Source of the DNA: an uncultured bacterium
GTDB lineage: Bacteria > Bacillota_I > Bacilli_A > RF39 > UBA660
Direction: 5' to 3'
Length of the DNA stretch: 64,000 bases
Assembly: GCA_947169285.1 (NCBI GenBank)
Contig: CAMVPB010000001.1
Location: 77,226 to 141,225 of the forward strand
In this document: positions 1 through 64,000 of the stretch, in pieces
Numbering within the stretch: position 1 is the stretch's first letter
How the letters are laid out: the number at the start of each line of letters is the position of its first letter
Translations under genes and position numbers: made by a program
The notes under the pieces: generated by a model
Database searches by the model: none
The model's input: only the letters and a program-made list of their open reading frames with translations
Told to the model about the DNA's origin: nothing

Positions 1-9042: not shown

Positions 9043-9339
9043 TTATTCTTTTATATCCATAGAACTATCATTCCATACAATATTAGAATAAATCTTTCTA
9101 TTATCTTTCTCATACTTAATAAATATTAAATTCTTATTGCTTAGTTTTGATAAACTTTTTGATATTGTTCTTGTTGATAATTCTAATTGTTGTGATAAGT
9201 ATTTATTAGTAGCTATACACACTCTTTTTATACACAGAGATACAATCATACCCATAACTAATTTATCAGTTGAATTTAGCTCTAATTTCTTTAAATCTGA
9301 TAATGGTACAATTGCATATTTCATATAATTACCTTTCAT
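9043..9339 (-). CDS. small winged-helix DNA-binding protein (HTH_36-like; candidate iteron/centromere-binding or replication regulator)
   Basis: 98 aa; ...VPLSDLKKLELNSTDKLVMGMIVSL...ATNKYLSQQLELSTRTISKSLSKLSNKNLIFIKYEK...; typical N-terminal wHTH of phage/plasmid replication proteins; iteron arrays lie in its upstream region. Confidence 0.5.
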   Translation of the reverse strand: MKGNYMKYAIVPLSDLKKLELNSTDKLVMGMIVSLCIKRVCIATNKYLSQQLELSTRTISKSLSKLSNKNLIFIKYEKDNRKIYSNIVWNDSSMDIKE

Positions 9340-9430
9340 CCATATATAATCCCCCTTTCTTTTGACAATAAAAAAGACCTGTGTTTCTTTTCACAAGTCC
9401 AATTCAAATCAAATAATTCTAAATGGATTT

Positions 9431-9467
9431 ACTTATAATTCTTCCACTTTACCATATCTTACCATGA
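9431..9467 (+). repeat. ~37-bp direct repeat copy 1 (ACTTATAATTCTTCCACTTTACCATATCTTACCATGAC); copy 2 at ~9678..9714
   Basis: 34/37 identical copies 247 bp apart, each followed 16 bp later by a five-unit 12-bp tandem array. Confidence 0.8.
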
Positions 9468-9483
9468 CTTTTATTGTTTGTAA

Positions 9484-9543
9484 ATGCAAATTTTCATGCA
9501 ATTTTATATGCAAGATGAGATGCAACTTCACATGCAAAATATT
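9484..9543 (+). repeat. tandem array A: five 12-bp repeats with ATGCAA core (ATGCAAATTTTC/ATGCAATTTTAT/ATGCAAGATGAG/ATGCAACTTCAC/ATGCAAAATATT)
   Basis: Exact 12-bp periodicity of ATGCAA at ~9484, 9496, 9508, 9520, 9532. Confidence 0.85.
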
Positions 9544-9730
9544 TGTAATTATTTCTTTGGAATACCGCATAAATACTAAGGAAATAAGCTTTTCATTATT
9601 TTAATTTTTTGAACAAAAATAATAGTCAAAAAATATAGTAAAAATATTTTTACTAATTTTTTTAAAATGATAAAGATGCTTATAATTTATCCACTTTACC
9701 ATATCTTATCATGCTTATAGGCACTTGTAC

Positions 9731-9790
9731 AGGAAAATTTTCAGGAAGTTTGAGAGGAAGTTATAGAGGAAGTATAAGAAGAAGTATCAC
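9731..9790 (+). repeat. tandem array B: five 12-bp repeats with AGGAAG core (AGGAAAATTTTC/AGGAAGTTTGAG/AGGAAGTTATAG/AGGAAGTATAAG/AAGAAGTATCAC)
   Basis: Exact 12-bp periodicity at ~9731, 9743, 9755, 9767, 9779; same position relative to direct-repeat copy 2 as array A relative to copy 1. Confidence 0.85.
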
Positions 9791-9939
9791 ATACACTTTT
9801 ATATGAAGTTTGTTTACATAAAAATTGGTATAAAGCTCTATAAATATTTATTAAATTGGTCTTCATTAATTATAATTATTTTCAAATTTTATTAGCAAAA
9901 AATGTATAAAAAAATAGAGGGTAATATCTTTAAAAATTA

Positions 9940-10548
9940 TTAAGATATAATATTGTATCCCTCATGCAAAATATATTTTTTACCATTGTATGCAAGCGCA
10001 TATTCTTCTGTTATATATTCACCTTTCATACATCTAATATAAAAATCTTCTAATTTGCTCTTATTTTGCTTTAAAAATTGTAATATTTTTTTTCTTTCTT
10101 TTACAGAAAATATATCTTCAAATTTAACGGAGTCATTTTTCATCTGTGTCATTGTGCTTAAAACAATTCTTACAAATTGCTTCTTTCTATAAGAATATAT
10201 ATGAACATGTGGTCTATTATGTGGTTCGCCATTGTTTACTCTTATTATAGCAATATCGTCAAAATCACAACCAGCACCTATTCCATATACATATAATAGT
10301 TTTATTTTTTTAAAATCATAATTAAAATTTTTTAAAAACTTTAACAGTTTAAAATCTAGTCTTGCTTTTTGCTCGACACCATTATGTTCAAAAGCAAACA
10401 ATGAAATCAAATTATCGCTTTCATCTTCTTTAAAAAGATCATTGTGTATTGAATCATACAAATCTTTTATTAACGTATTATTATCACAACTATACTTGTA
10501 TTCAAAAACTCCATCATTACGCGTATATATTTCAAACTCTAATTCCAT
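9940..10548 (-). CDS. hypothetical protein with DUF4160-like segment (..GEPHNRPHVHIY..)
   Basis: 202 aa; central NNGEPHNRPHVHIYSYRKKQF resembles the PPHfHv core of DUF4160; last gene of the UDG-containing minus-strand cluster. Confidence 0.3.
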   Translation of the reverse strand: MELEFEIYTRNDGVFEYKYSCDNNTLIKDLYDSIHNDLFKEDESDNLISLFAFEHNGVEQKARLDFKLLKFLKNFNYDFKKIKLLYVYGIGAGCDFDDIAIIRVNNGEPHNRPHVHIYSYRKKQFVRIVLSTMTQMKNDSVKFEDIFSVKERKKILQFLKQNKSKLEDFYIRCMKGEYITEEYALAYNGKKYILHEGYNIIS

Positions 10549-10646
10549 TCTTATTTATATTCATCCCATCCTAACACTTTGTGTGCCTTCATATAGTAAA
10601 TAATTACTAATTTCAATAAAATACATTTGAAAGCATCAAACTTGAG

Positions 10647-11174
10647 CTATCTATTTAGATTTCTTACTAATCTTTTTACTCTATCTTTACCCAATTCAAG
10701 ATTTTCTTTTTGAATTCTTTCGCTATTTTTATGAACACTGAAATTAAATTTTTCTCTAGTTATTTCTTCCGAATACATTTGCTTTAATTCATCAACCTTC
10801 TTTACATATTCGATAGCCTCTTCATCTGTCATTTTATTTAAATAGTCGGCCGCATCTTCTATGGATACTCTTTCAAATGTTTTAACAATTAATTTTCCTT
10901 TTTTGATTATTCTTAATTTTGCAGCATCTTCTATAGTTGATGCATAACTATGTGGTAACATAGAAAATACTGGGGTTCCGGTCACTATATCTTTTCCAAT
11001 AATTACTGTACTATATTCATCAGGATCAAATCCAAAAGCGCTACACTCGCAAGAGCCATAATACCCTTTATCTTTTTTCAGTACATATCTATATTCAATT
11101 AAAAGATCAAAATTCTTATCTCCACCTAAAATATTACATTTTCCATAATACTTTTCAAACATAAGTTCCTCCAA
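10647..11174 (-). CDS. hypothetical protein
   Basis: 175 aa ORF, no recognisable motif; 2-bp gap to upstream ORF. Confidence 0.4.
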   Translation of the reverse strand: MEELMFEKYYGKCNILGGDKNFDLLIEYRYVLKKDKGYYGSCECSAFGFDPDEYSTVIIGKDIVTGTPVFSMLPHSYASTIEDAAKLRIIKKGKLIVKTFERVSIEDAADYLNKMTDEEAIEYVKKVDELKQMYSEEITREKFNFSVHKNSERIQKENLELGKDRVKRLVRNLNR

Positions 11175-11175
11175 A

Positions 11176-11718
11176 TTAATTATTTTTTTTCATTTTTCTA
11201 GTAAATGATTGTAGTTCAACTTCATCACATTTACTATAATCTTCATTTTGAATTGAAAGATCAACAAGAGTTCTTAATTCAAAATCATCTAAATCTAAAT
11301 GATATTTTTTAAATTCTTCATCTATTTTAACAATTTCAGCAATTACATCATGAGCTTCTTTAGAAATTAATTTACCATCGTTATAATCTTCTAAAGATAA
11401 ATTAAATAAATCCTCAGACATTTGTAAGCTTAACTTTTCATTAAGTGCTATTCTCATATTAAATAGTTCTCTTAAATTAGAGTATTCTCTCTCAGTAATA
11501 ACACCTGTTTCTTGTAATCTATTAATTTTATATACTTGAATAATATCTTTATAGGTATAATCAATATAATTAGGCACACAAACATCTCTTTTATAATCAT
11601 CATCTTTAACAACTCTATAGCAGTCAGCGCCAACTTTAGTTGATGATAATCCCCCTCTTATTCTAAGACTTATATAATCAAACATGTCTTTTAAGAATTC
11701 TTTCTCATTATTATCCAT
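11176..11718 (-). CDS. hypothetical protein
   Basis: 180 aa ORF, acidic, no recognisable motif. Confidence 0.4.
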   Translation of the reverse strand: MDNNEKEFLKDMFDYISLRIRGGLSSTKVGADCYRVVKDDDYKRDVCVPNYIDYTYKDIIQVYKINRLQETGVITEREYSNLRELFNMRIALNEKLSLQMSEDLFNLSLEDYNDGKLISKEAHDVIAEIVKIDEEFKKYHLDLDDFELRTLVDLSIQNEDYSKCDEVELQSFTRKMKKNN

Positions 11719-11818
11719 AATTTCCTCCTATGTCTCAATATTATATATAAGTTATTTATGAAGTTCAATATTTTTTAATCATTTAAAAAATCATAGTTTT
11801 TGTTTAAACTATGACTAA

Positions 11819-12394
11819 TTATTTATGTAATGTTCTAACTTGCTCTTTTATAACATTTTCAAAAATTTTTGCATTTCCTTTATAACTTAATGGTGAAATT
11901 GGACTGGGATGATATATTGGTATTACAACAAACTCATTATAATTATAACATTGTCCAACTACATCACCAAATTTTGCATATTTAGTTTCTAATAACGTCC
12001 TTGTCACTACATCTCCTAAAGTAAGTACTACTTGTGGATTAATAATTTGTAATTGTTCTAATAAATACTTTCTACAATTGTTACTACACTCTTTTAAAAA
12101 CTTTCTATCTTTTGGGAAACACTTAATTGCCTCTAAAAAATATATATCATCTAAAGTATAATCAATTAGTTTTAATAATTTTTGTAAAACAACTCCAGAT
12201 GGTAATAATTTATAATTTTCATCATACCATGCTATTCCACTTTTTCTCCATCCATTATTTGCAGGTGCCTCTCCTAATATAACAATATCATTTTCTTTGC
12301 CAATTGAAACTGTTTTACTTTGAGGAAATTTTTCTACCAAATCTATACATAAATTACATTTATGTATTTCATTATCTATATCTGACAATTTCAT
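11819..12394 (-). CDS. uracil-DNA glycosylase superfamily protein (family 4-like, probable Fe-S type)
   Basis: 191 aa; motif A GEAPANNGWRKSG (GE[A/G]PG-type), motif B HPSPISPLS, N-terminal CNLC and later C..C residues consistent with family-4 4Fe-4S ligands. Confidence 0.7.
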   Translation of the reverse strand: MKLSDIDNEIHKCNLCIDLVEKFPQSKTVSIGKENDIVILGEAPANNGWRKSGIAWYDENYKLLPSGVVLQKLLKLIDYTLDDIYFLEAIKCFPKDRKFLKECSNNCRKYLLEQLQIINPQVVLTLGDVVTRTLLETKYAKFGDVVGQCYNYNEFVVIPIYHPSPISPLSYKGNAKIFENVIKEQVRTLHK

Positions 12395-12506
12395 TATTTT
12401 CTCCTTTATTTCTCACTATTATATACAAAGTTTTTATTTATTTCAATAAAAACCATTTAAAAAGCCACAGTCTTTTAACTGTAGCTTAAAAATTAAAATA
12501 TATTTA

Positions 12507-13133
12507 TTATGATCTCTTAAGAACTTTTGAAAGATCATCTTTTACAATTTTACCGCCATGTTCTAAATGATAGCCATCTTTTATTAAATAATTCTGTTTT
12601 AAACTAGGTCCATCATCTTCACATAATTCTAAATGGTAACCATCTTGAACTACATAAGAATAATTCTCATCTTCTTCATATTGTTCTAAATGATATCCTT
12701 CTTCTGGTGTATATGTAGATTCAACTAAATTTAATTTTTCAAGACTCCAACATTTATCAGTTTCTTCATCTAAAACATATCCAGCAGGTGCAACAGCGTA
12801 TGAAATATAAACAGTTTTATAACAACGCCCATCTTTACCTAAAATAAATCCTGCTGGTGCACAATATCTAGTTTCACCATCTTGTGTTATTGTAATTGGT
12901 TCTGTGTAAATAGTTGACTTTGTATAAAATCTATTTCCTTCTATAACATATCCGTTAACATAATCACTTTTCATAGCTTTAGAATCATTCTTTTTTTGAA
13001 GAGCTTTTGCACCGCAAAGTGTTAATCCTAAAGCTAGTGCAATACTATCAATAGCAATAGCAGTTTTTCTTAATACTTTAGATATCCTTTCTCCTTTATC
13101 AATTTCTAAAATTTCATAATTTTTATTTTTCAT
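12507..13133 (-). CDS. membrane-anchored protein with internal repeats (C-x-PAG-[FY]-x-L x2; [ED]GYHLE x3)
   Basis: 208 aa; hydrophobic segment AIAIDSIALALGLTLCGAKAL; repeats visible in translation. Confidence 0.4.
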   Translation of the reverse strand: MKNKNYEILEIDKGERISKVLRKTAIAIDSIALALGLTLCGAKALQKKNDSKAMKSDYVNGYVIEGNRFYTKSTIYTEPITITQDGETRYCAPAGFILGKDGRCYKTVYISYAVAPAGYVLDEETDKCWSLEKLNLVESTYTPEEGYHLEQYEEDENYSYVVQDGYHLELCEDDGPSLKQNYLIKDGYHLEHGGKIVKDDLSKVLKRS

Positions 13134-13217
13134 TTTAAAATATTTCCCCCTTTTAAAAAGTGTTTATATTATACCAAAAAACGTGTTAAAAGTCAATTTT
13201 AACCTCATTTTTTCTCT

Positions 13218-14117
13218 CTAGACATAGTTTATCTTTCGAATAATTTCTATAAGTTTTTTAGTACTAAAATTAGGTAAATGATTTTTTGATAATGCAACGC
13301 CTATGCATCTGCTTGGTATATTTTCTTTTATCTTTAATTCAAATAATTCTTTATTTTTTATTCTATCCTTAACATATTCTTTAGTTACATATCCAATTCC
13401 AAATCCGATTTTAGCAAATTCAACAACTAATGAATAGCTTGCAAGTTCAATATTAGGTTTAAGTACTACTCCATTTTTTCTTGCAATTTCATCTAAGAAC
13501 TCTCTAGTGTTAGAACCTTTCGATTGTAAAATTAAAGGATAATTATTTAAATCTTTCAAAGAAATTTCTTTATTAACTAATTCTTTATATTTACCATTTA
13601 CTACAAAACAATCATTTATTCTCTTACACTTCATTATTTGGATATCACTACCATAGTTTTTATCATTCAAATTTAATATCATTAAATCAATTAACCCGTT
13701 TTTTAGCTTTGATATTAAATCATTAGCAGTATTTGTTACAATTTGTATATTAATTTTAGGATGTAATAAATGAAATTCTTCTAAATAAGGAAGTAAAAAC
13801 TCTTTAGTTAGAGTTGCACTTATACCAATTTTAATACATCCTGTTTCTAGATTAATTAGATCAGTAAATTTATTTTCAGCATTATTAATATATTCAATTG
13901 CTTGCTTGATATAATTATAGAATTCTTCACCCTCTTCTGTAAGAATAACTCCTCTTTTAGTTCTAATGAATAATTGACCACCAAGTTGATCTTCTAAATT
14001 CTTAATTGATTTACTGATAGCAGGCTGTGAAATATTTAATTCTTCACTCGCTTTAGTAATATTTCCCTTATTTGCCACAACATAAAAAATTCTATACAAT
14101 TCAAAATCTATATTCAT
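13218..14117 (-). CDS. LysR-family transcriptional regulator
   Basis: 299 aa; N-terminal HTH ...KASEELNISQPAISKSIKNLEDQLG..LF.R.. typical of LysR. Confidence 0.85.
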   Translation of the reverse strand: MNIDFELYRIFYVVANKGNITKASEELNISQPAISKSIKNLEDQLGGQLFIRTKRGVILTEEGEEFYNYIKQAIEYINNAENKFTDLINLETGCIKIGISATLTKEFLLPYLEEFHLLHPKINIQIVTNTANDLISKLKNGLIDLMILNLNDKNYGSDIQIMKCKRINDCFVVNGKYKELVNKEISLKDLNNYPLILQSKGSNTREFLDEIARKNGVVLKPNIELASYSLVVEFAKIGFGIGYVTKEYVKDRIKNKELFELKIKENIPSRCIGVALSKNHLPNFSTKKLIEIIRKINYV

Positions 14118-14203
14118 AATAACCTCCAGTTATGATAAACATAATAAATATGTATTTTAATTATATAATAAATAACATTATAATACAAGTAGACAGGGAG
14201 GTA

Positions 14204-14791
14204 ATGAATATGATTATAGGTGTTTGTGGAAAATCCGGTAGTGGTAAGTCAACTTTATCTAATCAAATAGTAAAGTCAACTGACAATGCTGTACATTTAG
14301 ATATTGATAAAGTTGGACATAAAGTATTACTATTACCAGAAGTAAAAGATGAATTAATAAAAGCATTTAAAAGTATAATCGATGACTGTAATAACATCGA
14401 TAGAAAAAAACTTGGTGAAATTGTATTTGATTCAAGAAATAAAATGAATAAACTATCTGATATAACATGGAAATATATGCAAATAGAAATTGATAACTTT
14501 TTGAATGAAAATAAAAGTAAAACAATAATTTTAGACTGGATACTACTACCACACACAAAATATTTTAACATGTGTAATATTAAAATACTTTTAGATATCC
14601 CATATGAAATTAGAAAACAAAGAGCAATAAAAAGAGATAATATAACTGAAGAATTATTTGACTTAAGAGAAGAATCAAGTATTAACTTTAATGAAAAAGA
14701 TTTTGATTATGTACTAAAAAATAATGAGAAAGAGGTAACAAAAAAGCTGGTGAATCATTATGACAAAGGTATTGTATCCAGGAAGTTTTGA
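14204..14791 (+). CDS. coaE: dephospho-CoA kinase
   Basis: P-loop IGVCGKSGSGKSTL, ...VHLDIDKVGHKVL...FG....DRKKLGEIVF pattern of CoaE; immediately precedes and overlaps coaD. Start placed at ATG ~14204/14210 after GGGAGG RBS rather than the track start at 14132. Confidence 0.7.
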   Translation: MNMIIGVCGKSGSGKSTLSNQIVKSTDNAVHLDIDKVGHKVLLLPEVKDELIKAFKSIIDDCNNIDRKKLGEIVFDSRNKMNKLSDITWKYMQIEIDNFLNENKSKTIILDWILLPHTKYFNMCNIKILLDIPYEIRKQRAIKRDNITEELFDLREESSINFNEKDFDYVLKNNEKEVTKKLVNHYDKGIVSRKF

Positions 14792-15254
14792 TCCAATCAC
14801 TAAAGGACATATGAATATCATTGATCAAGCTAGTGAATTATTTGATGAAGTAATAGTAGCAGTCATGCAAAATCCATTAAAGAAAACTGGACTTTTTACT
14901 TTAGAAGAAAGAAAAGAAATCATTGATCATTTATATCAAAAAGCAAATAATGTAAAGGTTATATTAGGTAGTGGAGCTGCAGTTGATGTTGCAGTTCTTA
15001 ATAAATGTAAAGGAATTATTAGAGGACTTAGAAGTTTAAGTGACTATGATTATGAAGTTCAGTTACAACAAATAAATAAAGAAATATCAGATAATAAAGT
15101 AAATACAATTTGTTTATTTGCAGATAAAGAATATCAATTTGTATCATCAAGTATGGTTAAAGAAATTTTTAACCTAGGCAAAGATATTTCAAAATATGTA
15201 GATCCTGTAGTTCAAGAAAAAATGCTAGTAAAGAAAAGGAGTTTAATAAGATGA
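14760..15254 (+). CDS. coaD: phosphopantetheine adenylyltransferase
   Basis: MTKVLYPGSFDPITKGHMNII... canonical PPAT N-terminus; 164 aa. Confidence 0.9.
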   Translation: MTKVLYPGSFDPITKGHMNIIDQASELFDEVIVAVMQNPLKKTGLFTLEERKEIIDHLYQKANNVKVILGSGAAVDVAVLNKCKGIIRGLRSLSDYDYEVQLQQINKEISDNKVNTICLFADKEYQFVSSSMVKEIFNLGKDISKYVDPVVQEKMLVKKRSLIR

Positions 15255-16012
15255 GCAAAATAGCAATTACTCCACTAGGAACAGTATCACCTTATACAAA
15301 AGAAAATATGAATTGCCCTGGATTTTTAGCTGAATACAATAATCAAAAGATATTGTTAGATTGTGGTAATGGAATAACAAGGTTATTAAAATTTCCAAAA
15401 GTTTTAGAAAATTTAAATGTAATTATTACACATTATCATAAAGACCATTTCGGCGACATAGGTGCTATTCAATATGCATCATATGTATATCATAATTTAG
15501 GAACGCTTAACAGAAAAATTAAAATATATTTACCTAAAAATGATTTTGCATTTAATAAAAAAACAATAGTATCAAATAATGAAAGCTATGCAGAATATTT
15601 TGATATAAGTGATAATTCTAATTATTCATTAAAAGATTTAAATATATCTTTTCAAGATAATAAATCGCATAGTATTGAATCATACATGATAAAATTACAA
15701 AATAAAGATTTCAAAATAGTATATACATCTGATGTTGGTACTATTAACTTTGATAAATTAATAGAATTTTGTAAAGATGCTGATTTAATCATTTGTGAAA
15801 GTTCTTTTCTAAAAAAACATAGCACAAATAATAAATGCCACATTACAGCTTATGAAGCTGGTATTTTAGCAAGTGAATCTAATGCTAAAAGATTATTACT
15901 AACACATTTCTGGCCTGAAGAAGATAAAAACTTATATTTAAAAGAAGCTAAACAAAACTATGAAAATGTAGAAATTGCTAAAGAAGGTAAAAAGATTATT
16001 TTAAAGAGATAA
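15251..16012 (+). CDS. MBL-fold metallo-hydrolase
   Basis: HYHKDHFGD (HxHxDH) motif; 253 aa; 4-bp overlap with coaD. Confidence 0.7.
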   Translation: MSKIAITPLGTVSPYTKENMNCPGFLAEYNNQKILLDCGNGITRLLKFPKVLENLNVIITHYHKDHFGDIGAIQYASYVYHNLGTLNRKIKIYLPKNDFAFNKKTIVSNNESYAEYFDISDNSNYSLKDLNISFQDNKSHSIESYMIKLQNKDFKIVYTSDVGTINFDKLIEFCKDADLIICESSFLKKHSTNNKCHITAYEAGILASESNAKRLLLTHFWPEEDKNLYLKEAKQNYENVEIAKEGKKIILKR

Positions 16013-16018
16013 AAAACT

Positions 16019-16047
16019 GTGATGAAAATATCACAGTTTTATTTCTA
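16019..16047. terminator. bidirectional terminator hairpin CTGTGAT-gaaaat-ATCACAG with flanking A/T runs
   Basis: Seen in sequence between convergent MBL and NERD genes. Confidence 0.6.
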
Positions 16048-16094
16048 ATATATCCTTATCTTTATGTCTATTATTCTTTTTCTTTCTCTATTAA

Positions 16095-16871
16095 CTAATT
16101 TTTTGTAAAATTACATTTCGGATAATTTGAACATCCAGTAAAAGTTCCGTATTTTCCATTTCTAATAACTAGCTGACCTCCACATTTTGGGCATATCATA
16201 TTATTAATCTTTGTTTCCGTTTCATTTCTTTTATTCCTCGCATTTAAAACATGTTCTTTTCTTTTTTCTTTATCAACTATATTTAGTGTAGATATTTGAT
16301 TATAAACATTATCAACATTAATGTTTTTTTCTATATTGCTTAATTCTAATATTTTATTAGCTAAATCTTTTCTTTGAATAACTATACTATTTACATCAAT
16401 TCTCAAATCTGATTGATTAGTAAAACAAACAATTGATGTTAAATTTTTTTCATTAATATTTAATGCTTCACTAATAGATTTTATATGACCATAATTTTGG
16501 TGTATAGGATTTTTTAATTTATATTTCTTGCTACCTAAATGTTGATACCAATAGTAATCATTTTCTTTTCCAGTAATTAATCCTTTATAGCATTTTGTCT
16601 CTATAACAAATATTCCATATTTAGAAATAACAATGTGATCTATTTGGTGAGTTATACCATTTATTTCTAACATTACATCATCTAATACTTTATAAATATC
16701 ATTGGGCAATTCTTTTAATTTTTGGTCTACCGTCCATTCTCCAACATCGCCTATTACCTTAATTCTTAAAAAGAAGATTACAATACCTATTATGCCAATT
16801 ATAACAAATAGCCAAAATAGAGGATTATTTAAAAACAAAGCTTTTGTTAATTCATTTACAAATTCTTCCAT
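16095..16871 (-). CDS. NERD-domain protein with C-terminal topoisomerase-type C4 zinc ribbon
   Basis: 258 aa; N-terminal TM segment, NERD core (...IDHIVISKYGIFVIETK...), C-terminal CPKCGGQLVIRNGKYGTFTGCSNYPKC. Confidence 0.7.
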   Translation of the reverse strand: MEEFVNELTKALFLNNPLFWLFVIIGIIGIVIFFLRIKVIGDVGEWTVDQKLKELPNDIYKVLDDVMLEINGITHQIDHIVISKYGIFVIETKCYKGLITGKENDYYWYQHLGSKKYKLKNPIHQNYGHIKSISEALNINEKNLTSIVCFTNQSDLRIDVNSIVIQRKDLANKILELSNIEKNINVDNVYNQISTLNIVDKEKRKEHVLNARNKRNETETKINNMICPKCGGQLVIRNGKYGTFTGCSNYPKCNFTKN

Positions 16872-16874
16872 GCT

Positions 16875-17774
16875 CTATAAATTCTCCTTTAATATATTTA
16901 TAAATTTAGTAGCTGTAAAAGTTGGAACACTTCCTTTTTTAATAGCATACCCTAATCTTCTTTTAGGTATTTCTATATCTGTTTTAATTTCGTATAAGGT
17001 TTTATTTAATTTTTCTTTTATAAACTCTTTTGTTAAAATTGCAATACCAAAATTGTTTTCAGCAAGTTTTGTTAATAACCCATGACTAACAACTTCTATT
17101 TTAGGATTTAATTCTAGTTTGTTAACCTTTAATAAATTATCAAAATTAGTTCTTGTAATTGAAGGAGATTTTTGAATAATAATATCTTCTCCTAATAACT
17201 CTTTAATATTTTTATAATTGTTATTTTTATATTTTGTTCCGCCAACAAATATGTCGTTTAATTCACTTATTATTTTATAATCTATATCTTTAATATCTTG
17301 CTTTGGTATAGCGGTTATTATAATATCAAAAGAACCATTTCTTAAACTTTTAATTAAATTTTCAGTTAAATCATTAACGATATTAATATTTATATTTGGA
17401 TAAGAATCATGAAACTTTTTTAAATATGGCATTAAATAATATTCTGAAATAGTTGTAGTAGATCCTATATTGATAACTCCTTCTTCTAAATTTTTAAGAG
17501 ATGTGAATTTATTAGTACCATTTATAAAGTAATTCATACCTTCTTTAATATAATTAAATAATTCCTCTCCCTCGTTTGTTAAAATTACACCTTTGGGAGT
17601 TCTAGTAAATAATTTTCCACCTAATTCATCTTCTAAAGTTTTAATAGATTGGGTTACTGCAGGTTGGGTAATCATTAATTTTTCAGCGCCTTTAGAAATA
17701 CTCTTTTCAACTGCTACTTCATAAAAAACTTTAAATAATTCAAAATTTACATTCATGTTTTCTCCTATAAGCAA
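16875..17774 (-). CDS. LysR-family transcriptional regulator
   Basis: 299 aa; HTH ...KGAEKLMITQPAVTQSIKTLEDELGGKLFTRT...; divergent from 17855 operon. Confidence 0.85.
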   Translation of the reverse strand: MLIGENMNVNFELFKVFYEVAVEKSISKGAEKLMITQPAVTQSIKTLEDELGGKLFTRTPKGVILTNEGEELFNYIKEGMNYFINGTNKFTSLKNLEEGVINIGSTTTISEYYLMPYLKKFHDSYPNININIVNDLTENLIKSLRNGSFDIIITAIPKQDIKDIDYKIISELNDIFVGGTKYKNNNYKNIKELLGEDIIIQKSPSITRTNFDNLLKVNKLELNPKIEVVSHGLLTKLAENNFGIAILTKEFIKEKLNKTLYEIKTDIEIPKRRLGYAIKKGSVPTFTATKFINILKENL

Positions 17775-17784
17775 AACTTATATC

Positions 17785-17801
17785 GAATATAAGCAATATA
17801 T
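17785..17801. promoter_or_regulatory. LysR-box-like palindrome CTTATAT-cga-ATATAAG in the LysR/operon divergent intergenic region
   Basis: Perfect 7-bp inverted repeat seen in sequence, T-N11-A compatible. Confidence 0.4.
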
Positions 17802-17854
17802 ATTTGTATTATATCATTAAGAATTATATACTACAAGTGAAAGAGGGAAATAAT

Positions 17855-18478
17855 ATGTATAAAAAATTTATTGAATTAGCAAAAGAAAAAAGAAAATTAA
17901 ATAAAGAAATACAAGATTTAGATAATAATATTACTGAAATCACTGAATTTATTGATAGAACAAGTTATTTTAAAAGTAAGAAAAGTTTGAAAGCAATTAG
18001 AGAAATTAAAAATTATTTAGAACAAGCGAAAATATCTATGGAAGAAAAAAGCACAAGAAAAGATGAAATTGACAAATTTCTATACAAGGAGTGTAAGCAT
18101 CCCATTGTTATAAGTGATGAAACTTCATGCTGTAAATTTTGCCCAATATGTGGTTATCAGTATTACTACTATGGAATTATTGATGAATATAAACCAATTT
18201 ATATAAAAGTTGATGATTGTGTAATATATTATGAACTAGAAAAAGCATTATGCTATGGAGATTTACATAAATACAGTTTATCAAGTGAACCAGAAAAGTT
18301 TATTATGAATTCAGTCAAAAATATCACAAAATTTATAAATGAAGCAATAGATAGCGAAGATACCCATTCTTTTATAAATGAAAATATTGATGAATTATTA
18401 GAAATTGAATATGATGACAGAAATATTATAGATACAAGAAGTCATAAAAAACTAGTAAATATAAGGAGAATGATATAA
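17855..18478 (+). CDS. coiled-coil + C-H-C-C zinc-ribbon protein A (unknown function)
   Basis: Start moved to MYKKFIE (AAAGAGGG RBS); motif KECKHPIVISDETSCCKFCPICG; paralogous architecture to next gene. Confidence 0.55.
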   Translation: MYKKFIELAKEKRKLNKEIQDLDNNITEITEFIDRTSYFKSKKSLKAIREIKNYLEQAKISMEEKSTRKDEIDKFLYKECKHPIVISDETSCCKFCPICGYQYYYYGIIDEYKPIYIKVDDCVIYYELEKALCYGDLHKYSLSSEPEKFIMNSVKNITKFINEAIDSEDTHSFINENIDELLEIEYDDRNIIDTRSHKKLVNIRRMI

Positions 18479-19617
18479 TGAAGAAGAAAGAAATACTATA
18501 TTTAATAAATAGATACAAAACCATTATTAATAATAATGGATTATTAAATCCAATAAAATTAACTATGCATGGAAGAATTTGTAATATTTTAAAAAACGAA
18601 GATGAGTGGTTTCCTAATGTAAGCGAATTAAAAGAACAATTTGAAGTTTTAAAACAAGAATTATTACAAGCAATTGATGAAAATGAAAAATTAATAAGAG
18701 ATACTGCTATAGTAAAAAAATGTGATCATCAAGTTAGAATAAAATATTATAATCCTTTCGCCGCTTATTATGAATGTGTGTTATGTGGAAAATTTAGCCC
18801 AAATAGGTTTTTTGAGTCTAAATATGATAATAATTACACTGTTAACTTTATTGGTGGAAATGTAGAAGATGATGATTATATTGAAAATGAAAAATATCGC
18901 GAAAAAATTTTAAATATTATATTAAAAATATTAAAAAAATTTAATGATGATGATGAAGTTGATTTAGTAGCTGAATTTTCTAAAATATCAAAAGAATACA
19001 AAAAATATATTTCCTATATAGATACTAATCCAAGAAGAGAAGAAAACTATATTTTAATAATAGGTGGCACTAATAAATTTTATTTAAATAATGAAGATAA
19101 AATATTTATAAATGAAGACTATGAATCAAATACATTTGATTTTTTGGATTACTTTAGAAAATTGTTAAATACTAAAGTTGGAATTATCGAAAATGAAAAA
19201 GAACTTAGTAATAGAAAATATGATGATATGAAGAAAGATAAACAACTTGAATTCATTAAATATGATACCATAGAATCTTTAAATAAATATTTAAATGAAT
19301 TAAAAGAAATACCATTTAAAATTATTATTAATTTATCTAGTTTATTTGATTTTAGTGTTGAAGATGATGAAATAGTAAAGCATCCATATAATTTAAATCT
19401 TCAAGAAATGTTCCCTGGTAGTCATATAATTAATATTTCAAAACTATCTTCTAAATCGATTGAAGAAATTAAATCTTTTCTTTCAAAACAAAAAGAAATA
19501 TCATACGTAAAGCCAGATGATGACGAAAATTATTATTATGTTCAACATGATGAGGTATTAGAAAGCAATATAAATAGTACATGTGAAAGTATTAAAGAAT
19601 TAGTAAGAAGGCATTAA
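18478..19617 (+). CDS. coiled-coil + C-H-C-C zinc-ribbon protein B (unknown function)
   Basis: 379 aa; KKCDHQVRIKYYNPFAAYYECVLCG; start overlaps stop of previous gene (ATAATGA). Confidence 0.55.
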   Translation: MKKKEILYLINRYKTIINNNGLLNPIKLTMHGRICNILKNEDEWFPNVSELKEQFEVLKQELLQAIDENEKLIRDTAIVKKCDHQVRIKYYNPFAAYYECVLCGKFSPNRFFESKYDNNYTVNFIGGNVEDDDYIENEKYREKILNIILKILKKFNDDDEVDLVAEFSKISKEYKKYISYIDTNPRREENYILIIGGTNKFYLNNEDKIFINEDYESNTFDFLDYFRKLLNTKVGIIENEKELSNRKYDDMKKDKQLEFIKYDTIESLNKYLNELKEIPFKIIINLSSLFDFSVEDDEIVKHPYNLNLQEMFPGSHIINISKLSSKSIEEIKSFLSKQKEISYVKPDDDENYYYVQHDEVLESNINSTCESIKELVRRH

Positions 19618-19619
19618 AA

Positions 19620-20201
19620 ATGAGTAATTTAGATAATAAAATAAAATCACTTATTAAAAGTGTTAAAGCAAAATGCATATTTTCAGAAGAAGTATTTAAA
19701 GGCAATTTTATAACATTAATTAAAGAATCATATATTTTACCAAATAATAAAATATTGAATCGTGAAAGAATTATTAAAAACAAAAATAAACAAGCAGTAA
19801 TTATAATAGCCATTACAACTGAAAATAAATTTCTTATTGTATCCCAAAACAGAATCAATGATATTGTGAGTCTTGAATTTCCATCAGGATATGTTGAAAA
19901 CGGAGAAAGTGTGATTGAAGCTGCTAAAAGAGAACTAGTTGAAGAAACTGGTTACACATCAAACAATATTAAAAAAATAGATAGTTATTACGCATCTATA
20001 GGAATTGATAGTTCAATTATTAACATTGTTATAGCATTTGATTGCATAAAAGTAAGTAGTCAAAACTTAGGTGAAACAGAATATATTAAATATAGTGATT
20101 TTACTTTTAAAGAATTAGAAAAACTTATTGATCTAAATTATATAAACAGTAGTAGCAATAGATTAGCTTTTTATGAACTAAAAGCAAAAAATCTATTTTA
20201 A
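19620..20201 (+). CDS. Nudix hydrolase
   Basis: Perfect Nudix box GYVENGESVIEAAKRELVEETGY (Gx5Ex7REUxEExGU); 2-bp gap from upstream gene. Confidence 0.85.
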   Translation: MSNLDNKIKSLIKSVKAKCIFSEEVFKGNFITLIKESYILPNNKILNRERIIKNKNKQAVIIIAITTENKFLIVSQNRINDIVSLEFPSGYVENGESVIEAAKRELVEETGYTSNNIKKIDSYYASIGIDSSIINIVIAFDCIKVSSQNLGETEYIKYSDFTFKELEKLIDLNYINSSSNRLAFYELKAKNLF

Positions 20202-20263
20202 TATACTTAATTATGATATAGATAATTTTTTAATAAAATCATTTAAAAATACAATATTATTCT

Positions 20264-21328
20264 CTAAAATTTACTTAGTAGATCTATCAACTTTGTATTC
20301 TTATAAATACTTTCTCTTCCTACTTTTTCATATTCGAGTAATCCAGCATCAACTAATTGATTTAAATAAACAGCTGCTGTTTGTCTAGTAACGCCACATC
20401 TTTGTTCAATATAATTGATTCTAGTGTATACTTCATAAAATAAAGAATCTAATAATTCATCAGAATATATTTTAGGTAATTTAGTCATAAATTCTTCTTT
20501 ATAAGATTCCATTTCACTTTGAATTCGTTTGATTAATTCAATTGTATACTTAGATGTTTCTTCTACACCTTTTAAAATATATATAATCCAATCTTCATAA
20601 TTGTTTTTTTCTCTAAACTCTGTAAACAATTTATAATATATATCTTTATTCTTATTTATATAATTACTTAAATATAAAATTGGGCTATCCAATAAACTAT
20701 TTAATACTAAATATAGAACGTTTAATATTCTACCTGTTCTCCCATTTCCATCATAAAATGGATGAATTGTTTCAAATTGATAATGAATTAACGCCATTTT
20801 AATTAATGGATCTGTCTGATCATCAAATTCATTAATATAATCTTCTAAATTTTTAAGTAAATCTCTTATTTCTTTTTCTGATTGTGGTGGAGTATAAATG
20901 ATTTCACCCGTTTTACTATTTACTAAATTAGTACCTGGCGTTTTTCTTATTCCAGCTTTATTATGTTCAATCATTGACTGCAATTTAACTAATAAATTAG
21001 TATTGATAAATCCTTTATCTTTTATAAACTCATATCCAAACCATATTGCGCTTCTATAATCAACAACTTCTTTAGCTGCTTCCTCTTTAAAGCCACTTTC
21101 AGTTAATACTTTATAAATACTATCATGTGTAGTAACAATATTTTCAATTGCACTGCTATCTTTAGCTTCATTTATTGTAATAGCATTAATTAAAATATGT
21201 TGATTAGGAATTGAATTAGCAAAGCCTTTTAATTCAGCAAGTGATCTTGAAGCCTCGTTTAATGCATCTAGAATCCTTGGTGTCTTTAAATCATAATCAT
21301 TAAATGGTAATAATTTCATCATTATCAC
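20264..21328 (-). CDS. Fic/DOC family protein with C-terminal winged helix
   Basis: Fic motif HPFYDGNGRTGR; 354 aa; C-terminal HTH-like RQTAAVYLNQLVDAGLLEYEK. Confidence 0.85.
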   Translation of the reverse strand: MIMMKLLPFNDYDLKTPRILDALNEASRSLAELKGFANSIPNQHILINAITINEAKDSSAIENIVTTHDSIYKVLTESGFKEEAAKEVVDYRSAIWFGYEFIKDKGFINTNLLVKLQSMIEHNKAGIRKTPGTNLVNSKTGEIIYTPPQSEKEIRDLLKNLEDYINEFDDQTDPLIKMALIHYQFETIHPFYDGNGRTGRILNVLYLVLNSLLDSPILYLSNYINKNKDIYYKLFTEFREKNNYEDWIIYILKGVEETSKYTIELIKRIQSEMESYKEEFMTKLPKIYSDELLDSLFYEVYTRINYIEQRCGVTRQTAAVYLNQLVDAGLLEYEKVGRESIYKNTKLIDLLSKF

Positions 21329-21335
21329 CTCCTAC

Positions 21336-21423
21336 ATGTTAATAATACAACATTTTTTTAACATATACAATAAATATGTTAAATTTTTTACACTTTTTTA
21401 ACATTTTATTAGAAAATGTTAAA
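21336..21423. promoter_or_regulatory. three AACAT/ATGTT inverted repeats upstream of fic (ATGTTaataatacAACAT; TTAACATAT-acaataa-ATATGTTAA; TTTAACATTTT-attagaa-AAAATGTTAAA)
   Basis: Seen in sequence in the Fic 5' region; candidate operator sites. Confidence 0.4.
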
Positions 21424-21585
21424 TGTAATAAATAAATATTATAAAGTTCACAATCATATTTTATACTTAAATTTATGCCTTGTTTATTTATTTGGTGCAA
21501 TTCTATCTTCCCTGACCAGGGTCTATAACAATGCCTTTTAAAGCCATTTAAATCACCTAATATACTATATGAAAAAAGCACTTTA

Positions 21586-21612
21586 ATGTGCTTTTTTTAT
21601 TTCTTTCTAATT
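21586..21612. terminator. bidirectional terminator AAAAAAGCACTTTAATGTGCTTTTTTT
   Basis: Hairpin GCACATTAAAGTGC with A/T flanks downstream of murF. Confidence 0.6.
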
Positions 21613-21735
21613 TTTAATTTATTTACAGTTTGATAGTCACCAGTATCATTTCTATCTTCTATATAATCTGATAATGTCAAATAATTGCGTGAAAGTTCAT
21701 ATAATTTCATTAATGAATATGCATATTTTACATCA

Positions 21736-23103
21736 TTATATACCACCAACTATTTCTTTAAAATTCATTGAATTACTAGCTTTAACTAAAATATTATCTT
21801 TTTTATTTTTAATTTTATTAATTAATTTAATTGCATCTTTATTATCATCAAAATGATAAGAATTCTCTTTATTAAAGCCTAATTTAATAGATTCTTCATT
21901 TATATATTTTGAATCATCACCTACTGTTATTAAAACATCTATTTTTTCTTCATATATTAATTTTCCAATTTCTTTATGAAGGTTAATTGAATAATCCCCT
22001 AATTCTTTCATATCTCCTAAAACGGCTATTTTTCTTCCGTTTAAATTAGATAAATATTTGATGGCATATTTCATTGAATCATAATTAGCATTATATGTAT
22101 CATCTATAATAGTAATACTATCTTTTTTAATAACATTCATTCTATTACTGCTAAGTTCAAATTCTTCTATACCTTTTTTAATATCTTTGATATCAACATT
22201 ATATATACTTCCTAATGCAATCGCTACCAAGGAATTATAAATAAAATGTTTACCTCCTACATTTATAAAATATTTCTCATCATTACAAATAAATTCACTA
22301 CTACTTTCGTGTTCTTTAATGTTCTTAGCTTGATAATCACTTTTATTATCTATTCCTATTGTTACTATTTTATATTTATCTTTATTATTTAAATACCATT
22401 CATGTAATAAACCATTATCATTGTTAATAACTACTATTCCATCTTTTTTTAAACCCTCTAATATTTCTAACTTAGCTTTTAAAATATTTTCTCTGCTACC
22501 TAAATTTCCAATGTGAGCTGTTCCAACATTTGTAATAACTGCTACATTAGGTTTAACAATATTAGTTAAATAAGATATTTCTCCAAGATGATTCATACCC
22601 ATTTCTAAGATTAACATATTTGTATCTTCTTCTATTGATAATAAACTTGTAGGTAATCCAGTAAAATTATTTTTATTACCTGGTGTTTTGTGTGCATTAT
22701 ATTTATGAGATAAAACACTATAAACTATATCTTTAGTACTAGTTTTACCTGAGGAACCAGTTATAGCGATTACAGGATATTCAAAGTTATCTCTTACATA
22801 ACTAGCTAACTTCCCTAAAGAAATAACAGAGTTTTCAACTAATATAATTGATTTATTATTATCTTTTAAATATTTTAAATCTTCTTCTGATTCTTTGTAA
22901 TTATCTAGTATACAAATACTTGCTCCTTTATCAAATGCATCTTTATAAAATAAATTGCCATCAAACTTTTCACCCTTAACACCGATAAAGCAATCATTAT
23001 CCTTTATATTTCTGGTATCAATAGAAATATTATTAATATCAATATTAATTTCATTATATATTTTAATATATTCAATATTTTTATAAATATCTATAGATTT
23101 CAT
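21736..23103 (-). CDS. murF: UDP-N-acetylmuramoyl-tripeptide--D-alanyl-D-alanine ligase
   Basis: ATP-binding VIAITGSSGKTSTKD, Mur ligase architecture, 455 aa. Confidence 0.8.
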   Translation of the reverse strand: MKSIDIYKNIEYIKIYNEINIDINNISIDTRNIKDNDCFIGVKGEKFDGNLFYKDAFDKGASICILDNYKESEEDLKYLKDNNKSIILVENSVISLGKLASYVRDNFEYPVIAITGSSGKTSTKDIVYSVLSHKYNAHKTPGNKNNFTGLPTSLLSIEEDTNMLILEMGMNHLGEISYLTNIVKPNVAVITNVGTAHIGNLGSRENILKAKLEILEGLKKDGIVVINNDNGLLHEWYLNNKDKYKIVTIGIDNKSDYQAKNIKEHESSSEFICNDEKYFINVGGKHFIYNSLVAIALGSIYNVDIKDIKKGIEEFELSSNRMNVIKKDSITIIDDTYNANYDSMKYAIKYLSNLNGRKIAVLGDMKELGDYSINLHKEIGKLIYEEKIDVLITVGDDSKYINEESIKLGFNKENSYHFDDNKDAIKLINKIKNKKDNILVKASNSMNFKEIVGGI

Positions 23104-23194
23104 ATAATCACCCTAATTAATATTATACAATAATTATCAATTATTGCTTTTAAATTATTTAAATCTTATAATAAGTATCAATCAAGGAGCCAAT

Positions 23195-23824
23195 ATGGAA
23201 AAAATAATAACTAAAGTTGAACCTATTATAATATATCCTACATGTATTTTAGAAACAGGAATGCAAGATGATTGCAATACATGTTTGGAAAAAAATAGTT
23301 GTACTTCACCAAGATGCATGTGCGTTAAGCCTTATAAAAATCACAAATATGGTTGCCCAAACTATGGAAAATTAGATACATGTCCACCTAAAATTCCATC
23401 TATGTATGATCAAATATTTTATACAGATGACGTATATGCAGTAATTACTAAATTTAATTTATATGAGTATTATAATAAAAGAAGAAAAAACAGACCAGAT
23501 CTTCCAGAAGGACAAATTAGAAATTTAAGATGTTGGCAGCCAATAACTATTAAAGAAAATGATATAGCAGTTAGCGAGTTTTATCACAAACACACAAATA
23601 AAAATGATTATGTTTCAACAAGACTATTAGAATGTATGGGAGTTGATGTTATAAACACATTAAAAAAAGTTGGATTAACTATCTCTTTTCCGATTGAAGA
23701 ATATGTTTATAGAGTTTCATTTTTAGCTAAAGTAATTAATGAGGGATTAAATAAATATGGATTTGAAGTGTATGAAGATACAAAAAAGAAAATAAAAACA
23801 TTAAGAAAAGTAAGTATTAAATAA
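23195..23824 (+). CDS. cysteine-rich putative metal-binding protein (unknown function)
   Basis: Start at MEKIITK after AAGGAG; N-terminal ~60 aa contain ~9 Cys (CILETGMQDDCNTCLEKNSCTSPRCMCVKPYKNHKYGCPNYGKLDTCPP). Confidence 0.5.
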   Translation: MEKIITKVEPIIIYPTCILETGMQDDCNTCLEKNSCTSPRCMCVKPYKNHKYGCPNYGKLDTCPPKIPSMYDQIFYTDDVYAVITKFNLYEYYNKRRKNRPDLPEGQIRNLRCWQPITIKENDIAVSEFYHKHTNKNDYVSTRLLECMGVDVINTLKKVGLTISFPIEEYVYRVSFLAKVINEGLNKYGFEVYEDTKKKIKTLRKVSIK

Positions 23825-23827
23825 TAC

Positions 23828-24283
23828 TTACTTTTTAGTAAAATAGATATAATTATCTAACCAAGATTCAAATTCTTTTTGATCTTGGTATTTATTTAAA
23901 TCTTTATCACTATTAGCATCTAAGTAGTCTACTATTTCATTATTCTTTATTATTATAATAGATGGTGCATATTTAACTGTATTATAAAACTTTGTATTTT
24001 TAAATTCTTCAAATGATATAGATATAAAATCTATATCATATTTTTTAGCGAATGATTTAAATATATCTTCACAAGATATTGGTAAATTGCAATAACTATT
24101 ATATGTAAACAACACATAAGTATCATTTATTTTGTCTAACAAGTCACTTGATTTTATCTCTATAAATTCACCTTTATTATAATATTGATTACTTAAATAC
24201 ATTCTTTCTTTACCATCATTTTGATTTAATTTACAACCAGTTAATATTAAAAATGATAGCATTATTATAAATATTTTTTTCAT
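23828..24283 (-). CDS. lipoprotein (lipobox LTGC)
   Basis: MKKIFIIMLSFLILTGCKL signal/lipobox; 151 aa. Confidence 0.6.
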   Translation of the reverse strand: MKKIFIIMLSFLILTGCKLNQNDGKERMYLSNQYYNKGEFIEIKSSDLLDKINDTYVLFTYNSYCNLPISCEDIFKSFAKKYDIDFISISFEEFKNTKFYNTVKYAPSIIIIKNNEIVDYLDANSDKDLNKYQDQKEFESWLDNYIYFTKK

Positions 24284-24969
24284 TAATTAACCTCTGTTAA
24301 TCTATCAAAATCTATATTATGGTATGGAACTTTAGAAAAATCACATTTATTTGATCCTTCTATTTTAGTGCTAATAGAATTATTACCTTCATAATTCCAA
24401 TAACCACCTACATTATATATTTTAGAAGTATCCCATCCTAGTGAACCTAGCATTTGTTTAGTGAAGTTAGCATATCCACCGGCACCGCACATCAAGAAAA
24501 TAGTTTTATCTTTTGGAAACAAGTATTCTAATATATCCATTGATTCTTTATAGTTAGGAATATACTTACCACTTTCTAATCTAAATAATGTTTTGCCTTG
24601 ATATAAACCAGATACATTTTCTGATTTTTTTTGATCAATATATTCTTGTGGGAACTCTGTTAAATATGCATAAGGAACAACTTCAAAGCCTTCTACAAAT
24701 CCAGTTAAATCTCTTTCTCCGCCTTTATTTTCCCAAGTGGCAGTATCCTCAAGCATTCTAACATCTCTATATACTACATCACTTCTTCCTAAATATTTAT
24801 CTATTGTTTTCTCATTGATATTCTTATCAATATCATACACTCCTCTTAATCCTTCTGACTTTTCTGGAGCTGGTAATGGTTTTAAAACATTTTTATTAAA
24901 ATTATATCCACACAAGCCTCCTATTAACATACAAACAATTACTAATACTATTAATTTAATTTTTTTCAT
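24283..24969 (-). CDS. membrane-anchored rhodanese-like domain protein
   Basis: N-terminal TM; C-terminal IFLMCGAGGYANF rhodanese active-site-loop-like Cys. Confidence 0.45.
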   Translation of the reverse strand: MKKIKLIVLVIVCMLIGGLCGYNFNKNVLKPLPAPEKSEGLRGVYDIDKNINEKTIDKYLGRSDVVYRDVRMLEDTATWENKGGERDLTGFVEGFEVVPYAYLTEFPQEYIDQKKSENVSGLYQGKTLFRLESGKYIPNYKESMDILEYLFPKDKTIFLMCGAGGYANFTKQMLGSLGWDTSKIYNVGGYWNYEGNNSISTKIEGSNKCDFSKVPYHNIDFDRLTEVN

Positions 24970-25055
24970 AATTTTCTCCTTTCAAAATAATTATCACTTA
25001 AATCTATTAAACAATCAATAAACTATAAGTTGAAAAAACTCAACAATAAGTTGAG

Positions 25056-25745
25056 TTATTTACCTTTCAATTTATTATCTCCGGTTTTATAATCTATTTC
25101 TATTTTATCTTGTACATTATAAACAAATACATTGAATTTAATACCTTTTCCTTTATCTTCAATAGAATACGCTTCCATTTGTACTCCGCTTGCAAGTAAA
25201 TTATCTTCTAAATACATTGGTGTAACTCTATACAAAACATGATTTTTAGTTTTCTTTATATAATTTGCAACTTTATTTTCAAATTCTAGCATAGATACAC
25301 TATTCATTTGTCTTGTACAAGTTATTAAATTTTTTTCATTAGCGTTTTCACCTGATAGTTGATATGCAATTAAATGACATCTATTATATAGATATTTGCC
25401 ATCGATAAAATCATATTTTGATATTTGCCATCCAGTTGGCTTAATTGCCCCAATGCTTTCTCTTTTAGAAGTTGGCATTAAATCAAATCCAATATTAGCA
25501 TAAGCAACACCTGCTCTACCTAAATAGTCTAAATCACTATACTTTTCAAAAGAGTTACTATTCATATCAGATTCATCAAAATTAGGAGTGTTTTTATTTA
25601 ATACAATATAATTTTTTCCATTATAAGAAGGGATATCATCTGTTGAATATCCATATGAAATATCATCACTTCTACCATATATTAATAAAACAATGATAAT
25701 AGCGACTAAATATAATATTTTTTCTACTACCTTATCTTTTTTCAT
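25056..25745 (-). CDS. DNA/RNA non-specific endonuclease (EndA/NucA-like), secreted/membrane-anchored
   Basis: ...GKYLYNRCHLIAYQLSGENANEKNLITCTRQMN... resembling the [DN]RGH-containing nuclease core (here RCH); N-terminal TM. Confidence 0.55.
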   Translation of the reverse strand: MKKDKVVEKILYLVAIIIVLLIYGRSDDISYGYSTDDIPSYNGKNYIVLNKNTPNFDESDMNSNSFEKYSDLDYLGRAGVAYANIGFDLMPTSKRESIGAIKPTGWQISKYDFIDGKYLYNRCHLIAYQLSGENANEKNLITCTRQMNSVSMLEFENKVANYIKKTKNHVLYRVTPMYLEDNLLASGVQMEAYSIEDKGKGIKFNVFVYNVQDKIEIDYKTGDNKLKGK

Positions 25746-26361
25746 TTACTTCTTCTAATAAAATACTTTCTATCTCACTTCTTAACTTATTATTAGCATC
25801 ATCTAATGACATATTACCTACTTTAAATGGTTTACCAAATTTAATTTTTAAATTCTTTGTTCTAAATTTATAATCTCCTGTTATACCGAAAGGTACTATT
25901 GTAGCATTAGTTTTTTTAGCCATCGAAACTGTACCATATTTAAATGGCAATAATAATTCACTTGTTTTATTTCTTGTTCCTTCAGGAAACAATCCTATTG
26001 CTCCACCACTCTCTAAAACTTCAATAGCTTTTTCTTTAGCTTCTTCATCATGTATAGATCTATTTACTGAAATACATCCAGTCATTTTAAAGAAAAATGC
26101 AGTTTTACCATCAAAATATTCCTTTTTAGCCATATAATGAATTACTCTTTTAGTTGCAATAATCGCAAGACATTGATCCATTATATGTTTATGATTACCA
26201 ACTATTAGTATAGGACCACACTCAGGTATTACTTCTTTATTATAAACTTTAGGCCTATAATAAAACTTAAATATTGGAGATAATATTGGCTTTAATAGTT
26301 TATATCCCCACTCACTTAACTGCTTTTTCTTTTTCATACTTCTCTTGTTCCTCTTTTTCAA
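25732..26361 (-). CDS. 1-acyl-sn-glycerol-3-phosphate acyltransferase-like (PlsC family)
   Basis: HxxxxD motif GNHKHIMDQ and FPEGTRN motif. Confidence 0.75.
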   Translation of the reverse strand: MKKRNKRSMKKKKQLSEWGYKLLKPILSPIFKFYYRPKVYNKEVIPECGPILIVGNHKHIMDQCLAIIATKRVIHYMAKKEYFDGKTAFFFKMTGCISVNRSIHDEEAKEKAIEVLESGGAIGLFPEGTRNKTSELLLPFKYGTVSMAKKTNATIVPFGITGDYKFRTKNLKIKFGKPFKVGNMSLDDANNKLRSEIESILLEEVNEKR

Positions 26362-28075
26362 GTTTTATATAGTCGAATTTATTATATAAAGTTTTAGGTA
26401 AAGATTTTACTATTTCAATATTTTTAACTTGTGAGTAAGCTGCTAAGTTTTCTTTACATAATTTTTTAATTTCATTTCTAAATTTAAATGTATCTTCCTT
26501 ACCTTCTTTTAAGATAATATAAGCTTTTGGTACATGCATTTTATATTCATGTGGAATACTTATTACACAGCATTTAGATACATCTGGATGTCTTTCAATT
26601 ACTTCTTCTATTGCACTTGGATATACATTAAATCCACTAGACACTATTACTCTTTTTAATCTTTGAGTAAAGTATATTACTCCATTAGGCGCTATATAAC
26701 CAATATCTCCCGTATGTAACCATATCTTACCATCTTTGTGTCTTCTTAATACTTTTTTGGTTTCAGCTTTATTGTTTAAATATCCCATCATTACAGTTGG
26801 ACCATTTACACAAATTTCACCTTCTTCACCAAATGGAAGAGGTTCAATAGATTCTGGAGGACATATACAGAATTCATTACCTACCATAGGTATTCCAATA
26901 GAGCCCGGTTCATTAGATCCGTCATATGTATAAGCAGTAGCAGCAACACTTTCAGTCATTCCATAACCTTTAGAAATAGATATTTTAGCTCCATGAGTTC
27001 TTAAATATCTATTCATTTTATTTTCCAAACTAACTGTTAAATAATCTCCACCACTTATAACATATTTTAATGCACTTAAATCTAATCTATCAAACATTTT
27101 ATTATTAAGAATAGCTTCCCATAAAGTTGGAACACCTGCTAGAATATTAGGATGATATTTATCCATTATTTTATAAAATCTTTTAGCATTAAATTCAGGT
27201 ACTAATATAGCTTCTACTTTTAAAGATAAAGGACAGTGCACACAAACGCCTAAACCAAAGCCATGAAATATAGGCAAGATAGTAACAACTTTATCTTTTG
27301 GTCTTGCATTATATACATTAACTCCACCTTGTTGTGCTAAAGCATTAAAACTATAGTTACTTATCATTATTCCTTTAGGAGTTCCTGTTGTTCCTCCACT
27401 ATGAAGAATAACACCTAGATCTTTAGGACTTACATTAACTTTAATTTCCTTGTGATATGAATAAGATAAATTAATAAATTCTTTCCACTTAATACATTTT
27501 TTGTCATTAACTGGTCTTTTAATTTTAAGTCCTTGTGTTAAAGAGTATCCTATACCCATCACTTTAGGCATAGATTCTTTTACAGATACTATTATAATTT
27601 TATCAACGTTAGTATCTTTTATTATATCTTTTACTTTTTCATAATTAGCATCGTATAACATTAAAATCTTAGATTTTGATTCACTTAAATAAAACTTTAT
27701 CTCATTAGCAGCTGATAAAGGGTGTATCATATCTGCAACTGCTCCTATTTTATTACACGCATAAAACATTTCTACTGCTTCTGGTGTGTTAGGCATACAT
27801 ATTGAAACAACATCACCTTTTTTGACATTCCAAGCCTTTAATGACTTAGAAATAGTATTTACTTTTTTTAAAAAATTAAAATATGTAATTCTATTTCCAA
27901 AATAGTTTATTGCATAAAAATCTAAGTCATCTCCAACATTATCTCTCATATAATTATATATTGATTTATTGGTAAACTTAATTGATCTATCTTTTCTTGA
28001 ATAATATGCAAGCCATGGTTGCTCTTTTCTTTTCCCTTTAAAAATTCTAATTAATAACTTATCTAAAAATCCCAC
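26312..28075 (-). CDS. long-chain acyl-CoA/acyl-ACP synthetase (AMP-dependent ligase)
   Basis: AMP-binding LHSGGTTGTPKG, YGMTE, 587 aa. Confidence 0.8.
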   Translation of the reverse strand: MGFLDKLLIRIFKGKRKEQPWLAYYSRKDRSIKFTNKSIYNYMRDNVGDDLDFYAINYFGNRITYFNFLKKVNTISKSLKAWNVKKGDVVSICMPNTPEAVEMFYACNKIGAVADMIHPLSAANEIKFYLSESKSKILMLYDANYEKVKDIIKDTNVDKIIIVSVKESMPKVMGIGYSLTQGLKIKRPVNDKKCIKWKEFINLSYSYHKEIKVNVSPKDLGVILHSGGTTGTPKGIMISNYSFNALAQQGGVNVYNARPKDKVVTILPIFHGFGLGVCVHCPLSLKVEAILVPEFNAKRFYKIMDKYHPNILAGVPTLWEAILNNKMFDRLDLSALKYVISGGDYLTVSLENKMNRYLRTHGAKISISKGYGMTESVAATAYTYDGSNEPGSIGIPMVGNEFCICPPESIEPLPFGEEGEICVNGPTVMMGYLNNKAETKKVLRRHKDGKIWLHTGDIGYIAPNGVIYFTQRLKRVIVSSGFNVYPSAIEEVIERHPDVSKCCVISIPHEYKMHVPKAYIILKEGKEDTFKFRNEIKKLCKENLAAYSQVKNIEIVKSLPKTLYNKFDYIKLEKEEQEKYEKEKAVK

Positions 28076-28077
28076 TG

Positions 28078-28641
28078 TTAATCCTCCAAATTAGTTTTAA
28101 TTATATTCATTAACTTATCATTTTCTTTATTTAAATCATTTGATTTTATTTCAATAGGTTCATAAAATTTAATCTTTATTCTACTAAATATTTTATATTT
28201 ACCTTTAATAGTAAAAGGAACTATTTTCTTATTAGCATCTTTTGCAAACTTAACTGCTCCTATTTTAAATGGAATTATAGTTTCTTTGGTTCTATTTATA
28301 GTACCTTCTGGAAATATCCCTATCACTCCATCATTATTCAAGATCTTATTAGCTATTTCAATAGATTCTTTATTTTGATGATTCACTCTGTCAATTGGAA
28401 TAATTCCCATACTTCTTAATATAAAATGTTTATATAAAGAATCTTTTGCTAAAAATCTAATACATCTTTTAGTTGATGAGATTAATAATACACAGTCTAA
28501 ATTATTAGTATGATTACCAGCTAAAATTATTCCTTCATTTAAAGGAATATTTTCTATTCCCTCAATTTTAGGCAAATAAACAATATTAACTAAAAACTTA
28601 ATTACAGGTCTTGTTAACTTATATAATATTGGTGTTTTCAT
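28078..28641 (-). CDS. 1-acyl-sn-glycerol-3-phosphate acyltransferase-like (PlsC family)
   Basis: AGNHTNNLDC (HxxxxD) and FPEGTINRTKE. Confidence 0.75.
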   Translation of the reverse strand: MKTPILYKLTRPVIKFLVNIVYLPKIEGIENIPLNEGIILAGNHTNNLDCVLLISSTKRCIRFLAKDSLYKHFILRSMGIIPIDRVNHQNKESIEIANKILNNDGVIGIFPEGTINRTKETIIPFKIGAVKFAKDANKKIVPFTIKGKYKIFSRIKIKFYEPIEIKSNDLNKENDKLMNIIKTNLED

Positions 28642-28703
28642 ATTATCAACCCTACAATTAATTATACGCTATTATAAAAAAAACTACAAATAAAAAAGAG
28701 TTA

Positions 28704-29366
28704 TTAACTCTTCTTCATTTCATAAACAACATCTACATTGTCACTTACATTCTTTGAATGGGTTACAATAATAACACATTTATTTTCTTTTTTAGCTAAA
28801 TTCTCAAATATTTTCATTATTTCATCTTCAGTTTCTTTATCTAAGTTACCAGTAGGTTCATCCGCAAGGATTATATCAGGATTATATGAAAGACTTCTTG
28901 CAATTGCAATTCTTTGCTGTTCTCCACCTGATAGTTTTAATACTCTCCTATTTGCAAGACTTTTATCAAGACCAACACTTTCCATAAGCGATAGAGCCTT
29001 CTCTTTTTTATTAATACCTTTTAAATTACTTATATCCATAGATAACATTATATTTTCTAAAGCAGTTAAATGAGGTAAAAGATTATAACTTTGAAATATA
29101 ATTCCTATATAAGTATTTCTATATTTATCTAAATTTATCTTCTTTAAATTTTCATTCTTATAAAATATATTTCCTTCATACTTATTTTCAAGACCACTTA
29201 TTAATGATAATAATGTTGTTTTACCTGTTCCACTTTTTCCTTTAATCGCATAAGTTTTTCCAAGTTCAAATTCATAATTAACATTTTTTAAAGTATATTC
29301 ATCTTTTTTAGCATCTTTATATCTATAACTAACATTATCAATTTTTAAAATAACATTCTTTTTCAT
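28704..29366 (-). CDS. ABC transporter ATP-binding protein (MacB/FtsE-like)
   Basis: Walker A GKSGTGKTT, signature LSGGEQQRIAIAR. Confidence 0.85.
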   Translation of the reverse strand: MKKNVILKIDNVSYRYKDAKKDEYTLKNVNYEFELGKTYAIKGKSGTGKTTLLSLISGLENKYEGNIFYKNENLKKINLDKYRNTYIGIIFQSYNLLPHLTALENIMLSMDISNLKGINKKEKALSLMESVGLDKSLANRRVLKLSGGEQQRIAIARSLSYNPDIILADEPTGNLDKETEDEIMKIFENLAKKENKCVIIVTHSKNVSDNVDVVYEMKKS

Positions 29367-30898
29367 TAGCTTCTCTCCCTTAATATTTCAAGTGGTGAAA
29401 ATCTTTGAATACTTATCATTGAAGCTAGAGAACTTATAAATGTAAGACCAACTCCAATAAGTAAAAGTTCACCTAATACTTTAATATCTACTACTGCATT
29501 TATTGAATCTGCTTTTTCTATTGTAACAAGTCCATTAATTTTATTTTGAGGCCCACCTTCACCAAACATATGCCCACCAAAATTAGAATTAATTTTTTCA
29601 ACATTTGAAGTAGAATTTTGAATTTCATTTTCTAAAAGTGAATTAGCAATTTTAACACTTGATAAAGAACCAATACCAGCACCAATTATTAAACCAAATA
29701 TAGTGACTACTAAAAGTTCAATTACAAATTCAGAAATAACTTTAAATTTAGACATACCAATTGTTCTTAAAACACCAATTTCATATTTTCTTTCTCTAAT
29801 ATTAATCATATTAATAACAAATAATACTACTCCACCTATAATTAAAGTTATAATTAAGAAAGTAGTCGCAAAAGTTTTGACATTATTTATTGATTCGGTC
29901 GCACTCTCTACTTCAGATAAGTTATTAGTTACTTGATAATATTCACTTAAACCTTTTCCAGTTACTTCTTCGCTAAACTTATCAACAACATCACTACTTG
30001 TCAATATAAATGTAGGGTTTAATTCTGCATTCAAATCATCACTCAAAGCAAGAATGCTTTCAATGACATTACTATTAGTTATAATATCATTAACTGATGC
30101 AGAAAACATATTAGTCATATCATCTGAATCTTCAGTATTTTCTTTATAAATACCGCTAACAGTAAGTTCATAAGTTATTTTTGAATCTTTTGGGCTAGTT
30201 AAAGTTATTGTATCTCCTACTTCAATATTATTAAGACTTGCAAGTTCTTCACTTATAACACAAGTATTACTTTCAAAATCACTACTAACTTCACCTGAAG
30301 TAATCGTATAACTACCATTAATAAAATCAGTCATTGCTTCATATGAATTATATCCAATTAATTTAAATGCACCATTTTCTGCTTTTAAATTTTTAATTTC
30401 TTCGGTTTTTTTAGTAGTTGTTGTACTTCTTTTACCACCATAGTTTCCATCTGGTCTTCCTGGATAATTTCCACCTCCAAATGTTTCAGTTCTAGTAGTT
30501 GTTGTAGTAGTTTCCTTCACTAAACTATCAGTTGCTTCTTTTAAATTACTACTATTCATATTAAGAGTATAAGTATAATAATAACTAGATACATATTTAC
30601 TATCAGCATACTTTTCAATTTCTTCCTTTGTAACACTCTCAATGTTATTAAAAGAATTAATCATGTCTTCCCCAGAACTACTTTCTTTAAAAGATTCAAC
30701 TAATTTTTCCCTATTCATTCCAATAGAAGCTTTTATTTGATACTTTTCTTCATAAGAAGAAACTATTTTATTCGCAGCATTAAGGATGGATAACGTTACT
30801 GCACAAGCGCAAGATATAACAATTATTATTATACCTATCAAAATATTTCTTCCTTTGTTCCTACTTATTGATTTGAATGAATTTTTAAAAATATACAT
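29366..30898 (-). CDS. ABC transporter permease, FtsX-like with large extracellular domain
   Basis: 510 aa; TM1, ~300-aa extracytoplasmic region, C-terminal FtsX-type TM bundle. Confidence 0.7.
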   Translation of the reverse strand: MYIFKNSFKSISRNKGRNILIGIIIIVISCACAVTLSILNAANKIVSSYEEKYQIKASIGMNREKLVESFKESSSGEDMINSFNNIESVTKEEIEKYADSKYVSSYYYTYTLNMNSSNLKEATDSLVKETTTTTTRTETFGGGNYPGRPDGNYGGKRSTTTTKKTEEIKNLKAENGAFKLIGYNSYEAMTDFINGSYTITSGEVSSDFESNTCVISEELASLNNIEVGDTITLTSPKDSKITYELTVSGIYKENTEDSDDMTNMFSASVNDIITNSNVIESILALSDDLNAELNPTFILTSSDVVDKFSEEVTGKGLSEYYQVTNNLSEVESATESINNVKTFATTFLIITLIIGGVVLFVINMINIRERKYEIGVLRTIGMSKFKVISEFVIELLVVTIFGLIIGAGIGSLSSVKIANSLLENEIQNSTSNVEKINSNFGGHMFGEGGPQNKINGLVTIEKADSINAVVDIKVLGELLLIGVGLTFISSLASMISIQRFSPLEILRERS

Positions 30899-31107
30899 AT
30901 TTTTTCTCCTTTCAACATTTAAATTATATGATCAAAATATTAAAAAAAAATTAAAAGAAGCGTTAAGCTTCTTTTTGAGTTAATATCATTAGAAATTTAT
31001 TTTATTATTATGTATAGTTAATATTTCTATCTATATAACATTTATCACTTCCCTTCACTATATTAATAGTAAATTAAAAATATTAAATAAACATTAAAAA
31101 AGTAATA

Positions 31108-32298
31108 TTATCTAAATATTACTTTAAATGTTGTCAAATTATTTTTAGATTCAACTTTTATTTCACCATTATGATTATTAACAATTGATTTAGCAATAGA
31201 CAAACCTAGTCCATAGTGATTACTATTCCTATTTCTAGATTTATCTACTCTATAAAATCTTTCAAATATTTTATCCAAATCTTCTTCTTTAATATTATCT
31301 CCTTTGTTAGAAATATTAAGTATTATTCCTTCTTTATTTTTATCAAGATTTATACTTATTATAGATTTAGAATAAGAATGTTCAATTGCATTATCAATTA
31401 GTATACTAAATAATTGATTTATTTGTGTTTCATTGCATTTAAAATTGACACCTTTTTTTATATCATATTTGAATTTAACATTCTTTTCAAAAGCTAAACT
31501 TTCAAATCTAAGAATAGACTTTTCTAAAGTTTTTGATAAATCTATATCTTTATATAATTCCTTATTATTTCCTTCTTCTAATTTAGCAAGATCTAATAAT
31601 TCAGTTATAAGCTTGTTGCTCTTTTCTGTCTCATTTTTAATATTATTAATCCATTTTAAATCTGAATCACTCTCATATGCTTCTACATTTGACATAATAA
31701 CTGCGATAGGCGTCTTAAGTTCATGAGAAGCATCTGCAATAAATCTTTTCTGATTTTCAAAACTATCTTCAACAGGTTTACTTATCCACTTAGTTAATAA
31801 CTTTGATATTAAAAATACAATCACTTCTAATATTATAAATACTATTAATGAAATATTTAAATGAGAATTTAATCTCTTTGTAGTATTAATATTATCTATA
31901 ATAATTAATGTATTATTTGACTTAAACCCATATGAATATCTATTAAAATATAAATTACCTACAAACATTTTTTTATTATTAGTATTTAATATTTTATTAG
32001 TGACTTCCTTAATTTCTTCAGTTTCAGCCACTTCACTATGACTTATTACTTTAACTATTTCATTTTTATTATTTAATATAACTGAATAAAGAGTAGTATC
32101 AGCGAATATCTTAGGCTCATTATTATTAGGATCTCTCATTATGTTATTTCTATCTTCTACTAATCTTTTTAAATTACCTTCAGTTCTAATCTTCTCTTCT
32201 TTATAAAATTGATAATTTGAAATAGAAAATACTAAAAGTAATGAAAAGGTGAAAATAAAGAATATTGTAAAGAACAGTTTATTTCTTAGCTTTTTCAT
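31108..32298 (-). CDS. sensor histidine kinase
   Basis: H-box ADASHELKTPIAV, two N-terminal TMs, HATPase C-terminal region. Confidence 0.85.
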   Translation of the reverse strand: MKKLRNKLFFTIFFIFTFSLLLVFSISNYQFYKEEKIRTEGNLKRLVEDRNNIMRDPNNNEPKIFADTTLYSVILNNKNEIVKVISHSEVAETEEIKEVTNKILNTNNKKMFVGNLYFNRYSYGFKSNNTLIIIDNINTTKRLNSHLNISLIVFIILEVIVFLISKLLTKWISKPVEDSFENQKRFIADASHELKTPIAVIMSNVEAYESDSDLKWINNIKNETEKSNKLITELLDLAKLEEGNNKELYKDIDLSKTLEKSILRFESLAFEKNVKFKYDIKKGVNFKCNETQINQLFSILIDNAIEHSYSKSIISINLDKNKEGIILNISNKGDNIKEEDLDKIFERFYRVDKSRNRNSNHYGLGLSIAKSIVNNHNGEIKVESKNNLTTFKVIFR

Positions 32299-32977
32299 TT
32301 ATATCCTCCAGCTTATATCCAAGGCCTCTAACAGCTTTAATGTTAACTTTTGAACCAATTACATTTAATTTTTTTCTTAAGAAAGATAGATAGGCTTCTA
32401 AGTTATTAGACTCAATTTCATTATCAAGACCCCAAATTTTATCATATATTTGATCTTTAGATATAACAATATTTTTATTTTGCATCAAATACTCTAAAAT
32501 CATAAACTCTTTTCCACTAATTTCAATTGTTTCATTAGTAGTTGTGCACTTTAATACATAAGTTCTTAAATTTAGTTCAATATCGGAAACACAGATTAAA
32601 TCTTCGCTATTTTTAGAATACTCTTTTCTAAGTTGAATATTCACTCTAGCGATTAATTCATCCATATGGAAAGGTTTAGTAATATAGTCATCAGCCCCAC
32701 CGTTTAAGCCATTTAATTTGTCATCAAGTTCTGACTTAGCTGTTAACATAATTACTTTGGATTCAATATTATTTTTTTTAATTTCCTTTAATATTTCAAA
32801 TCCATTAGTTATAGGTAGCATTACATCTAAAATAATAAGATCATATATATTACTAAGTGCATTATAAAGCCCTTCTTCACCATCAGAAGATATATCAACT
32901 TCATACTTTTCTTTTTCAAGTCTAGATTTTATCGCATCCGCTAAATTAAATTCATCCTCAACTATCAATATCCTCAT
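32279..32977 (-). CDS. OmpR-family response regulator
   Basis: Receiver MRILIVEDE...LDVMLP, winged-helix C-terminus; 20-bp overlap with kinase. Confidence 0.85.
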   Translation of the reverse strand: MRILIVEDEFNLADAIKSRLEKEKYEVDISSDGEEGLYNALSNIYDLIILDVMLPITNGFEILKEIKKNNIESKVIMLTAKSELDDKLNGLNGGADDYITKPFHMDELIARVNIQLRKEYSKNSEDLICVSDIELNLRTYVLKCTTTNETIEISGKEFMILEYLMQNKNIVISKDQIYDKIWGLDNEIESNNLEAYLSFLRKKLNVIGSKVNIKAVRGLGYKLEDINEKAKK

Positions 32978-33058
32978 AATTCACCTCGTTAAAATACTAA
33001 CAATTAAATATTAAAATAAAATTAAAATATACTATTATTATAAATTATCAATTAATTC

Positions 33059-33315
33059 TTGTAAAATAAAAAAAATATGATATAATCTAACTAGTAAAAA
33101 CGAGGAAGAAGAAGAGTATTTTAAAGATTCTTTATAGAGAGTTAGTGGATGGTGAAAACTAATAAGATATTTAAAAGAATAAAGACTTTGGAGTTGAATA
33201 CCGTATACAAGGTATTACGTTAATCGCGTTAAGATAAGAGATATTATAAATTTATAATATAAATTAAGGTGGTACCACGGTTTCTTCGTCCTTTTTCCAA
33301 GGACGTTTTTATTTT
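33059..33315 (+). promoter_or_regulatory. promoter (TTGTAA-16-TGaTATAAT) plus T-box riboswitch leader with terminator, upstream of lysS
   Basis: T-box sequence AATTAAGGTGGTACCACGG at ~33262..33280; AGAGAG/GGTGAAAAC stem-I elements; terminator CGTCCTT-tttcc-AAGGACG+TTTTTATTTT at ~33287..33315; candidate Lys specifier (AAG or AAA) in stem I. Confidence 0.75.
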
Positions 33316-33329
33316 ATAAGGAGGCTTTT

Positions 33330-34817
33330 ATGGAAAGAAATTTTACAGAACAAGAATTAGTTAGGAGAGAAAAAGCAGAAAAGTTAAAAGAATTAGGTCT
33401 AGATGCATTTGGACAAAGATATGATAAAACTGATTATGCGGTAGATATTAAAGAAAAATATAAAGATGTTGAACATGATCAATTTGAGAGTATGAATGAT
33501 ACTGCTAAAGTAGCCGGTAGAATAATGTTTATTAGAAAAATGGGAAAAGCTTCATTCTTTACCATTAAAGATAAAACTGGACCTATCCAAATATATATTT
33601 CAATAAATGATATTGGAGAAGATAATTATAATTTATTCAAATCAGCAGATATTGGTGATATTGTTGGTGTTTATGGAAAAATAATGAAAACAAATACTGG
33701 AGAAATTACTATTAAGTGTTTAGAATATACACATTTAGTAAAAGCATTGAAACCACTTCCAGAAAAATTTCATGGACTTACTGATATTGAAGAAAGATAT
33801 AGAAGAAGATACTTAGACCTTATAATGAATGATGAATCTAAACGTGTTGCCTTCATGAGACCAAGAATTATAAGATGTATTCAAAACTTCTTAGATAAAC
33901 AAGGATTTACTGAAGTAGAAACTCCAATATTAACAACATTATTAACAGGTGCTTCAGCTAGACCATTTGTAACCCACCATAATGCTCAAGACTTAGATAT
34001 GTATTTAAGAATAGCACTAGAACTTAATTTAAAAAGATTATTAGTTGGTGGAATGGAAAGAGTTTATGAAATTGGAAGAACATTTAGAAATGAAGGAATG
34101 GATCTTCAACATAATCCAGAATTTACAATGATGGAAGTATACCAAGCATATTCTAATTTAGAAGGCATGATGGAACTTACTGAAAATATGTATAAGACAA
34201 TCGCTAATGAAGTATGTGGTAAAACAACATTTAATTATTTAGGACATGAAATTAACCTAGATGGTGAATGGAAAAGAATATCTATGACAGATGCTATCAA
34301 AGAAAAAACTGGAATAGATTTTAAAGCAATCACTGATTTAAATGAATGCTTGAACCTTGCTAAAGAACATGGTATTGAACTTGAAGAACATGAGAAACAA
34401 TATGGACATATAATTAATAAATTCTTTGAAAAGTATGTAGAAGAAACATTAATTGAACCAACATTCTTATATGGACATCCAATTGAAATATCTCCACTTA
34501 CTAAAAAAGATCCAGAAGATCCTAGATTTACTCAAAGATTTGAATTATTTATTTCTGGTAAAGAATGTGCAAATGCATATACAGAATTAAATGATCCAAT
34601 TGATCAATTAGAAAGATTTGAAGCTCAATTAAAAGAAAAAGATATGGGTAATGAAGAAGCTAATGATATAGATATGGATTTCATTGAAGCTCTAGAATAT
34701 GGTATGCCACCAGCAGGCGGAATTGGATATGGAATAGATAGACTAGTAATGTTATTTACAGAACAAGATTCAATAAGAGACGTTCTATTATTCCCTACAA
34801 TGAAACCAAGAGAATAA
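33330..34817 (+). CDS. lysS: lysine--tRNA ligase (class II)
   Basis: 495 aa; class II motifs, anticodon-binding OB N-terminus, ...GGIGYGIDRLVMLFT... C-terminus. Confidence 0.9.
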   Translation: MERNFTEQELVRREKAEKLKELGLDAFGQRYDKTDYAVDIKEKYKDVEHDQFESMNDTAKVAGRIMFIRKMGKASFFTIKDKTGPIQIYISINDIGEDNYNLFKSADIGDIVGVYGKIMKTNTGEITIKCLEYTHLVKALKPLPEKFHGLTDIEERYRRRYLDLIMNDESKRVAFMRPRIIRCIQNFLDKQGFTEVETPILTTLLTGASARPFVTHHNAQDLDMYLRIALELNLKRLLVGGMERVYEIGRTFRNEGMDLQHNPEFTMMEVYQAYSNLEGMMELTENMYKTIANEVCGKTTFNYLGHEINLDGEWKRISMTDAIKEKTGIDFKAITDLNECLNLAKEHGIELEEHEKQYGHIINKFFEKYVEETLIEPTFLYGHPIEISPLTKKDPEDPRFTQRFELFISGKECANAYTELNDPIDQLERFEAQLKEKDMGNEEANDIDMDFIEALEYGMPPAGGIGYGIDRLVMLFTEQDSIRDVLLFPTMKPRE

Positions 34818-34844
34818 TTTATAAATATACTCATATAATATTTC

Positions 34845-35333
34845 ATGAGACTAATATTATGTGATAATGAAAATTTAAAACTTAAAAAACATCCAGAAGA
34901 CATAGTGATAATTCCTTCTAAGGATTTAAAACCATGTATTGGATGTTTTTATTGTTGGACAAAAAATCCAACAAATTGTATTCATAGTGATGATGGAAAC
35001 ATTCAAGAATTAATTTCTAAATCTGATGAACTTATTATTATTTCAAAAAACACTTACGGAGGTTTAAGCATACCTATTAAAAGAACATTAGATAGAAGTA
35101 TATCATTTATACTTCCATATTTTGAAAAAAGAAATAAACTTACAAGACATAAAAAAAGATATGATAAGGAATTAAAAATATCAGGTTACATTTACAATGT
35201 AAATACAAATAAAGAAAAAGAAACTTTAACAAATATTTTTAACTCTATGTCAGAAAACTTTGGAGGTAAGCTAAATAATTTAGACTTTTTCAATGATGAA
35301 AAGGAGTTTGAAAATGAAAACATTGATAATTAA
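34845..35333 (+). CDS. iron-sulfur flavoprotein-like / flavodoxin-fold protein with compact Cys motif
   Basis: CIGCFYCWTKNPTNC (Cx2Cx2Cx6C) followed by ...ELIIISKNTYGG...TLDRSISF typical of Isf/NADPH-FMN reductase fold. Confidence 0.5.
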   Translation: MRLILCDNENLKLKKHPEDIVIIPSKDLKPCIGCFYCWTKNPTNCIHSDDGNIQELISKSDELIIISKNTYGGLSIPIKRTLDRSISFILPYFEKRNKLTRHKKRYDKELKISGYIYNVNTNKEKETLTNIFNSMSENFGGKLNNLDFFNDEKEFENENIDN

Positions 35334-35886
35334 TGGTAGCCCTAAAATAAAAAATAGTAATAGTGAAGCTCTTGTTAACAAACTTAACCATTACTTAAAT
35401 ACTGATACTATTCAAATAAATATTAAAAATTATAAAGAGAATATTGATTTAAGTAATTATAATACCATTATTTTTGTATTCCCTTTATATGTTGATGGAA
35501 TTCCATCACATTTATTAGAAGCATTAACTAATTTAAATATTAATGAAAGTACAAATATATACGCGATTGTAAATTGTGGATTTCCAGAAAGTGCACATAC
35601 TAAACAAGGCCTAGATCTTATAAGAAACTATTCAATACATAGAAATTTAAATTACAAAGGTGGTCTTGGTATAGGCGGATGTGGTGGTTTAAATGGAATG
35701 AATAAGAACAAACTATTAAAATTTACTAGTAAAAGCATTGATAAAAACATAGAAGAATTATCTGAATTTATATTAAATAATGATCCATATGATAATACTT
35801 ACATAACAACAAATATACCTAATAGTATTTATAGATATATAGGTAATTTATCTTGGAAAAAAGATTTAGATAAAATTGACTCATAA
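35314..35886 (+). CDS. flavodoxin-like NAD(P)H-dependent FMN reductase family protein
   Basis: MKTLIINGSPKIKNSNSEAL... (GSPK P-loop-like FMN site); start moved to ATG after AAGGAG. Confidence 0.5.
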   Translation: MKTLIINGSPKIKNSNSEALVNKLNHYLNTDTIQINIKNYKENIDLSNYNTIIFVFPLYVDGIPSHLLEALTNLNINESTNIYAIVNCGFPESAHTKQGLDLIRNYSIHRNLNYKGGLGIGGCGGLNGMNKNKLLKFTSKSIDKNIEELSEFILNNDPYDNTYITTNIPNSIYRYIGNLSWKKDLDKIDS

Positions 35887-35920
35887 ATAAAATTATAATA
35901 TACTTTTTAAGAGGTATAAT

Positions 35921-36382
35921 ATGAGAAATTTTGAAAAAATAAGTTATAAACAATTTAAAAAAGATATAAAAGATGATAAAAAATTATATGATAGTTATTC
36001 ACTTCCTTCAAGAAATTCAACAAATGCTGCTGGTTATGATTTTTACCTTATAGAAGATATTGAAATAAGGCCAAACGAAATAATAAAGATTCCAACAGGT
36101 ATTAAGGCTTATTTTGAGCCTAATGAAGTTTTATTTCTAATAGTTAGAAGTTCAACTGGGTTTAAATACAATATAAGACTTGTTAACCAAGTTGGAGTAA
36201 TTGATTCAGACTATTATAATAACAAAGATAATGAAGGCCATATATTTATAAAAATTCAAAACGAAGGTAAAGAAACAATTAAATTCAAAACTGGAGATCA
36301 CATAGTTCAAGGAATATTTATTAACTTCTTAAAAACAGATAGTGATAAAAATATAGAATCAGAAAGAAAATCAAGTTATTAA
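35921..36382 (+). CDS. dut: dUTP diphosphatase
   Basis: ...AAGYDFY..., RSSTGFKYNIRLVNQVGVIDSDY motifs of trimeric dUTPase; 153 aa. Confidence 0.75.
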   Translation: MRNFEKISYKQFKKDIKDDKKLYDSYSLPSRNSTNAAGYDFYLIEDIEIRPNEIIKIPTGIKAYFEPNEVLFLIVRSSTGFKYNIRLVNQVGVIDSDYYNNKDNEGHIFIKIQNEGKETIKFKTGDHIVQGIFINFLKTDSDKNIESERKSSY

Positions 36383-36412
36383 AAAATATTAATGAAAATC
36401 ATTAATATTTTT

Positions 36413-37207
36413 TTATCCCAGCATAACATCAAGTATCATCATTATTAGAAATCCAAATATAGTAAATAGTGCCATTAAATCTTTTTTCTTATTAGTTTGA
36501 CTTTCTGGTATTATTTCTTCAACAACAACGTATATCATTGCTCCTGCTGCAAACGATAATAAAAATGGTAATAAAAATCTCATTTTTAATACAAGTAAAG
36601 CTCCTATAACACCCGCTATCGGTTCTACTAATCCAGATAAAGAACCATATAAGAATGATTTAAATCTAGAGTATCCTTCTCTTCTAAGAGGAAGGCTTAC
36701 TGCACTGCCTTCTGGAAAGTTTTGTATTCCAATTCCAAGTGCAAGAATACATGCAGAAAGAACAGTCGCTCCATCTAATCCATAAGCAATTGAGCCAAAT
36801 GCGATACCAACTGCCATTCCTTCTGGAATATTATGAAGTGTTATTGAAAATATTAACATTAAGCATCTTTTTATACTTGAATTATTTTCTCTTTTTTTAG
36901 ATATTTTATCAAATATTTTATCACCAATAAATAGTAGTAATCCTCCACTTACAAAACCAAGAGACACAATTAACCAAGAAATCATTTTTAAACTATTAGC
37001 CATTTCTATTGCAGGAGAAAGTAAAGACCAAAATGATGCTGCGATCATAACTCCACCAGAAAGTCCTAACATTGCATCCATAAAATTTTTATTTATTTTT
37101 TTAAAGAATATAACAATCATCGCTCCCATAGCTGTAACTCCAAATGTAAATAACGTTGCAAGCAGTGCTTGGAGAACATGATTTAAATTTAAAAACCAAT
37201 TTATCAT
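36413..37207 (-). CDS. zupT: ZIP-family zinc transporter
   Basis: HNIPEGMAVG motif, 8 TM, 264 aa. Confidence 0.8.
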   Translation of the reverse strand: MINWFLNLNHVLQALLATLFTFGVTAMGAMIVIFFKKINKNFMDAMLGLSGGVMIAASFWSLLSPAIEMANSLKMISWLIVSLGFVSGGLLLFIGDKIFDKISKKRENNSSIKRCLMLIFSITLHNIPEGMAVGIAFGSIAYGLDGATVLSACILALGIGIQNFPEGSAVSLPLRREGYSRFKSFLYGSLSGLVEPIAGVIGALLVLKMRFLLPFLLSFAAGAMIYVVVEEIIPESQTNKKKDLMALFTIFGFLIMMILDVMLG

Positions 37208-37287
37208 AATTAACCCTCATAGTAAGATATGAATATTTAACTTATAAGGTTAATTAAAAAACACAAAAAAAATAATATCTAATGATA

Positions 37288-37980
37288 TTATTTACAATAT
37301 TTATTATATGTTTCTTTAATACGATTCATTGTAGAATTTAGTGCCGCTTCACACCATTCTTTTGTATATGTAAGCTTGCTCCATTCTCCCAAGCAATTAC
37401 CATTAGAATAAGATTTATAAAGTCCATTTTTTTCACATTTATAATATGATTCATTGCCTCTTTGATATTCCCATGAGTAATCCCCATATTCATTAACGTT
37501 CAAATCTTTAAAAGCATTTATATTTACAACTTGTCTATTCACTTGAGTAGTTTTAATAGGCACTGATAAATTCTTTTCATATTCACTAGCTACAAATACA
37601 GCTTTTTCTATTTCTTCATTAGTTGTAAAATTTTCTATTTCATTAAAATTATAAGAAATATCATATATTGATTGATAATCTTTTTTAGATATTTTAAGTC
37701 CATTTTTATTAATATAATAACCATTATCATAAGTTATAATTCTATTACATATTGGTTCTGGATAAGTCTTAGCTACCGCAAATATAGTTCCAGAATAGCA
37801 CTTATAAACATTATAAAATATTGAAGAATATTTATAATATTGTTTGGTTTTATCTTCGCTTTTTAATGCTAAAATCGGCATTCTATCAGCATCTTTTGCA
37901 TAATAAAACTCAATAATAGATGTTGTGCCTATTAAAATAATTACCAAAAAAACAATTGATGTTATTACCCTTTTATTCAT
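37288..37980 (-). CDS. membrane-anchored hypothetical protein
   Basis: 230 aa ORF with N-terminal TM; no motif recognised. Confidence 0.4.
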   Translation of the reverse strand: MNKRVITSIVFLVIILIGTTSIIEFYYAKDADRMPILALKSEDKTKQYYKYSSIFYNVYKCYSGTIFAVAKTYPEPICNRIITYDNGYYINKNGLKISKKDYQSIYDISYNFNEIENFTTNEEIEKAVFVASEYEKNLSVPIKTTQVNRQVVNINAFKDLNVNEYGDYSWEYQRGNESYYKCEKNGLYKSYSNGNCLGEWSKLTYTKEWCEAALNSTMNRIKETYNKYCK

Positions 37981-38019
37981 ATATATAATATTAACATAAA
38001 AAAAAGACTTTTTAAAGTC

Positions 38020-38703
38020 TTAATCCCCAAAATCATTTTGATAACTTATTAAACTAACATTTATCATTCCAGGAACTTTTTTAAAAGCTTCTACTATTTT
38101 TCTTTTAGTATCTTCATCTTTAACTTTTATATCTATTTCATAAGTTAATTCCATAGTATCTTTAAATGTACTATTACTTTTCATTTTAGTTTTACCTAAA
38201 GATTTAACACCTTTTAACACGCTTTCATAAGCGGCATCTTCAAATTTTAATACCAATAAATATCTTGCATTTGCTTTAAATCCCATTAGATAACTTCCAA
38301 AGAAGAAAGCTCCTAATAATAATGATCCTATTATTCCAGGAATATATAAACCAGCTCCAGCCATAATACCTGCTGATATTCCCCAAAACATAAACGCTGT
38401 ATCAACAGGCTCTTTAACTGCTGTTCTAAATCTGACAATAGATAACGCACCAACCATACCTAAAGATAATGCCAAGTTTGAATTAATTGTTCTTATGATT
38501 AATGCAGTTACCATTGACAACATTATTATGCATAATGAAAATGATTTAGAATAAACAACACCAGTATATGTTTTTTTATAAATATAAATAATATATATTC
38601 CTATTAAGAATGCCACTAATAATGATAATGCCATATCTCCTATTGAAAGTGTTCCAGTAAACTCTGATAAAACACTCTTTTTAATTGTATCAACAAAACT
38701 CAT
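38020..38703 (-). CDS. DUF4956-like membrane protein
   Basis: 227 aa, 4-5 TMs then soluble C-terminus; position in CotH-VTC cluster. Confidence 0.45.
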   Translation of the reverse strand: MSFVDTIKKSVLSEFTGTLSIGDMALSLLVAFLIGIYIIYIYKKTYTGVVYSKSFSLCIIMLSMVTALIIRTINSNLALSLGMVGALSIVRFRTAVKEPVDTAFMFWGISAGIMAGAGLYIPGIIGSLLLGAFFFGSYLMGFKANARYLLVLKFEDAAYESVLKGVKSLGKTKMKSNSTFKDTMELTYEIDIKVKDEDTKRKIVEAFKKVPGMINVSLISYQNDFGD

Positions 38704-38713
38704 AAATTATCCC

Positions 38714-39394
38714 TCACTTTGTACTCCTGCATAATGCAAATTTAGATACTGCTTGCCTATATGCAGGAATTGTTTCTAATATTTTTTCTATATGTTCTGG
38801 TAAAAATTCATCATATTTCACTTCAAGCACAACTTCATTATTACCTATTACATCATATGTTTGAATAGTGTCATCTAAAATATCATAATTATATCTACCA
38901 GATTTTATCTTTTCATCAAGCGTAATTCTTATGTTAGAAAGCGGATATGTAAAAGGTGTCCTTTTATACTCAACTATAACAGATGGAATCAGATGTTTAG
39001 CTTTTATCTCCATTATAAATTGACTCAGTAAGTTATCTTCACTCACATCAATATCTTCTACATTACCATTTAATATTTTACTATATATTTCTTTACTAAT
39101 CAACATTTGATCTTTACTTGTTAAATTATTATGCTTATATTTTCGTTCCAATCTTATAAATCTATCATCATCATTATATGTTCTAATTCTATATTTCTTT
39201 CTATATAAAACACCATCCATTTTTTCATAATAAGCAGTATTTTCTAAATCATCAAAATATAAACTTTTAATTATATATTCTCCATTTTCATTCGCATTAG
39301 AATCAAAATCTAAAATTCCACTAAGTTTACTTTTAAGCTCCATTGCAATTGCTTTAGAAACTATATATTTAATCTCATTTCTATATTTTCTCAT
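38714..39394 (-). CDS. VTC-domain (polyphosphate polymerase-like/CYTH-like) protein
   Basis: N-terminal RNEIKYIV...SLYFDD pattern typical of VTC domain; 226 aa. Confidence 0.55.
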   Translation of the reverse strand: MRKYRNEIKYIVSKAIAMELKSKLSGILDFDSNANENGEYIIKSLYFDDLENTAYYEKMDGVLYRKKYRIRTYNDDDRFIRLERKYKHNNLTSKDQMLISKEIYSKILNGNVEDIDVSEDNLLSQFIMEIKAKHLIPSVIVEYKRTPFTYPLSNIRITLDEKIKSGRYNYDILDDTIQTYDVIGNNEVVLEVKYDEFLPEHIEKILETIPAYRQAVSKFALCRSTK

Positions 39395-42276
39395 TACCCA
39401 AATAACTCCTTATATTCAGCATTTGTTAATCTAAAATAAGATTTTGTTTGACTCTTCATATAAGCGTTTCTTTTTTGAAGATAACCCTTCAATCTTCCAA
39501 GTTCATAATTCCAATTAGACCTTGTTTTTCCCCATCTTGATAAATTTCTATTCATTTCAGGTTCTAATTCAGCAAGTATTTCATTATATCTTTCTATTGT
39601 TCTTTCCTCATTCCATACTTCTTTCAATTGATATGCAACCCTTTCAACAAACCTTTTCTTAAATTCAGTATTTTTCATTAAATTTCTAAGTATAGTTGTA
39701 GGTATTCCTCTTACACCCATACCAGAAGCTCTTGTTGAAAAATTAAAATAGTTTACATAATGGTTATAAAAAGCATAGTCTAAATCATAGAAAATATATC
39801 TCCATTTACCATCATTGACATCCGGATTAGTAAACATTTTGCAATTTATAATATCATTGTTTGTAACATAACTTTCAGCTACCCAATAATCTATTACACT
39901 ATCTATATCGATCATTTTACTTACTTCATCATAGTATTCTTTTTTAGCTAAATTATGCGAAGTTATATAACTTATTAACTTATTGTATTTTGTTCTAGTT
40001 CCATATATTATATCGCCATCTATTCTTATAATATCTGATTTAGAACCATCTACATTGTAATGAGATGAAATAAAATTTTCATCTACTTTTTCTCTTATAA
40101 AATATATTCCATAATATTTACCATTTAAATATAAAATAACTGATTTATATGCTTGAACATCAACATTTATTTTACCATCTACTAAACTTGTCCCAAGTAT
40201 ATCTCTAATAATAGCTCCACTTTCATCTTGAGAACCAGATCTAATAACTAATGAATCATAAACAGCATTATCTCTATTATCAAAGACTTGGTAATTAAGT
40301 TTACCTTTTCCATATTTCTTTTTAAAAGTTATTGCATAACTTTTCTTTTTCTGACTCCTAGCAGAACCTCCAAACAATTTAAATCCTGCTGGAATACTAA
40401 AAGATTTACCATCTTCAAATAGTTCAGCATAAGTTGGTTTTTCGTATCCGGTTTTCCATAAATGACTTAATATCGAACTATAATCACTATTATTTAAACT
40501 AATAGATAGAACTGGTAATGTATGATTTTCATTTATTATGTATGATTTAGTAATAACTTTACTACTCATTTTACCACTTTCAAAACATGCAGCTTTTACA
40601 ACCGCAGTATTCTTTAAATTTAATGGTTTATTATATATTGATGAATTACTTGAAGGAGTATTACCATTTAAAGTATATCTAAGTGTTCCAGGACATGATA
40701 TTTCAAGTTCAACACTCTCTACATTATTATAAACCCCTGCTTCTTTATTAAAAAGCGGGGTATATGATATTTGCATATTTCCTGCATTATTTGCCTTAAG
40801 CGGGGTTGGATTACTAAAATAATATAATCCAAAATTTGAACTTCTACCATAGCTATAACCCACTGGAATATTCGACATAAATAACGAATCCACTACTTTT
40901 TTATTTTTATACAGGAATAATCCTTCACTTTCAGAAAGCTTAAAATTAGAATGTTTATAACTATTGTTGGATAAATTGGTATCTCCAGAAGCCATTATTA
41001 CATAATATGAACCCGATTTTAATTCAACATCTGGTAAATTATACATTTTTGGTTTATTAGTTGTAGTTGTTAAATAATAATCTTTTAAATTTATAGTCTC
41101 TTTCGAATTATTATAAAGTTCTATCCAATCATAATAATTACCACCATTTTGAGCTAAATATTTGTAATTAGAATTCATAACTTCATTAATTATCAAACCA
41201 GAATTCTTAGTATAATATTTTTTTTGAAAATCACTTATGCCTGAATTAGAATTTAAATATCCAGGGCTTATCATATTGCTTTCATAAAATTTATTTTTTT
41301 CTTTTATATATGCAAGCCCATTTGTCACTTGATATTCAACCTTTTCAATCAATTTATTCTTATAAGATAAAATTACTATTCCATCTGTATTATCTAATTT
41401 AAAATTAGTATGATATTCACTCTCATATGAATTCTTATTTGAAGTGTATAAAACTATAACTTCATTTTTACCTAGTACAATATCTGGTAAAGCCCATTTA
41501 TACGGTATACTTTCACTATTGGATATTGTATATCCTTTTAAACTAACTGGGTCATTTGAAACATTAGTTAGTTCAATATATCCACTATAATTTCCAAATG
41601 AATCTTTAAAATATCCTTTATTATTTGGAAGAATCTCAGTTATTGAAAGAAATTTATCATCACTATACTCTTCTTTACTTATAAACTTTTCATAACCCTC
41701 TTTAGAATTTTCATAACCAGGAGTGGCCATATTAGTTACTACAAAATTTCCATCTTCCATTCTGGACATTACTTGATTTTTAGATACTGCAACCGTTTCA
41801 ATAGCGTCAATTACTTTTTTCTTTGAATTTCTAAGAGCCAACACTTCTCCACCGGATGCTTTTAATTTGAAATTAGCATATAACCCGCTTTCTCTAGTCC
41901 CACTTAAAAATATAATTAAATAACCTTTACTAGGAATAATTGTTCCGTCAGGAAATACCCACTTAATTTCATTGTTTTTATCAGATAAACTATACCCAGT
42001 TAAATCCTTATTTTTTGAACTTCCATTATAAAGCTCTATCCAATCATATGTATTACCATTTTCATCAGCATAAGTTCCACCATTAGAACTTTGTATTTCA
42101 TTTATAATAACTTTATTAGTAGACATATTAATATTTTCTGGTAAATCTTCAACCTCTTTCATCTCAGTACTTTTTTTAAACACAATTGAAAGAAGTATAG
42201 ATAAAATAACTATACTAAAAACGATAATAAAAAATTTAATATTTTTAATAAAATTTTTAATTGTTTCCTTTACCAT
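39394..42276 (-). CDS. CotH kinase-family protein with three lamin-tail (LTD) domains
   Basis: 960 aa; N-terminal TM; three INEI/VMN...DWIELYN LTD-like units; C-terminal CotH region. Confidence 0.65.
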   Translation of the reverse strand: MVKETIKNFIKNIKFFIIVFSIVILSILLSIVFKKSTEMKEVEDLPENINMSTNKVIINEIQSSNGGTYADENGNTYDWIELYNGSSKNKDLTGYSLSDKNNEIKWVFPDGTIIPSKGYLIIFLSGTRESGLYANFKLKASGGEVLALRNSKKKVIDAIETVAVSKNQVMSRMEDGNFVVTNMATPGYENSKEGYEKFISKEEYSDDKFLSITEILPNNKGYFKDSFGNYSGYIELTNVSNDPVSLKGYTISNSESIPYKWALPDIVLGKNEVIVLYTSNKNSYESEYHTNFKLDNTDGIVILSYKNKLIEKVEYQVTNGLAYIKEKNKFYESNMISPGYLNSNSGISDFQKKYYTKNSGLIINEVMNSNYKYLAQNGGNYYDWIELYNNSKETINLKDYYLTTTTNKPKMYNLPDVELKSGSYYVIMASGDTNLSNNSYKHSNFKLSESEGLFLYKNKKVVDSLFMSNIPVGYSYGRSSNFGLYYFSNPTPLKANNAGNMQISYTPLFNKEAGVYNNVESVELEISCPGTLRYTLNGNTPSSNSSIYNKPLNLKNTAVVKAACFESGKMSSKVITKSYIINENHTLPVLSISLNNSDYSSILSHLWKTGYEKPTYAELFEDGKSFSIPAGFKLFGGSARSQKKKSYAITFKKKYGKGKLNYQVFDNRDNAVYDSLVIRSGSQDESGAIIRDILGTSLVDGKINVDVQAYKSVILYLNGKYYGIYFIREKVDENFISSHYNVDGSKSDIIRIDGDIIYGTRTKYNKLISYITSHNLAKKEYYDEVSKMIDIDSVIDYWVAESYVTNNDIINCKMFTNPDVNDGKWRYIFYDLDYAFYNHYVNYFNFSTRASGMGVRGIPTTILRNLMKNTEFKKRFVERVAYQLKEVWNEERTIERYNEILAELEPEMNRNLSRWGKTRSNWNYELGRLKGYLQKRNAYMKSQTKSYFRLTNAEYKELFG

Positions 42277-42343
42277 TTAAGTACCTCGCTACACTAATTT
42301 AGTTTATCATAAATAATTAAAAAATGGAATATATAATTCCATT

Positions 42344-43426
42344 TTAATTAGATGATTCTATTTTAACTTTTATACTTTCAGTTTTACCATTTCTATATAT
42401 AGCAATATTTACTTCATCACCAACTTGGTGTTTATATAAATAATATCTGAATTCAGAAATATTTTTTATATCTTTATTATCTACTTTGACAATTACATCA
42501 CCAGATTTTAATCCTGCTTTAGATGCCGGAGAATTATTAACAACTTCAACAATAACCACCCCATCAGTTATACCACTATCCAATGTAATTCCACTTCTCA
42601 TAAGCCTAAATGTTTCACTTGCATTTAGCATAGATATACCAACATATCCCCTTATGATTTTACCATTTTCAATTAAACTATTAGCATAATCGATAGCATC
42701 ATCTATTTGTATTGCAAAGCCAAGACCTTCAACTGAAGATTCAACAATTTTTAAGGATGTCACTCCTATTACATTCCCAGAAACATCACACAAAGGGCCA
42801 CCACTGTTACCAGGATTTATAGATGCATCTGTTTGCATTACATTCATAAGTAATTCTTCATTACTAGAAGTTGTTTCTACAAGTCTATCTTTTCCGCTAA
42901 GTATTCCTCTTGTTACTGTGCTTTTAAATTGTTTCCCAAGAGGAGCACCTATTGCAAAAACTGTATCGCCAACATTTATTTTTTCAGCACTAGATAATTT
43001 AGCAACTTTTAAATTACTATTTTTATTAATTTTTAGAACTGCAATATCAGAGTAAGAATCAGTTCCAACTATTGTAGCTTCAACCTCTTCATCATTAGGA
43101 AGCGTTAAAACTATTTTTGTACCCCCTTCAACAACATGATTATTTGTCATTATATAAATTACATCTTTATCTTCTTTAAATGCAAAACCTGATCCAGTAG
43201 ATGAAATTTTACTATTTTTATATGTCTCAACAACTACTACTGAATTATAAATATTATTTATTCCTTCTGATATACCATTATCAACAACATTAACAGTCTT
43301 TTTTTCTTCTGTTACCATTTTAACGATAGTATTAGGAAAAAAATAAATAACACCATACATGATTAGACACCCAAATAATGTGCACAAAATTGAAATAATA
43401 ATATAACCTATTTTATTACTTTTCAA
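42344..43426 (-). CDS. htrA: HtrA/DegP-family serine protease with PDZ domain
   Basis: GNSGGPL active-site Ser motif, His/Asp context, C-terminal PDZ; N-terminal TM. Confidence 0.85.
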   Translation of the reverse strand: MKSNKIGYIIISILCTLFGCLIMYGVIYFFPNTIVKMVTEEKKTVNVVDNGISEGINNIYNSVVVVETYKNSKISSTGSGFAFKEDKDVIYIMTNNHVVEGGTKIVLTLPNDEEVEATIVGTDSYSDIAVLKINKNSNLKVAKLSSAEKINVGDTVFAIGAPLGKQFKSTVTRGILSGKDRLVETTSSNEELLMNVMQTDASINPGNSGGPLCDVSGNVIGVTSLKIVESSVEGLGFAIQIDDAIDYANSLIENGKIIRGYVGISMLNASETFRLMRSGITLDSGITDGVVIVEVVNNSPASKAGLKSGDVIVKVDNKDIKNISEFRYYLYKHQVGDEVNIAIYRNGKTESIKVKIESSN

Positions 43427-44354
43427 TATACATTACCTCCTTATAATTAGACGGAAATCCCATCTTATCTAAAACCGAATTAATTCCTACACTTTTAATT
43501 TTTCCTTCTAATGAATCAAATTCATATATAAGTTCGTTCATCATCATTTTAAAATCATCATTAGAAAGCATTCCTTTTAATATAAGAATCAATGCAAATA
43601 AATCATACTTTCCTTTAATGTATTCATCATAGTCATTTTTTTCTATATTTAATAAAGCATGATATTTAGTATCATTTATCTGTTTTTGAGTTACATGATC
43701 AAATAATATATCTTCGTGAGCACATAAATTTCTATAATTTGCAAGTATTGGTAAATAATCTTCAAGATCGCTTACTTTTAATTTATACATATTAGCAAGT
43801 GTTTCTTTATCTTCATTTCTTAATATTCCAAACATTTCACTAATTAATCCAAAACTTAAAACTTTAACACCAACCCACAAAGGTATATATCCATAATTAT
43901 TTATATAATGAGAAGTTGCTCTATTCTGTGGTGCATTTATCCTAATTTGTCTCTTTATTTTTCTAAGTAAATCATTAATTTGCCTTATTTTGCCATTACT
44001 ATTATCAAAATTATTTGGATTTAAATAATCTCTTTCCTTATAGCCATACGCTTTACTTAAAACATAACTAAGCATTGATTTATAGTTATTTTCAATAATT
44101 AATATATTTTTAAAGATTATATTCCTTATTTGTCTATCAAATTGAAATAAAGAATATAATTCTTCAAATGTAACACCTGGTATAAATTTTCTACTACCAT
44201 CTTTTCTCAAAAAAACAAATCTATATGCATTTAAAAAGAAATAATTTTCTCTAAGTAGTATATCCTTTGCTTTATCAACATCAGATATTTCTAATCCTTT
44301 TTCCTTTAATATATCAATTTGTTCATCAATTGTTCTAAATACTTTTGCTCCCAT
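43416..44354 (-). CDS. Abi_2-family abortive infection protein (AbiD/AbiF-like)
   Basis: 312 aa; N-terminal ...TIDEQIDILKEKGLEISDVDKAKDILLRENYFFLNAYRF... matches Abi_2 family N-terminus. Confidence 0.7.
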   Translation of the reverse strand: MGAKVFRTIDEQIDILKEKGLEISDVDKAKDILLRENYFFLNAYRFVFLRKDGSRKFIPGVTFEELYSLFQFDRQIRNIIFKNILIIENNYKSMLSYVLSKAYGYKERDYLNPNNFDNSNGKIRQINDLLRKIKRQIRINAPQNRATSHYINNYGYIPLWVGVKVLSFGLISEMFGILRNEDKETLANMYKLKVSDLEDYLPILANYRNLCAHEDILFDHVTQKQINDTKYHALLNIEKNDYDEYIKGKYDLFALILILKGMLSNDDFKMMMNELIYEFDSLEGKIKSVGINSVLDKMGFPSNYKEVMYIEK

Positions 44355-44447
44355 ATCACACTATCCTTACTTAAATATTATAACATCTTTTATTTAATTA
44401 TGAAATGTATTTATAATATAAATTAAAAAGATTAAAAGAATATTAAA

Positions 44448-46670
44448 TTAATTAATCTCTTCTTTTAATCTTTCAACTAAATAATTATTTCCTTCATCTG
44501 ATAAGTGAATTCTATCAACTAATAGATAATCTTTGTTATCAATTAATGATTCATCAATGTTAATAATTTTTACTTCTTTATATTTTAAATCATATCTACT
44601 ATTAATAAACAATACATAAATATTTCTATTTCCTATTAAATCAATTAATCTTTTATATTCACTTTCAGTTACTCTAAAACTACTATCAAAAACAAGTACA
44701 TAATTATTTATTAAACCATTTGATTCTAAATTTTCTTTAATTTTTAAATATAAGCTTTCATATGTATAATTATCTATTTCAAAATTAGAATCTACAAAAG
44801 TTTCATTTAATCCATCAAAAGAATTTAATAACAAGTCATTACCATAAAAGACAATCTTTGACTTTAATTTTTCATTACGCTCTTCAATCATCTTTTCTTT
44901 TTTGTTTTTAATATCATTTAAATAATTATTATATATTTCATTATAAATATATTTACTATATGCTTCTTTGCCAACATTATTTAAATGAATTTTATCTGCC
45001 AAAAAATATTCATTATGTCCTTTAGATTCATTTTCCCAATCAATTATATAAACATTATCTTTATTTTTAGAAAGTTCTTTTAATTCTGCGTTTATATGAG
45101 ACATTTTTTTATTTGTAGTAGTTATCCAAAACGTTTTTTTATTTCCAACTGTATTAAAAATTTTATTTCTACATGATGCTCCACATTGACCATTTGTCCC
45201 AAGACCAAATACAATAGGTTCACCTAGCATTCCTTTATTCTTTAATCTTTGTAATATTCCGTTAGCTTCCCAATCAGTTCTAGATGTTTTAGCATCAATA
45301 TATCCTTTAGGAAATGATGCATATAAGTTGTTAATAGCGCCTAACATCACAGAATCTCCTATACCTATTAAATGAAGATTATCAATATAATTCTTTAAAT
45401 TGTTTTCATCATTTTCCAAGTTTTCAAGAGTTAAATTCCAATTATTCTCTTCTTCTTTAGATTTCAAAGCATACTCTTCTTGTCTTTCTTTCATCAATTC
45501 TTGATTAGTATTTAATTGATTTTCAAGTTCTTTTAATTCATTAGTATAATCTTTAGTTATTAAATATTTACAAAATCCAAATATAGTTATTAATGAAAAT
45601 ATGCAAAGAAGAACTATCTTTAAAACTAAAAATCTTATTTTATTATTTTTATCTTTTCTAAAATCAAATATAAAACGAAGTATATAAGATATAAAAACAG
45701 TAATACTTATTATTAATAAAAACATATATTTGCCATTTAATTTAAATTCTTGAAATAAAAATATAACTGGATACTGAATCAAATAAACTTCATAACTAAT
45801 GCTAGAAATTGATTTAATAACTTTATCAAATACTGTTAATTTATCATTATTAATAGTACTATATTCAATCAGTCTACAAGCTATCAAAGAAGTTATCACC
45901 ATAGATATTGAAAATAATTTTGAATCAGAACTAATTATAAAAAACAATACAATTAATACAATTAAATACATATAAAATATTAAATACTTAAATTTAGAAT
46001 CAACAATTTTACTTGGTATTAGCTTTCTATAGTATGAATTAATATATCCTAAAGTTACCCCGAATATTATAGAAAATATTCTTGTAAATGTATTATAGTA
46101 GACACTCATTATATTTTGAGTAAAACTAGAATAAATGAAATAAAAAGCACATAATAAAGATAAAATTATTAAAAATATACAAGGCATAATTTTATTAACT
46201 TTTTCATTAACTTTTTTGATTCCAATAAATAATAAAGGAAATATTAATTCAAATTGTAGCAAAATTGATATATACCAAAAATGCATAAACGGTGAATCAA
46301 CATGCCTTGCAAAATAGTCAAGACTCGCACTCAATTGCCAAAAATTATTATATCCTAATATTGTTGATGTTGTCTCAGGTTTTAAATTAATCCAATTAAT
46401 TGATGGTATTAAACTAATAATAAATATACTTATAAAAGCAACAATAATGAAAGGTAAATATATATGTTTTAATCTATCTATATAATATTTTTTAATAGAA
46501 AAGTTTCCCTTATTAAAAGAAGAAACAAAAGATAAATATCCAGTTAAAACAAAAAATACACATACTGCCAGATATCCACCTTTAAGAATATTTAAATGAT
46601 ATAAAAATACAGCAATACATGATATAAATCTAATAAAATCTAATTGTTTATAATACTTTTTATTCTTCAT
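44448..46670 (-). CDS. acyltransferase family 3 (OatA-like) fused to SGNH hydrolase domain
   Basis: 740 aa; ~10 TM N-terminal domain beginning QLDFIRFISCIAVFLYH; soluble C-terminal domain. Confidence 0.7.
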   Translation of the reverse strand: MKNKKYYKQLDFIRFISCIAVFLYHLNILKGGYLAVCVFFVLTGYLSFVSSFNKGNFSIKKYYIDRLKHIYLPFIIVAFISIFIISLIPSINWINLKPETTSTILGYNNFWQLSASLDYFARHVDSPFMHFWYISILLQFELIFPLLFIGIKKVNEKVNKIMPCIFLIILSLLCAFYFIYSSFTQNIMSVYYNTFTRIFSIIFGVTLGYINSYYRKLIPSKIVDSKFKYLIFYMYLIVLIVLFFIISSDSKLFSISMVITSLIACRLIEYSTINNDKLTVFDKVIKSISSISYEVYLIQYPVIFLFQEFKLNGKYMFLLIISITVFISYILRFIFDFRKDKNNKIRFLVLKIVLLCIFSLITIFGFCKYLITKDYTNELKELENQLNTNQELMKERQEEYALKSKEEENNWNLTLENLENDENNLKNYIDNLHLIGIGDSVMLGAINNLYASFPKGYIDAKTSRTDWEANGILQRLKNKGMLGEPIVFGLGTNGQCGASCRNKIFNTVGNKKTFWITTTNKKMSHINAELKELSKNKDNVYIIDWENESKGHNEYFLADKIHLNNVGKEAYSKYIYNEIYNNYLNDIKNKKEKMIEERNEKLKSKIVFYGNDLLLNSFDGLNETFVDSNFEIDNYTYESLYLKIKENLESNGLINNYVLVFDSSFRVTESEYKRLIDLIGNRNIYVLFINSRYDLKYKEVKIINIDESLIDNKDYLLVDRIHLSDEGNNYLVERLKEEIN

Positions 46671-46860
46671 TTTACTACCTTACTACAGTATCAAGTATAA
46701 ATAAAAGTATTTAAAAAGTAAATAAAAGTATTGATTTTTATTTAATAATATTATAATATTTTTTAGGGTACAGATATGAAGATAAAAAAATCTAGAAAAT
46801 TATTTAATTTTAATAAGAAATTAAAAGCTTCTTCATTTTTTAATTTCATATTTATTTCAT

Positions 46861-46900
46861 TTTTAGAAACTAACTATCAACAGTTAGTTTCTTTTTTTAT
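46861..46900 (+). terminator. leader hairpin AAACTAACT-atcaac-AGTTAGTTT + T7 upstream of permease (attenuator candidate)
   Basis: Seen in sequence; preceded by a 44-codon uORF starting ~46767. Confidence 0.45.
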
Positions 46901-46927
46901 AAGTACCTAAGAAAGGAGTTAGAAAAA

Positions 46928-48334
46928 ATGAAAAAAATGATATATGACACCAATGAATTTCCACCTATTGGTAAGGCTATTATATTAGCATTTCAACATG
47001 TTTTTGCAATGTTTGGAGCAACAGTACTAGTACCAATATTAGTAAATGCTGCTGCTGGTAAAGAAGTATTAACAATACCAGTTGCATTAGTCGCTTCAGG
47101 TATAGGAACACTTATCTACATTGCATGTACAAGAGGAAAATCACCAGTTTATTTAGGAAGCTCATTTGCTTTTATCGCACCACTTGCAGCTGCATATTTA
47201 AAAGGAGGAATAAGTGGAGCTATGACAGGGATAATGGCAGTAGGTCTTGTTTATGTTATAGTTGCATTAATAATTAAATTTGCCGGAAAGAATTGGTTAG
47301 AGAAACTTCTACCTCCAGTAATAATAGGGCCAATGATAATGGTAATTGGATTAGGACTTGCTGGAAGTGCTATTGGAAATATAGGACTTACAGCTGATTC
47401 AGTATTCAACTGGAAAAATCTAGTAGTTGCAATAGTTGCATTCTTAGTAACAGCTCTTACTATGACAAGAGCAAAAGGATTCTTAAAAGTTATACCTTTC
47501 TTAATTGGTATAATATCAGGATTTGTAGTAGCAGCTATCTTAGGAATGGTAGACTTCACACTAGTTAAAGAAGCAAAATGGTTTGCACTTCCTAAATTTA
47601 TATTGCCTTTCAAAGATTATAAATTAAATTTTGCTGCACTTTTAACAATAGTTCCAGTAGCACTTGTTACAATATGTGAACATATCGGAGATCACACTTC
47701 ACTTTCAAATATAGTAGGTAAAGACTTAATAAAAGATCCAGGACTAGATAGAACACTTATGGGAGATGGTATCGCAACATTCGTAGCTGGTTTACTTGGA
47801 GGACCTGCTAATACAACATATGGAGAAAATACTGCAGTAGTTGGTATGACAAGAGTTGCTTCAGTCAAAGTAATTGGGCTTGCTGGGATATTCGCAATCA
47901 TACTTGGTTTCTTAGGAAAATTCACTGCATTAGTTTCACTAATACCTGCACCAGTTTTAGGTGGTGTATCATTACTTCTTTACGGATTCATAGCTGTTAA
48001 CGGATTAAAAGTATTAATCAAAAATCAAATCAATTTTGAAGACAATAAAAACATTGCAATTGCTTCATCAATGCTAGTAATTGGTTTAGGAGGAGCTACT
48101 ATATCAATCGTAACTGGTAATGTTAACTTAGTTATATCTGGTATGAGCTTATCTGCAATAATAGGTATCATACTTAATTTAATACTTAAAAGCGATGCAG
48201 AGCCAACTGTAACAGAAATCACTAGAAACGATGAACTAAGAAGTTTCAAAAAAGAAATAAAAGATGAATTGACAGTAGAACTTACAAGTGAAATAATCAA
48301 TAAAATAAAAAGAGAATTGAAAAAAAGTAACTAA
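46928..48334 (+). CDS. uracil/xanthine permease (NCS2 family)
   Basis: 468 aa, 12-14 TM, NCS2-type motifs. Confidence 0.8.
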   Translation: MKKMIYDTNEFPPIGKAIILAFQHVFAMFGATVLVPILVNAAAGKEVLTIPVALVASGIGTLIYIACTRGKSPVYLGSSFAFIAPLAAAYLKGGISGAMTGIMAVGLVYVIVALIIKFAGKNWLEKLLPPVIIGPMIMVIGLGLAGSAIGNIGLTADSVFNWKNLVVAIVAFLVTALTMTRAKGFLKVIPFLIGIISGFVVAAILGMVDFTLVKEAKWFALPKFILPFKDYKLNFAALLTIVPVALVTICEHIGDHTSLSNIVGKDLIKDPGLDRTLMGDGIATFVAGLLGGPANTTYGENTAVVGMTRVASVKVIGLAGIFAIILGFLGKFTALVSLIPAPVLGGVSLLLYGFIAVNGLKVLIKNQINFEDNKNIAIASSMLVIGLGGATISIVTGNVNLVISGMSLSAIIGIILNLILKSDAEPTVTEITRNDELRSFKKEIKDELTVELTSEIINKIKRELKKSN

Positions 48335-48339
48335 ATAAA

Positions 48340-48368
48340 AAACTTCTAAATTAGAAGTTTTTTTATGC
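48340..48368. terminator. bidirectional terminator AAAAAACTTCTAAATTAGAAGTTTTTTT
   Basis: Hairpin between convergent permease and ABC-2 genes. Confidence 0.65.
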
Positions 48369-49973
48369 ATTTATTTCATTAAAAATTTTAGTACCTTTAT
48401 TCTTTAAGTATGATATTAAAATAACACACAATATTATTCCAACTAATAAAGTTCCTAATATTGATATATCTATTGATGTTAATGCAAGAATTAATACCAT
48501 AATACCAGCATTTATCCCTATTAAAGCAAATCCTAACATAACAGCTATAAATGAACTCATACTTTGTTTAACTACTTCTGTATCATTATCAGCATCCATC
48601 TTCGGATATTTTAGATTAGCTATTATACCTACTAAGCTAGATATTAATGGATATACTATAGAACACATTATTAATAATAACATCTCAAATATATTTAAAT
48701 TAAATCTAATAAATAAAATTATATCTCCTACTAATAAGAAAGAAAATGAAATTAATACAGTAGTTAAAACTTTAGCTAATATTATTTTAAATGGTTTAAC
48801 GGGTAAACTTTTTAATATATTAAAAGATCTTCCTTCTAAAGATATCATAGAACATGTCATAGATGATGTGAATGAAGAAGCAACTATCAAAATAAATATT
48901 ACAATTGGTATATATGATTTAATAGTGCTCACTGTAATTAATGATTCTTCATTTATTAAAGATGCAGCAATACTATCAAATTTAACTACTAATAGTATAC
49001 TTCCTATTAAGAACAAAACTAAACCAAATGTAGCATTAGCAACAAATACTGGAGTATTAATTATTCTATTTAATTCTTTTTTAATAATAGATTTTATTAC
49101 ACTATTTTGTTTAATTTTATATTTACCATTATTATGAGATATACTTACTGATTTAACATTAGAATTTATTTTGAAATAAAACTTACTTAATAATAATATT
49201 GATCCACCAAATAATAGTACATTTATTAAAATAAATTTAAATAATTCTAATATGTTAAAATCTCTAACCAATCTTATATAAGCAGCGGCTGGATAATATA
49301 GTTTAGTAATAAATCCATTTATTTTATTAGCGTTAATTACTAAATCTTCAACTAGATTATCTATATTAAATGAGACATATAACATAGACAATGTAAATAT
49401 CATAACTATTATTATTTGAGCAATATTTTTATATTTAAATTTAGATGAAGAATATGCAGAAATAAATCCTATTACAGAAGATATAACTATCGGAATTATA
49501 GGAAGTAATAATAGCATCAATAATGAAACTATATAATATGAAACTTCTACATTACCATATCTAATATATGCTACCATGGCTGGTAACATAAATAACGCAT
49601 TATAAACTACTTCAAATAAATAAAACTTAAATATTCTAACAAACAATATTGTAGATTTTTTAATAGGTAAAGAAAATAATAAATTATCATCTTTAGTATT
49701 AAATAAAAGACCACCCGATTTATATATTCCCTCAACTAAAGTTAACATAAATGATACAAGTACAAATAGCGTTAATGCAACGTACTCTAAATTTGCTTTA
49801 GAAAGAGGTTCCATTATCATATTTGCGTAACTCCATACTGAGAAAGAACAAATAATAAATAATACTATTGGTAAAACAATTTTAGATGACTTTTTTTCAC
49901 TTTTACTTTTAATTTTAAATAATTGCATATTGCTTGACATACAAGCTTTTAATAGAGATATTAATTTTTTCAT
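48363..49973 (-). CDS. ABC-2-type transporter permease-like polytopic membrane protein
   Basis: 536 aa, >10 TM; paired with ATPase downstream. Confidence 0.55.
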   Translation of the reverse strand: MKKLISLLKACMSSNMQLFKIKSKSEKKSSKIVLPIVLFIICSFSVWSYANMIMEPLSKANLEYVALTLFVLVSFMLTLVEGIYKSGGLLFNTKDDNLLFSLPIKKSTILFVRIFKFYLFEVVYNALFMLPAMVAYIRYGNVEVSYYIVSLLMLLLLPIIPIVISSVIGFISAYSSSKFKYKNIAQIIIVMIFTLSMLYVSFNIDNLVEDLVINANKINGFITKLYYPAAAYIRLVRDFNILELFKFILINVLLFGGSILLLSKFYFKINSNVKSVSISHNNGKYKIKQNSVIKSIIKKELNRIINTPVFVANATFGLVLFLIGSILLVVKFDSIAASLINEESLITVSTIKSYIPIVIFILIVASSFTSSMTCSMISLEGRSFNILKSLPVKPFKIILAKVLTTVLISFSFLLVGDIILFIRFNLNIFEMLLLIMCSIVYPLISSLVGIIANLKYPKMDADNDTEVVKQSMSSFIAVMLGFALIGINAGIMVLILALTSIDISILGTLLVGIILCVILISYLKNKGTKIFNEINA

Positions 49974-49974
49974 A

Positions 49975-50679
49975 TTAACCCTCTAATTCTAAGAACACTT
50001 TTTCTAGAGATTTATCACCTTTTATTTGCTTCATACTGCCAACTTTAATTAATTCTCCATTTTTGATAATAGCTACTCTAGAACATAATTTTTCAGCTAC
50101 ATCCAAAATATGAGTTGAAAAGAAAATTGTTTTACCTTCTTTAATCATTTCCTTCATAACTTCTTTAATATCGTAAACAGCTTTAGGATCAAGACCTACA
50201 AAAGGTTCATCCATAATTAATATCTTTGGATCATGAGCAAGAGCAGATATAATAGCTATTTTTTGCTTCATTCCATGTGAGAAAGAATTAATAGTATCGT
50301 TTAGATTATTCTCTATTTCAAATAATTTAGCATACTTACTAATATTCTTTTGCCTTTCTTCAATGGAAACGTCATACATATCACATATAAAATTAATAAA
50401 ATCTATAGCTTTCATATTTTCATATAGCTCAGGATTGTCCGGAACATATGCCATATCTTTTTTACAAGCAATAGGATCTTCTTTTATAGATTTACCGTTA
50501 ATTAAAATATCACCTTCATCAAAATCATGAATACCAACAATAGATTTAATTAATGTTGTTTTACCTGCTCCATTGTGTCCTATAAAAGCAAATATTTCTC
50601 CATCCTCCACATCAAAAGAAACATCTTTAACTGCTACCTTACTACCATATTTTTTAGTTACATTTTTAATTTCAATCAT
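49975..50679 (-). CDS. ABC transporter ATP-binding protein
   Basis: Walker A GHNGAGKTT, signature FSHGMKQK; start moved to MIEIKNV after GAGG RBS. Confidence 0.85.
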   Translation of the reverse strand: MIEIKNVTKKYGSKVAVKDVSFDVEDGEIFAFIGHNGAGKTTLIKSIVGIHDFDEGDILINGKSIKEDPIACKKDMAYVPDNPELYENMKAIDFINFICDMYDVSIEERQKNISKYAKLFEIENNLNDTINSFSHGMKQKIAIISALAHDPKILIMDEPFVGLDPKAVYDIKEVMKEMIKEGKTIFFSTHILDVAEKLCSRVAIIKNGELIKVGSMKQIKGDKSLEKVFLELEG

Positions 50680-50716
50680 AATTATACCTCTACGTATAAT
50701 TATAACATACATTATA

Positions 50717-51475
50717 TTATTTTTTTCTTATATAAGTTATATTCAATACTATTATTATAAAACTTAAAATTGTTAAAACTATAAAAGCAAAAGTAGGTAT
50801 TCTAGTACCATTACTAGTAAACATATTAGATAGTTTAGGGACTTTTTTATTATAAATACCAATAAAATTGTTTTTAGTTACATTATAATTATCATTATAT
50901 AAATTATTATCACCTTTAGTAGTTAATATTGTGTTATTGCTTTCATTTTTTAAAACCTTTACCACTCTATGAACTATTTCAAATCCATCATTATAATAAA
51001 CTATAATATCGTTTTCTTTAATTTTATTAATATCAACTACTTCATATATTATTGATTCTTTTGATTTGATTGTTGGACTCATACTGTTACTATACATAGT
51101 TGATATTCTACCTTCATATTTTTTAGGAATAATATACCCATATATAGAAACCAATGAAAATATAACAAACATTATGTCAATTACAGCAATAAGAAATAAT
51201 TTAAATACATTAATCTTTCTTTTTTCATGTTTCAATATACTAACAATCGTTTTATTCTCATCTTTTACTTTTTCACCATTTAGTATTTCTAAAACACTGA
51301 CATTTAATTCTTTTGATAACGGAATTAATAATGATATATCAGGTGTCCCCCTTCCAGTTTCCCATCTTGATATTGCCTTTTCAGTTACATTAAGTTTTTT
51401 AGCAAGTTCTTCTTGAGTAAGACCAAGTTCTTTTCTTTTAGTTTTTATTAAACTTCCTATTTTATTTAAATCCAT
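50717..51475 (-). CDS. HTH_XRE DNA-binding domain fused to membrane-anchored SipW/ER-type signal peptidase I (S26) domain
   Basis: N-terminus LIKTKRKELGLTQEELAKKLNVTEKAISRWETG (XRE HTH); TM; SNSMSPTI...ENDIIVY...VHRVVKV...TKGDNN (Ser/His-type S26 motifs); C-terminal TM. Track start GTG at 51490; ATG at 51475 after AAAGGAG. Confidence 0.6.
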   Translation of the reverse strand: MDLNKIGSLIKTKRKELGLTQEELAKKLNVTEKAISRWETGRGTPDISLLIPLSKELNVSVLEILNGEKVKDENKTIVSILKHEKRKINVFKLFLIAVIDIMFVIFSLVSIYGYIIPKKYEGRISTMYSNSMSPTIKSKESIIYEVVDINKIKENDIIVYYNDGFEIVHRVVKVLKNESNNTILTTKGDNNLYNDNYNVTKNNFIGIYNKKVPKLSNMFTSNGTRIPTFAFIVLTILSFIIIVLNITYIRKK

Positions 51476-51563
51476 TTTTTCTCCTTTCACTAAAATTATA
51501 AAAATATGTGTTATATTAAATCAACCTACTAATCGTAGGATTTAAACTTTATACAATGAAGAA

Positions 51564-51592
51564 ACAAAAAAAGTTCGAATAAATCGAACTTT
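51564..51592 (-). terminator. Rho-independent terminator downstream of rpsI (AAGTTCGA-tttatt-TCGAACTT + T-run on minus strand)
   Basis: Seen in sequence. Confidence 0.65.
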
Positions 51593-51597
51593 TCATA

Positions 51598-51990
51598 TTA
51601 TCTCTTACTGAATTGTGGAGCACGTCTTGCTTTCTTTAAACCATATTTCTTACGTTCTTTACTTCTAGCATCTCTTGTGATCATTCCAGCAGATTTTAAA
51701 GTAGCTCTTAATTCTGGATTATATTCCATTAAAGCTCTTGCAATTCCTAAACGAATAGCACCTGTTTGACCACTAAATCCTCCACCTGTAACAGTTGCAT
51801 CAACATCTACTTTGTCTAAAGTTTCTGTTAATACTAAAGGTTGTTTTAAATCTATAACTAAAGTTTCGTGAGGCATATATTCGTTAACGTCAACACCATT
51901 AACAGTTATTTTACCTTTTCCTTTTAATAATTTAACTCTAGCTATACTTCTTTTTCTTCTACCAGTAGCAGTATAAACTGATTCAGCCAT
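51598..51990 (-). CDS. rpsI: 30S ribosomal protein S9
   Basis: 130 aa, ...[19 protein letters not shown]...[12 protein letters not shown]. Confidence 0.95.
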
Positions 51991-52421
51991 TATTTAACCT
52001 CCAATACTTCTGGTTTTTGAGCCTCGTGTTTATGCTCAGCACCTTCGTAAACAAATAATTTTTTAAACATTTGTCTACCTAATCTTCCTTTTGGAAGCAT
52101 ACCCTTAATAGCTCTTTCAACCATTTCAACAGGATATTTTTCTTTCATTTCTCTTGCTGTTCTTTCTCTTAATCCACCAGGAAATCCACTATGATTATAA
52201 TACATTTTTTTATCAAGCTTGTCTCCAGTTAAATTAATTTTACCAGCATTAATAATTATAACATTATCTCCTGAATCTATATGAGGAGTATAAGTTACTT
52301 TATGCTTACCTCTTAATACATGAGCAGATGCGGCAGCAACTTTACCTAAATTCTTGCCATCTGCATCAATAATGTACCAGTTATGTAGAGCATCTTCTTT
52401 TCTCAACATAAATGTTTTCAT
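51990..52421 (-). CDS. rplM: 50S ribosomal protein L13
   Basis: [10 protein letters not shown]... L13 N-terminus; start placed at internal ATG after GGAG RBS (track ORF is N-terminally over-extended into the leader). Confidence 0.9.
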
Positions 52422-52502
52422 TTTAAATTTTCTCCTTCTTTTAAAGTTTATATATTTGCCTTCCCACAGCAATATACTCCCTTTCAAAATGTACCGCTTA
52501 TG

Positions 52503-52531
52503 ATTATACTAAAATTGTACCATCATGTCAA
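52503..52531 (-). promoter_or_regulatory. consensus sigma-A promoter for rplM-rpsI (TTGACA-17-TATAAT on minus strand)
   Basis: Reverse complement reads TTGACATGATGGTACAATTTTAGTATAAT. Confidence 0.7.
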
Positions 52532-52571
52532 TTATATTTTAATTTATTTTACGCAATTACATACAATTTTA

Positions 52572-52600
52572 TTGACAAATAAATACTAAAATTATAAAAT
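52572..52600 (+). promoter_or_regulatory. sigma-A-like promoter for 52638 gene (TTGACA-17-TAAAAT)
   Basis: attgacaaataaatactaaaattataaaat then GGAGGG RBS. Confidence 0.55.
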
Positions 52601-52637
52601 TATGATATGGTAGAAAGATATGGAGGGAAATTAATAA

Positions 52638-53711
52638 ATGGGAAATAAAAAAATTATTGCTATTCTTATCGGTATTTTATTTGCAATTTGTTTTATTTTT
52701 GGAATAGTTGGGTTATTGGAGAGTAAAAAAACTCCACAGGTTAAACCTACAAAAAATTATCAAGTAACTTACAAATATTTTTTAAATGATGTTGAAGTTT
52801 CACAAATGCCAGTTAATCCAAAACAAATAGTAGATGAAGGCAGTTCAGTTGCTTCTAGTATAGAAATGAACGTTGAAGAACTATATGCATTTAACACTGC
52901 AACTTGCACTAATAATGTCACATATACTTGGGATTCTGTAAATTGGAAATTCACACCCTCAAATACAGCTGATTCAACTTGTAGTTTATACTTTGTAACC
53001 ACTTATAATGTTGTAAAAATTGAGGCTACAAATGCCAAAATAACTACTCCTAGTGAAATAAAAGTAAAAAGAGGTGAAGATGCCGTAATCAAAATTACTC
53101 CTAATGAAGGATATGAGTTTGAAAAAGCATCTTGTTCAAATAATGAAGTAGTTGATTGGGATAAAGATGCTAAAGAGTTGATTATCAGAAGCATTACTTC
53201 TGAAACATCATGTAAGGCATCATTTGCAGTAAGCAAATTTAGCGTTGAAGTACAAGTTAATATGGGAAATGGTTCAACAAAAGTAGAATATGAATATGGT
53301 AAAGCAGTAGAAATTAATACTACACCTGCTGAAGAATATGGGAATCCTGAAATAGCGTGTACAAACAATCAAAAAGCATCATGGAAAGATAATGTATTAA
53401 AAATTGATAAATTAACAGATAATACTAAATGTACAGTAACATTTACAAAATTACAATCAAAAACCGAATACATGGCAACATTAAATGTTGGTGATAATGG
53501 AACAATAATATCAGGTGCTAATCCAACAAAAGTTTTAGCTGGTGGATCTATTAACTGGAATATTAGAGTAGCAGAAGGTTATAAGCCTGATGATATAACA
53601 TGTCGTGGAGGTAATGGTGATATTAAACCTTCCGATAACGATTATATTATAACTCTTAAAAACGTTGTAGAAGATGCTGAATGTAGTATAATCTATAAAC
53701 AAGGTGAATAA
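52638..53711 (+). CDS. membrane-anchored surface protein with four ~85-aa Cys-pair repeat domains
   Basis: N-terminal TM; repeats each with C-[TS]-NN...W...C-x-[ASV]-x-[FY]. Confidence 0.5.
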   Translation: MGNKKIIAILIGILFAICFIFGIVGLLESKKTPQVKPTKNYQVTYKYFLNDVEVSQMPVNPKQIVDEGSSVASSIEMNVEELYAFNTATCTNNVTYTWDSVNWKFTPSNTADSTCSLYFVTTYNVVKIEATNAKITTPSEIKVKRGEDAVIKITPNEGYEFEKASCSNNEVVDWDKDAKELIIRSITSETSCKASFAVSKFSVEVQVNMGNGSTKVEYEYGKAVEINTTPAEEYGNPEIACTNNQKASWKDNVLKIDKLTDNTKCTVTFTKLQSKTEYMATLNVGDNGTIISGANPTKVLAGGSINWNIRVAEGYKPDDITCRGGNGDIKPSDNDYIITLKNVVEDAECSIIYKQGE

Positions 53712-53754
53712 AATTCATCTTTTTTTTATTCATTAAAAGTGATATATTGTATTT

Positions 53755-54738
53755 ATGTGGAAAATAAAAAATTTAGAAATTAATAATAGAATAGTATTTG
53801 CTCCTATGGCAGGAATATCCAATATAAGTTACAGAAAAATAATTAAGGAAATGGGGGCTGGATTAATATACTCTGAAATGATAAGTAATATGGGCATTGT
53901 TTATAACAATAAAAAAACAATTAATTTACTTAAAATAGATAATAAAGAAAGACCAATTGCAATACAAATATTTGGGAGTGATATTGATTCATTTGTAAAA
54001 GCTGCTAAATATGTTGAAAATAATATTCATCCAGATATAATTGATATTAATATGGGTTGCCCTGTCCCAAAAGTTGCTCTTAAAAGTCAGGCAGGATCTG
54101 CTTTGTTAAAAGATCCTAATAAAATATATGATATAGTAAAAGCTGTTGTTGATAACACGAATACGCCTATATCAGTTAAAATAAGGAGCGGTTGGGATGA
54201 GAATCACATAAACGCAATAGAAGTTGGCAAAAAAATAGAAAAAGCAGGAGCTTCATTAATATGTATACATGCAAGAACACGCTCCCAAGGTTACTCTGGT
54301 AATGCAGATTGGAATATTATAAAAGAATTAAAGAAAAATGTTAATATCCCAGTAATCGGCAACGGAGATATTAAAACTATTGAAGATGCAAAACGCATGC
54401 TAGATGAAACGGGCTGTGATGCCATAATGATTGGAAGGGCCACCTTAGGAAACCCTTGGTTTATTAAAGAATGTGTTGAATATATTGAAAATAATAAAAC
54501 TATAGAAAAACCAACATATGAAGATAGATTAAATATGATTACAAAACATTTCAATTTGTTAAAAGAAAACACAAACCTTAAGCAAGCATTGCTTGAAATA
54601 AGATCACATGCGTTATGGTATATAAAGTATTTACCAAATAATAAAGAATATAAAAACAAGTTTAATCAAATTAGAAGTGAAGAAGAATTAATAAATTTAG
54701 TAAATGAATATTTAAACAAACTAAAAGATAATTGTTAA
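53755..54738 (+). CDS. dusB: tRNA-dihydrouridine synthase
   Basis: ...RIVFAPMAGISN..., TIM-barrel Dus motifs, 327 aa. Confidence 0.85.
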   Translation: MWKIKNLEINNRIVFAPMAGISNISYRKIIKEMGAGLIYSEMISNMGIVYNNKKTINLLKIDNKERPIAIQIFGSDIDSFVKAAKYVENNIHPDIIDINMGCPVPKVALKSQAGSALLKDPNKIYDIVKAVVDNTNTPISVKIRSGWDENHINAIEVGKKIEKAGASLICIHARTRSQGYSGNADWNIIKELKKNVNIPVIGNGDIKTIEDAKRMLDETGCDAIMIGRATLGNPWFIKECVEYIENNKTIEKPTYEDRLNMITKHFNLLKENTNLKQALLEIRSHALWYIKYLPNNKEYKNKFNQIRSEEELINLVNEYLNKLKDNC

Positions 54739-54740
54739 AA

Positions 54741-55493
54741 TTATCTTTTTAATAATAGTTTAGTATCCTCTATATAGTCTTCAGTAAAAGAATCTAAGTA
54801 TTTATCGGGATAAAACATATAATAACTATTATCTATTACTCGTTTAAACATTTTTGAATCTTTTATAAACTTATTATCTTTATTATTTTTTATTACGTCT
54901 AAAAATTCAATATCATCAATACCATACAATATTGATAATAATAGAAGACTTAAATGTTTATAAGACCACATTAATGTCTTTTTATATTCAATATATCCAG
55001 AAACTTTGTGTGAAACAATAGAATCCATATCACATATTTTTATATTTTTATCATTTATTAATATATTATCTGAGTGTAAGTCCCAATATGCAATTTTATA
55101 TTTTTCTAACTTTATAATTGCATCACATAAAGTTTTACACAAATATATTTTGTCTTTAAAGTTATAACTATTATCTTCAATTAATGAACTTAATTTTCTA
55201 TAATCTTTTAAAAAATCCATTCCATACCCTTTATAATTTAATGGAAATATTTTTGACATATATAAAGAATATTTAGGTAACACATAATGTTCACCAGAAA
55301 TCGAAGCTATATGTTCAATATTTTTATCAAGATCATACAAAAACGATCTTTCTAAATTTGAATTTTTAATATCTTCTCTTATTTCAGGCATTTTTATTAA
55401 ATCATTATCATCAATAAAAATAGTTGAATTTTTATTTATTGAATAGATTCTTAAACTATTAATATAATTTTTGTTTATTACTTTTTTATCCAT
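54741..55493 (-). CDS. protein kinase-like fold protein (CotS/aminoglycoside-phosphotransferase-like)
   Basis: ...IAYWDLHSDNILINDKNIKICDMDS... (HxDxxxxN...D catalytic-loop-like). Confidence 0.4.
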   Translation of the reverse strand: MDKKVINKNYINSLRIYSINKNSTIFIDDNDLIKMPEIREDIKNSNLERSFLYDLDKNIEHIASISGEHYVLPKYSLYMSKIFPLNYKGYGMDFLKDYRKLSSLIEDNSYNFKDKIYLCKTLCDAIIKLEKYKIAYWDLHSDNILINDKNIKICDMDSIVSHKVSGYIEYKKTLMWSYKHLSLLLLSILYGIDDIEFLDVIKNNKDNKFIKDSKMFKRVIDNSYYMFYPDKYLDSFTEDYIEDTKLLLKR

Positions 55494-55614
55494 ATTTTCC
55501 CCTTACATAGCTACATATTATATCATTTTCTAATTAATTATTCAAACATAATCGTACATTAAATTATTGTATTAAAAAAAATAGCGTTGTATAATAATTT
55601 ATGAAGGAGGAAAT

Positions 55615-57006
55615 ATGAAAAAAAATAAGTTATTTAAAATTTTAGCTATTACTATGGTAGTTATTGCATTATTAACTTGGTTTATTCCAGCTGGAAATTA
55701 TAGTGGAGAATTCATTGATGGTGGACTTCAAAGATTAGGTTTTATAGATTTTTGTCAATACTTAATTTTACCATTCTTTCAATCAATGTTTATAGAAGTT
55801 CTTCTATTTTTATTATCAGTTGGTGCTTTTTATGGTATTCTAAGTAAAACTGGAGTTTATAAAAGCAGTATTGAAAAAATAGCTAAAAAATTTAAAAAGA
55901 AAGGAACTTTAGTTTTAATAATCATTGCTGCTTTAATGGCTATATTATCTTCAGTAGGTGGATATGGTTTACTATTATTTGCATTTATTCCAATGATAAT
56001 ATCAATTATATTATTAATGGGATATGATAAAATAACAGCATTTTTAATCACATTTGGTTCAATGCTAATTGGTATTATGTGTGCTACTTTTGGAGGTGTA
56101 GAAGCTACATTATCAGTTCTAAATTTAACATATACTTCACAAATATTCTTTAAATTAGGACTATTTGTTGTATCTTTTGTTATATTTATTCTATTTACTT
56201 TGAAAATTAGTAAAAAGAAATCAAAAGAAGAAAAATTTGAAGATAAATTTTTAGGAAATGAAACTTCTAAGAAAAAGCCTTGTGCTTTATGGATTATTTA
56301 TACACTAGTATTTATATTATTTGTACTAGGATGCACTAAGTGGAGTGAATCATTTGGAATTGATATATTTAGTAAATTCCATGAATGGTTAATGGCTATT
56401 TCAATTAAAGATTTTAATATATTTAATAATATACTTGGAAACAGTACTGTTGCTTTTGGTAATTGGAGCTATTTCCAAATGTCAGTTGTATTAATTGTTG
56501 CTGCTCTAATAATTGCTGCAATATATAAAGTTAAAACATTCGAAGCAATTCTAGATGGTATTAAAACAATTGTTAAACCTGCTTTATTAGTTATATTTAG
56601 TTATGGAATATTGATATTAATTGTTAATAGCGGTATGTTTACAACTTTAATGTCTTATGTATTAACACCATTAAAAAAATTAAATATATTAAGTGCATTA
56701 TTATCAGTTGTAATTAATATAATTGGTTCATTTTTACACATTGAATTACCTTATGTTGCTAATTTCTATTTACCATATTTAGCAGGTACTTTTACAGAAA
56801 GTTACGCACCAGCTATATTAAATGTAATGACACAAGCAACATATGGATTAACAATGTTTATAGCACCTACTAGTTTATTCTTATTATTAGGTCTTTCATA
56901 CTTAGAAATCTCTTATTGTGAATGGCTTAAAAAAATATGGAAATTAATAGTAGCTTTATTACTAGTAATAATTATACTTATTATAATAATGTTATTAGTG
57001 TTATAA
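55615..57006 (+). CDS. polytopic membrane protein, putative transporter (YfcC/DcuC-like?)
   Basis: 463 aa, ~12 TM; family assignment uncertain. Confidence 0.4.
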   Translation: MKKNKLFKILAITMVVIALLTWFIPAGNYSGEFIDGGLQRLGFIDFCQYLILPFFQSMFIEVLLFLLSVGAFYGILSKTGVYKSSIEKIAKKFKKKGTLVLIIIAALMAILSSVGGYGLLLFAFIPMIISIILLMGYDKITAFLITFGSMLIGIMCATFGGVEATLSVLNLTYTSQIFFKLGLFVVSFVIFILFTLKISKKKSKEEKFEDKFLGNETSKKKPCALWIIYTLVFILFVLGCTKWSESFGIDIFSKFHEWLMAISIKDFNIFNNILGNSTVAFGNWSYFQMSVVLIVAALIIAAIYKVKTFEAILDGIKTIVKPALLVIFSYGILILIVNSGMFTTLMSYVLTPLKKLNILSALLSVVINIIGSFLHIELPYVANFYLPYLAGTFTESYAPAILNVMTQATYGLTMFIAPTSLFLLLGLSYLEISYCEWLKKIWKLIVALLLVIIILIIIMLLVL

Positions 57007-57138
57007 TAATATTTAAATATATTTTAAAAAAAGCAATATAAATTCTTAGCAATTAATATTGCTTTTTTATTATTAAAAACTATTTTAAAAAACTTTATTT
57101 TTAATAAAAAAGTATATATAATTATAGTAGGTGAAATT

Positions 57139-59301
57139 ATGAAAAAATTATATAAATTTTTTATAATATTTTTGTTTTTATTATTTTTAAGTGCATGTAA
57201 TAAGAAAGAATACATATATTTTAATTATAATTGTAATGGTAAAGTAGATTATCATAAATGTGAACTAAAAAATAATAAAATAAATTGTAATGTGTTGATT
57301 CCAACTTGTAGTAATCAAAAGTTTTTGGGTTGGTATGAAGCAAATGAATATGAAATTTCAGTTGATTTAACAAAAATTTTTACTAAAAATGAAATATTGT
57401 ATGCAAGATGGGAAACTGTAGAAGAACCATCAAGTCAAATTATAGAAGAGCCAAGTTCGAGCGAAATAGAAGAACCAAGTTCAAATGAAATAGAAGAGCC
57501 AAGTTCGAGTGAACAGCCAAGTAGTAGCCAAAATATTGTTGCAACAAAATACACAATAACATTTAATGCTAATGGAGGAAGTAAAGCACCATCAGCACAA
57601 ACAGTAACATATAATGGGACTTTACCAACTATAAACATAATACCTACAAGAGAAGGATACACATTTATAGGATGGTATGATAGTGTATCAGGAGGTACTC
57701 AATATTATAATTCATCAAATGTAGCAGTAAAAAAATATGATAAAACATCAAATATAACATTGCATGCAGTATGGAAAGCAAAATCATACACAATAACATT
57801 TAACGCTAATGGAGGAAGTGGTACCCCATCATCACAAACAGTAACATATAATGGGACTTTACCAACTATAAGTGTTAAGCCAACAAAAACAGGATACACA
57901 TTTATAGGTTGGTATGATAGTGTATCAGGAGGTACTCAATATTATAATTCATCAAATGTAGCAGTAAAAAAATATGATAAAACATCAAATATAACATTGC
58001 ATGCAGTATGGAAAATAAACGAATTAAAGATAATGTACAATGGAAATGGTGGTAAATGGAATTCTAATAATACTGATCTTACTTCAAATAAAAATGGTGA
58101 TGTTGTTTATAAAACAAATAGTACAAAATATGTTAAGACAGTTTATTATGGCGATAAAAACATTGATTTAGCAAATTATGATAATGCTAAATTTATAAGT
58201 TTCAAAAAAGATGGCTATATAGCACCTAGTGGTTCAGAATGGAAAGTAGGGTCAAAAACTTTTGCAGATAATAAAAAATTAAAAGCAACAGATTTGGCAT
58301 TAGCAGGTGGGTGTGATTTATCAAAAGGAAATTGTAGCATCACATTAAAAATTAATTGGAAAAGTAATGAAATCACACCATTAGCTCAAGGAAAAATAAT
58401 ATATAAGCAAAATACAGAAACACTAAAAGTAAAAATTCAAAAAAGAACAGATGTAAATAAAAGCAATTATTATTTAACATATATATGGGTTGAAGATCCA
58501 TATACTCAAAGCAATAAAGCACATGCTAAAAATTACCCAAATGCTTTGCAGCCAACTAAAGGCATTCTTGAAAATGAAGTTAAAAATGAAAAACTAAAAA
58601 ATAAATTAGTTATTGCAACAAATGCAAGCGCTTATTACAATAGTAGTTACTCAAATTGCAAAAGTCAATGGGATAAATACAATCAAAAAGTAGGTAAAAA
58701 AGAATGTGGAGAAGGATTAAATAGTTGTTTCTGCTACCCTGCTAAAACTTCTTCTAATTTATATAGTCAAAAATATGTTAATACACAAGTAGGTAACTTA
58801 GTCATTACTAAAGGAAAAGTATTTAGAAATTGGCCTCAACAAGAAGCTGTTGACACTTCAAATACTCTTGATTTATATGGAATAGACCCAAATGGCACTT
58901 TTAGAATTTTTAGAAATATAAATGGTGGAAATGAAACTTCACGTAAAAAACTATACAAAAAAATAATTAATACAGGCATTAAAAACACAATAGTTTGGAA
59001 TGTTCCAATAATACTTGAGGGAAAGGTTGTTGGATGGCAAAATAATCAAAGCCTTAAAAATATAACAGCTTTTTGCCAAGTAGATAAGAATAACTTTGTA
59101 ATTTTTAGTGCACGAAAAGCAGTTTATAGTTATTTAGTGCCACAAGACTTTAAAGCACTTGGGTGTAAAAATGCAGTTAATTTTGATGGCGGAGGTTCAG
59201 TTGAACTATTATATAAAAATCGTGGTGGAGATGTAACTAGAATATTTAATTCATATGGTGATAATGCCAATGCCGAAATTTTCTATTTTACCGAAAAATA
59301 A
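57139..59301 (+). CDS. lipoprotein with Listeria-Bacteroides (Flg_new) repeats and C-terminal phosphodiester glycosidase (NAGPA-like) domain
   Basis: Lipobox LLFLSAC; EEPSS acidic repeats; two near-identical ...TITFNANGGS...TGYTFIGWYD... units; C-terminal ...AVNFDGGGSVELL... Confidence 0.6.
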   Translation: MKKLYKFFIIFLFLLFLSACNKKEYIYFNYNCNGKVDYHKCELKNNKINCNVLIPTCSNQKFLGWYEANEYEISVDLTKIFTKNEILYARWETVEEPSSQIIEEPSSSEIEEPSSNEIEEPSSSEQPSSSQNIVATKYTITFNANGGSKAPSAQTVTYNGTLPTINIIPTREGYTFIGWYDSVSGGTQYYNSSNVAVKKYDKTSNITLHAVWKAKSYTITFNANGGSGTPSSQTVTYNGTLPTISVKPTKTGYTFIGWYDSVSGGTQYYNSSNVAVKKYDKTSNITLHAVWKINELKIMYNGNGGKWNSNNTDLTSNKNGDVVYKTNSTKYVKTVYYGDKNIDLANYDNAKFISFKKDGYIAPSGSEWKVGSKTFADNKKLKATDLALAGGCDLSKGNCSITLKINWKSNEITPLAQGKIIYKQNTETLKVKIQKRTDVNKSNYYLTYIWVEDPYTQSNKAHAKNYPNALQPTKGILENEVKNEKLKNKLVIATNASAYYNSSYSNCKSQWDKYNQKVGKKECGEGLNSCFCYPAKTSSNLYSQKYVNTQVGNLVITKGKVFRNWPQQEAVDTSNTLDLYGIDPNGTFRIFRNINGGNETSRKKLYKKIINTGIKNTIVWNVPIILEGKVVGWQNNQSLKNITAFCQVDKNNFVIFSARKAVYSYLVPQDFKALGCKNAVNFDGGGSVELLYKNRGGDVTRIFNSYGDNANAEIFYFTEK
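57551..58020 (+). repeat. 240-bp tandem duplication (2 copies, ~90% identical, ~110 bp identical core) inside the lipoprotein gene
   Basis: Direct comparison of 57556..57795 with 57796..58020. Confidence 0.8.
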
Positions 59302-59322
59302 ACTCAATTTAATAATAAAAAA

Positions 59323-59352
59323 AGGAAGTTAAAATAATACTTCCTTTTTTAT
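59323..59352 (+). terminator. terminator AAAAAGGAAGT-taaaataat-ACTTCCTTTTTT
   Basis: Seen in sequence after lipoprotein gene. Confidence 0.65.
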
Positions 59353-59419
59353 TATAAAAATATGTTTATTTTTTTGATAAAACTATCATTATAATCATAG
59401 AATTTAAAAGGAGAATTTA

Positions 59420-61588
59420 ATGATAAAATATAATAAAGATGTTATAAAAATTCTTAAACAAAGTGAAAAAGAAACATACGAATTAAATGATTCAAAGGTC
59501 ACAATTAACCATTTTATATTGGCAACTTTAAAGCTTGATAATAATATTAAGAAAATTTTTAATAAATTTCATGTTGATTACAAAACATATATAAATAATA
59601 TGACTAAAAATGAAATTAATAGAAAAAGTGATTTAATATTCTATTCTTTAAAATTTAAGAAGATATTAGATTTATCATATGATACCGCAAATAAATATCA
59701 ATCAAACGAAATAAAATTAGAACATATATTCATAACAATTATTGACGAAAATATAGAATTAGAATTGTTAACAAATATTAATTTAAATATAGAAACATTT
59801 TATAAAGAGTTGCTAAATTCATTGAATAAATCAAATGAAATAATAAAAGAAATTGGAACAAACTTAACAGACCTTGCTAAAAATAAAAAATTAAGCAATA
59901 TTATAGGTAGAGAAAAAGAAATAAATCAAATAATTGAAATATTAGCTAGAAAAAATAAAAATAACCCAATTTTAATTGGAGAAGCTGGAGTTGGAAAAAC
60001 TGCTATTGTTGAAGAACTAGCTAATTTAATATCAAACAATAATGTTCCAACATTTTTAAAAAACAAGCAAATAATATCAATAAATATTTCTTCAATAATA
60101 AGTGGCACAAAATATAGAGGTGAATTTGAAGAAAAACTTAACAAAATACTTAAAGAATGTGAGACAAAAGATAATATAATTTTATTCGTAGATGAAATAC
60201 ATACTATAGTTGGAGCTGGTGGTGCAGAAGGAGCAATTGATGCTTCTAATATTTTAAAACCTTCTCTTGCAAGAGGAACAATAAAACTAATAGGTGCTAC
60301 AACAATAAGTGAATATAAAAAAACAATTGCAACTGATAAGGCATTAGATAGACGTTTTCAAAAAGTAATAATAAATACACCTAATAAAGAAGAAACATAC
60401 AATATATTAAAAAGCATTAAAAATGAATATGAAGAATTTCATAATGTAAAAATTAGTGACAAGCTATTAAAAAAAATTAGTGATTTATCTGATAAATATA
60501 TATTAGATCGCAATAATCCAGATAAAAGTATTGACATACTCGATGAAGTTTGCGCAAGTACAAGTGTAATTAAAAACCATAAAATAATACATGATCTAAG
60601 ACAAAAAATATCATGCATTAATAAAATTAAAGAAAATGCTTTAAAAAAAGGTAATTATTTAAAAGCATATAAATGTAAAGAAGAAGAAGAAAATATTTTA
60701 AATAAAATTAATACAAATCTAAATTATAAAAAAGATGTAAGTTTAAATACAATTATAGAAATAATTGAATCAAAATGTAATAGTAAAATTTATGATATAA
60801 ACACAAATAAAAATTATAAATTTCTAAAAGATAATTTAAATAAAAAAATAGTTGGACAAGAAAATGAAATTAACTGTGTTATAAATAGATTAAAAATATT
60901 AAATATGAAAAAAGATAACTTACCAATTTCAATTTTAATAAATGGCCCATCGGGAACAGGTAAAACTTCTTTTGCTATTGAATTTTCAAAAATTACTGGT
61001 AGAAATTTAATAAAATTAAACATGAATGATTTTCAAAATGAAATATCAATAAACAAAATAATTGGTTCACCACAAGGATATATTGGTTATGATGATAATA
61101 ATACTGTTTTAGAAGATTTAAAATTAAACCCTAATTCAATAATATTACTTGATGAAATAGATAAGGCAAATATAAATATAATTAATCTTTTTAGCAAAAT
61201 AATTGAGGAAGGAATAATAAAAAATTCTAAAAATGAAATATTTAATCTTAAAAATACATTTATAATAATGACTTCAAACAATACAAAATGCAAACCTATT
61301 GGATATATAAATAAATCAAAACAAGATGAAACACTTTCCAATAATTTTATAGAAAATATAGACTTCATATTGAATTTTAAAGAACTAAGTGAAGATTCTA
61401 TTAAAAAGATAATAAATAATTACATAAAAGATTTTAATCATAATTATAATACAAATATAAAACTTAATAATAAAGAAATAGAAAACATAATTGATAAAAG
61501 TTCATATAAAGAAAATGGTGCTAAAAGCATTAAAAAATTATTAAATACTTATTTAGAAAAAGAATTACTTTCTATAACCTCTTTATAA
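59420..61588 (+). CDS. highly diverged ClpA/ClpC-like double-AAA+ ATPase
   Basis: Clp_N-like N-terminus; D1 Walker A ILIGEAGVGKTAIVEELA, Walker B ILFVDEIH, sensor ...DRRFQKV; D2 Walker A ILINGPSGTGKTSFA, Walker B ILLDEIDKA; extreme N/K/I bias. Confidence 0.6.
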   Translation: MIKYNKDVIKILKQSEKETYELNDSKVTINHFILATLKLDNNIKKIFNKFHVDYKTYINNMTKNEINRKSDLIFYSLKFKKILDLSYDTANKYQSNEIKLEHIFITIIDENIELELLTNINLNIETFYKELLNSLNKSNEIIKEIGTNLTDLAKNKKLSNIIGREKEINQIIEILARKNKNNPILIGEAGVGKTAIVEELANLISNNNVPTFLKNKQIISINISSIISGTKYRGEFEEKLNKILKECETKDNIILFVDEIHTIVGAGGAEGAIDASNILKPSLARGTIKLIGATTISEYKKTIATDKALDRRFQKVIINTPNKEETYNILKSIKNEYEEFHNVKISDKLLKKISDLSDKYILDRNNPDKSIDILDEVCASTSVIKNHKIIHDLRQKISCINKIKENALKKGNYLKAYKCKEEEENILNKINTNLNYKKDVSLNTIIEIIESKCNSKIYDINTNKNYKFLKDNLNKKIVGQENEINCVINRLKILNMKKDNLPISILINGPSGTGKTSFAIEFSKITGRNLIKLNMNDFQNEISINKIIGSPQGYIGYDDNNTVLEDLKLNPNSIILLDEIDKANINIINLFSKIIEEGIIKNSKNEIFNLKNTFIIMTSNNTKCKPIGYINKSKQDETLSNNFIENIDFILNFKELSEDSIKKIINNYIKDFNHNYNTNIKLNNKEIENIIDKSSYKENGAKSIKKLLNTYLEKELLSITSL

Positions 61589-61634
61589 ATTGTTTGTTAA
61601 GTGATAAAATATATTTATTGAAAGGATATATTTT

Positions 61635-62306
61635 ATGACATATTTATTAGTTATATTAGGGATAATGGCCTTACCATTACTATCACAAGTATATATAAAT
61701 TTTACTTATAAAAAATATTTAAAACATGATTCAAGTCAAAATATCTCAGGATTTGAAGTTGCTAGAAAAATATTAGATTCAAATAGATTAAATGATATAC
61801 ACATAGTAGCAACCCCAGGAATGCTTACAGATCATTATGATCCATCAAGAAATGTAATAAGATTATCAAATGATATATTTGATAAAAATACAATTTCATC
61901 TGTTTCAGTTGCAGCTCATGAATGTGGTCATGCACTACAAAAAAAAGATGGATACCTGTTTATGAAAATAAGAACATTCTTAGTTCCAATAGTTAATTTT
62001 TCAAATAAAATAGCTTACATAATATTATTTATAGGATTCTTATTAGAGTATTCAGGATTAATAGAGATAGCTATTGTATTAATGTCTACTGGTGTTTTAT
62101 TTCAGTTAATAACATTGCCAGTTGAGATAAATGCATCTAAAAGAGCAAAAAAGGAATTAATAAAACTAAATTTAATTAACAAAGAAGAAGAAACTAAAGT
62201 AACAAATGTATTAACGGCGGCAGCTCTTACTTACGTAGCTGGATTATTATCATCATTACTAGAATTATTTAGATTAGTACTAATAATAAACAATAGAAGA
62301 AACTAA
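61635..62306 (+). CDS. membrane zinc metallopeptidase (YugP/Zn_peptidase_2-like)
   Basis: HECGHALQ zinc-binding motif, TM segments, 223 aa. Confidence 0.6.
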   Translation: MTYLLVILGIMALPLLSQVYINFTYKKYLKHDSSQNISGFEVARKILDSNRLNDIHIVATPGMLTDHYDPSRNVIRLSNDIFDKNTISSVSVAAHECGHALQKKDGYLFMKIRTFLVPIVNFSNKIAYIILFIGFLLEYSGLIEIAIVLMSTGVLFQLITLPVEINASKRAKKELIKLNLINKEEETKVTNVLTAAALTYVAGLLSSLLELFRLVLIINNRRN

Positions 62307-62317
62307 ATTAAAGTAAA

Positions 62318-62373
62318 CACATTTATTAAAATGTGTTTTTTAATAAAATAAAAAGAAGTATTTCTACTTCTAA
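62318..62373. terminator. two terminator hairpins (AACACATT-tattaa-AATGTGTT+T-run for + strand; AGAAGTA-tttc-TACTTCT for minus-strand rpsR)
   Basis: Seen in sequence between convergent genes. Confidence 0.55.
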
Positions 62374-62577
62374 TTAACAAATTTCCATAAATCTTGCTCT
62401 TTTTACTTGTTTAGCAATATATCTTTGATGAAGTGCACAAGCACCTGTCATTCTTCTAGGTAATATTTTACCTTTCTCATTTATATATTTACTAATTACT
62501 TGAGCATCTTTATAATCTACTGATTTGCCAGCACACATTTGACAAATCTTTTTCTTTCTTTGATAAAACTCTGCCAT
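62374..62577 (-). CDS. rpsR: 30S ribosomal protein S18
   Basis: 67 aa; ...YKDAQVISKYINEKGKILPRRMTG...KQVKRARFM... S18 pattern. Confidence 0.85.
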   Translation of the reverse strand: MAEFYQRKKKICQMCAGKSVDYKDAQVISKYINEKGKILPRRMTGACALHQRYIAKQVKRARFMEIC

Positions 62578-62594
62578 TTTTTTCTCCTTCCTAA

Positions 62595-63071
62595 TTAGAA
62601 TGGTAAATCATCATCTGTAATAGCGATTTCATTACCAAAATCTTTATATGGATCCCCATCAGGAACTTCTATCTCATTTGCTTGTATATCCATAGGAGCT
62701 TCTGGAATTTGATCCATAAAGTTAGTATCTGCTACATAATTAGAATTTCCTTCTTTTTTACTTCCTAAGAATTCAACTCTATCTGCAATAACATCTGTTA
62801 CATATCTTTTTGTGCCATCTTGAGCATCATAACTTCTAGATTGTAATCTTCCTTCAACACCTACTTGACTGCCTTTAAAACAATATTTTGATACATTAGC
62901 AGCTTGTTTCCCAAATACTGATACATTGAAGAAATCAGCATCATAATTTCCATCTTTATTCTTAAATGTTCTAGTAACCGCCAATGAAAAAGATGCAACT
63001 GAAAGTCCACTACCTGTTGTTCTAAGCTCAGGATCCTTTGTCAATCTTCCTGTTAATAATACTTTGTTCAT
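62595..63071 (-). CDS. ssb: single-stranded DNA-binding protein
   Basis: MNKVLLTGRLTKDPELRTT...; acidic tail ending DDDLPF; rpsF-ssb-rpsR context. Confidence 0.9.
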   Translation of the reverse strand: MNKVLLTGRLTKDPELRTTGSGLSVASFSLAVTRTFKNKDGNYDADFFNVSVFGKQAANVSKYCFKGSQVGVEGRLQSRSYDAQDGTKRYVTDVIADRVEFLGSKKEGNSNYVADTNFMDQIPEAPMDIQANEIEVPDGDPYKDFGNEIAITDDDLPF

Positions 63072-63072
63072 A

Positions 63073-63360
63073 TTACTCCTCTTCTTTTACTATTAAATGT
63101 CTTAAAATTCTTTCATCAATTTTCATTCTTCTATCTAGTTCTGCAATTGTTTTAGCATTGCATTCTGTGTTAATAAGATAATAATATCCTCTAACTTCTT
63201 TCTTGATAGGATGAGCAAATTTTTTAGAACCTAAATCTTTTAAATTAACAGATTTAGCTTTGACATCTTTTAATAAAGATTCATATGTTTTAGAAGCTTC
63301 TTTAACATCTTTTTCTTCTAAATTAGCTTTTACTATAAACATAACTTCATATTTGTTCAT
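63073..63360 (-). CDS. rpsF: 30S ribosomal protein S6
   Basis: MNKYEVMFIVKANLEE... after AAGGAGG RBS; track ORF over-extended upstream. Confidence 0.9.
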   Translation of the reverse strand: MNKYEVMFIVKANLEEKDVKEASKTYESLLKDVKAKSVNLKDLGSKKFAHPIKKEVRGYYYLINTECNAKTIAELDRRMKIDERILRHLIVKEEE

Positions 63361-63473
63361 TTCTACACCTCCTTTTGGTCTAACGGCTTCATATTGAAGC
63401 AAGGAACTTTTAAAGTTCACACGTATTATAGCAAATTAAAAGTATAATGTAAACAATTATACTTCTAAAAAAA

Positions 63474-63986
63474 TTATTTATTTAATGCTTTTAATTTATC
63501 ATACCATATACATTGAGCAACGCTCATATAAGGTACCACATAAATTGCGGCAATACCAAATGTAATAGCAACTAATAATATCCATCCAATAAAACTTAGT
63601 CCAAATACAAAGTATTCCCATTTATGTCCTTTCATCATAGCAGCACTATCTTTAATAGTTTGCCATATTTCTGTTTTTCCATCTGCTAATAAATAATTAC
63701 ACATACTTAACATTAATGCAATTATGATACCAGGGATAACTAATAGCATCATTCCAGCACCTACAAATATACCAACTAATAAAGTTACTACAAATATAGG
63801 AAGAAAATTTTTATAAAAATCAAATATAACTTTTATTTCTGGTTTTTCACCTCTTGAGAATTTTAAGATATATGCAACAACACCAATTGTTAATGGCATT
63901 AATGCTATATTAGCTAATGTACTAACAAGTTGGTTAGTACTATAACCATCAGGAAGTTTTCCTGTGTTAAGATAAGTTTGTAACAT
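63474..63986 (-). CDS. polytopic membrane protein (DUF975-like?), start near window edge may be incomplete
   Basis: 170 aa, 4 TM; family assignment tentative. Confidence 0.35.
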   Translation of the reverse strand: MLQTYLNTGKLPDGYSTNQLVSTLANIALMPLTIGVVAYILKFSRGEKPEIKVIFDFYKNFLPIFVVTLLVGIFVGAGMMLLVIPGIIIALMLSMCNYLLADGKTEIWQTIKDSAAMMKGHKWEYFVFGLSFIGWILLVAITFGIAAIYVVPYMSVAQCIWYDKLKALNK

Positions 63987-64000
63987 ATCTGGTGTTACTG

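What the first reader, a model, noticed from the sequence alone, without database searches (positions are those of the whole stretch)
9431..9790. Two parallel modules: a ~37-bp direct repeat followed 16 bp later by five tandem 12-bp repeats, with different cores (ATGCAA versus AGGAAG)
ATGCAA recurs at exact 12-bp intervals starting at 9484, 9496, 9508, 9520 and 9532. AGGAAG/AGGAAA/AAGAAG recurs at exact 12-bp intervals starting at 9731, 9743, 9755, 9767 and 9779. Each array sits the same distance downstream of a copy of ACTTATAATT(CT/TA)TCCACTTTACCATATCTTA(C/T)CATG. The arrays lie in the upstream region of a 98-aa winged-helix gene followed by an SSB-like gene. The architecture resembles plasmid iteron origins. 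It also resembles type II/III partition centromeres. From memory, R1 parC has two sets of five 11-bp repeats, and TubR-bound tubC uses 12-bp repeats. Two homologous modules with diverged repeat cores could be a duplicated binding-site set with switched specificity.
Basis: partly seen in the sequence, partly recalled or inferred. Interest (0 to 1): 0.7.

Follow-up and report, generated by a model that had tools for sequence, protein, structure and literature searches.

The report
Repeat arrays locked to twin promoters
Two real 12-bp repeat arrays sit directly against two duplicated promoters that control the core genes of a small integrative element; they look like docking sites for a regulatory protein, not like the element's replication origin.

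Summary
ATGCAA x5 and AGGAAG-like x5 at an exact 12-bp period are the only such runs in 64 kb, and 200 shuffles gave none. The box is 35 nt and unique to these two places.

All genes here are on the minus strand. Read that way, each box is a promoter (-35, 17 bp, TGn-extended -10) plus the first ~20 transcribed bases. Each array is in exact 12-bp register with the -35. The proximal promoter feeds a leader (5' hairpin, terminator, RBS) and the wHTH / SSB-like / serine-recombinase operon. The distal promoter gives a short non-coding RNA.

Relatives keep the promoter and leader, but arrays vary from 0 to ~10 units and differ in core (TTGCAT, TTGCAG, CTTCCT, CTTCAC). In the TTGCAT array the core is 100% identical between units and the spacers are near random, so the hexamer is under selection. 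The arrays are not coding.

Best reading: cooperative operator arrays of the tubC / stbS / parC kind. The binder is unproven. The wHTH recognition helix does not track the cores, and no partition NTPase is present. A better origin candidate lies just downstream of the wHTH gene: three 22-bp-spaced repeats plus an AT-rich stretch, conserved in every relative examined.

The parts
9479..9538 (-). Proximal array (type A). Five 12-bp units with core TTGCAT on the minus strand (ATGCAA on plus). The last unit, TTTGCATTTACA, contains the -35 hexamer TTTACA (9484->9479).
   Evidence: Core positions 2-7 are 100% identical between units; the other positions are 38% identical (random expectation 31%).
9456..9484 (-). 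Proximal promoter P1: -35 TTTACA, 17-bp spacer, TG (9464-9463), -10 TAAGAT (9461->9456). The start site is inferred near 9449.
   Evidence: One search lists this site with a TG. The same geometry (-35, 17 bp, TGn plus -10) holds in all 10 modules listed (five lineages) and in L031 by my reading.
9432..9466 (.). Copy 1 of the 35-nt box. It holds the end of the promoter spacer, the TG, the -10, and the first ~18 transcribed bases (5' arm and loop of the leader hairpin).
9421..9449 (-). 5' hairpin of the operon leader RNA (AAAGUGGA ... UCCAUUU).
   Evidence: every sequence change in this stem across relatives keeps the pair through G-U <-> A-U or G-C switches, apart from one broken cell (an A-A at one pair in L004). 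These switches pair only on the minus-strand RNA.
9370..9405 (-). Intrinsic terminator / attenuator hairpin with a U-run, between P1 and the wHTH ribosome-binding site.
   Evidence: one terminator found, 0.1 expected.. Conserved in L001, L024, L004, L026, L029 and L031 with one-sided pair-preserving changes.
9043..9339 (-). 98-aa winged-helix gene, first gene of the operon in the window. It matches only the N-terminal DNA-binding part of phage and plasmid replication initiators.
9726..9809 (-). Distal array (type B). About seven 12-bp units with core ACTTCCT on the minus strand (AGGAAG on plus); the two distal-most units are degenerate. The last unit, TTTTCCTGTACA, contains the -35 hexamer TGTACA (9731->9726).
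9703..9731 (-). Distal promoter P2: -35 TGTACA, 17-bp spacer, TG, -10 TAAGAT (9708->9703).
   Evidence: The spacer is identical in the distal modules of L004 and L026 and differs at two positions in L001 and L024.
9679..9713 (.). Copy 2 of the 35-nt box (end of the P2 spacer, the TG, the -10 and the first transcribed bases).
9626..9702 (-). Predicted short non-coding transcript from P2: a 5' hairpin, then a hairpin flanked by an A-run and a U-run.
   Evidence: -16.0 kcal/mol, z = -3.6, and 0 of 200 shuffles fold as well. No ORF with a ribosome-binding site follows. The second hairpin is poorly conserved in L004 and L026, so read-through into P1 is possible.
9014..9075 (.). Three 17-nt repeats at 22-23 bp spacing (minus strand TAGAAGAATAGTTCTAT, an internal dyad TAGAA-N6-TTCTA). 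They overlap the 3' end of the wHTH gene. This is the candidate cognate iteron set for the wHTH.
   Evidence: family D3; present in all eight elements compared, including L008, L012, L030 and L031, which lack full arrays.
8935..9012 (.). Very AT-rich stretch with short AAAATAAATAT-type repeats between the 22-bp repeats and the SSB-like gene. Candidate DNA-unwinding element.
8463..8927 (-). 154-aa SSB-like (OB-fold) gene, second conserved gene of the operon.
   Evidence: SSB family, E = 6.8e-4, below the curated cut-off; conserved in all relatives compared.
1310..2914 (-). Large serine recombinase (Resolvase, Recombinase, zinc ribbon, DUF4368). It marks this as an integrative element.

Best explanation
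The locus is the control region of a small integrative element whose conserved core is wHTH, an SSB-like protein, a small ORF and a large serine recombinase.

Each 35-nt box, read on the minus strand, is a housekeeping-type promoter with an extended -10, plus the first ~20 transcribed bases. The whole module (array plus promoter) was duplicated.

P1 drives the operon through a leader that has a 5' hairpin and a terminator just before the wHTH ribosome-binding site. P2, 247 bp upstream, makes a short non-coding RNA or reads into P1.

Each 12-bp array is a row of phased recognition sites that ends on the -35 hexamer. A small DNA-binding protein is inferred to load cooperatively along the row, one unit per 12 bp, as TubR does on tubC and StbA does on stbS. 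This sets how often RNA polymerase can use the promoter, most probably by repression.

The most likely binder is the element's own wHTH, acting as an autoregulator (about 0.4 on its own). A host factor is the main alternative.

Shown: the repeats, their register with the promoter, the selection on the core, the RNA structure of the leader, and the absence of coding. Inferred: promoter activity, protein binding, the identity of the binder, and the sign of regulation.
For: 1. Promoter geometry. -35 / 17 bp / TGn plus -10 (TAAGAT, TAATAT or TAGGAT) holds in all 10 modules listed, and in L031 by my reading. The consensus scan picks out the proximal site with its TG.
2. Register. Every array is in exact 12-bp register with the -35, and the last unit contains the -35.
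3. Selection on the core. In type A the core is 100% (window) and 94% (L004) identical between units, while the other positions are 38-42% identical against 31% for random sequence.
4. Strand. Terminator and 5' hairpin keep their pairing through 13 one-sided changes in relatives (G-U <-> A-U or G-C). The minus-strand RNA folds at -16.2 kcal/mol against -9.6 for the plus strand.
5. Not coding. Type B arrays have in-frame stops with the repeats continuing past them in L001, L024, L004 and L026. The minus-strand frame of type A has stops in L004 and L026. All Cys codons in the plus-strand frame of the type A units are TGC, while window genes use TGT 59:14. There is no Shine-Dalgarno sequence.
6. 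Candidate binder. The wHTH is the only shared protein with a recognisable DNA-binding fold.
7. Precedents. TubR of the c-st prophage binds a split centromere with two different iterons that covers the promoter (PMC6009700). StbA binds two sets of five short repeats in its own promoter, needs no NTPase for plasmid stability, and represses transcription (bioRxiv 10.1101/2022.04.29.490116).
8. Shared skeleton. Both array types keep T3, C5 and T7 in the common register, so one binder with two affinities is possible.
Against: - No experimental data exist on transcription or binding.
- The count of promoter-like hits in this AT-rich region is not above chance (14 found, 11.9 expected). The promoter call therefore rests on conservation, not on the scan.
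- The wHTH recognition helix is unchanged across elements with TTGCAT, TTGCAG and CTTCCT proximal arrays.
- L029 carries a near-identical wHTH with no array. Distant relatives have none.
- The wHTH already has a better-conserved candidate site set, the 22-bp repeats.
- A 12-bp period does not keep sites on one face of the helix.
- Array number changes by 36-bp steps between close relatives, so part of the pattern is simple repeat dynamics.
- No fully compensatory (two-sided) changes support the RNA structure.
Confidence: 0.5

Rival explanations
1. The arrays are iterons of the element's replication origin. The initiator-like wHTH would bind both arrays and melt the AT-rich DNA between them.
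For: - The wHTH matches the DNA-binding N-terminus of phage and plasmid initiators, and an SSB-like gene follows.
- The two arrays flank about 160 bp of very AT-rich DNA.
- The distal box contains AGTGGATAA, which matches the DnaA-box consensus TGTGGATAA (recalled from memory) at 8 of 9 positions, in the window, L004 and L026.
- SaPI origins have two sets of 5-6-nt iterons split by an AT-rich region (PMC9371898).
Against: - L001 and L024 have lost one array and the whole inter-array AT-rich region.
- L029 has no array, L031 has a stub, and L008-L016 and L030 have none.
- All relatives examined keep three or four 22-bp-spaced repeats plus an AT-rich stretch downstream of the wHTH gene.
- SaPI iterons point in opposite directions on the two sides and share one sequence. 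Here both arrays point the same way and differ in core.
- The arrays are phase-locked to a promoter, which an origin does not require.
Confidence: 0.1
2. The arrays are centromere-like partition sites for the excised circular form, of the type II/III or StbA kind. They double as operators.
For: - The layout matches tubC, parC and stbS: blocks of about five short direct repeats at or upstream of the promoter of a small DNA-binding protein's own operon (PMC6009700; bioRxiv 10.1101/2022.04.29.490116).
- The 12-bp period equals that reported for pBtoxis tubC (stated in the StbA preprint).
- StbA shows that a dedicated NTPase is not obligatory.
Against: - No TubZ, ParM or ParA is in the element or its neighbourhood.
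- The wHTH is no closer to TubR than to dozens of ArsR/MarR regulators (TubR at rank 47). It has no sequence match to TubR or StbA chains.
- The arrays are dispensable in close relatives (L029).
- An integrated element needs partition only transiently.
Confidence: 0.1
3. The arrays are bound by host transcription factors, one for each core. P1 and P2 would then be tandem promoters that feed two different host signals into excision and replication genes.
For: - Two different cores sit in one element whose only DNA-binding protein does not vary with them.
- The cores can be swapped or lost without change in the element's proteins (L001, L029).
- The position abutting the -35 is typical of activators and repressors.
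Against: - No known Firmicute regulator motif was convincingly matched. A CodY-like 15-mer at the array / -35 junction matches the remembered consensus at 13 of 15 positions in the window's distal module only, by hand comparison. It is weaker in relatives and such matches are expected in AT-rich DNA.
- Five to ten phased copies are unusual for ordinary host regulators.
Confidence: 0.17
4. The arrays are selectively near-neutral tandem repeats generated by slippage of the -35-proximal 12-mer, with no dedicated binder.
For: - Copy number differs by 36 bp between very close relatives (L001 versus L024; L004 versus L026).
- L001 has a perfect 36-bp higher-order repeat.
- Edge units are the most degenerate.
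- L029 does without an array.
Against: - In the window's type A array the hexamer is invariant while the spacers have diverged to near random. Slippage alone does not produce this.
- The two-array layout is kept in two lineages whose wHTH proteins are 79% identical (window and L004/L026).
Confidence: 0.1
5. The arrays encode small periodic peptides on the plus strand, starting at the ATG in each box: Cys every fourth residue (MTFIVCKCKFSCNFICKMRCNFTCK...) and Gly-Ser-x-Arg repeats.
For: - The ATG is conserved in the boxes that have arrays.
- The type A frame stays open in the window, L004 and L026.
Against: - There is no Shine-Dalgarno sequence.
- Type B has in-frame stops with the repeats continuing beyond them in four relatives.
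- L031 reads MLM-stop (my reading).
- All array Cys codons are TGC, against a genomic preference of 59:14 for TGT.
- By hand comparison of the sequences, substitutions outside the repeats are almost all non-synonymous.
- The conserved CATG is explained by the TG of the extended -10.
Confidence: 0.03

Closest known systems
tubC / TubR of type III partition systems (pBtoxis; C. botulinum prophage c-st)
   Same: - A ~10-kDa winged-helix protein is encoded directly downstream of blocks of short direct repeats.
- The pBtoxis repeats are 12 bp.
- c-st tubC is split, carries two different iterons and covers the promoter (PMC6009700).
- The complex also represses the operon.
   Different: - No TubZ (or TubY) is present.
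- The wHTH shows only generic fold similarity to TubR and instead matches initiator N-termini.
- Here the arrays sit in front of two duplicated promoters of an integrative element, not of a plasmid or prophage partition operon.
- The arrays are dispensable in close relatives.
stbS / StbA of plasmid R388
   Same: - Two sets of five short direct repeats lie in the promoter of the binder's own operon.
- The repeat core is similar by eye (YTGCATCAT versus TTGCAT).
- One small HTH protein is both repressor and centromere-binding protein.
- No dedicated NTPase is needed.
- Promoters with 2, 3, 5 or 10 repeats all respond (bioRxiv 10.1101/2022.04.29.490116).
   Different: - The period is 11 bp there (same face of the helix) and 12 bp here.
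- Both StbA sets share one consensus; here the cores differ.
- There is no detectable sequence relation between StbA and this wHTH.
- R388 is a proteobacterial conjugative plasmid; this is a low-GC integrative element.
parC / ParR of plasmid R1 (type II)
   Same: Two sets of five phased direct repeats are associated with the operon promoter, and the binder autoregulates (from memory, and as summarised in the StbA preprint).
   Different: - parC repeats flank the promoter on both sides and have an 11-bp period.
- The binder is a ribbon-helix-helix protein with an actin-like ParM partner.
- None of these features is present here.
Iteron replicons with a self-regulated initiator, and Inc18 / pT181-type attenuation control
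   Same: - An initiator-like wHTH gene is preceded by a promoter with repeats and a leader terminator.
- It is followed directly by repeats plus an AT-rich region. An origin just downstream of rep, as in pAMbeta1 / pIP501, is recalled from memory.
- A terminator placed just before the rep ribosome-binding site is the hallmark of attenuation control.
   Different: - The protein is only 98 aa, a DNA-binding domain alone.
- No countertranscript could be identified. One plus-strand promoter-like site lies inside the leader but no terminator follows it.
- The 12-bp arrays are not conserved with the initiator, whereas the 22-bp repeats are.
SaPI replication origins
   Same: This is a chromosomal island with penta- or hexanucleotide iterons, 6-12 in number, in two sets around an AT-rich region and next to the initiator gene. 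A winged-helix domain recognises them (PMC9371898).
   Different: - SaPI iterons lie downstream of rep, share one sequence, and point in opposite directions on the two sides.
- The SaPI binder is a helicase-initiator.
- Here the arrays are upstream, co-directional, of two kinds, and welded to promoters.

Membership tests
Type III partition system (TubR-TubZ-tubC) | Blocks of short direct repeats immediately upstream of the centromere-binding protein gene | tested here: met
   Two blocks of 5-7 units at a 12-bp period lie upstream of the wHTH gene.
Type III partition system (TubR-TubZ-tubC) | The centromere-binding protein belongs to the TubR family | tested here: inconclusive
   No TubR chain appears among the sequence hits. 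In the fold search TubR 4asn is rank 47 (E = 1.4e-2, TM 0.55), no better than many ArsR/MarR regulators.
Type III partition system (TubR-TubZ-tubC) | A tubulin-like GTPase TubZ is encoded with it | tested here: not met
   The downstream genes are an SSB-like protein, cargo genes, a small ORF and the recombinase. No FtsZ/tubulin family hit was found.
Type II partition system (ParM-ParR-parC) | Repeats flank the promoter on both sides; ribbon-helix-helix ParR; actin-like ParM | tested here: not met
   Units lie only upstream of each -35. The operon's first gene is a wHTH. No actin-like ATPase was found.
StbA / stbS-type NTPase-independent segregation and regulation | Arrays of short direct repeats in the binder's own promoter | tested here: met
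   compare bioRxiv 10.1101/2022.04.29.490116.
StbA / stbS-type NTPase-independent segregation and regulation | The binder is homologous to the StbA N-terminal HTH domain; the period is 11 bp | tested here: not met
   No StbA chain is among the PDB sequence hits at E <= 10. The period here is exactly 12 bp.
Iteron-type replication origin | The repeats co-occur with the initiator across relatives and adjoin an AT-rich unwinding region | tested here: not met
   This holds for the 12-bp arrays: they are absent in L029, L008-L016 and L030, single in L001 and L024, and a stub in L031. The separate 22-bp repeats at 9014-9075 do meet the feature in all eight elements compared.
Iteron-type replication origin | The fragment supports initiator-dependent replication | not testable with these tools
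   This needs a replication assay.
Sigma-70-type promoter with extended -10 | -35-like hexamer, 17-bp spacer, TGn, -10-like hexamer, correctly oriented to a gene with a ribosome-binding site | tested here: met
   All 10 modules listed fit, and L031 fits by my reading. One search lists the window's proximal site. A ribosome-binding site and the wHTH start follow the leader. A start site has not been mapped.
Transcription-attenuation leader (pT181 / pIP501 type) | An intrinsic terminator lies between the promoter and the ribosome-binding site | tested here: met
   (9400->9375 plus a T-run; 0.1 expected); conserved, with pair-preserving changes.
Transcription-attenuation leader (pT181 / pIP501 type) | A countertranscript, or another defined anti-terminating or terminating effector | tested here: inconclusive
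   A plus-strand promoter-like site lies at 9390-9417, but no terminator follows it. There is no Rfam match, including countertranscript families.

The most novel reading that the evidence does not exclude
One 98-aa 'mini-initiator' wHTH reads three repeat classes. These are dyad repeats at 22-bp spacing at an origin just downstream of its own gene, and two kinds of 12-bp arrays welded to twin promoters. The arrays would act as StbA-like, NTPase-independent copy-control, handcuffing or segregation sites for the excised circle of a serine-recombinase element. Rapid turnover of the core (TTGCAT, TTGCAG, CTTCCT, CTTCAC) would define incompatibility or immunity groups among co-resident elements.
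Probability: 0.12. Interest if true: 0.7.

Novelty: new variant of a known kind. Interest (0 to 1): 0.45.

Why it matters
Small integrative elements that carry only a recombinase and a two-gene replication module are almost unstudied, and how they time excision and replication is unknown. This locus gives a compact, testable control region: two array-gated promoters, an attenuator leader, and a separate candidate origin.

If the arrays are bound by the element's own 98-aa wHTH, this extends the logic of plasmid centromere-binding proteins (TubR, StbA, ParR) to integrative elements of uncultivated low-GC gut and rumen bacteria. It would also give a natural series of 0 to 10 units and four cores for studying how cooperative filaments on DNA set promoter output.

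If the binder is a host factor, the arrays would show which host signals trigger mobilisation.

Tried and rejected
1. DNA similarity to deposited phages and plasmids: no match.
2. Exact and degenerate box patterns in genome, metagenome and viral collections. Only copies of L001 were true hits. L018, L019 and L021-L023 encode none of the element's proteins. A leader pattern in viral contigs gave 26 chance hits. The wHTH profile found no viral relative.
3. Coding on either strand: rejected.
4. Known RNA families, including plasmid countertranscripts: nothing. The best match was salivarius-1 at 17 bits against a 50-bit threshold.
5. A plus-strand promoter using the conserved TATAAT inside the box. 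By inspection it has no usable -35 and no TG, and the TATAAT is not kept in L031. The conservation is better explained as the loop of the leader hairpin.
6. An antiterminator pairing between that loop (UUAUAAGU) and the 5' arm of the terminator (ACUUGUGA). Eight pairs are possible in the window and in L029, but L004 and L031 each have a mismatch and no compensation. I keep this as a weak idea only.
7. A link between the 22-bp repeat core A(G/C)TTCTAT and type B units (ACTTCYTCT). They share ACTTC at most, which is not significant.
8. A TubR or StbA relationship of the wHTH: not supported.
9. A search for another shared DNA-binding protein. Only a 40-54-aa ORF with no family match is shared. 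The 57-aa ORF at 8034-8207 looks ribbon-helix-helix-like by eye but is not shared.
10. L063, a further recombinase relative, is a truncated remnant without the control region.
Full report

Yes. ATGCAA starts at 9484, 9496, 9508, 9520 and 9532. AGGAAA / AGGAAG x3 / AAGAAG start at 9731, 9743, 9755, 9767 and 9779. A scan of the whole window for any exact hexamer recurring at a 12-bp period finds only these two loci at x3 or more. In 200 dinucleotide-preserving shuffles, x3 runs averaged 0.12 and x4 runs never occurred. Searches for pairs of each core at this spacing find no further array in the window.

The direct repeat is 35 nt (9432-9466 and 9679-9713, 32 of 35 identical). It is unique in the window, with 0 matches expected by chance. 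The gap from box to first core is 17 nt in both modules. Homology continues into the first units at the same 247-bp offset (family D6). So a whole module, array plus box, was duplicated.

**2. Context**

The window has 25% G+C. All genes around the locus are on the minus strand:
- a large serine recombinase at 1310-2914;
- two large cargo ORFs;
- an SSB-like OB-fold protein at 8463-8927;
- a 98-aa winged-helix protein at 9043-9339.

The wHTH matches only the N-terminal DNA-binding part of phage and plasmid replication initiators. Nothing similar is in the deposited phage or plasmid collections.

The wHTH has 29 homologues in metagenomes. Around them the order wHTH, SSB-like, cargo, serine recombinase is conserved. 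The recombinase gene is followed by an Amidase_3/LysM gene in L004, L031, L033-L036 and L063. This is a family of small integrative elements. The proteins shared by all array-bearing members are the wHTH, the SSB-like protein, a 40-54-aa ORF just before the recombinase, and the recombinase.

**3. What the box is**

Read in gene orientation (minus strand), each box is the downstream part of a promoter: a -35 hexamer (TTTACA, TGTACA, TTTACT or TTGATA), exactly 17 bp, TGn, and a -10 hexamer (TAAGAT, TAATAT or TAGGAT). This holds in all 10 modules listed, from five lineages, and in L031 by my reading. The simple consensus scan lists the window's proximal site with its TG. That scan is not above chance overall in this AT-rich DNA, so the argument rests on conservation.

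The rest of the box is the first ~20 transcribed bases. In the proximal module these form the 5' arm and loop of a hairpin (9449->9421). About 20 nt further on lies a G+C-containing hairpin with a U-run (9405->9370). It is the only terminator-like site found in the region, with 0.1 expected. Then come the ribosome-binding site and the wHTH start codon.

Across six relatives, all 22 predicted pairs are kept. Thirteen one-sided changes occur, all G-U <-> A-U or G-C, with a single broken cell. These wobble pairs work only on the minus-strand RNA. That strand folds at -16.2 kcal/mol, against -9.6 for the plus strand. There are no two-sided compensatory changes, so the structural support is good but not decisive.

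The distal module is predicted to give an RNA of about 75 nt, with a 5' hairpin and then a hairpin flanked by an A-run and a U-run (z = -3.6). No ORF with a ribosome-binding site follows it. Its second hairpin is poorly conserved in L004 and L026, so read-through into P1 is possible.

**4. What the arrays are**

Printed as 12-mers counted back from the -35, every array is in exact register with the promoter, and the last unit contains the -35.

| Array | Units, gene orientation |
|---|---|
| Window proximal | TTTGCATGTGAA GTTGCATCTCAT CTTGCATATAAA ATTGCATGAAAA TTTGCAT**TTACA** |
| Window distal | ... ACTTCTTCTTAT ACTTCCTCTATA ACTTCCTCTCAA ACTTCCTGAAAA TTTTCC**TGTACA** |

Relatives keep the promoter, leader and terminator but vary the arrays:

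| Element | wHTH identity to window | Arrays |
|---|---|---|
| L004 | 79% | Same two-module layout; proximal core TTGCAG x5 after one TTGCAT unit |
| L026 | 79% | As L004, but the proximal array is 36 bp shorter |
| L001 | 92% | Single hybrid module: one TTTGCATATAAA unit, then about 9 ACTTCCT-type units. Looks like a deletion between the two boxes |
| L024 | 95% | As L001, with about 6 ACTTCCT-type units |
| L031 | 64% | 2-3 rudimentary units (core CTTCAC) |
| L029 | 76% | No array; only a relic unit (TGTGCATATAAA) and a stronger -35 (TTGATA) |
| L008-L016, L030 | 60-70% | No arrays |

Within the window's type A array the core positions are 100% identical between units. The other six positions are 38% identical, against 31% for random sequence at this composition. 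Such a pattern is the mark of selection on a hexamer at a fixed phase, not of recent duplication. In the shared register both array types keep T3, C5 and T7.

**5. Not coding, and not a known RNA**

A 12-bp period is also four codons, so I tested translation.
- Type B arrays have in-frame stops in the ATG-initiated plus-strand frame in L001, L024, L004 and L026, and the repeats continue past the stop.
- The minus-strand frame of type A has stops in L004 and L026.
- The plus-strand frame of type A (Cys every fourth residue) stays open. However, every Cys codon in the units is TGC, while ten long genes of the window use TGT 59:14.
- The position after each Cys alternates Lys and Asn through third-base changes.
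- There is no Shine-Dalgarno sequence.
- In L031 the frame reads MLM-stop.

The constraint is therefore on nucleotides. No Rfam family matches, even at permissive thresholds.

**6. Who binds?**

The wHTH is the only shared protein with a recognisable DNA-binding fold. Its model (pLDDT 79) is a generic ArsR/MarR-type winged helix. TubR appears only at rank 47, with the same weak score as many unrelated regulators. By sequence there is no TubR or StbA match. No ParA, ParM or TubZ is encoded nearby.

Against the wHTH as binder:
- its recognition helix (STRTISKSLSKLS) is essentially unchanged in elements with TTGCAT, TTGCAG or CTTCCT proximal arrays;
- L029 has it without any array.

In its favour:
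- autoregulation by the first gene of the operon is the common pattern;
- c-st TubR binds two different iterons in one split centromere that covers its promoter (PMC6009700);
- StbA represses promoters carrying 2, 3, 5 or 10 repeats (bioRxiv 10.1101/2022.04.29.490116);
- the two cores here share a skeleton.

On its own I put the wHTH at about 0.4 and a host factor at about 0.17.

**7. A better origin candidate**

The 3' end of the wHTH gene and the spacer before the SSB-like gene carry three repeats at 22-23 bp spacing (window 9014-9075). On the minus strand each reads TAGAAGAATAGTTCTAT, with an internal dyad TAGAA-N6-TTCTA. A very AT-rich stretch with short AAAATAAATAT-type repeats follows (8935-9012).

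This arrangement is conserved in all eight elements compared, including the distant ones without arrays. It has the classical look of iterons plus an unwinding element placed next to the initiator gene, and it co-occurs with the conserved wHTH. For this reason I do not accept the 12-bp arrays as the origin.

**8. Mechanism I commit to**

- P1 and P2 are paralogous promoters.
- Each is gated by a row of phased sites that ends on its -35.
- A small protein loads cooperatively along the row, one unit per 12 bp. Because 12 bp is longer than the ~10.5-bp helical repeat, the sites spiral around the helix, as in TubR filaments.
- This controls RNA polymerase access, most probably by repression.
- P1 output is then filtered by the leader terminator before it reaches the wHTH, SSB-like and recombinase genes.
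- P2 yields a short RNA with a related 5' hairpin, or adds read-through transcription.

The repeats, their register, the selection on the core, the RNA pairing and the absence of coding are shown. Promoter activity, binding, binder identity and the sign of regulation are inferred. Overall confidence is 0.5.

**9. Comparison and novelty**

The system works like tubC/TubR, stbS/StbA and parC/ParR, which combine operator and centromere functions. It fails the membership tests for each: there is no partner NTPase, no family-specific binder, and the period or layout differs. It also shares the order of parts of attenuation-controlled replicons, in which a terminator precedes rep and the origin follows rep. 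That last comparison is from memory.

I rate it a new variant of a known kind: array-gated twin promoters in a serine-recombinase integrative element, with fast turnover of unit number and core. Interest is moderate (0.45). The locus is real, cleanly structured and testable, but the kind of device is familiar and the binder is unknown.

Noticed in passing
window 8935-9075: Three 17-nt repeats at 22-23 bp spacing (internal dyad TAGAA-N6-TTCTA) overlap the wHTH stop codon, followed by a very AT-rich stretch. The arrangement is conserved in all eight elements compared, including those without 12-bp arrays. This is the likely true origin and the cognate site set of the wHTH.
   Followed up: partly
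window 9370-9455 (minus strand): The operon leader has a conserved 5' hairpin and a terminator just before the ribosome-binding site, which suggests attenuation control. The hairpin loop UUAUAAGU could pair with the terminator's 5' arm ACUUGUGA as a possible antiterminator, but relatives give no compensatory support.
   Followed up: partly
window 9869-9898 (minus strand): The best promoter-like match in the region (TTGCTA, 18 bp, TATAAT; 10 of 12) lies upstream of the distal array and would transcribe through it. I did not examine whether it is conserved.
   Followed up: no
window 2976-3140 (minus strand): A small ORF (probably 40 aa from the internal ATG, MNETKYNF...) lies just upstream of the recombinase. 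It is 85-96% identical in L001, L026, L031 and L034 and has no family match. It could be a recombination directionality factor.
   Followed up: partly
L004 3299-3502; L026 3652-3930; L029 3730-3933; L031 8482-8646: Some relatives carry an extra small gene between the leader and the wHTH, with its own terminator-like hairpin after it. By eye it looks ribbon-helix-helix-like; Pfam found nothing. The window and L001 lack it.
   Followed up: partly
window 3332-5563 and 5972-8059 (minus strand): Two large cargo ORFs (743 and 695 aa) are distantly paralogous: the 695-aa ORF hits L001's copy of the 743-aa protein at 27% identity. Both have C-terminal GNLTTIGG-type leucine-rich-like repeats. L001 has only the first, and L004 has different cargo.
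   Followed up: no
window 33094-33296 (plus strand): A T-box leader (123 bits, above the gathering score) lies upstream of the 495-aa ORF at 33330-34817.
   Followed up: no
L063 3830-5918: A remnant element keeps only the last codons of the SSB-like gene, the small ORF and the recombinase, next to the same amidase gene. The control region and the wHTH have been deleted.
   Followed up: yes
L023 7720-7770 and 7860-7900: An unrelated Bacilli MAG contig matched the box pattern by chance. It has its own GTACGG x4 repeats at 11-12 bp spacing and AAAATATCGG repeats, which look like the origin of some other element.
   Followed up: no
window 9963-9974 and 9990-9995: CATGCAAAATAT, identical to 9531-9542, recurs inside the 3' end of the DUF4160 gene, and another ATGCAA lies 26 bp further on. 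This may be chance or a stray type A site (family D11).
   Followed up: no

Follow-up and report, generated by a model that had tools for sequence, protein, structure and literature searches.

Brig1, an alpha-glucosyl-hmC DNA glycosylase of the UDG superfamily, acts against phages and has 42 reported non-redundant homologues, mostly in Actinobacteria, two tested ones being about 50% identical to Brig1; its Glu147 stands where the UDG of S. tokodaii (Sto) has N82 (PMC11078745). Two further systems extend this precedent. Brig2 is an integron UDG-like protein that is active against thymidine-modified phages, and Brig3-BapA consists of a 5hmC glycosylase and a deglucosylating operon partner, which shows that a UDG-fold enzyme can work with a partner. 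UDG-fold defense glycosylases are often located on mobile elements (PMC11078745; bioRxiv 10.1101/2025.10.29.685425; Brig3). In the family 4 enzyme Tth UDGa, the roles of N80, H155, F54, and N89 have been described, with N80 forming bidentate hydrogen bonds to N3/O4 of uracil (PMC5387724). Here, we analyzed a UDG-superfamily gene and its three neighbors in a 64,000-nucleotide stretch of DNA from an uncultured bacterium (referred to as the window). An original prediction, whose account of the Brig1 mechanism was accurate (PMC11078745), had proposed that the glycosylase and its neighbors could form a defense system targeting modified bases or, alternatively, represent DNA-repair cargo of an accessory element.

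The UDG gene and its clade

The 191-aa ORF is an intact and real gene encoding an Fe-S-type member of the UDG superfamily. The protein matches PF03167 in Pfam with an E value of 4.9e-20 and 72.5 bits, above the cut-off of 24.3, and its AF2 model (pLDDT 81.7) adopts the alpha/beta UDG fold. The top Foldseek matches of this model are 1ui1, 4zby, 1l9g, and UdgX, and the probability is 1.00 for these as well as for MUG and TDG. The protein contains motif 1 (GEAPANNGWRKSG), W56, E88, D96, and motif 2 (H162-PSP). In an alignment of 121 sequences, GEAPANNG, HPSP, and Cys13, -16, -92, -103, and -107 are invariant, as is Glu88. The protein also matches phrog_4335 among the PHROG profiles, and the dN/dS of the gene against its homologs is 0.21 to 0.26. 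C13, C16, C92, and C107 align with the [4Fe-4S] ligand cysteines of family 4, and a cluster is predicted. The family-4-like motifs and the cysteines compatible with an Fe-S cluster, on which the original prediction was built, are both borne out.

Family 4 (Thermus thermophilus 1UI0, Sulfolobus tokodaii 4ZBY, and Thermotoga maritima 1L9G) is the best match in sequence and fold, with a phmmer E value of about 1e-9 and a Foldseek E value of about 1e-10 at a TM score of about 0.64. The window UDG shares with family 4 the spacing of the Fe-S cysteines (CxxC ... C-x14-C), the GE(A)P of motif 1, the stacking aromatic residue, a length of ~190 aa, and the His of the HPS in motif 2, which is the invariant H162 of IYHPSP and corresponds to Tth H155, the residue that stabilizes the leaving base. 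However, the identity to family 4 is only 20 to 24%, and the scores fall below the cut-offs of both curated family-4 HMMs (64.2 bits against 125.3 for TIGR00758 and 64.4 against 250 for NF040953). Compared with the family-4 motif 1, GE(G/A)PG with its E-G/A doublet, the window UDG reads GEAPA-NNGWRKSG, in which G41, E42, A43, and P44 are conserved and the remaining loop differs, ending in ANNGWRKSG where family 4 has G-x-x-E-D. It also has an insertion of ~5 residues after the aromatic residue, and Cys103 is an extra invariant cysteine. The uracil-reading Asn of family 4 (Tth N80 and Sto N82) is the invariant Glu88 in the window clade, a correspondence given by four alignments (three from HMMER and one from MAFFT), and this replacement suggests that the substrate may not be uracil. 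The literature searched yielded no account of a UDG family that has Glu here, a result that does not prove absence. UdgX of Mycobacterium smegmatis (6AIL and others) has the same Fe-S UDG fold and forms the second Foldseek group (E value of about 5e-9), but the window UDG reaches 26 bits with TIGR03914, for which the cut-off is 190, and is 16 to 18% identical to UdgX. Judged by these sequence comparisons, the clade lies outside canonical family 4 and is best described as a distinct Fe-S clade whose closest groups are family 4 (UDGa) and UdgX.

A homolog search returned 1227 matches, the best 120 clusters of which are 64 to 81% identical to the window UDG. The clade is very tight and comes from very-low-GC uncultured gut and rumen Bacilli, the window's own group. 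In the eight contexts examined, out of more than 1200 homologs, the gene is solitary, and its surroundings are all chromosomal-looking and mutually different, including purA-purB-pyrG-UDG-DUF4256-AdaZn, a RecG neighborhood, and HD_3/deoxyribosyltransferase/NUDIX. The order PPDK-x-UDG, with UDG downstream of ppdK, is found in three genomes. Between loci L001 and L007, the UDG is 83 to 87% identical, which is about the identity of the PPDK C terminus in the same genomes (80%) and indicates a core-like rate. Some homologs are fusions with YunG or Ada_Zn_binding. The search of phage and plasmid collections gave no close relatives, all matches being <31% identical and those in phages 22 to 30%, and in BFVD the structural neighbors are UDGs of phages and fusions of UDG to polymerase. 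A search of genome contigs with the UDG yielded two MAG loci only. The window and L007 each have a LysR gene close to the UDG; synteny was rejected, with 34% identity and different flanks.

The carrier element and the layout of the cluster

The carrier of the cluster is a large-serine-recombinase integrative element, as established by the recombinase at its end and the target gene that rejoins in frame (Table 1), which agrees with the accessory location proposed originally. The recombinase matches the integrase family phrog_95 (E value of 2.4e-99), with CcrB and XisF-like NCBIfam matches. The two halves of the amidase gene (21547->21513 and 1270->1) rejoin to form an ORF that covers positions 1 to 174 of the 174 in the Amidase_3 profile and reads ...IVIDPGHGGKDPGA... 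at the putative attB (the 1270/21513 junction); the ends of the element are exact to within the crossover dinucleotide. Neither an empty site nor a second copy was found. The GC content is 24.5% in the element and 25.3% in the rest of the window. Defense-type genes on the same element encode SoFic (PADLOC, 2e-113), NERD+Zn-ribbon, and NUDIX proteins. The element also encodes an SSB-like protein and a DnaD_N/replication-initiator-like HTH protein, adjoining an iteron-like noncoding region. Within the element, the UDG is in the cargo half; three unrelated genes and the 600 bp of noncoding DNA downstream of the 202-aa DUF4160 gene stand between it and these replication genes. The dUTPase that had been noted elsewhere in the chromosome is likewise present (Table 1).

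Table 1. Positions of the genes, predicted signals, and element boundaries in the window
Feature	Position	Strand	Basis
Amidase_3+LysM gene, 3' part, runs off the window	1..1270	-	Split-gene reconstruction
Integrated element, ~20.2 kb, carrying the cluster	1271..21512		Split amidase gene rebuilt
Large serine recombinase (integrase), left end of element	1310..2914	-	phrog_95, NCBIfam
SSB-like protein	8463..8927		
DnaD_N/replication-initiator-like HTH protein	9043..9339		
202-aa protein, N-terminal ubiquitin-like beta-grasp then DUF4160 (DhiT toxin-type) domain	9940..10548	-	Pfam (DUF4160)
orf175 (175 aa), rare gene, function unknown, 1 nt after orf180	10647..11174	-	6 homolog clusters
orf180 (180 aa), rare orphan gene, function unknown	11176..11718	-	2 homolog clusters
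Promoter-like site for orf180/orf175, TTGAAC-17-TATAAT	11740..11768	-	Consensus match
Intrinsic-terminator hairpin + U6, immediately 3' of the UDG stop codon	11785..11816	-	Predicted folding
UDG-superfamily glycosylase gene (191 aa)	11819..12394	-	PF03167, predicted fold, invariant residues
Promoter-like site for UDG, TTGAAA-17-TATAAT	12418..12446	-	11/12 consensus matches
Intrinsic-terminator hairpin + U-run, 3' of the upstream 208-aa membrane-protein gene	12459..12487	-	Predicted folding
Amidase_3+LysM gene, 5' fragment (MALKGIVIDPG...)	21513..21547	-	Split-gene reconstruction
dUTPase	35921..36382	+	PF00692, E 2e-14

The four same-strand ORFs have the geometry of a compact cluster headed by the UDG, as originally described, but the predicted signals do not fit a shared transcript. 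The hairpin behind the upstream membrane-protein gene (11-bp stem, -14.3 kcal/mol, z -5.05) appears to insulate the UDG against transcription from upstream. Downstream of the UDG and ahead of orf180 come a second predicted terminator hairpin (11-bp stem, -11.8 kcal/mol, z -4.1) and a further promoter-like site. The UDG's own promoter-like site is no more than a match to the consensus, of a kind that is not more frequent in this region than in shuffled sequence. Given the predicted terminators that flank it and this site ahead of it, the UDG looks like a transcription unit of its own, predicted to be monocistronic. Short intergenic DNA similarities were considered as integron-like cassette boundaries and rejected; inspection and folding identified them as a recurrent intrinsic-terminator sequence.

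The three neighboring ORFs

All four cluster ORFs are real genes, since their dN/dS values against homologs are 0.2 to 0.4 (0.29 for orf180). Homologs of orf180 form only 2 clusters among 5.8 billion proteins; those that are 90 to 92% identical adjoin other genes, and no UDG adjoins the homologs at the loci L009 and L025. The relatives of orf175 form 6 clusters, and their contexts (L010, L011, L026, and one 34-kb contig) are without UDG, orf180, and DUF4160 genes. One protein among these relatives (P0123) is 100% identical to orf175. For orf175 and orf180, there is no Pfam, NCBIfam, or PADLOC match at E <= 0.01, and their only two PHROG matches are marginal and to families of unknown function.

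The 202-aa protein had been called DUF4160-like, and it does score above the Pfam cut-off for this domain (26 bits against 23). DUF4160 is also the domain of the toxin DhiT (DhiTA pair) and of the Menshen effector NsnC; the 202-aa protein differs from DhiT in its additional N-terminal ubiquitin-like domain and C-terminal extension and forms a separate small family of about 45 clusters. A metagenome search for this family yielded only two contigs, both <2 kb, and its context is poorly sampled. No DUF2442 antitoxin gene adjoins the DUF4160 gene, orf175 and orf180 being without a Pfam match and the downstream side being noncoding.

PADLOC has no match for any of the four genes, and a search of IMG/VR with each of the four proteins gave no relatives. 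Across the 27 fetched loci, there was no case in which any two of the four genes occurred together, and the families of the three neighbors, with 2, 6, and about 45 clusters, are tiny compared with that of the UDG (>1200). orf180 and orf175 are not partners of the UDG. The UDG is self-contained and its three neighbors are unrelated passengers; therefore, there is no four-gene defense system here.

Possible roles in repair, defense, and element maintenance

We consider it likely, with moderate confidence, that the window UDG is a solitary chromosomal repair-type glycosylase captured as cargo of the 20.2-kb element, with the three downstream ORFs as passengers. The outcome named originally as refuting the prediction, tight clustering with housekeeping family-4 UDGs together with neighbors that show no co-occurrence, is essentially what we observe, although the tight clade of solitary chromosomal genes is not the canonical family 4. 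Of the alternatives offered originally, DNA-repair cargo is the best supported. The context and conservation of the clade suggest a repair role: in low-GC Bacilli the gene would stand alone in the chromosome and behave as core repair genes do, and a single copy would have been picked up by the element that interrupts the cell wall amidase gene. The orf180-orf175 pair and the beta-grasp+DUF4160 toxin-like protein downstream would be independent of it. Extrapolating from the homologous Tth UDGa, the enzyme would flip a damaged or modified pyrimidine into its pocket, where W56 would stack on it, H162 and the backbone of E42 would contact O2 and stabilize the leaving base, and D96, at the motif 3 position, would position the attacking water. 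The product would be an abasic site, which would then pass to host base-excision repair. With Glu88 in place of the N3/O4-reading Asn, the preferred base is probably not plain uracil and may instead carry, on its N3/O4 face, either a positive charge or an amino group. Speculatively, it could be a cytosine derivative such as 3-methylcytosine (alkylation), and the Ada Zn domain fusions of homologs would fit a role in alkylation repair.

Two observations count against the repair reading, namely, the position of this copy on a mobile element with SoFic, NERD+Zn-ribbon, and NUDIX genes and the Glu at the base-reading position, which the defense glycosylase Brig1 also has. Both, like the existence of UDG-fold defense glycosylases on mobile elements, speak for an anti-phage glycosylase of the Brig1/Brig2/Brig3 type that works as a single gene. 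It would excise a modified base, for example a modified cytosine recognized through Glu88, from incoming phage DNA and abort replication with the neighbors uninvolved. The Glu keeps the proposed modified-base defense alive for the single gene, its four-gene form having fallen. We nevertheless regard single-gene defense as unlikely; the window UDG has no PADLOC match and no similarity to Brig1 (BLASTP best E value of 7.2 and hhalign probability of 0.6%, with a query from the paper's supplement that may contain OCR errors). Moreover, the searches of mobile-element collections gave no relatives, and the clade, unlike the sparse Brig1, is abundant, extremely conserved, and chromosomal, with partial ppdK synteny and a core-gene rate. 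Slightly less probable again is a combined version in which the clade would be an uncharacterized non-uracil glycosylase family, marked by GEAPANNGWRKSG and Glu for Asn and acting, for example, on a modified or alkylated cytosine, and the element copy, beside the SoFic and NERD genes, would serve as a single-gene defense against phages with modified pyrimidines, an Fe-S counterpart of Brig1.

Maintenance of the element, with the UDG clearing uracil or damaged bases for its replication or transfer together with the SSB-like and DnaD_N-like proteins, seems to us as improbable as single-gene defense. These proteins and the iteron-like region are indeed present, UDG domains are attached to many phage DNA polymerases, and the BFVD neighbors and phrog_4335 point in the same direction, but the UDG is cargo-side, separated from the replication genes and in a predicted transcription unit of its own, and its nearest relatives are chromosomal, the phage matches being distant. 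The chance is very small that the UDG works with orf180, orf175, and the DUF4160 protein, one of which would unmask the base in the manner of BapA or act as a toxin effector. The shared strand, the tight spacing, the precedent of Brig3-BapA, and the toxin/effector domain found in DhiT and NsnC favor such a system; it is largely refuted by the complete lack of co-occurrence in the fetched loci, the close orf180 homologs that adjoin other genes, the predicted terminator and promoter-like site behind the UDG, the tiny partner families, and partners without a recognizable enzymatic domain.

Once the four-gene system is discarded, the locus still offers a clean case of a serine-recombinase element that has acquired a repair-type gene from the chromosome. 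Its clade is large, with >1200 database matches, extremely conserved, and entirely uncharacterized, combining the family-4 scaffold and Fe-S cysteines with Glu for Asn. If the substrate is a cytosine-type or alkylated base, the clade would represent a new specificity class in the UDG superfamily. In aerobes, AlkB, an O2-dependent enzyme, repairs DNA lesions. If the gut and rumen Bacilli that carry the clade are strict anaerobes, the clade could suggest how they handle AlkB-type lesions.

In comparison with the described defense glycosylases, taken by their descriptions for Brig2 and Brig3, the window UDG is on mobile DNA like Brig2, whereas, unlike in Brig3-BapA, its candidate partners do not co-occur with it and look transcriptionally separate. 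Brig1 and the window UDG are both single genes of the UDG superfamily on mobile or defense DNA. Motif 1 of Brig1 is of the GLNPG type, and Brig1 lacks the cysteine pattern of Fe-S proteins, the window UDG differing in both respects; Brig1 is sparse, with its 42 reported homologues, whereas the window clade is large, highly conserved, and chromosomal. The two have in common the Glu at the position aligned with Sto N82, a correspondence that runs via this third sequence and not through a direct alignment.

The serine-recombinase insertion and its cargo

On the minus strand, the left end of the window carries an Amidase_3+LysM protein gene without its N-terminus, and the 35-nt piece 21547-21513 codes for MALKGIVIDPG, followed by a stop. 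Joining 21547->21513 to 1270->1 gives ...IVIDPGHGGKDPGA..., an ORF that covers Amidase_3 profile positions 1-174 of 174 and four LysM repeats, with in-frame rejoining across ...CCTGGTCA/CGGCGG.... Because the halves of this cell wall hydrolase gene (1-1270 and 21513-21547) rejoin into one ORF, about 1271-21512 (20.2 kb) is an insertion. The predicted mobile-element location of the UDG-superfamily glycosylase gene (UDG) was thus borne out and refined, with the element splitting the amidase gene and a large serine recombinase (534 aa; phrog_95, E = 2.4e-99) at its left end. The split amidase gene resembles, and may be a case of, the arrangement in which a sporulation or mother-cell gene is interrupted by an intervening element that a serine recombinase excises. 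The G+C content of the element is the same as that of the chromosome (24.5% versus 25.3%; window, ~25%).

The left half of the element encodes two large unknown proteins, an SSB-like protein, and a DnaD_N-like HTH protein. The large proteins have no family match and share a ~120-aa segment (34% identity); the 695-aa protein ends in leucine-rich BspA-like repeats. The 600-bp non-coding stretch in this half is a candidate origin of replication or regulatory region of the element. It contains several iteron-like repeats with TTGCAT and two direct copies of a 35-nt sequence (9432-9466 and 9679-9713), which are 91% identical and lie 247 nt apart. The right half consists of cargo, namely, the UDG and the three ORFs 3' of it (orf180, orf175, and DUF4160-202), a membrane protein, two LysR regulators, coaE, coaD, an MBL-fold hydrolase, a NERD+Zn-ribbon protein, two unknown proteins, a NUDIX hydrolase, and a SoFic-type Fic protein. 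CoA biosynthesis genes passing equivalog cut-offs are unusual cargo for a mobile element (coaE, TIGR00152, 81.7 bits versus 65.6; coaD, TIGR01510, 165.8 versus 103.3), and the MBL-fold hydrolase has a full-length, below-cut-off match to cyclic-nucleotide-degrading phosphodiesterase/Apyc1. The 208-aa protein matches no family; its gene has a terminator of its own and a strong promoter-like sequence (TTGACT-17-TATAAT with TG). Outside the element, a 495-aa ORF is preceded by a T-box leader (RF00230, 123 bits), and the dUTPase gene noted beforehand is present.

Features of the element and of the adjoining chromosome
Feature	Position	Strand	Remarks
743-aa protein	3332-5563	-	
695-aa protein	5972-8059	-	
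Non-coding stretch	9340-9940		Between DUF4160 gene and DnaD_N-like gene
DUF4160-202 (202 aa)	9940-10548	-	DUF4160, 26 bits, just above threshold of 23
orf175	10647-11174	-	Starts 1 nt past orf180 end
orf180	11176-11718	-	Open reading frame supported by dN/dS
Promoter-like site	11768-11740	-	TTGAAC-17-TATAAT
Downstream hairpin	11816-11785	-	U6; -11.8 kcal/mol, z -4.1
UDG (191 aa)	11819-12394	-	PF03167, E = 4.9e-20
Promoter-like site	12446-12418	-	TTGAAA-17-TATAAT
Upstream hairpin	12487-12459	-	11-bp stem, U-run; -14.3 kcal/mol, z -5.05
208-aa protein	12507-13133	-	One N-terminal membrane helix; three DGYHLE-type repeats near C-terminus
CoA/MBL operon	14132-16012	+	Dephospho-CoA kinase, pantetheine-phosphate adenylyltransferase, MBL-fold hydrolase
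NERD nuclease-related domain fused to Top1-type zinc ribbon	16095-16871	-	Defence-type cargo
NUDIX hydrolase	19620-20201	+	Defence-type cargo; weak PADLOC PDC-S07 match
SoFic-type Fic protein, full-length	20264-21328	-	Defence-type cargo; PADLOC 2e-113; NCBIfam 380 bits versus cut-off 550
T-box leader	33094-33296	+	
495-aa ORF	33330-34817		
dUTPase	35921-36382	+	

Transcription signals and co-occurrence of the four ORFs

The reading of this region as a UDG-type protein with three same-strand ORFs, one of them DUF4160-like, holds, and dN/dS values of 0.2 to 0.4 against the nearest homologs indicate that all four are real protein-coding genes. orf180 and orf175 have no Pfam, NCBIfam, or PADLOC match at E <= 0.01, and PHROG gave only two marginal matches, both to families without an assigned function. 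The original prediction that the glycosylase and its three partners form a system is not supported by transcription signals or co-occurrence. One promoter-like site lies between the upstream hairpin and the UDG; the other lies between orf180 and a hairpin directly past the UDG stop codon. Both hairpins were overlooked by a simple terminator scan because their stems are A+T-rich. A near-identical terminator sequence (AGTCATAGTTTAAAACAAAACTATGRCTTTTTAAATG) occurs 3' of many unrelated genes in the window (11785-11816 and 3289-3320) and in related metagenomic contigs (L009, about 3850-3890, 4497-4535, and 5165-5205; L025, about 345-380) and is predicted to be a sequence-conserved, lineage-wide module; the upstream hairpin is related to it yet different.

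In a tblastn search of all element proteins against all 27 fetched loci, no two of the four genes were ever found together. Among 5.8 billion proteins, orf180 has just two homolog clusters; its copies in L009 (90% identical) and L025 (92%) are preceded by a homolog of the window chromosomal gene 23144-23824 and by an unrelated ORF, respectively, and neither locus contains a UDG. orf175 has six homolog clusters, and the four contexts covered (with a HAD hydrolase; with LtaS; on a 34-kb contig with uracil permease and UPRTase; and L026) all lack the UDG, orf180, and the DUF4160 gene. The DUF4160-202 family has ~45 representatives; neither of its two recovered contigs contains a UDG, and in one of them a Fic-like gene lies downstream. 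None of the three ORFs is present in any of the eight distinct UDG contexts covered.

The UDG clade and its base-reading residue

The UDG is probably cargo that the element captured: a solitary Fe-S glycosylase of the repair type, from an uncharacterised clade related to family 4. Its search gave 1227 matches, and the best 120 clusters, all 64 to 81% identical, form a very tight clade; C13/C16, G41-E42, W49, R50, S52, W56, D58, E88, K91-C92, C103, C107, and Y161-H162-P-S-P do not vary among 121 sequences. Where records have a title, they are MAGs named "Bacilli bacterium" or "Mycoplasmataceae bacterium," and the loci have 24 to 29% G+C throughout, as in the window. The contexts look chromosomal and differ among themselves: purA-purB-pyrG-UDG-DUF4256-Ada_Zn (L001 to L003), PPDK-x-UDG (L007 and a 67-kb contig, with PPDK upstream also in L001), PFOR and RecG nearby (L015 to L017), metabolic genes (L014), and HD_3/nucleoside deoxyribosyltransferase/NUDIX (L027). 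Between L001 and L007, the UDGs are 83 to 87% identical and the PPDK C-termini 80%, which is more in keeping with a core gene passed on vertically than with a fast-moving defence gene. No relative above 31% identity turned up among 50,697 phage records or 72,556 plasmids, and IMG/VR yielded none. The L007 MAG ("Mycoplasmataceae bacterium") carries two UDG copies (1056-5064; 90% mutually identical) downstream of ppdK, bracketing two unknown ORFs (451 and 287 aa), which may reflect duplication or insertion beside a chromosomal copy.

The best solved-structure matches belong to family 4 (Tth 1UI0, S. tokodaii 4ZBX, and T. maritima 1L9G; phmmer E about 1e-9). The AF2 model (pLDDT 81.7, confident except for the NNGWRKSG loop) also matches family 4 in Foldseek (E about 1e-10, TM about 0.64, 20 to 24% identity), with UdgX next. 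For none of the specific family models does the protein reach the curated cut-off (64 bits versus 125 and 250; UdgX, 26 versus 190). It keeps the cysteine pattern of the family-4 Fe-S ligands, H162 as the motif-2 His, and an aromatic residue for stacking (W56, aligned with F54/F55), whereas the Asn of Y-I-T-N-V-V-K-C is replaced by Glu88 in Y-F-L-E-A-I-K-C and the water-positioning motif-3 Asn (Tth N89) by D96. In Tth UDGa, the Asn aligned with Glu88 is N80, which forms bidentate hydrogen bonds with N3/O4 of uracil (PMC5387724). The Glu88 equivalence was obtained in three HMMER alignments and in one MAFFT alignment that took in five more sequences of the family-4/UdgX type. An intact catalytic scaffold with an altered base-reading residue suggests that the substrate is not plain uracil, and this Asn-to-Glu change is the single point of real interest. 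When the Asn of UNG is mutated to Asp, the enzyme becomes able to act as a cytosine glycosylase; a carboxylate here would therefore favour an amino-bearing or cationic face. About 22 of the best 120 homologs (including P0044, P0117, and P0120) have an N-terminal YunG domain (PF24585), and three (P0036, P0038, and P0048) have an Ada-like N-terminal extension, with an Ada_Zn_binding (PF02805) score in P0036. In L001, DUF4256 and then a small Ada_Zn_binding protein lie 3' of the UDG. The Ada-like fusions and this neighbour hint at a possible alkylation-damage context, and in view of the fusions an alkylated cytosine, for example 3-methylcytosine, is an appealing if speculative candidate for the substrate.

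Comparison with anti-phage glycosylases

The defence precedent had been described correctly: Brig1, an enzyme of the UDG superfamily, removes alpha-glucosyl-hmC from T4 DNA (PMC11078745). It is extended by Brig2, a UDG-like protein of an integron that acts against thymidine-modified phages (bioRxiv 10.1101/2025.10.29.685425), and by Brig3-BapA, in which a 5hmC glycosylase is paired with a partner from its operon. That the UDG copy on the element acts in defence as a single gene is nevertheless unlikely, since the protein has no sequence similarity to Brig1, carries Fe-S cysteines that Brig1 lacks, and shows a population structure of the housekeeping-gene type; what speaks for such a role is the Glu at the base-reading position, which is common to both enzymes and is their sole specific resemblance. 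In Brig1, this residue is Glu147, which replaces N82 of its closest structural relative, the S. tokodaii family-4 UDG (PMC11078745).

Follow-up and report, generated by a model that had tools for sequence, protein, structure and literature searches.

A putative transmembrane XRE-type regulator fused to a Sec11/SipW-type signal peptidase, with a conserved palindrome at its own promoter

In a 64-kb stretch of DNA from an uncultured gut bacterium of the Bacillota (hereafter the window), we identified a single gene that joins an XRE-type helix-turn-helix (HTH) to a type I signal peptidase domain set between two transmembrane (TM) segments (Table 1). We favour, with moderate confidence, the reading that its product serves as an accessory type I signal peptidase that controls its own synthesis and has the build of a transmembrane transcription regulator. 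The protein would insert with both termini in the cytoplasm, and its putative Ser-His-Asp domain of the Sec11/SipW type would remove the signal peptides of exported proteins at the outer face of the membrane. The cytoplasmic HTH is predicted to bind the palindrome CCTACGAnTnGTAGG, probably as a dimer that an invariant Asn/Asp of the first TM segment (TM1) may help to stabilise. Since the palindrome abuts the -35 box of the fusion gene's promoter, the HTH would set the expression of its own gene; in this genome, transcription from this promoter probably extends to two ABC exporter genes downstream. The fusion, rare and so far undescribed, belongs with known membrane-tethered regulators as a variant and is not a novel type of system.

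Table 1. Features of the fusion locus, in coordinates of the window
Feature	Position	Strand	Basis or remark
Intrinsic terminator of the upstream rplM-rpsI operon	51568..51594	-	11-bp stem, then T-run
Presence/absence cassette: operator, promoter, fusion gene	50683..51565	-	blastn of window versus L109
Candidate operator, palindrome CCTACGAnTnGTAGG / CCTACGATTAGTAGG, half-site yCTACGA	51525..51539	-	Lies immediately next to the -35 hexamer
Sigma-70-like promoter of the fusion operon: TTGATT, 18 nt, TATAAT	51495..51524	-	Promoter scan, 10/12 matches
Fusion gene	50717..51475	-	252 aa from ATG: HTH, TM1, S26B peptidase, TM2, in that order
XRE-type helix-turn-helix (HTH_3)	51287..51448	-	Pfam and fold match
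TM helix 1	51125..51205	-	Hydropathy; AlphaFold continuous helix, residues 78-124
Extracytoplasmic S26B catalytic domain (predicted)	50816..51106	-	TIGR02228, residue conservation, SEC11A/C matches
Ser136 codon	51083..51085	-	S26B catalytic domain
His174 codon	50969..50971	-	S26B catalytic domain
Asp194 codon	50909..50911	-	S26B catalytic domain
Asp200 codon	50891..50893	-	S26B catalytic domain
C-terminal TM helix 2, then cytoplasmic RKK tail	50729..50803	-	Hydropathy; AlphaFold helix 233-256
ABC transporter ATPase	49975..50679	-	ABC_tran, E=1e-30; probably co-transcribed with the fusion in this genome
Permease, 536 aa, single polypeptide, ~12 TM, ABC_export/12TM_1 type	48363..49973	-	PF16949, PF16962; PF09847 on orthologues

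The fusion most probably has its own promoter, because the rplM-rpsI terminator stands between that operon and the promoter of the fusion, and because the interval from rpsI to the fusion varies from 0 to 4.6 kb across homologues with the operator/-35 block staying identical. The palindrome is the single match in the window, where 0.17 would be expected, and it occupies the same position in seven homologous loci (L085, L086, L087, L089 and L091-L093). It is also present upstream of HTH-only relatives. The frequency of its core, CTAC-N5-GTAG, is 1.95 per kb upstream of related HTH genes versus 0.003 per kb elsewhere, an enrichment of ~630-fold. The block CTACGAnnnGTnnGTTG does not vary upstream of any of the 11 fused homologues that we examined, and our alignment A4 shows conservation of the -10 box and of GTTG in the -35 box. 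In homologues down to 42% identity, the operator keeps the same offset, while the flanking intergenic DNA cannot be aligned. Recognition-helix variants pair with distinct operators, TEKAISRWETGRG with CCTACGA..GTAGG, TDRAISKWENGRG with TCTACGATTnGTTTG and TDKAVSKWETGRS with TCTACC..GGTAGG, a co-variation that is confounded by phylogeny. Most WERG-type proteins are devoid of an operator site, and four fused homologues (L001, L003, L005 and L088) harbour a degenerate right half-site, GTTTG. The conserved palindrome suggests a DNA-binding, self-regulating, membrane-tethered factor, and its presence at the gene's own promoter lends strong comparative support to the membrane-tethered transcription factor envisaged in the initial annotation of this DNA.

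As to the direction of control, negative autoregulation appears most likely, given a promoter that is close to consensus as it stands and the same mode of action in XRE autoregulators such as AyrR. The palindrome abuts the -35 box without overlapping it and is centred near -43. On position alone, positive autoregulation would be equally possible, since class II activators, and lambda cI at PRM, likewise act from there. The palindrome, a 5-bp, GC-containing hairpin that was flagged as terminator-like by our scan, might in principle have another role.

The ABC ATPase gene starts 37 nt past the stop codon of the fusion, with no terminator in between. Its ORF call covers 49975..50712 (minus strand) and its likely start is at 50679, with MIEIKNV, which also opens the orthologue in L086. 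The description of the two downstream genes as an ABC-2 exporter holds in part. It agrees with the JGI name of the permease, 'ABC-2 type transport system permease protein', and with an ATPase best matched by the DrrA and GldA models. Nevertheless, the ATPase remains below the curated cutoffs of those models, and the permease does not match the ABC2_membrane family. The permease scores above the cutoff for PF16949 (32.3 versus 25.7 bits) and just below it for PF16962 (29.1 versus 29.7 bits), and it matches PF09847 in precomputed data. Single-polypeptide type V exporters of B. subtilis include YthPQ, AlbCD, EcsAB and SkfEF (PMC11466899). No operator was found upstream of the ABC genes in L086. 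That region contains a single inverted repeat, GGTAGA-GTAA-TCTACC, with a T-run behind it, and this resembles a terminator of the gene upstream.

The link between the fusion and the ABC exporter is facultative. Two syntenic loci, L109 and L111, keep a near-identical ABC pair between flanks of 93-95% nucleotide identity and have no fusion gene; in L109 (flanks 93.3% and 95.4% identical to the window by blastn), a 471-nt flavodoxin-like gene takes the place of the 883-nt cassette segment. Conversely, most homologues of the fusion have no ABC pair: it is absent in 7 of the 11 distinct contexts with readable flanks. Loci with the fusion but not the pair are L087, L093, L001, L003, L005/L088 and L006. 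The pair adjoins the fusion in two gene orders and two genomic contexts, that of the window, L085 and L091 and that of L086. An obligatory coupling was rejected on these grounds, which also leave the idea of a dedicated peptidase-regulator for a substrate of the downstream exporter unsupported. The proposed parallel with SipW-TasA is likewise not supported, given that, in contrast with tapA-sipW-tasA, none of the loci examined harbours a TapA-, TasA- or camelysin-like neighbour and the match to the SipW model is below cutoff. Using Pfam, we found no adjacent gene for a SipW-type substrate in the window, L001, L003, L005, L006 or L085-L088. The neighbours of the fusion homologues are heterogeneous; among them, L003 has an Rce1-like CPBP protein within a conjugative element, L006 a prepilin, and L005/L088 small proteins that are anchored at the N-terminus and contain a Big_14 domain.

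The functional analogues nearest to the fusion are ayrRABC of S. aureus and BcrR of Enterococcus faecalis, the HTH of which is of the XRE family. Like the fusion, BcrR, ToxR and CadC have a cytoplasmic DNA-binding domain tethered by TM segments, but the remainder of the fusion is predicted to be a catalytic-type signal peptidase and not a ligand sensor. BcrR is a membrane-bound one-component regulator of the BcrAB ABC transporter (PMC3968067). The XRE repressor AyrR binds to a palindrome that overlaps the -35 box of its own promoter, and the ABC operon under its control responds to signal peptidase insufficiency (PMC4542188); ayrRABC is functionally tied to type I signal peptidase capacity (PMC4542188, PMC5727409). 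The fusion locus similarly combines an XRE/Cro-type regulator with a palindromic operator at its own -35 box and, in the window, a probable operon with an ABC ATPase and a permease, a likeness that is an analogy of layout only. In S. aureus, AyrR, the AyrA relay and SpsB, an S26A Ser/Lys peptidase encoded elsewhere, are separate proteins, whereas the fusion unites the regulator with an S26B peptidase in a single polypeptide. The fusion operon has no AyrA-like or separate membrane-relay gene, and the operator sequences of the two systems are unrelated.

In a census that defines transmembrane regulators by a recognised DNA-binding domain and at least one TM segment (PMC10269533), HTH_3 is the fourth commonest DNA-binding domain. 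The fusion, with HTH_3 and two TM segments, falls within this definition. Among the 50,302 regulators of that census, Peptidase_S24 occurs in 8, VanZ in 1 and Peptidase_S26 in 0 (PMC10269533). Other Bacillota proteins of the same HTH subfamily, such as HTH-TM-VanZ, share the N-terminal HTH-linker-TM module at up to 83% identity and have the same operator at the same position. Their C-terminal partner is VanZ-like, an uncharacterised ectodomain, a Zn-ribbon or an ABC ATPase, not a signal peptidase. Within the reach of our searches, we found no characterised member among them.

It is possible, though unlikely, that the fusion is a one-component sensor of secretion or envelope stress, a 'trigger enzyme' in which the peptidase domain senses. 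Occupancy by a preprotein or an uncleaved signal peptide, or inhibition of the active site, would alter the oligomerisation or DNA binding of the HTH, such that the supply of peptidase, and in this genome that of the ABC exporter, would track demand. This would amount to AyrR and AyrA merged with the peptidase itself. Such a sensor shares the structural and operator evidence of the self-regulating peptidase; in addition, ayrRABC already ties an XRE repressor, a membrane relay, an ABC transporter and signal peptidase capacity together (PMC4542188, PMC5727409), and the ABC pair recurs beside the fusion in both gene orders and genomic contexts. Nevertheless, the signal coupling is hypothetical, and the ABC pair and the fusion are each dispensable for the other. 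As VanZ, Zn-ribbon and ABC ATPase domains are among the many unrelated fusion partners of this HTH module, a generic autoregulatory module fits better than a peptidase-specific sensor. In its most explicit form, which we consider doubtful, the single polypeptide would sense secretion load by passing the state of the active site through TM1, possibly its invariant Asn/Asp, to the HTH dimer, whose binding to the CCTACGA palindrome would be switched. If true, transcription would respond directly to the cell's capacity to process signal peptides, and the protein would be both the first signal peptidase of the 'trigger enzyme' kind and, in fused form, the equivalent of the AyrR/AyrA/SpsB circuit.

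From hydropathy and the positive-inside rule, the predicted topology of the self-regulating peptidase places both termini in the cytoplasm and, as the initial annotation had assumed, the HTH inside and the peptidase outside. The hydrophobic segments are two, at about residues 88-117 and 223-251 (252-aa numbering), and the N-terminal side of TM1 and the C-terminus are rich in Lys and Arg. The mid-membrane residue of TM1 (D105 in 257-aa numbering) is Asn or Asp in 28 of 28 homologues. Regulated proteolysis might exploit this arrangement, although we regard it as quite improbable. A cut at the outer end of TM1, by the protein itself or another signal peptidase, followed by site-2 cleavage of the RasP type, would free the HTH, in parallel with RsiV, for which signal peptidase is the site-1 protease (PMC9044953). 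The invariant, helix-perturbing Asn/Asp and a motif, I116-x-[G/S]118, that loosely fits the -3/-1 rule speak for it. Nevertheless, there is neither a conserved A-x-A nor a polar c-region, and the candidate site lies inside the predicted continuous helix 78-124, where a cut would sever the peptidase from its own N-terminal anchor. The family retains a C-terminal TM segment, like SipW and Sec11, and this is no more than the usual arrangement for peptidases of the class. Release by its own peptidase, also suggested at the outset, is at odds with a linker between HTH and TM1 predicted in the cytoplasm and an active site across the membrane, with no conserved A-x-A after TM1.

The XRE assignment of the N-terminus is confirmed by a Pfam HTH_3 match over residues 15-68 (E=1e-16). 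In the AlphaFold model of the fusion (mean pLDDT 88.5), the HTH superposes on DNA-bound SinR and P22 c2 (TM-score 0.85-0.89), and its fold matches those of SinR-DNA, P22 c2-operator and 434 repressor with rmsd values of 1.1-1.4 Å. Membrane-anchored XRE-fold domains with non-DNA partners exist, such as the XRE-type HTH of RodZ that binds MreB. HTH_25 proteins are the second commonest class in the transmembrane-regulator census (PMC10269533). Yet it is very unlikely that the HTH of the fusion is a cytoplasmic protein-interaction module rather than a DNA binder, considering that its nearest folds are DNA-bound repressors and that the palindrome, conserved and fixed in position at the promoter of the gene, varies in step with the recognition helix.

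The catalytic Ser/His/Asp residues are intact in the fusion, and its assignment to the Ser/His type of Sec11 and SipW is confirmed by an invariant His174 in place of the Lys of S26A peptidases. NCBIfam TIGR02228 (archaeal/ER-type signal peptidase I) matches residues 106-251 with 66.4 bits, above the curated cutoff of 51.85; the PDB sequence matches are SEC11C and SEC11A (E about 1e-6), and the C-terminal half of the AlphaFold model matches the human SEC11A/C fold. The motifs noted initially are all present, within SNSMSPTI, NDIIVYY and IVHRVV, together with TKGDNN...D. S136, H174, G193, N195 and N196 do not vary across 28 full-length homologues, in which D194 and D200 show at least 90% conservation. 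The fusion thus shares with SipW, Sec11 and archaeal S26B peptidases the SxSMxP Ser, the HR(V) His and the GDNN..D Asp, as well as an N-terminal TM anchor, a C-terminal TM segment and a predicted extracytoplasmic active site, to which it adds a ~90-residue cytoplasmic XRE HTH. It is not a SipW orthologue, scoring 51.4 bits against the NF046067 equivalog cutoff of 190. Terra et al. reportedly described the B. subtilis SipW as bifunctional in 2012; to our knowledge, SipW has no DNA-binding domain.

LexA, lambda CI and HdiR-type HTH-S24 proteins also have an N-terminal HTH followed by a clan-SF serine peptidase domain. They are soluble and self-cleaving and use a Ser/Lys dyad, in contrast with the membrane-flanked Ser/His/Asp S26B domain of the fusion, predicted to lie across the membrane from the HTH. 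A divergent self-cleaving repressor of this type misread as a signal peptidase is highly improbable. The domain order and peptidase clan are the same, the alignment with phrog_4 (CI-type repressor) extends to residue 184, Peptidase_S24 matches at E=0.018 and a LexA-family plasmid protein matches over residues 3-160. Nevertheless, the S24 score (15.2 bits) is below its cutoff of 23.3, while TIGR02228 passes its own, the general base is the invariant His and not Lys, two TM helices flank the domain, its fold and sequence matches are SEC11A/C, and the peptidase half alone matches no PHROG. In PADLOC and PHROGs, matches were confined to the generic HTH and the P-loop, and an anti-phage defence role or phage origin was rejected. 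We found no full-length copy of the fusion in 50,697 phage records, 72,556 plasmids or IMG/VR.

The ORF call for the fusion (50717..51490, minus strand) begins at a GTG codon. The true start is almost certainly the ATG at 51475, exactly the end coordinate given in the initial annotation, because of the AAAGGAG Shine-Dalgarno sequence at 51481..51487 and the match to the N-termini of homologues. The HTH and the signal peptidase are indeed parts of one genuine gene, a continuous 252-aa ORF. The search for similar fusions that had been recommended yielded ~41 protein clusters with the full architecture (clustering at 90% identity), at 35-96% identity, and five HTH+S26 representatives were confirmed at 50% identity. 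Relatives of the peptidase half number 2,435; of the 150 best representatives listed, only ~5 harbour the full fusion. A profile scan of genome contigs with the full alignment picked HTH patterns and returned mostly HTH-only relatives, which served for the operator statistics, L005 and L006 being the only fused loci; a metagenome scan with a five-sequence peptidase alignment gave six further fused loci. There is a negligible chance that an assembly or sequencing artefact merged two genes: no support for a frameshift was found, the continuous ORF is kept in the ~41 clusters from many samples, the identical protein is present in several independent sources, and the nearest homologues of both halves, the peptidase half included, are themselves fused. 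Both conditions under which the initial annotation would have fallen, a frameshift and homologues with the HTH and peptidase as separate ORFs, were thus checked, and neither overturned it. Unusually fast evolution of the fusion was also rejected, its 70% identity to L085 being mid-range for that genome pair, in which the unusually conserved element is the ABC pair. The HTH-signal peptidase fusion is not described in the open-access papers and bioRxiv preprints that we searched, absence from which is no proof.

The analysis defines the candidate operator yCTACGA-N-TCGTAGr beside the -35 box for a large, uncharacterised XRE subfamily of gut and rumen Bacillota, whose members are mostly membrane-tethered and fused to VanZ, ABC ATPase and other envelope domains. 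Bacterial monitoring and adjustment of signal peptidase capacity is known in only one system, ayrRABC of S. aureus. If the HTH provides simple negative autoregulation only, the fusion would enlarge the catalogue of transmembrane regulators neatly but modestly. With a Sec11/SipW-type peptidase, a DNA-binding domain and a candidate 15-bp operator, it offers a compact experimental handle of one gene and one site. It raises the question of whether a membrane-tethered regulator can act on its own promoter, which bears on transertion, and whether the state of an extracytoplasmic enzyme can be read out transcriptionally.

The fusion, ATPase and permease ORFs are closely packed on the minus strand, downstream of an rplM-rpsI operon of the same orientation, and this three-gene unit coincides exactly with the span (48363-51475) delimited in the initial annotation. 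The fusion gene almost certainly starts at the internal ATG, since this codon is preceded by a Shine-Dalgarno sequence and the N-termini of all the fusion homologues read MDLNK or MNxEK. The features of the locus are collected in the table, together with other parts of the window mentioned below.

Features of the fusion locus and of other regions of the window
Feature	Position	Strand	Remarks
Permease ORF	48363..49973	minus	Polytopic, 536 aa
ATPase and permease genes	48363..50679
ABC ATPase ORF	49975..50712	minus	Likely start 50679 (MIEIKNV), same as in the orthologue
Cassette	50683..51565		883 nt
Fusion ORF	50717..51490	minus	GTG ORF, 257 aa; likely true start ATG 51475, giving 252 aa
D105 codon	51176..51178		257-aa numbering
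Shine-Dalgarno AAAGGAG	51481..51487		Precedes ATG 51475
Promoter	51524..51495		TTGATT, 18 nt, TATAAT; 10/12 to consensus
Candidate operator CCTACGATTAGTAGG	51525..51539		Directly 5' of the fusion gene, abutting TTGATT
Insertion slot	51491..51597		rpsI terminator to ABC ATPase
Intrinsic terminator	51568..51594	minus	Strong; closes the rplM-rpsI operon
357-aa protein gene	52638..53711	plus	Divergent from rplM
ORF run at window start	1310..11718	minus	Possible integrated mobile element

Pfam HTH_3 covers residues 15-68 of the protein in the 257-aa numbering (E=1e-16), and residues 106-251 score 66.4 bits against a curated cutoff of 51.85 with the NCBIfam model TIGR02228 (archaeal/ER-type signal peptidase I); the bacterial S26A model matches weakly. 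Sequence searches of the PDB retrieved XRE repressors for residues 7-75 and human SEC11C and SEC11A for residues 90-248 (E ~1e-6). An AlphaFold model built from 28 homologues (mean pLDDT 88.5) begins with a five-helix HTH, which is followed by a single long helix (78-124) spanning linker and TM1, then by a beta-rich domain and finally by a helix at 233-256. With Foldseek, the HTH superimposes on SinR and P22 c2 in their DNA-bound forms and on the 434 repressor (TM 0.85-0.89, rmsd 1.1-1.4 A), and the C-terminal half matches SEC11A/C over ~150 columns.

The motifs SMSPTI, DIIVY and VHRVV named in the initial annotation are all present. S136, M137, P139, H174, G193, N195 and N196 are invariant in the 28 full-length homologues, and D194 and D200 are conserved in at least 90% of them, a pattern of Ser, His and Asp conservation which shows that the catalytic machinery of the S26B class is under selection. 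Hydropathy analysis detected two transmembrane segments, with six Lys or Arg residues ahead of TM1 and an RKK sequence at the C-terminal end; both termini are therefore predicted to be cytoplasmic (N-in/C-in) and the peptidase to face outwards, as is normal for SipW and Sec11. Halfway along TM1, one polar position is strictly conserved, being Asn in 25 and Asp in 3 of the 28 homologues, and at the cytoplasmic interface Lys97 is invariant and Trp96 nearly so. Based on its profile, catalytic residues and predicted topology, the fusion belongs to the S26B signal peptidases, and by definition it also qualifies as a transmembrane transcription regulator.

The best-supported model, in which we place moderate confidence, is that of an accessory Sec11/SipW-type signal peptidase carrying its own membrane-tethered autoregulator. 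Co-translational membrane insertion would keep the protein near its own promoter, which makes cis autoregulation from the membrane plausible, following the general idea of transertion. The Asn or Asp in the middle of TM1 might then provide a dimerisation contact for binding to a palindrome. The locus is reminiscent of ayrRABC in layout and theme, and of BcrR, likewise a membrane-bound regulator beside an ABC transporter (PMC3968067); only in the fusion, however, is the regulator covalently joined to the enzyme. The resemblance to ayrRABC makes it attractive to view the protein as a genuine sensor (a 'trigger enzyme') whose HTH would bind DNA under the control of peptidase occupancy, but we consider this rather unlikely. 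Proteolytic release of the HTH is a poorer prospect still. Signal peptidase is the site-1 protease of RsiV (PMC9044953), and self-release had been envisaged for the fusion from its sequence; nevertheless, no A-x-A motif is conserved in the 28 homologues, and the weak I-x-[G/S] motif found instead lies inside a helix.

The preferred model of an autoregulated peptidase draws on the DNA upstream of the gene. CCTAC-N5-GTAGG occurs once in the 64-kb window, where 0.17 matches are expected. The element is also found 62-64 nt 5' of the ATG in seven loci with fused homologues of 49-96% identity (L085, L086, L087, L089, L091, L092 and L093), as well as upstream of the genes of HTH-only relatives. The core CTAC-N5-GTAG is present within 150 nt upstream of the HTH gene in 25 of 86 loci, at a density of 1.95 per kb compared with 0.003 per kb in the other 974 kb (~630-fold). 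When the upstream regions of 11 fused homologues (proteins 42-96% identical) are aligned, CTACGAnnnGTnnGTTG stands out as an invariant block, and the DNA 5' of it cannot be aligned. One locus, L007, has a perfect 15-bp palindrome, CCTACGATTCGTAGG, from which the half-site yCTACGA is deduced. The recognition-helix variants TEKAISRWETGRG, TDRAISKWENGRG and TDKAVSKWETGRS are paired with the operators CCTACGA..GTAGG, TCTACGATTnGTTTG and TCTACC..GGTAGG, respectively, and most WERG-type paralogues have no operator site, although this co-variation is a trend confounded by phylogeny. On comparative grounds, there is thus a strong case for a functional DNA-binding HTH that acts at the promoter of its own gene, and an HTH that does not bind DNA appears very improbable.

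The operator is centred near -43, a position that would suit repression by hindered recognition of the -35 element as well as class II-type activation. Autorepression is tentatively favoured, by analogy with the autorepressor AyrR (PMC4542188) and because the promoter is already so close to consensus. There is scant likelihood that the protein is instead a LexA/CI-type S24 repressor, as an alignment to phrog_4 that extends to residue 184 and a weak S24 match reflect clan-level homology only; we do not class it among the S24 repressors.

A search of 5.8 billion proteins, clustered at 90% identity, listed ~41 clusters with the complete architecture (252-284 aa, 85-98% coverage), one of them labelled just 'signal peptidase I [Bacilli bacterium]'. 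For the 27 of these that were aligned, identity ranges from 35 to 96%. The next matches are hundreds of HTH+VanZ proteins that share the HTH only, with up to 83% identity. With the peptidase half as the query, the fused proteins again rank first, followed by stand-alone peptidases of 150-190 aa (32-42% identity). Scanned exhaustively with HMMER, 1.84 billion representatives (50% identity) yielded 2,435 relatives of the peptidase half; the fused layout was found in 5 of the best 150, each of which was confirmed to combine HTH_3 with S26. The search for similar fusions suggested by the initial annotation thus bears out its view of HTH and peptidase as one real protein, as do the profiles and the structural model, and we can practically discount an artefactual fusion.

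The HTH-S26B fusion is a real but small family. Its sources are uncultured gut and rumen Bacillota ('Bacilli bacterium', 'uncultured Tenericutes', 'uncultured Clostridium'), and no full-length copy was found in the phage, plasmid or IMG/VR collections. A census of 50,302 transmembrane transcription regulators counted 4,523 with HTH_3, 8 with Peptidase_S24, 1 with VanZ and none with Peptidase_S26 (PMC10269533), and we found no description of an HTH-signal peptidase fusion in the open-access papers and bioRxiv preprints searched. SipW-like peptidase domains also carry other N-terminal fusions (P0177, P0154, P0160, P0184 and similar proteins), among them a 290-aa protein with glycosyltransferase-51 (Transgly, PF00912) and S26, and a recurrent class of 340-388 aa with S26 at 250-370 and no Pfam match in the N-terminal ~250 aa.

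The ABC pair lies directly downstream of the fusion gene in the window and in two other loci, L085 (fusion 70%, ATPase 96%, permease 96% identical to those of the window) and L091 (73, 94 and 98%). In L086 (fusion 55%), where the chromosomal context differs, it immediately precedes the fusion gene (ATPase 80%, permease 56%), and it is absent from L087 (fusion 50%) despite synteny with L086. It is likewise absent from L093, L001, L003, L005/L088 and L006 (fusion 35-52%); the L088 fusion gene adjoins helicase and methylase genes. Conversely, L109 and L111 have the ABC pair (permease >90% identical) and no fusion gene. Both are syntenic with the window (Dus, surface protein, rplM, rpsI, ABC ATPase, permease, xanthine/uracil permease, acyltransferase_3, Abi_2). 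Between flanks of 93.3% and 95.4% nucleotide identity, L109 has a 471-nt flavodoxin-like gene in place of the 883 nt with the operator, promoter and fusion gene. The fusion gene is thus a cassette in the flexible genome. Since each occurs without the other, neither exporter nor fusion requires its counterpart and their link is facultative, which leaves the proposal of a peptidase dedicated to a substrate of the exporter unsupported. Nevertheless, the two adjoin in two different gene orders, so that they may be loosely associated in function. Only 37 nt, with no terminator, separate the fusion gene from the ABC genes in this genome, and the latter are therefore probably transcribed together with it from the promoter with the candidate operator.

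The interval between the rpsI terminator and the ATPase gene is an insertion hot spot in the window, L085, L090, L091, L092 and L109. Between rpsI and the fusion gene, the window has no insert (0 kb), whereas L092 has 1.6 kb, L090 2.2 kb and L091 4.6 kb, and the ~1.5 kb inserted in L085 comprise a 298-aa ORF and a flavodoxin-like gene; L109 and L111 have the flavodoxin-like gene alone. The ATPase and permease are 94-98% identical at the protein level between the window and L085 or L091, with 95% nucleotide identity to L109. This is on par with rpsI and rplM (96-99%), whereas other membrane proteins of the same syntenic block reach only 61-65%, which suggests that the exporter is either under exceptionally strong constraint or has recently been transferred between these species.

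A logic like that of SipW and TasA, also put forward initially, found no support. Next to the fusion, the loci examined have neither a TasA, TapA or camelysin-like gene nor any other secreted-protein gene that recurs, and the protein is not a SipW orthologue (51 bits with the SipW equivalog, cutoff 190). The 357-aa protein encoded divergently from rplM starts with an anchor or signal peptide and shows weak Ig domains of SpaA-like and InlB B-repeat-like type; its position is kept in L085, L092 and L109 with only 56-61% identity. It is a conceivable secreted or surface substrate. In L006, from a 'Tenericutes' MAG, a prepilin-type gene (1263..1673; KGFTLIELI, Pfam N_methyl E=3e-5) follows 45 nt 3' of the fusion gene; the normal processing of prepilins depends on PilD-type peptidases and not on a signal peptidase. 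In L003/L004 (3546..9009), the gene of P0019, a fused homologue from a Bacilli MAG (GCA_017477845.1), is flanked by a T4SS coupling protein and a tyrosine integrase and thus lies in what appears to be a conjugative or integrative element. On its 3' side are a 72-aa ORF and an intramembrane protease of the Rce1-like CPBP family, whose members are often associated with immunity to bacteriocins. The window itself may begin with an integrated mobile element, in which an apparent large serine recombinase (534 aa, 'YCRLSDED...') precedes several large and small ORFs.

In other Bacillota (L007-L084; e.g. L069, L079, L083 and L007-L013), this XRE HTH-linker-TM module, again accompanied by the yCTAC-N5-GTAGr operator, has diverse fusion partners. 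These include VanZ-like polytopic domains, single-pass uncharacterised ectodomains of ~150 aa, multi-TM domains, soluble Cys-rich/Zn-ribbon (FYVCPVCGN) domains and, in L072 (1283..), an ABC ATPase. It therefore has the look of a portable module by which envelope proteins regulate themselves. Its promiscuity, the facultative ABC link and the unsurprising nature of built-in autoregulation, the simplest reading, temper the significance of the fusion; nevertheless, this is a rare, undescribed architecture for which a concrete candidate operator is now at hand. More broadly, self-regulating proteins of this type, most of them envelope proteins, seem to form a large uncharacterised family in the Clostridia and Bacilli of the gut.
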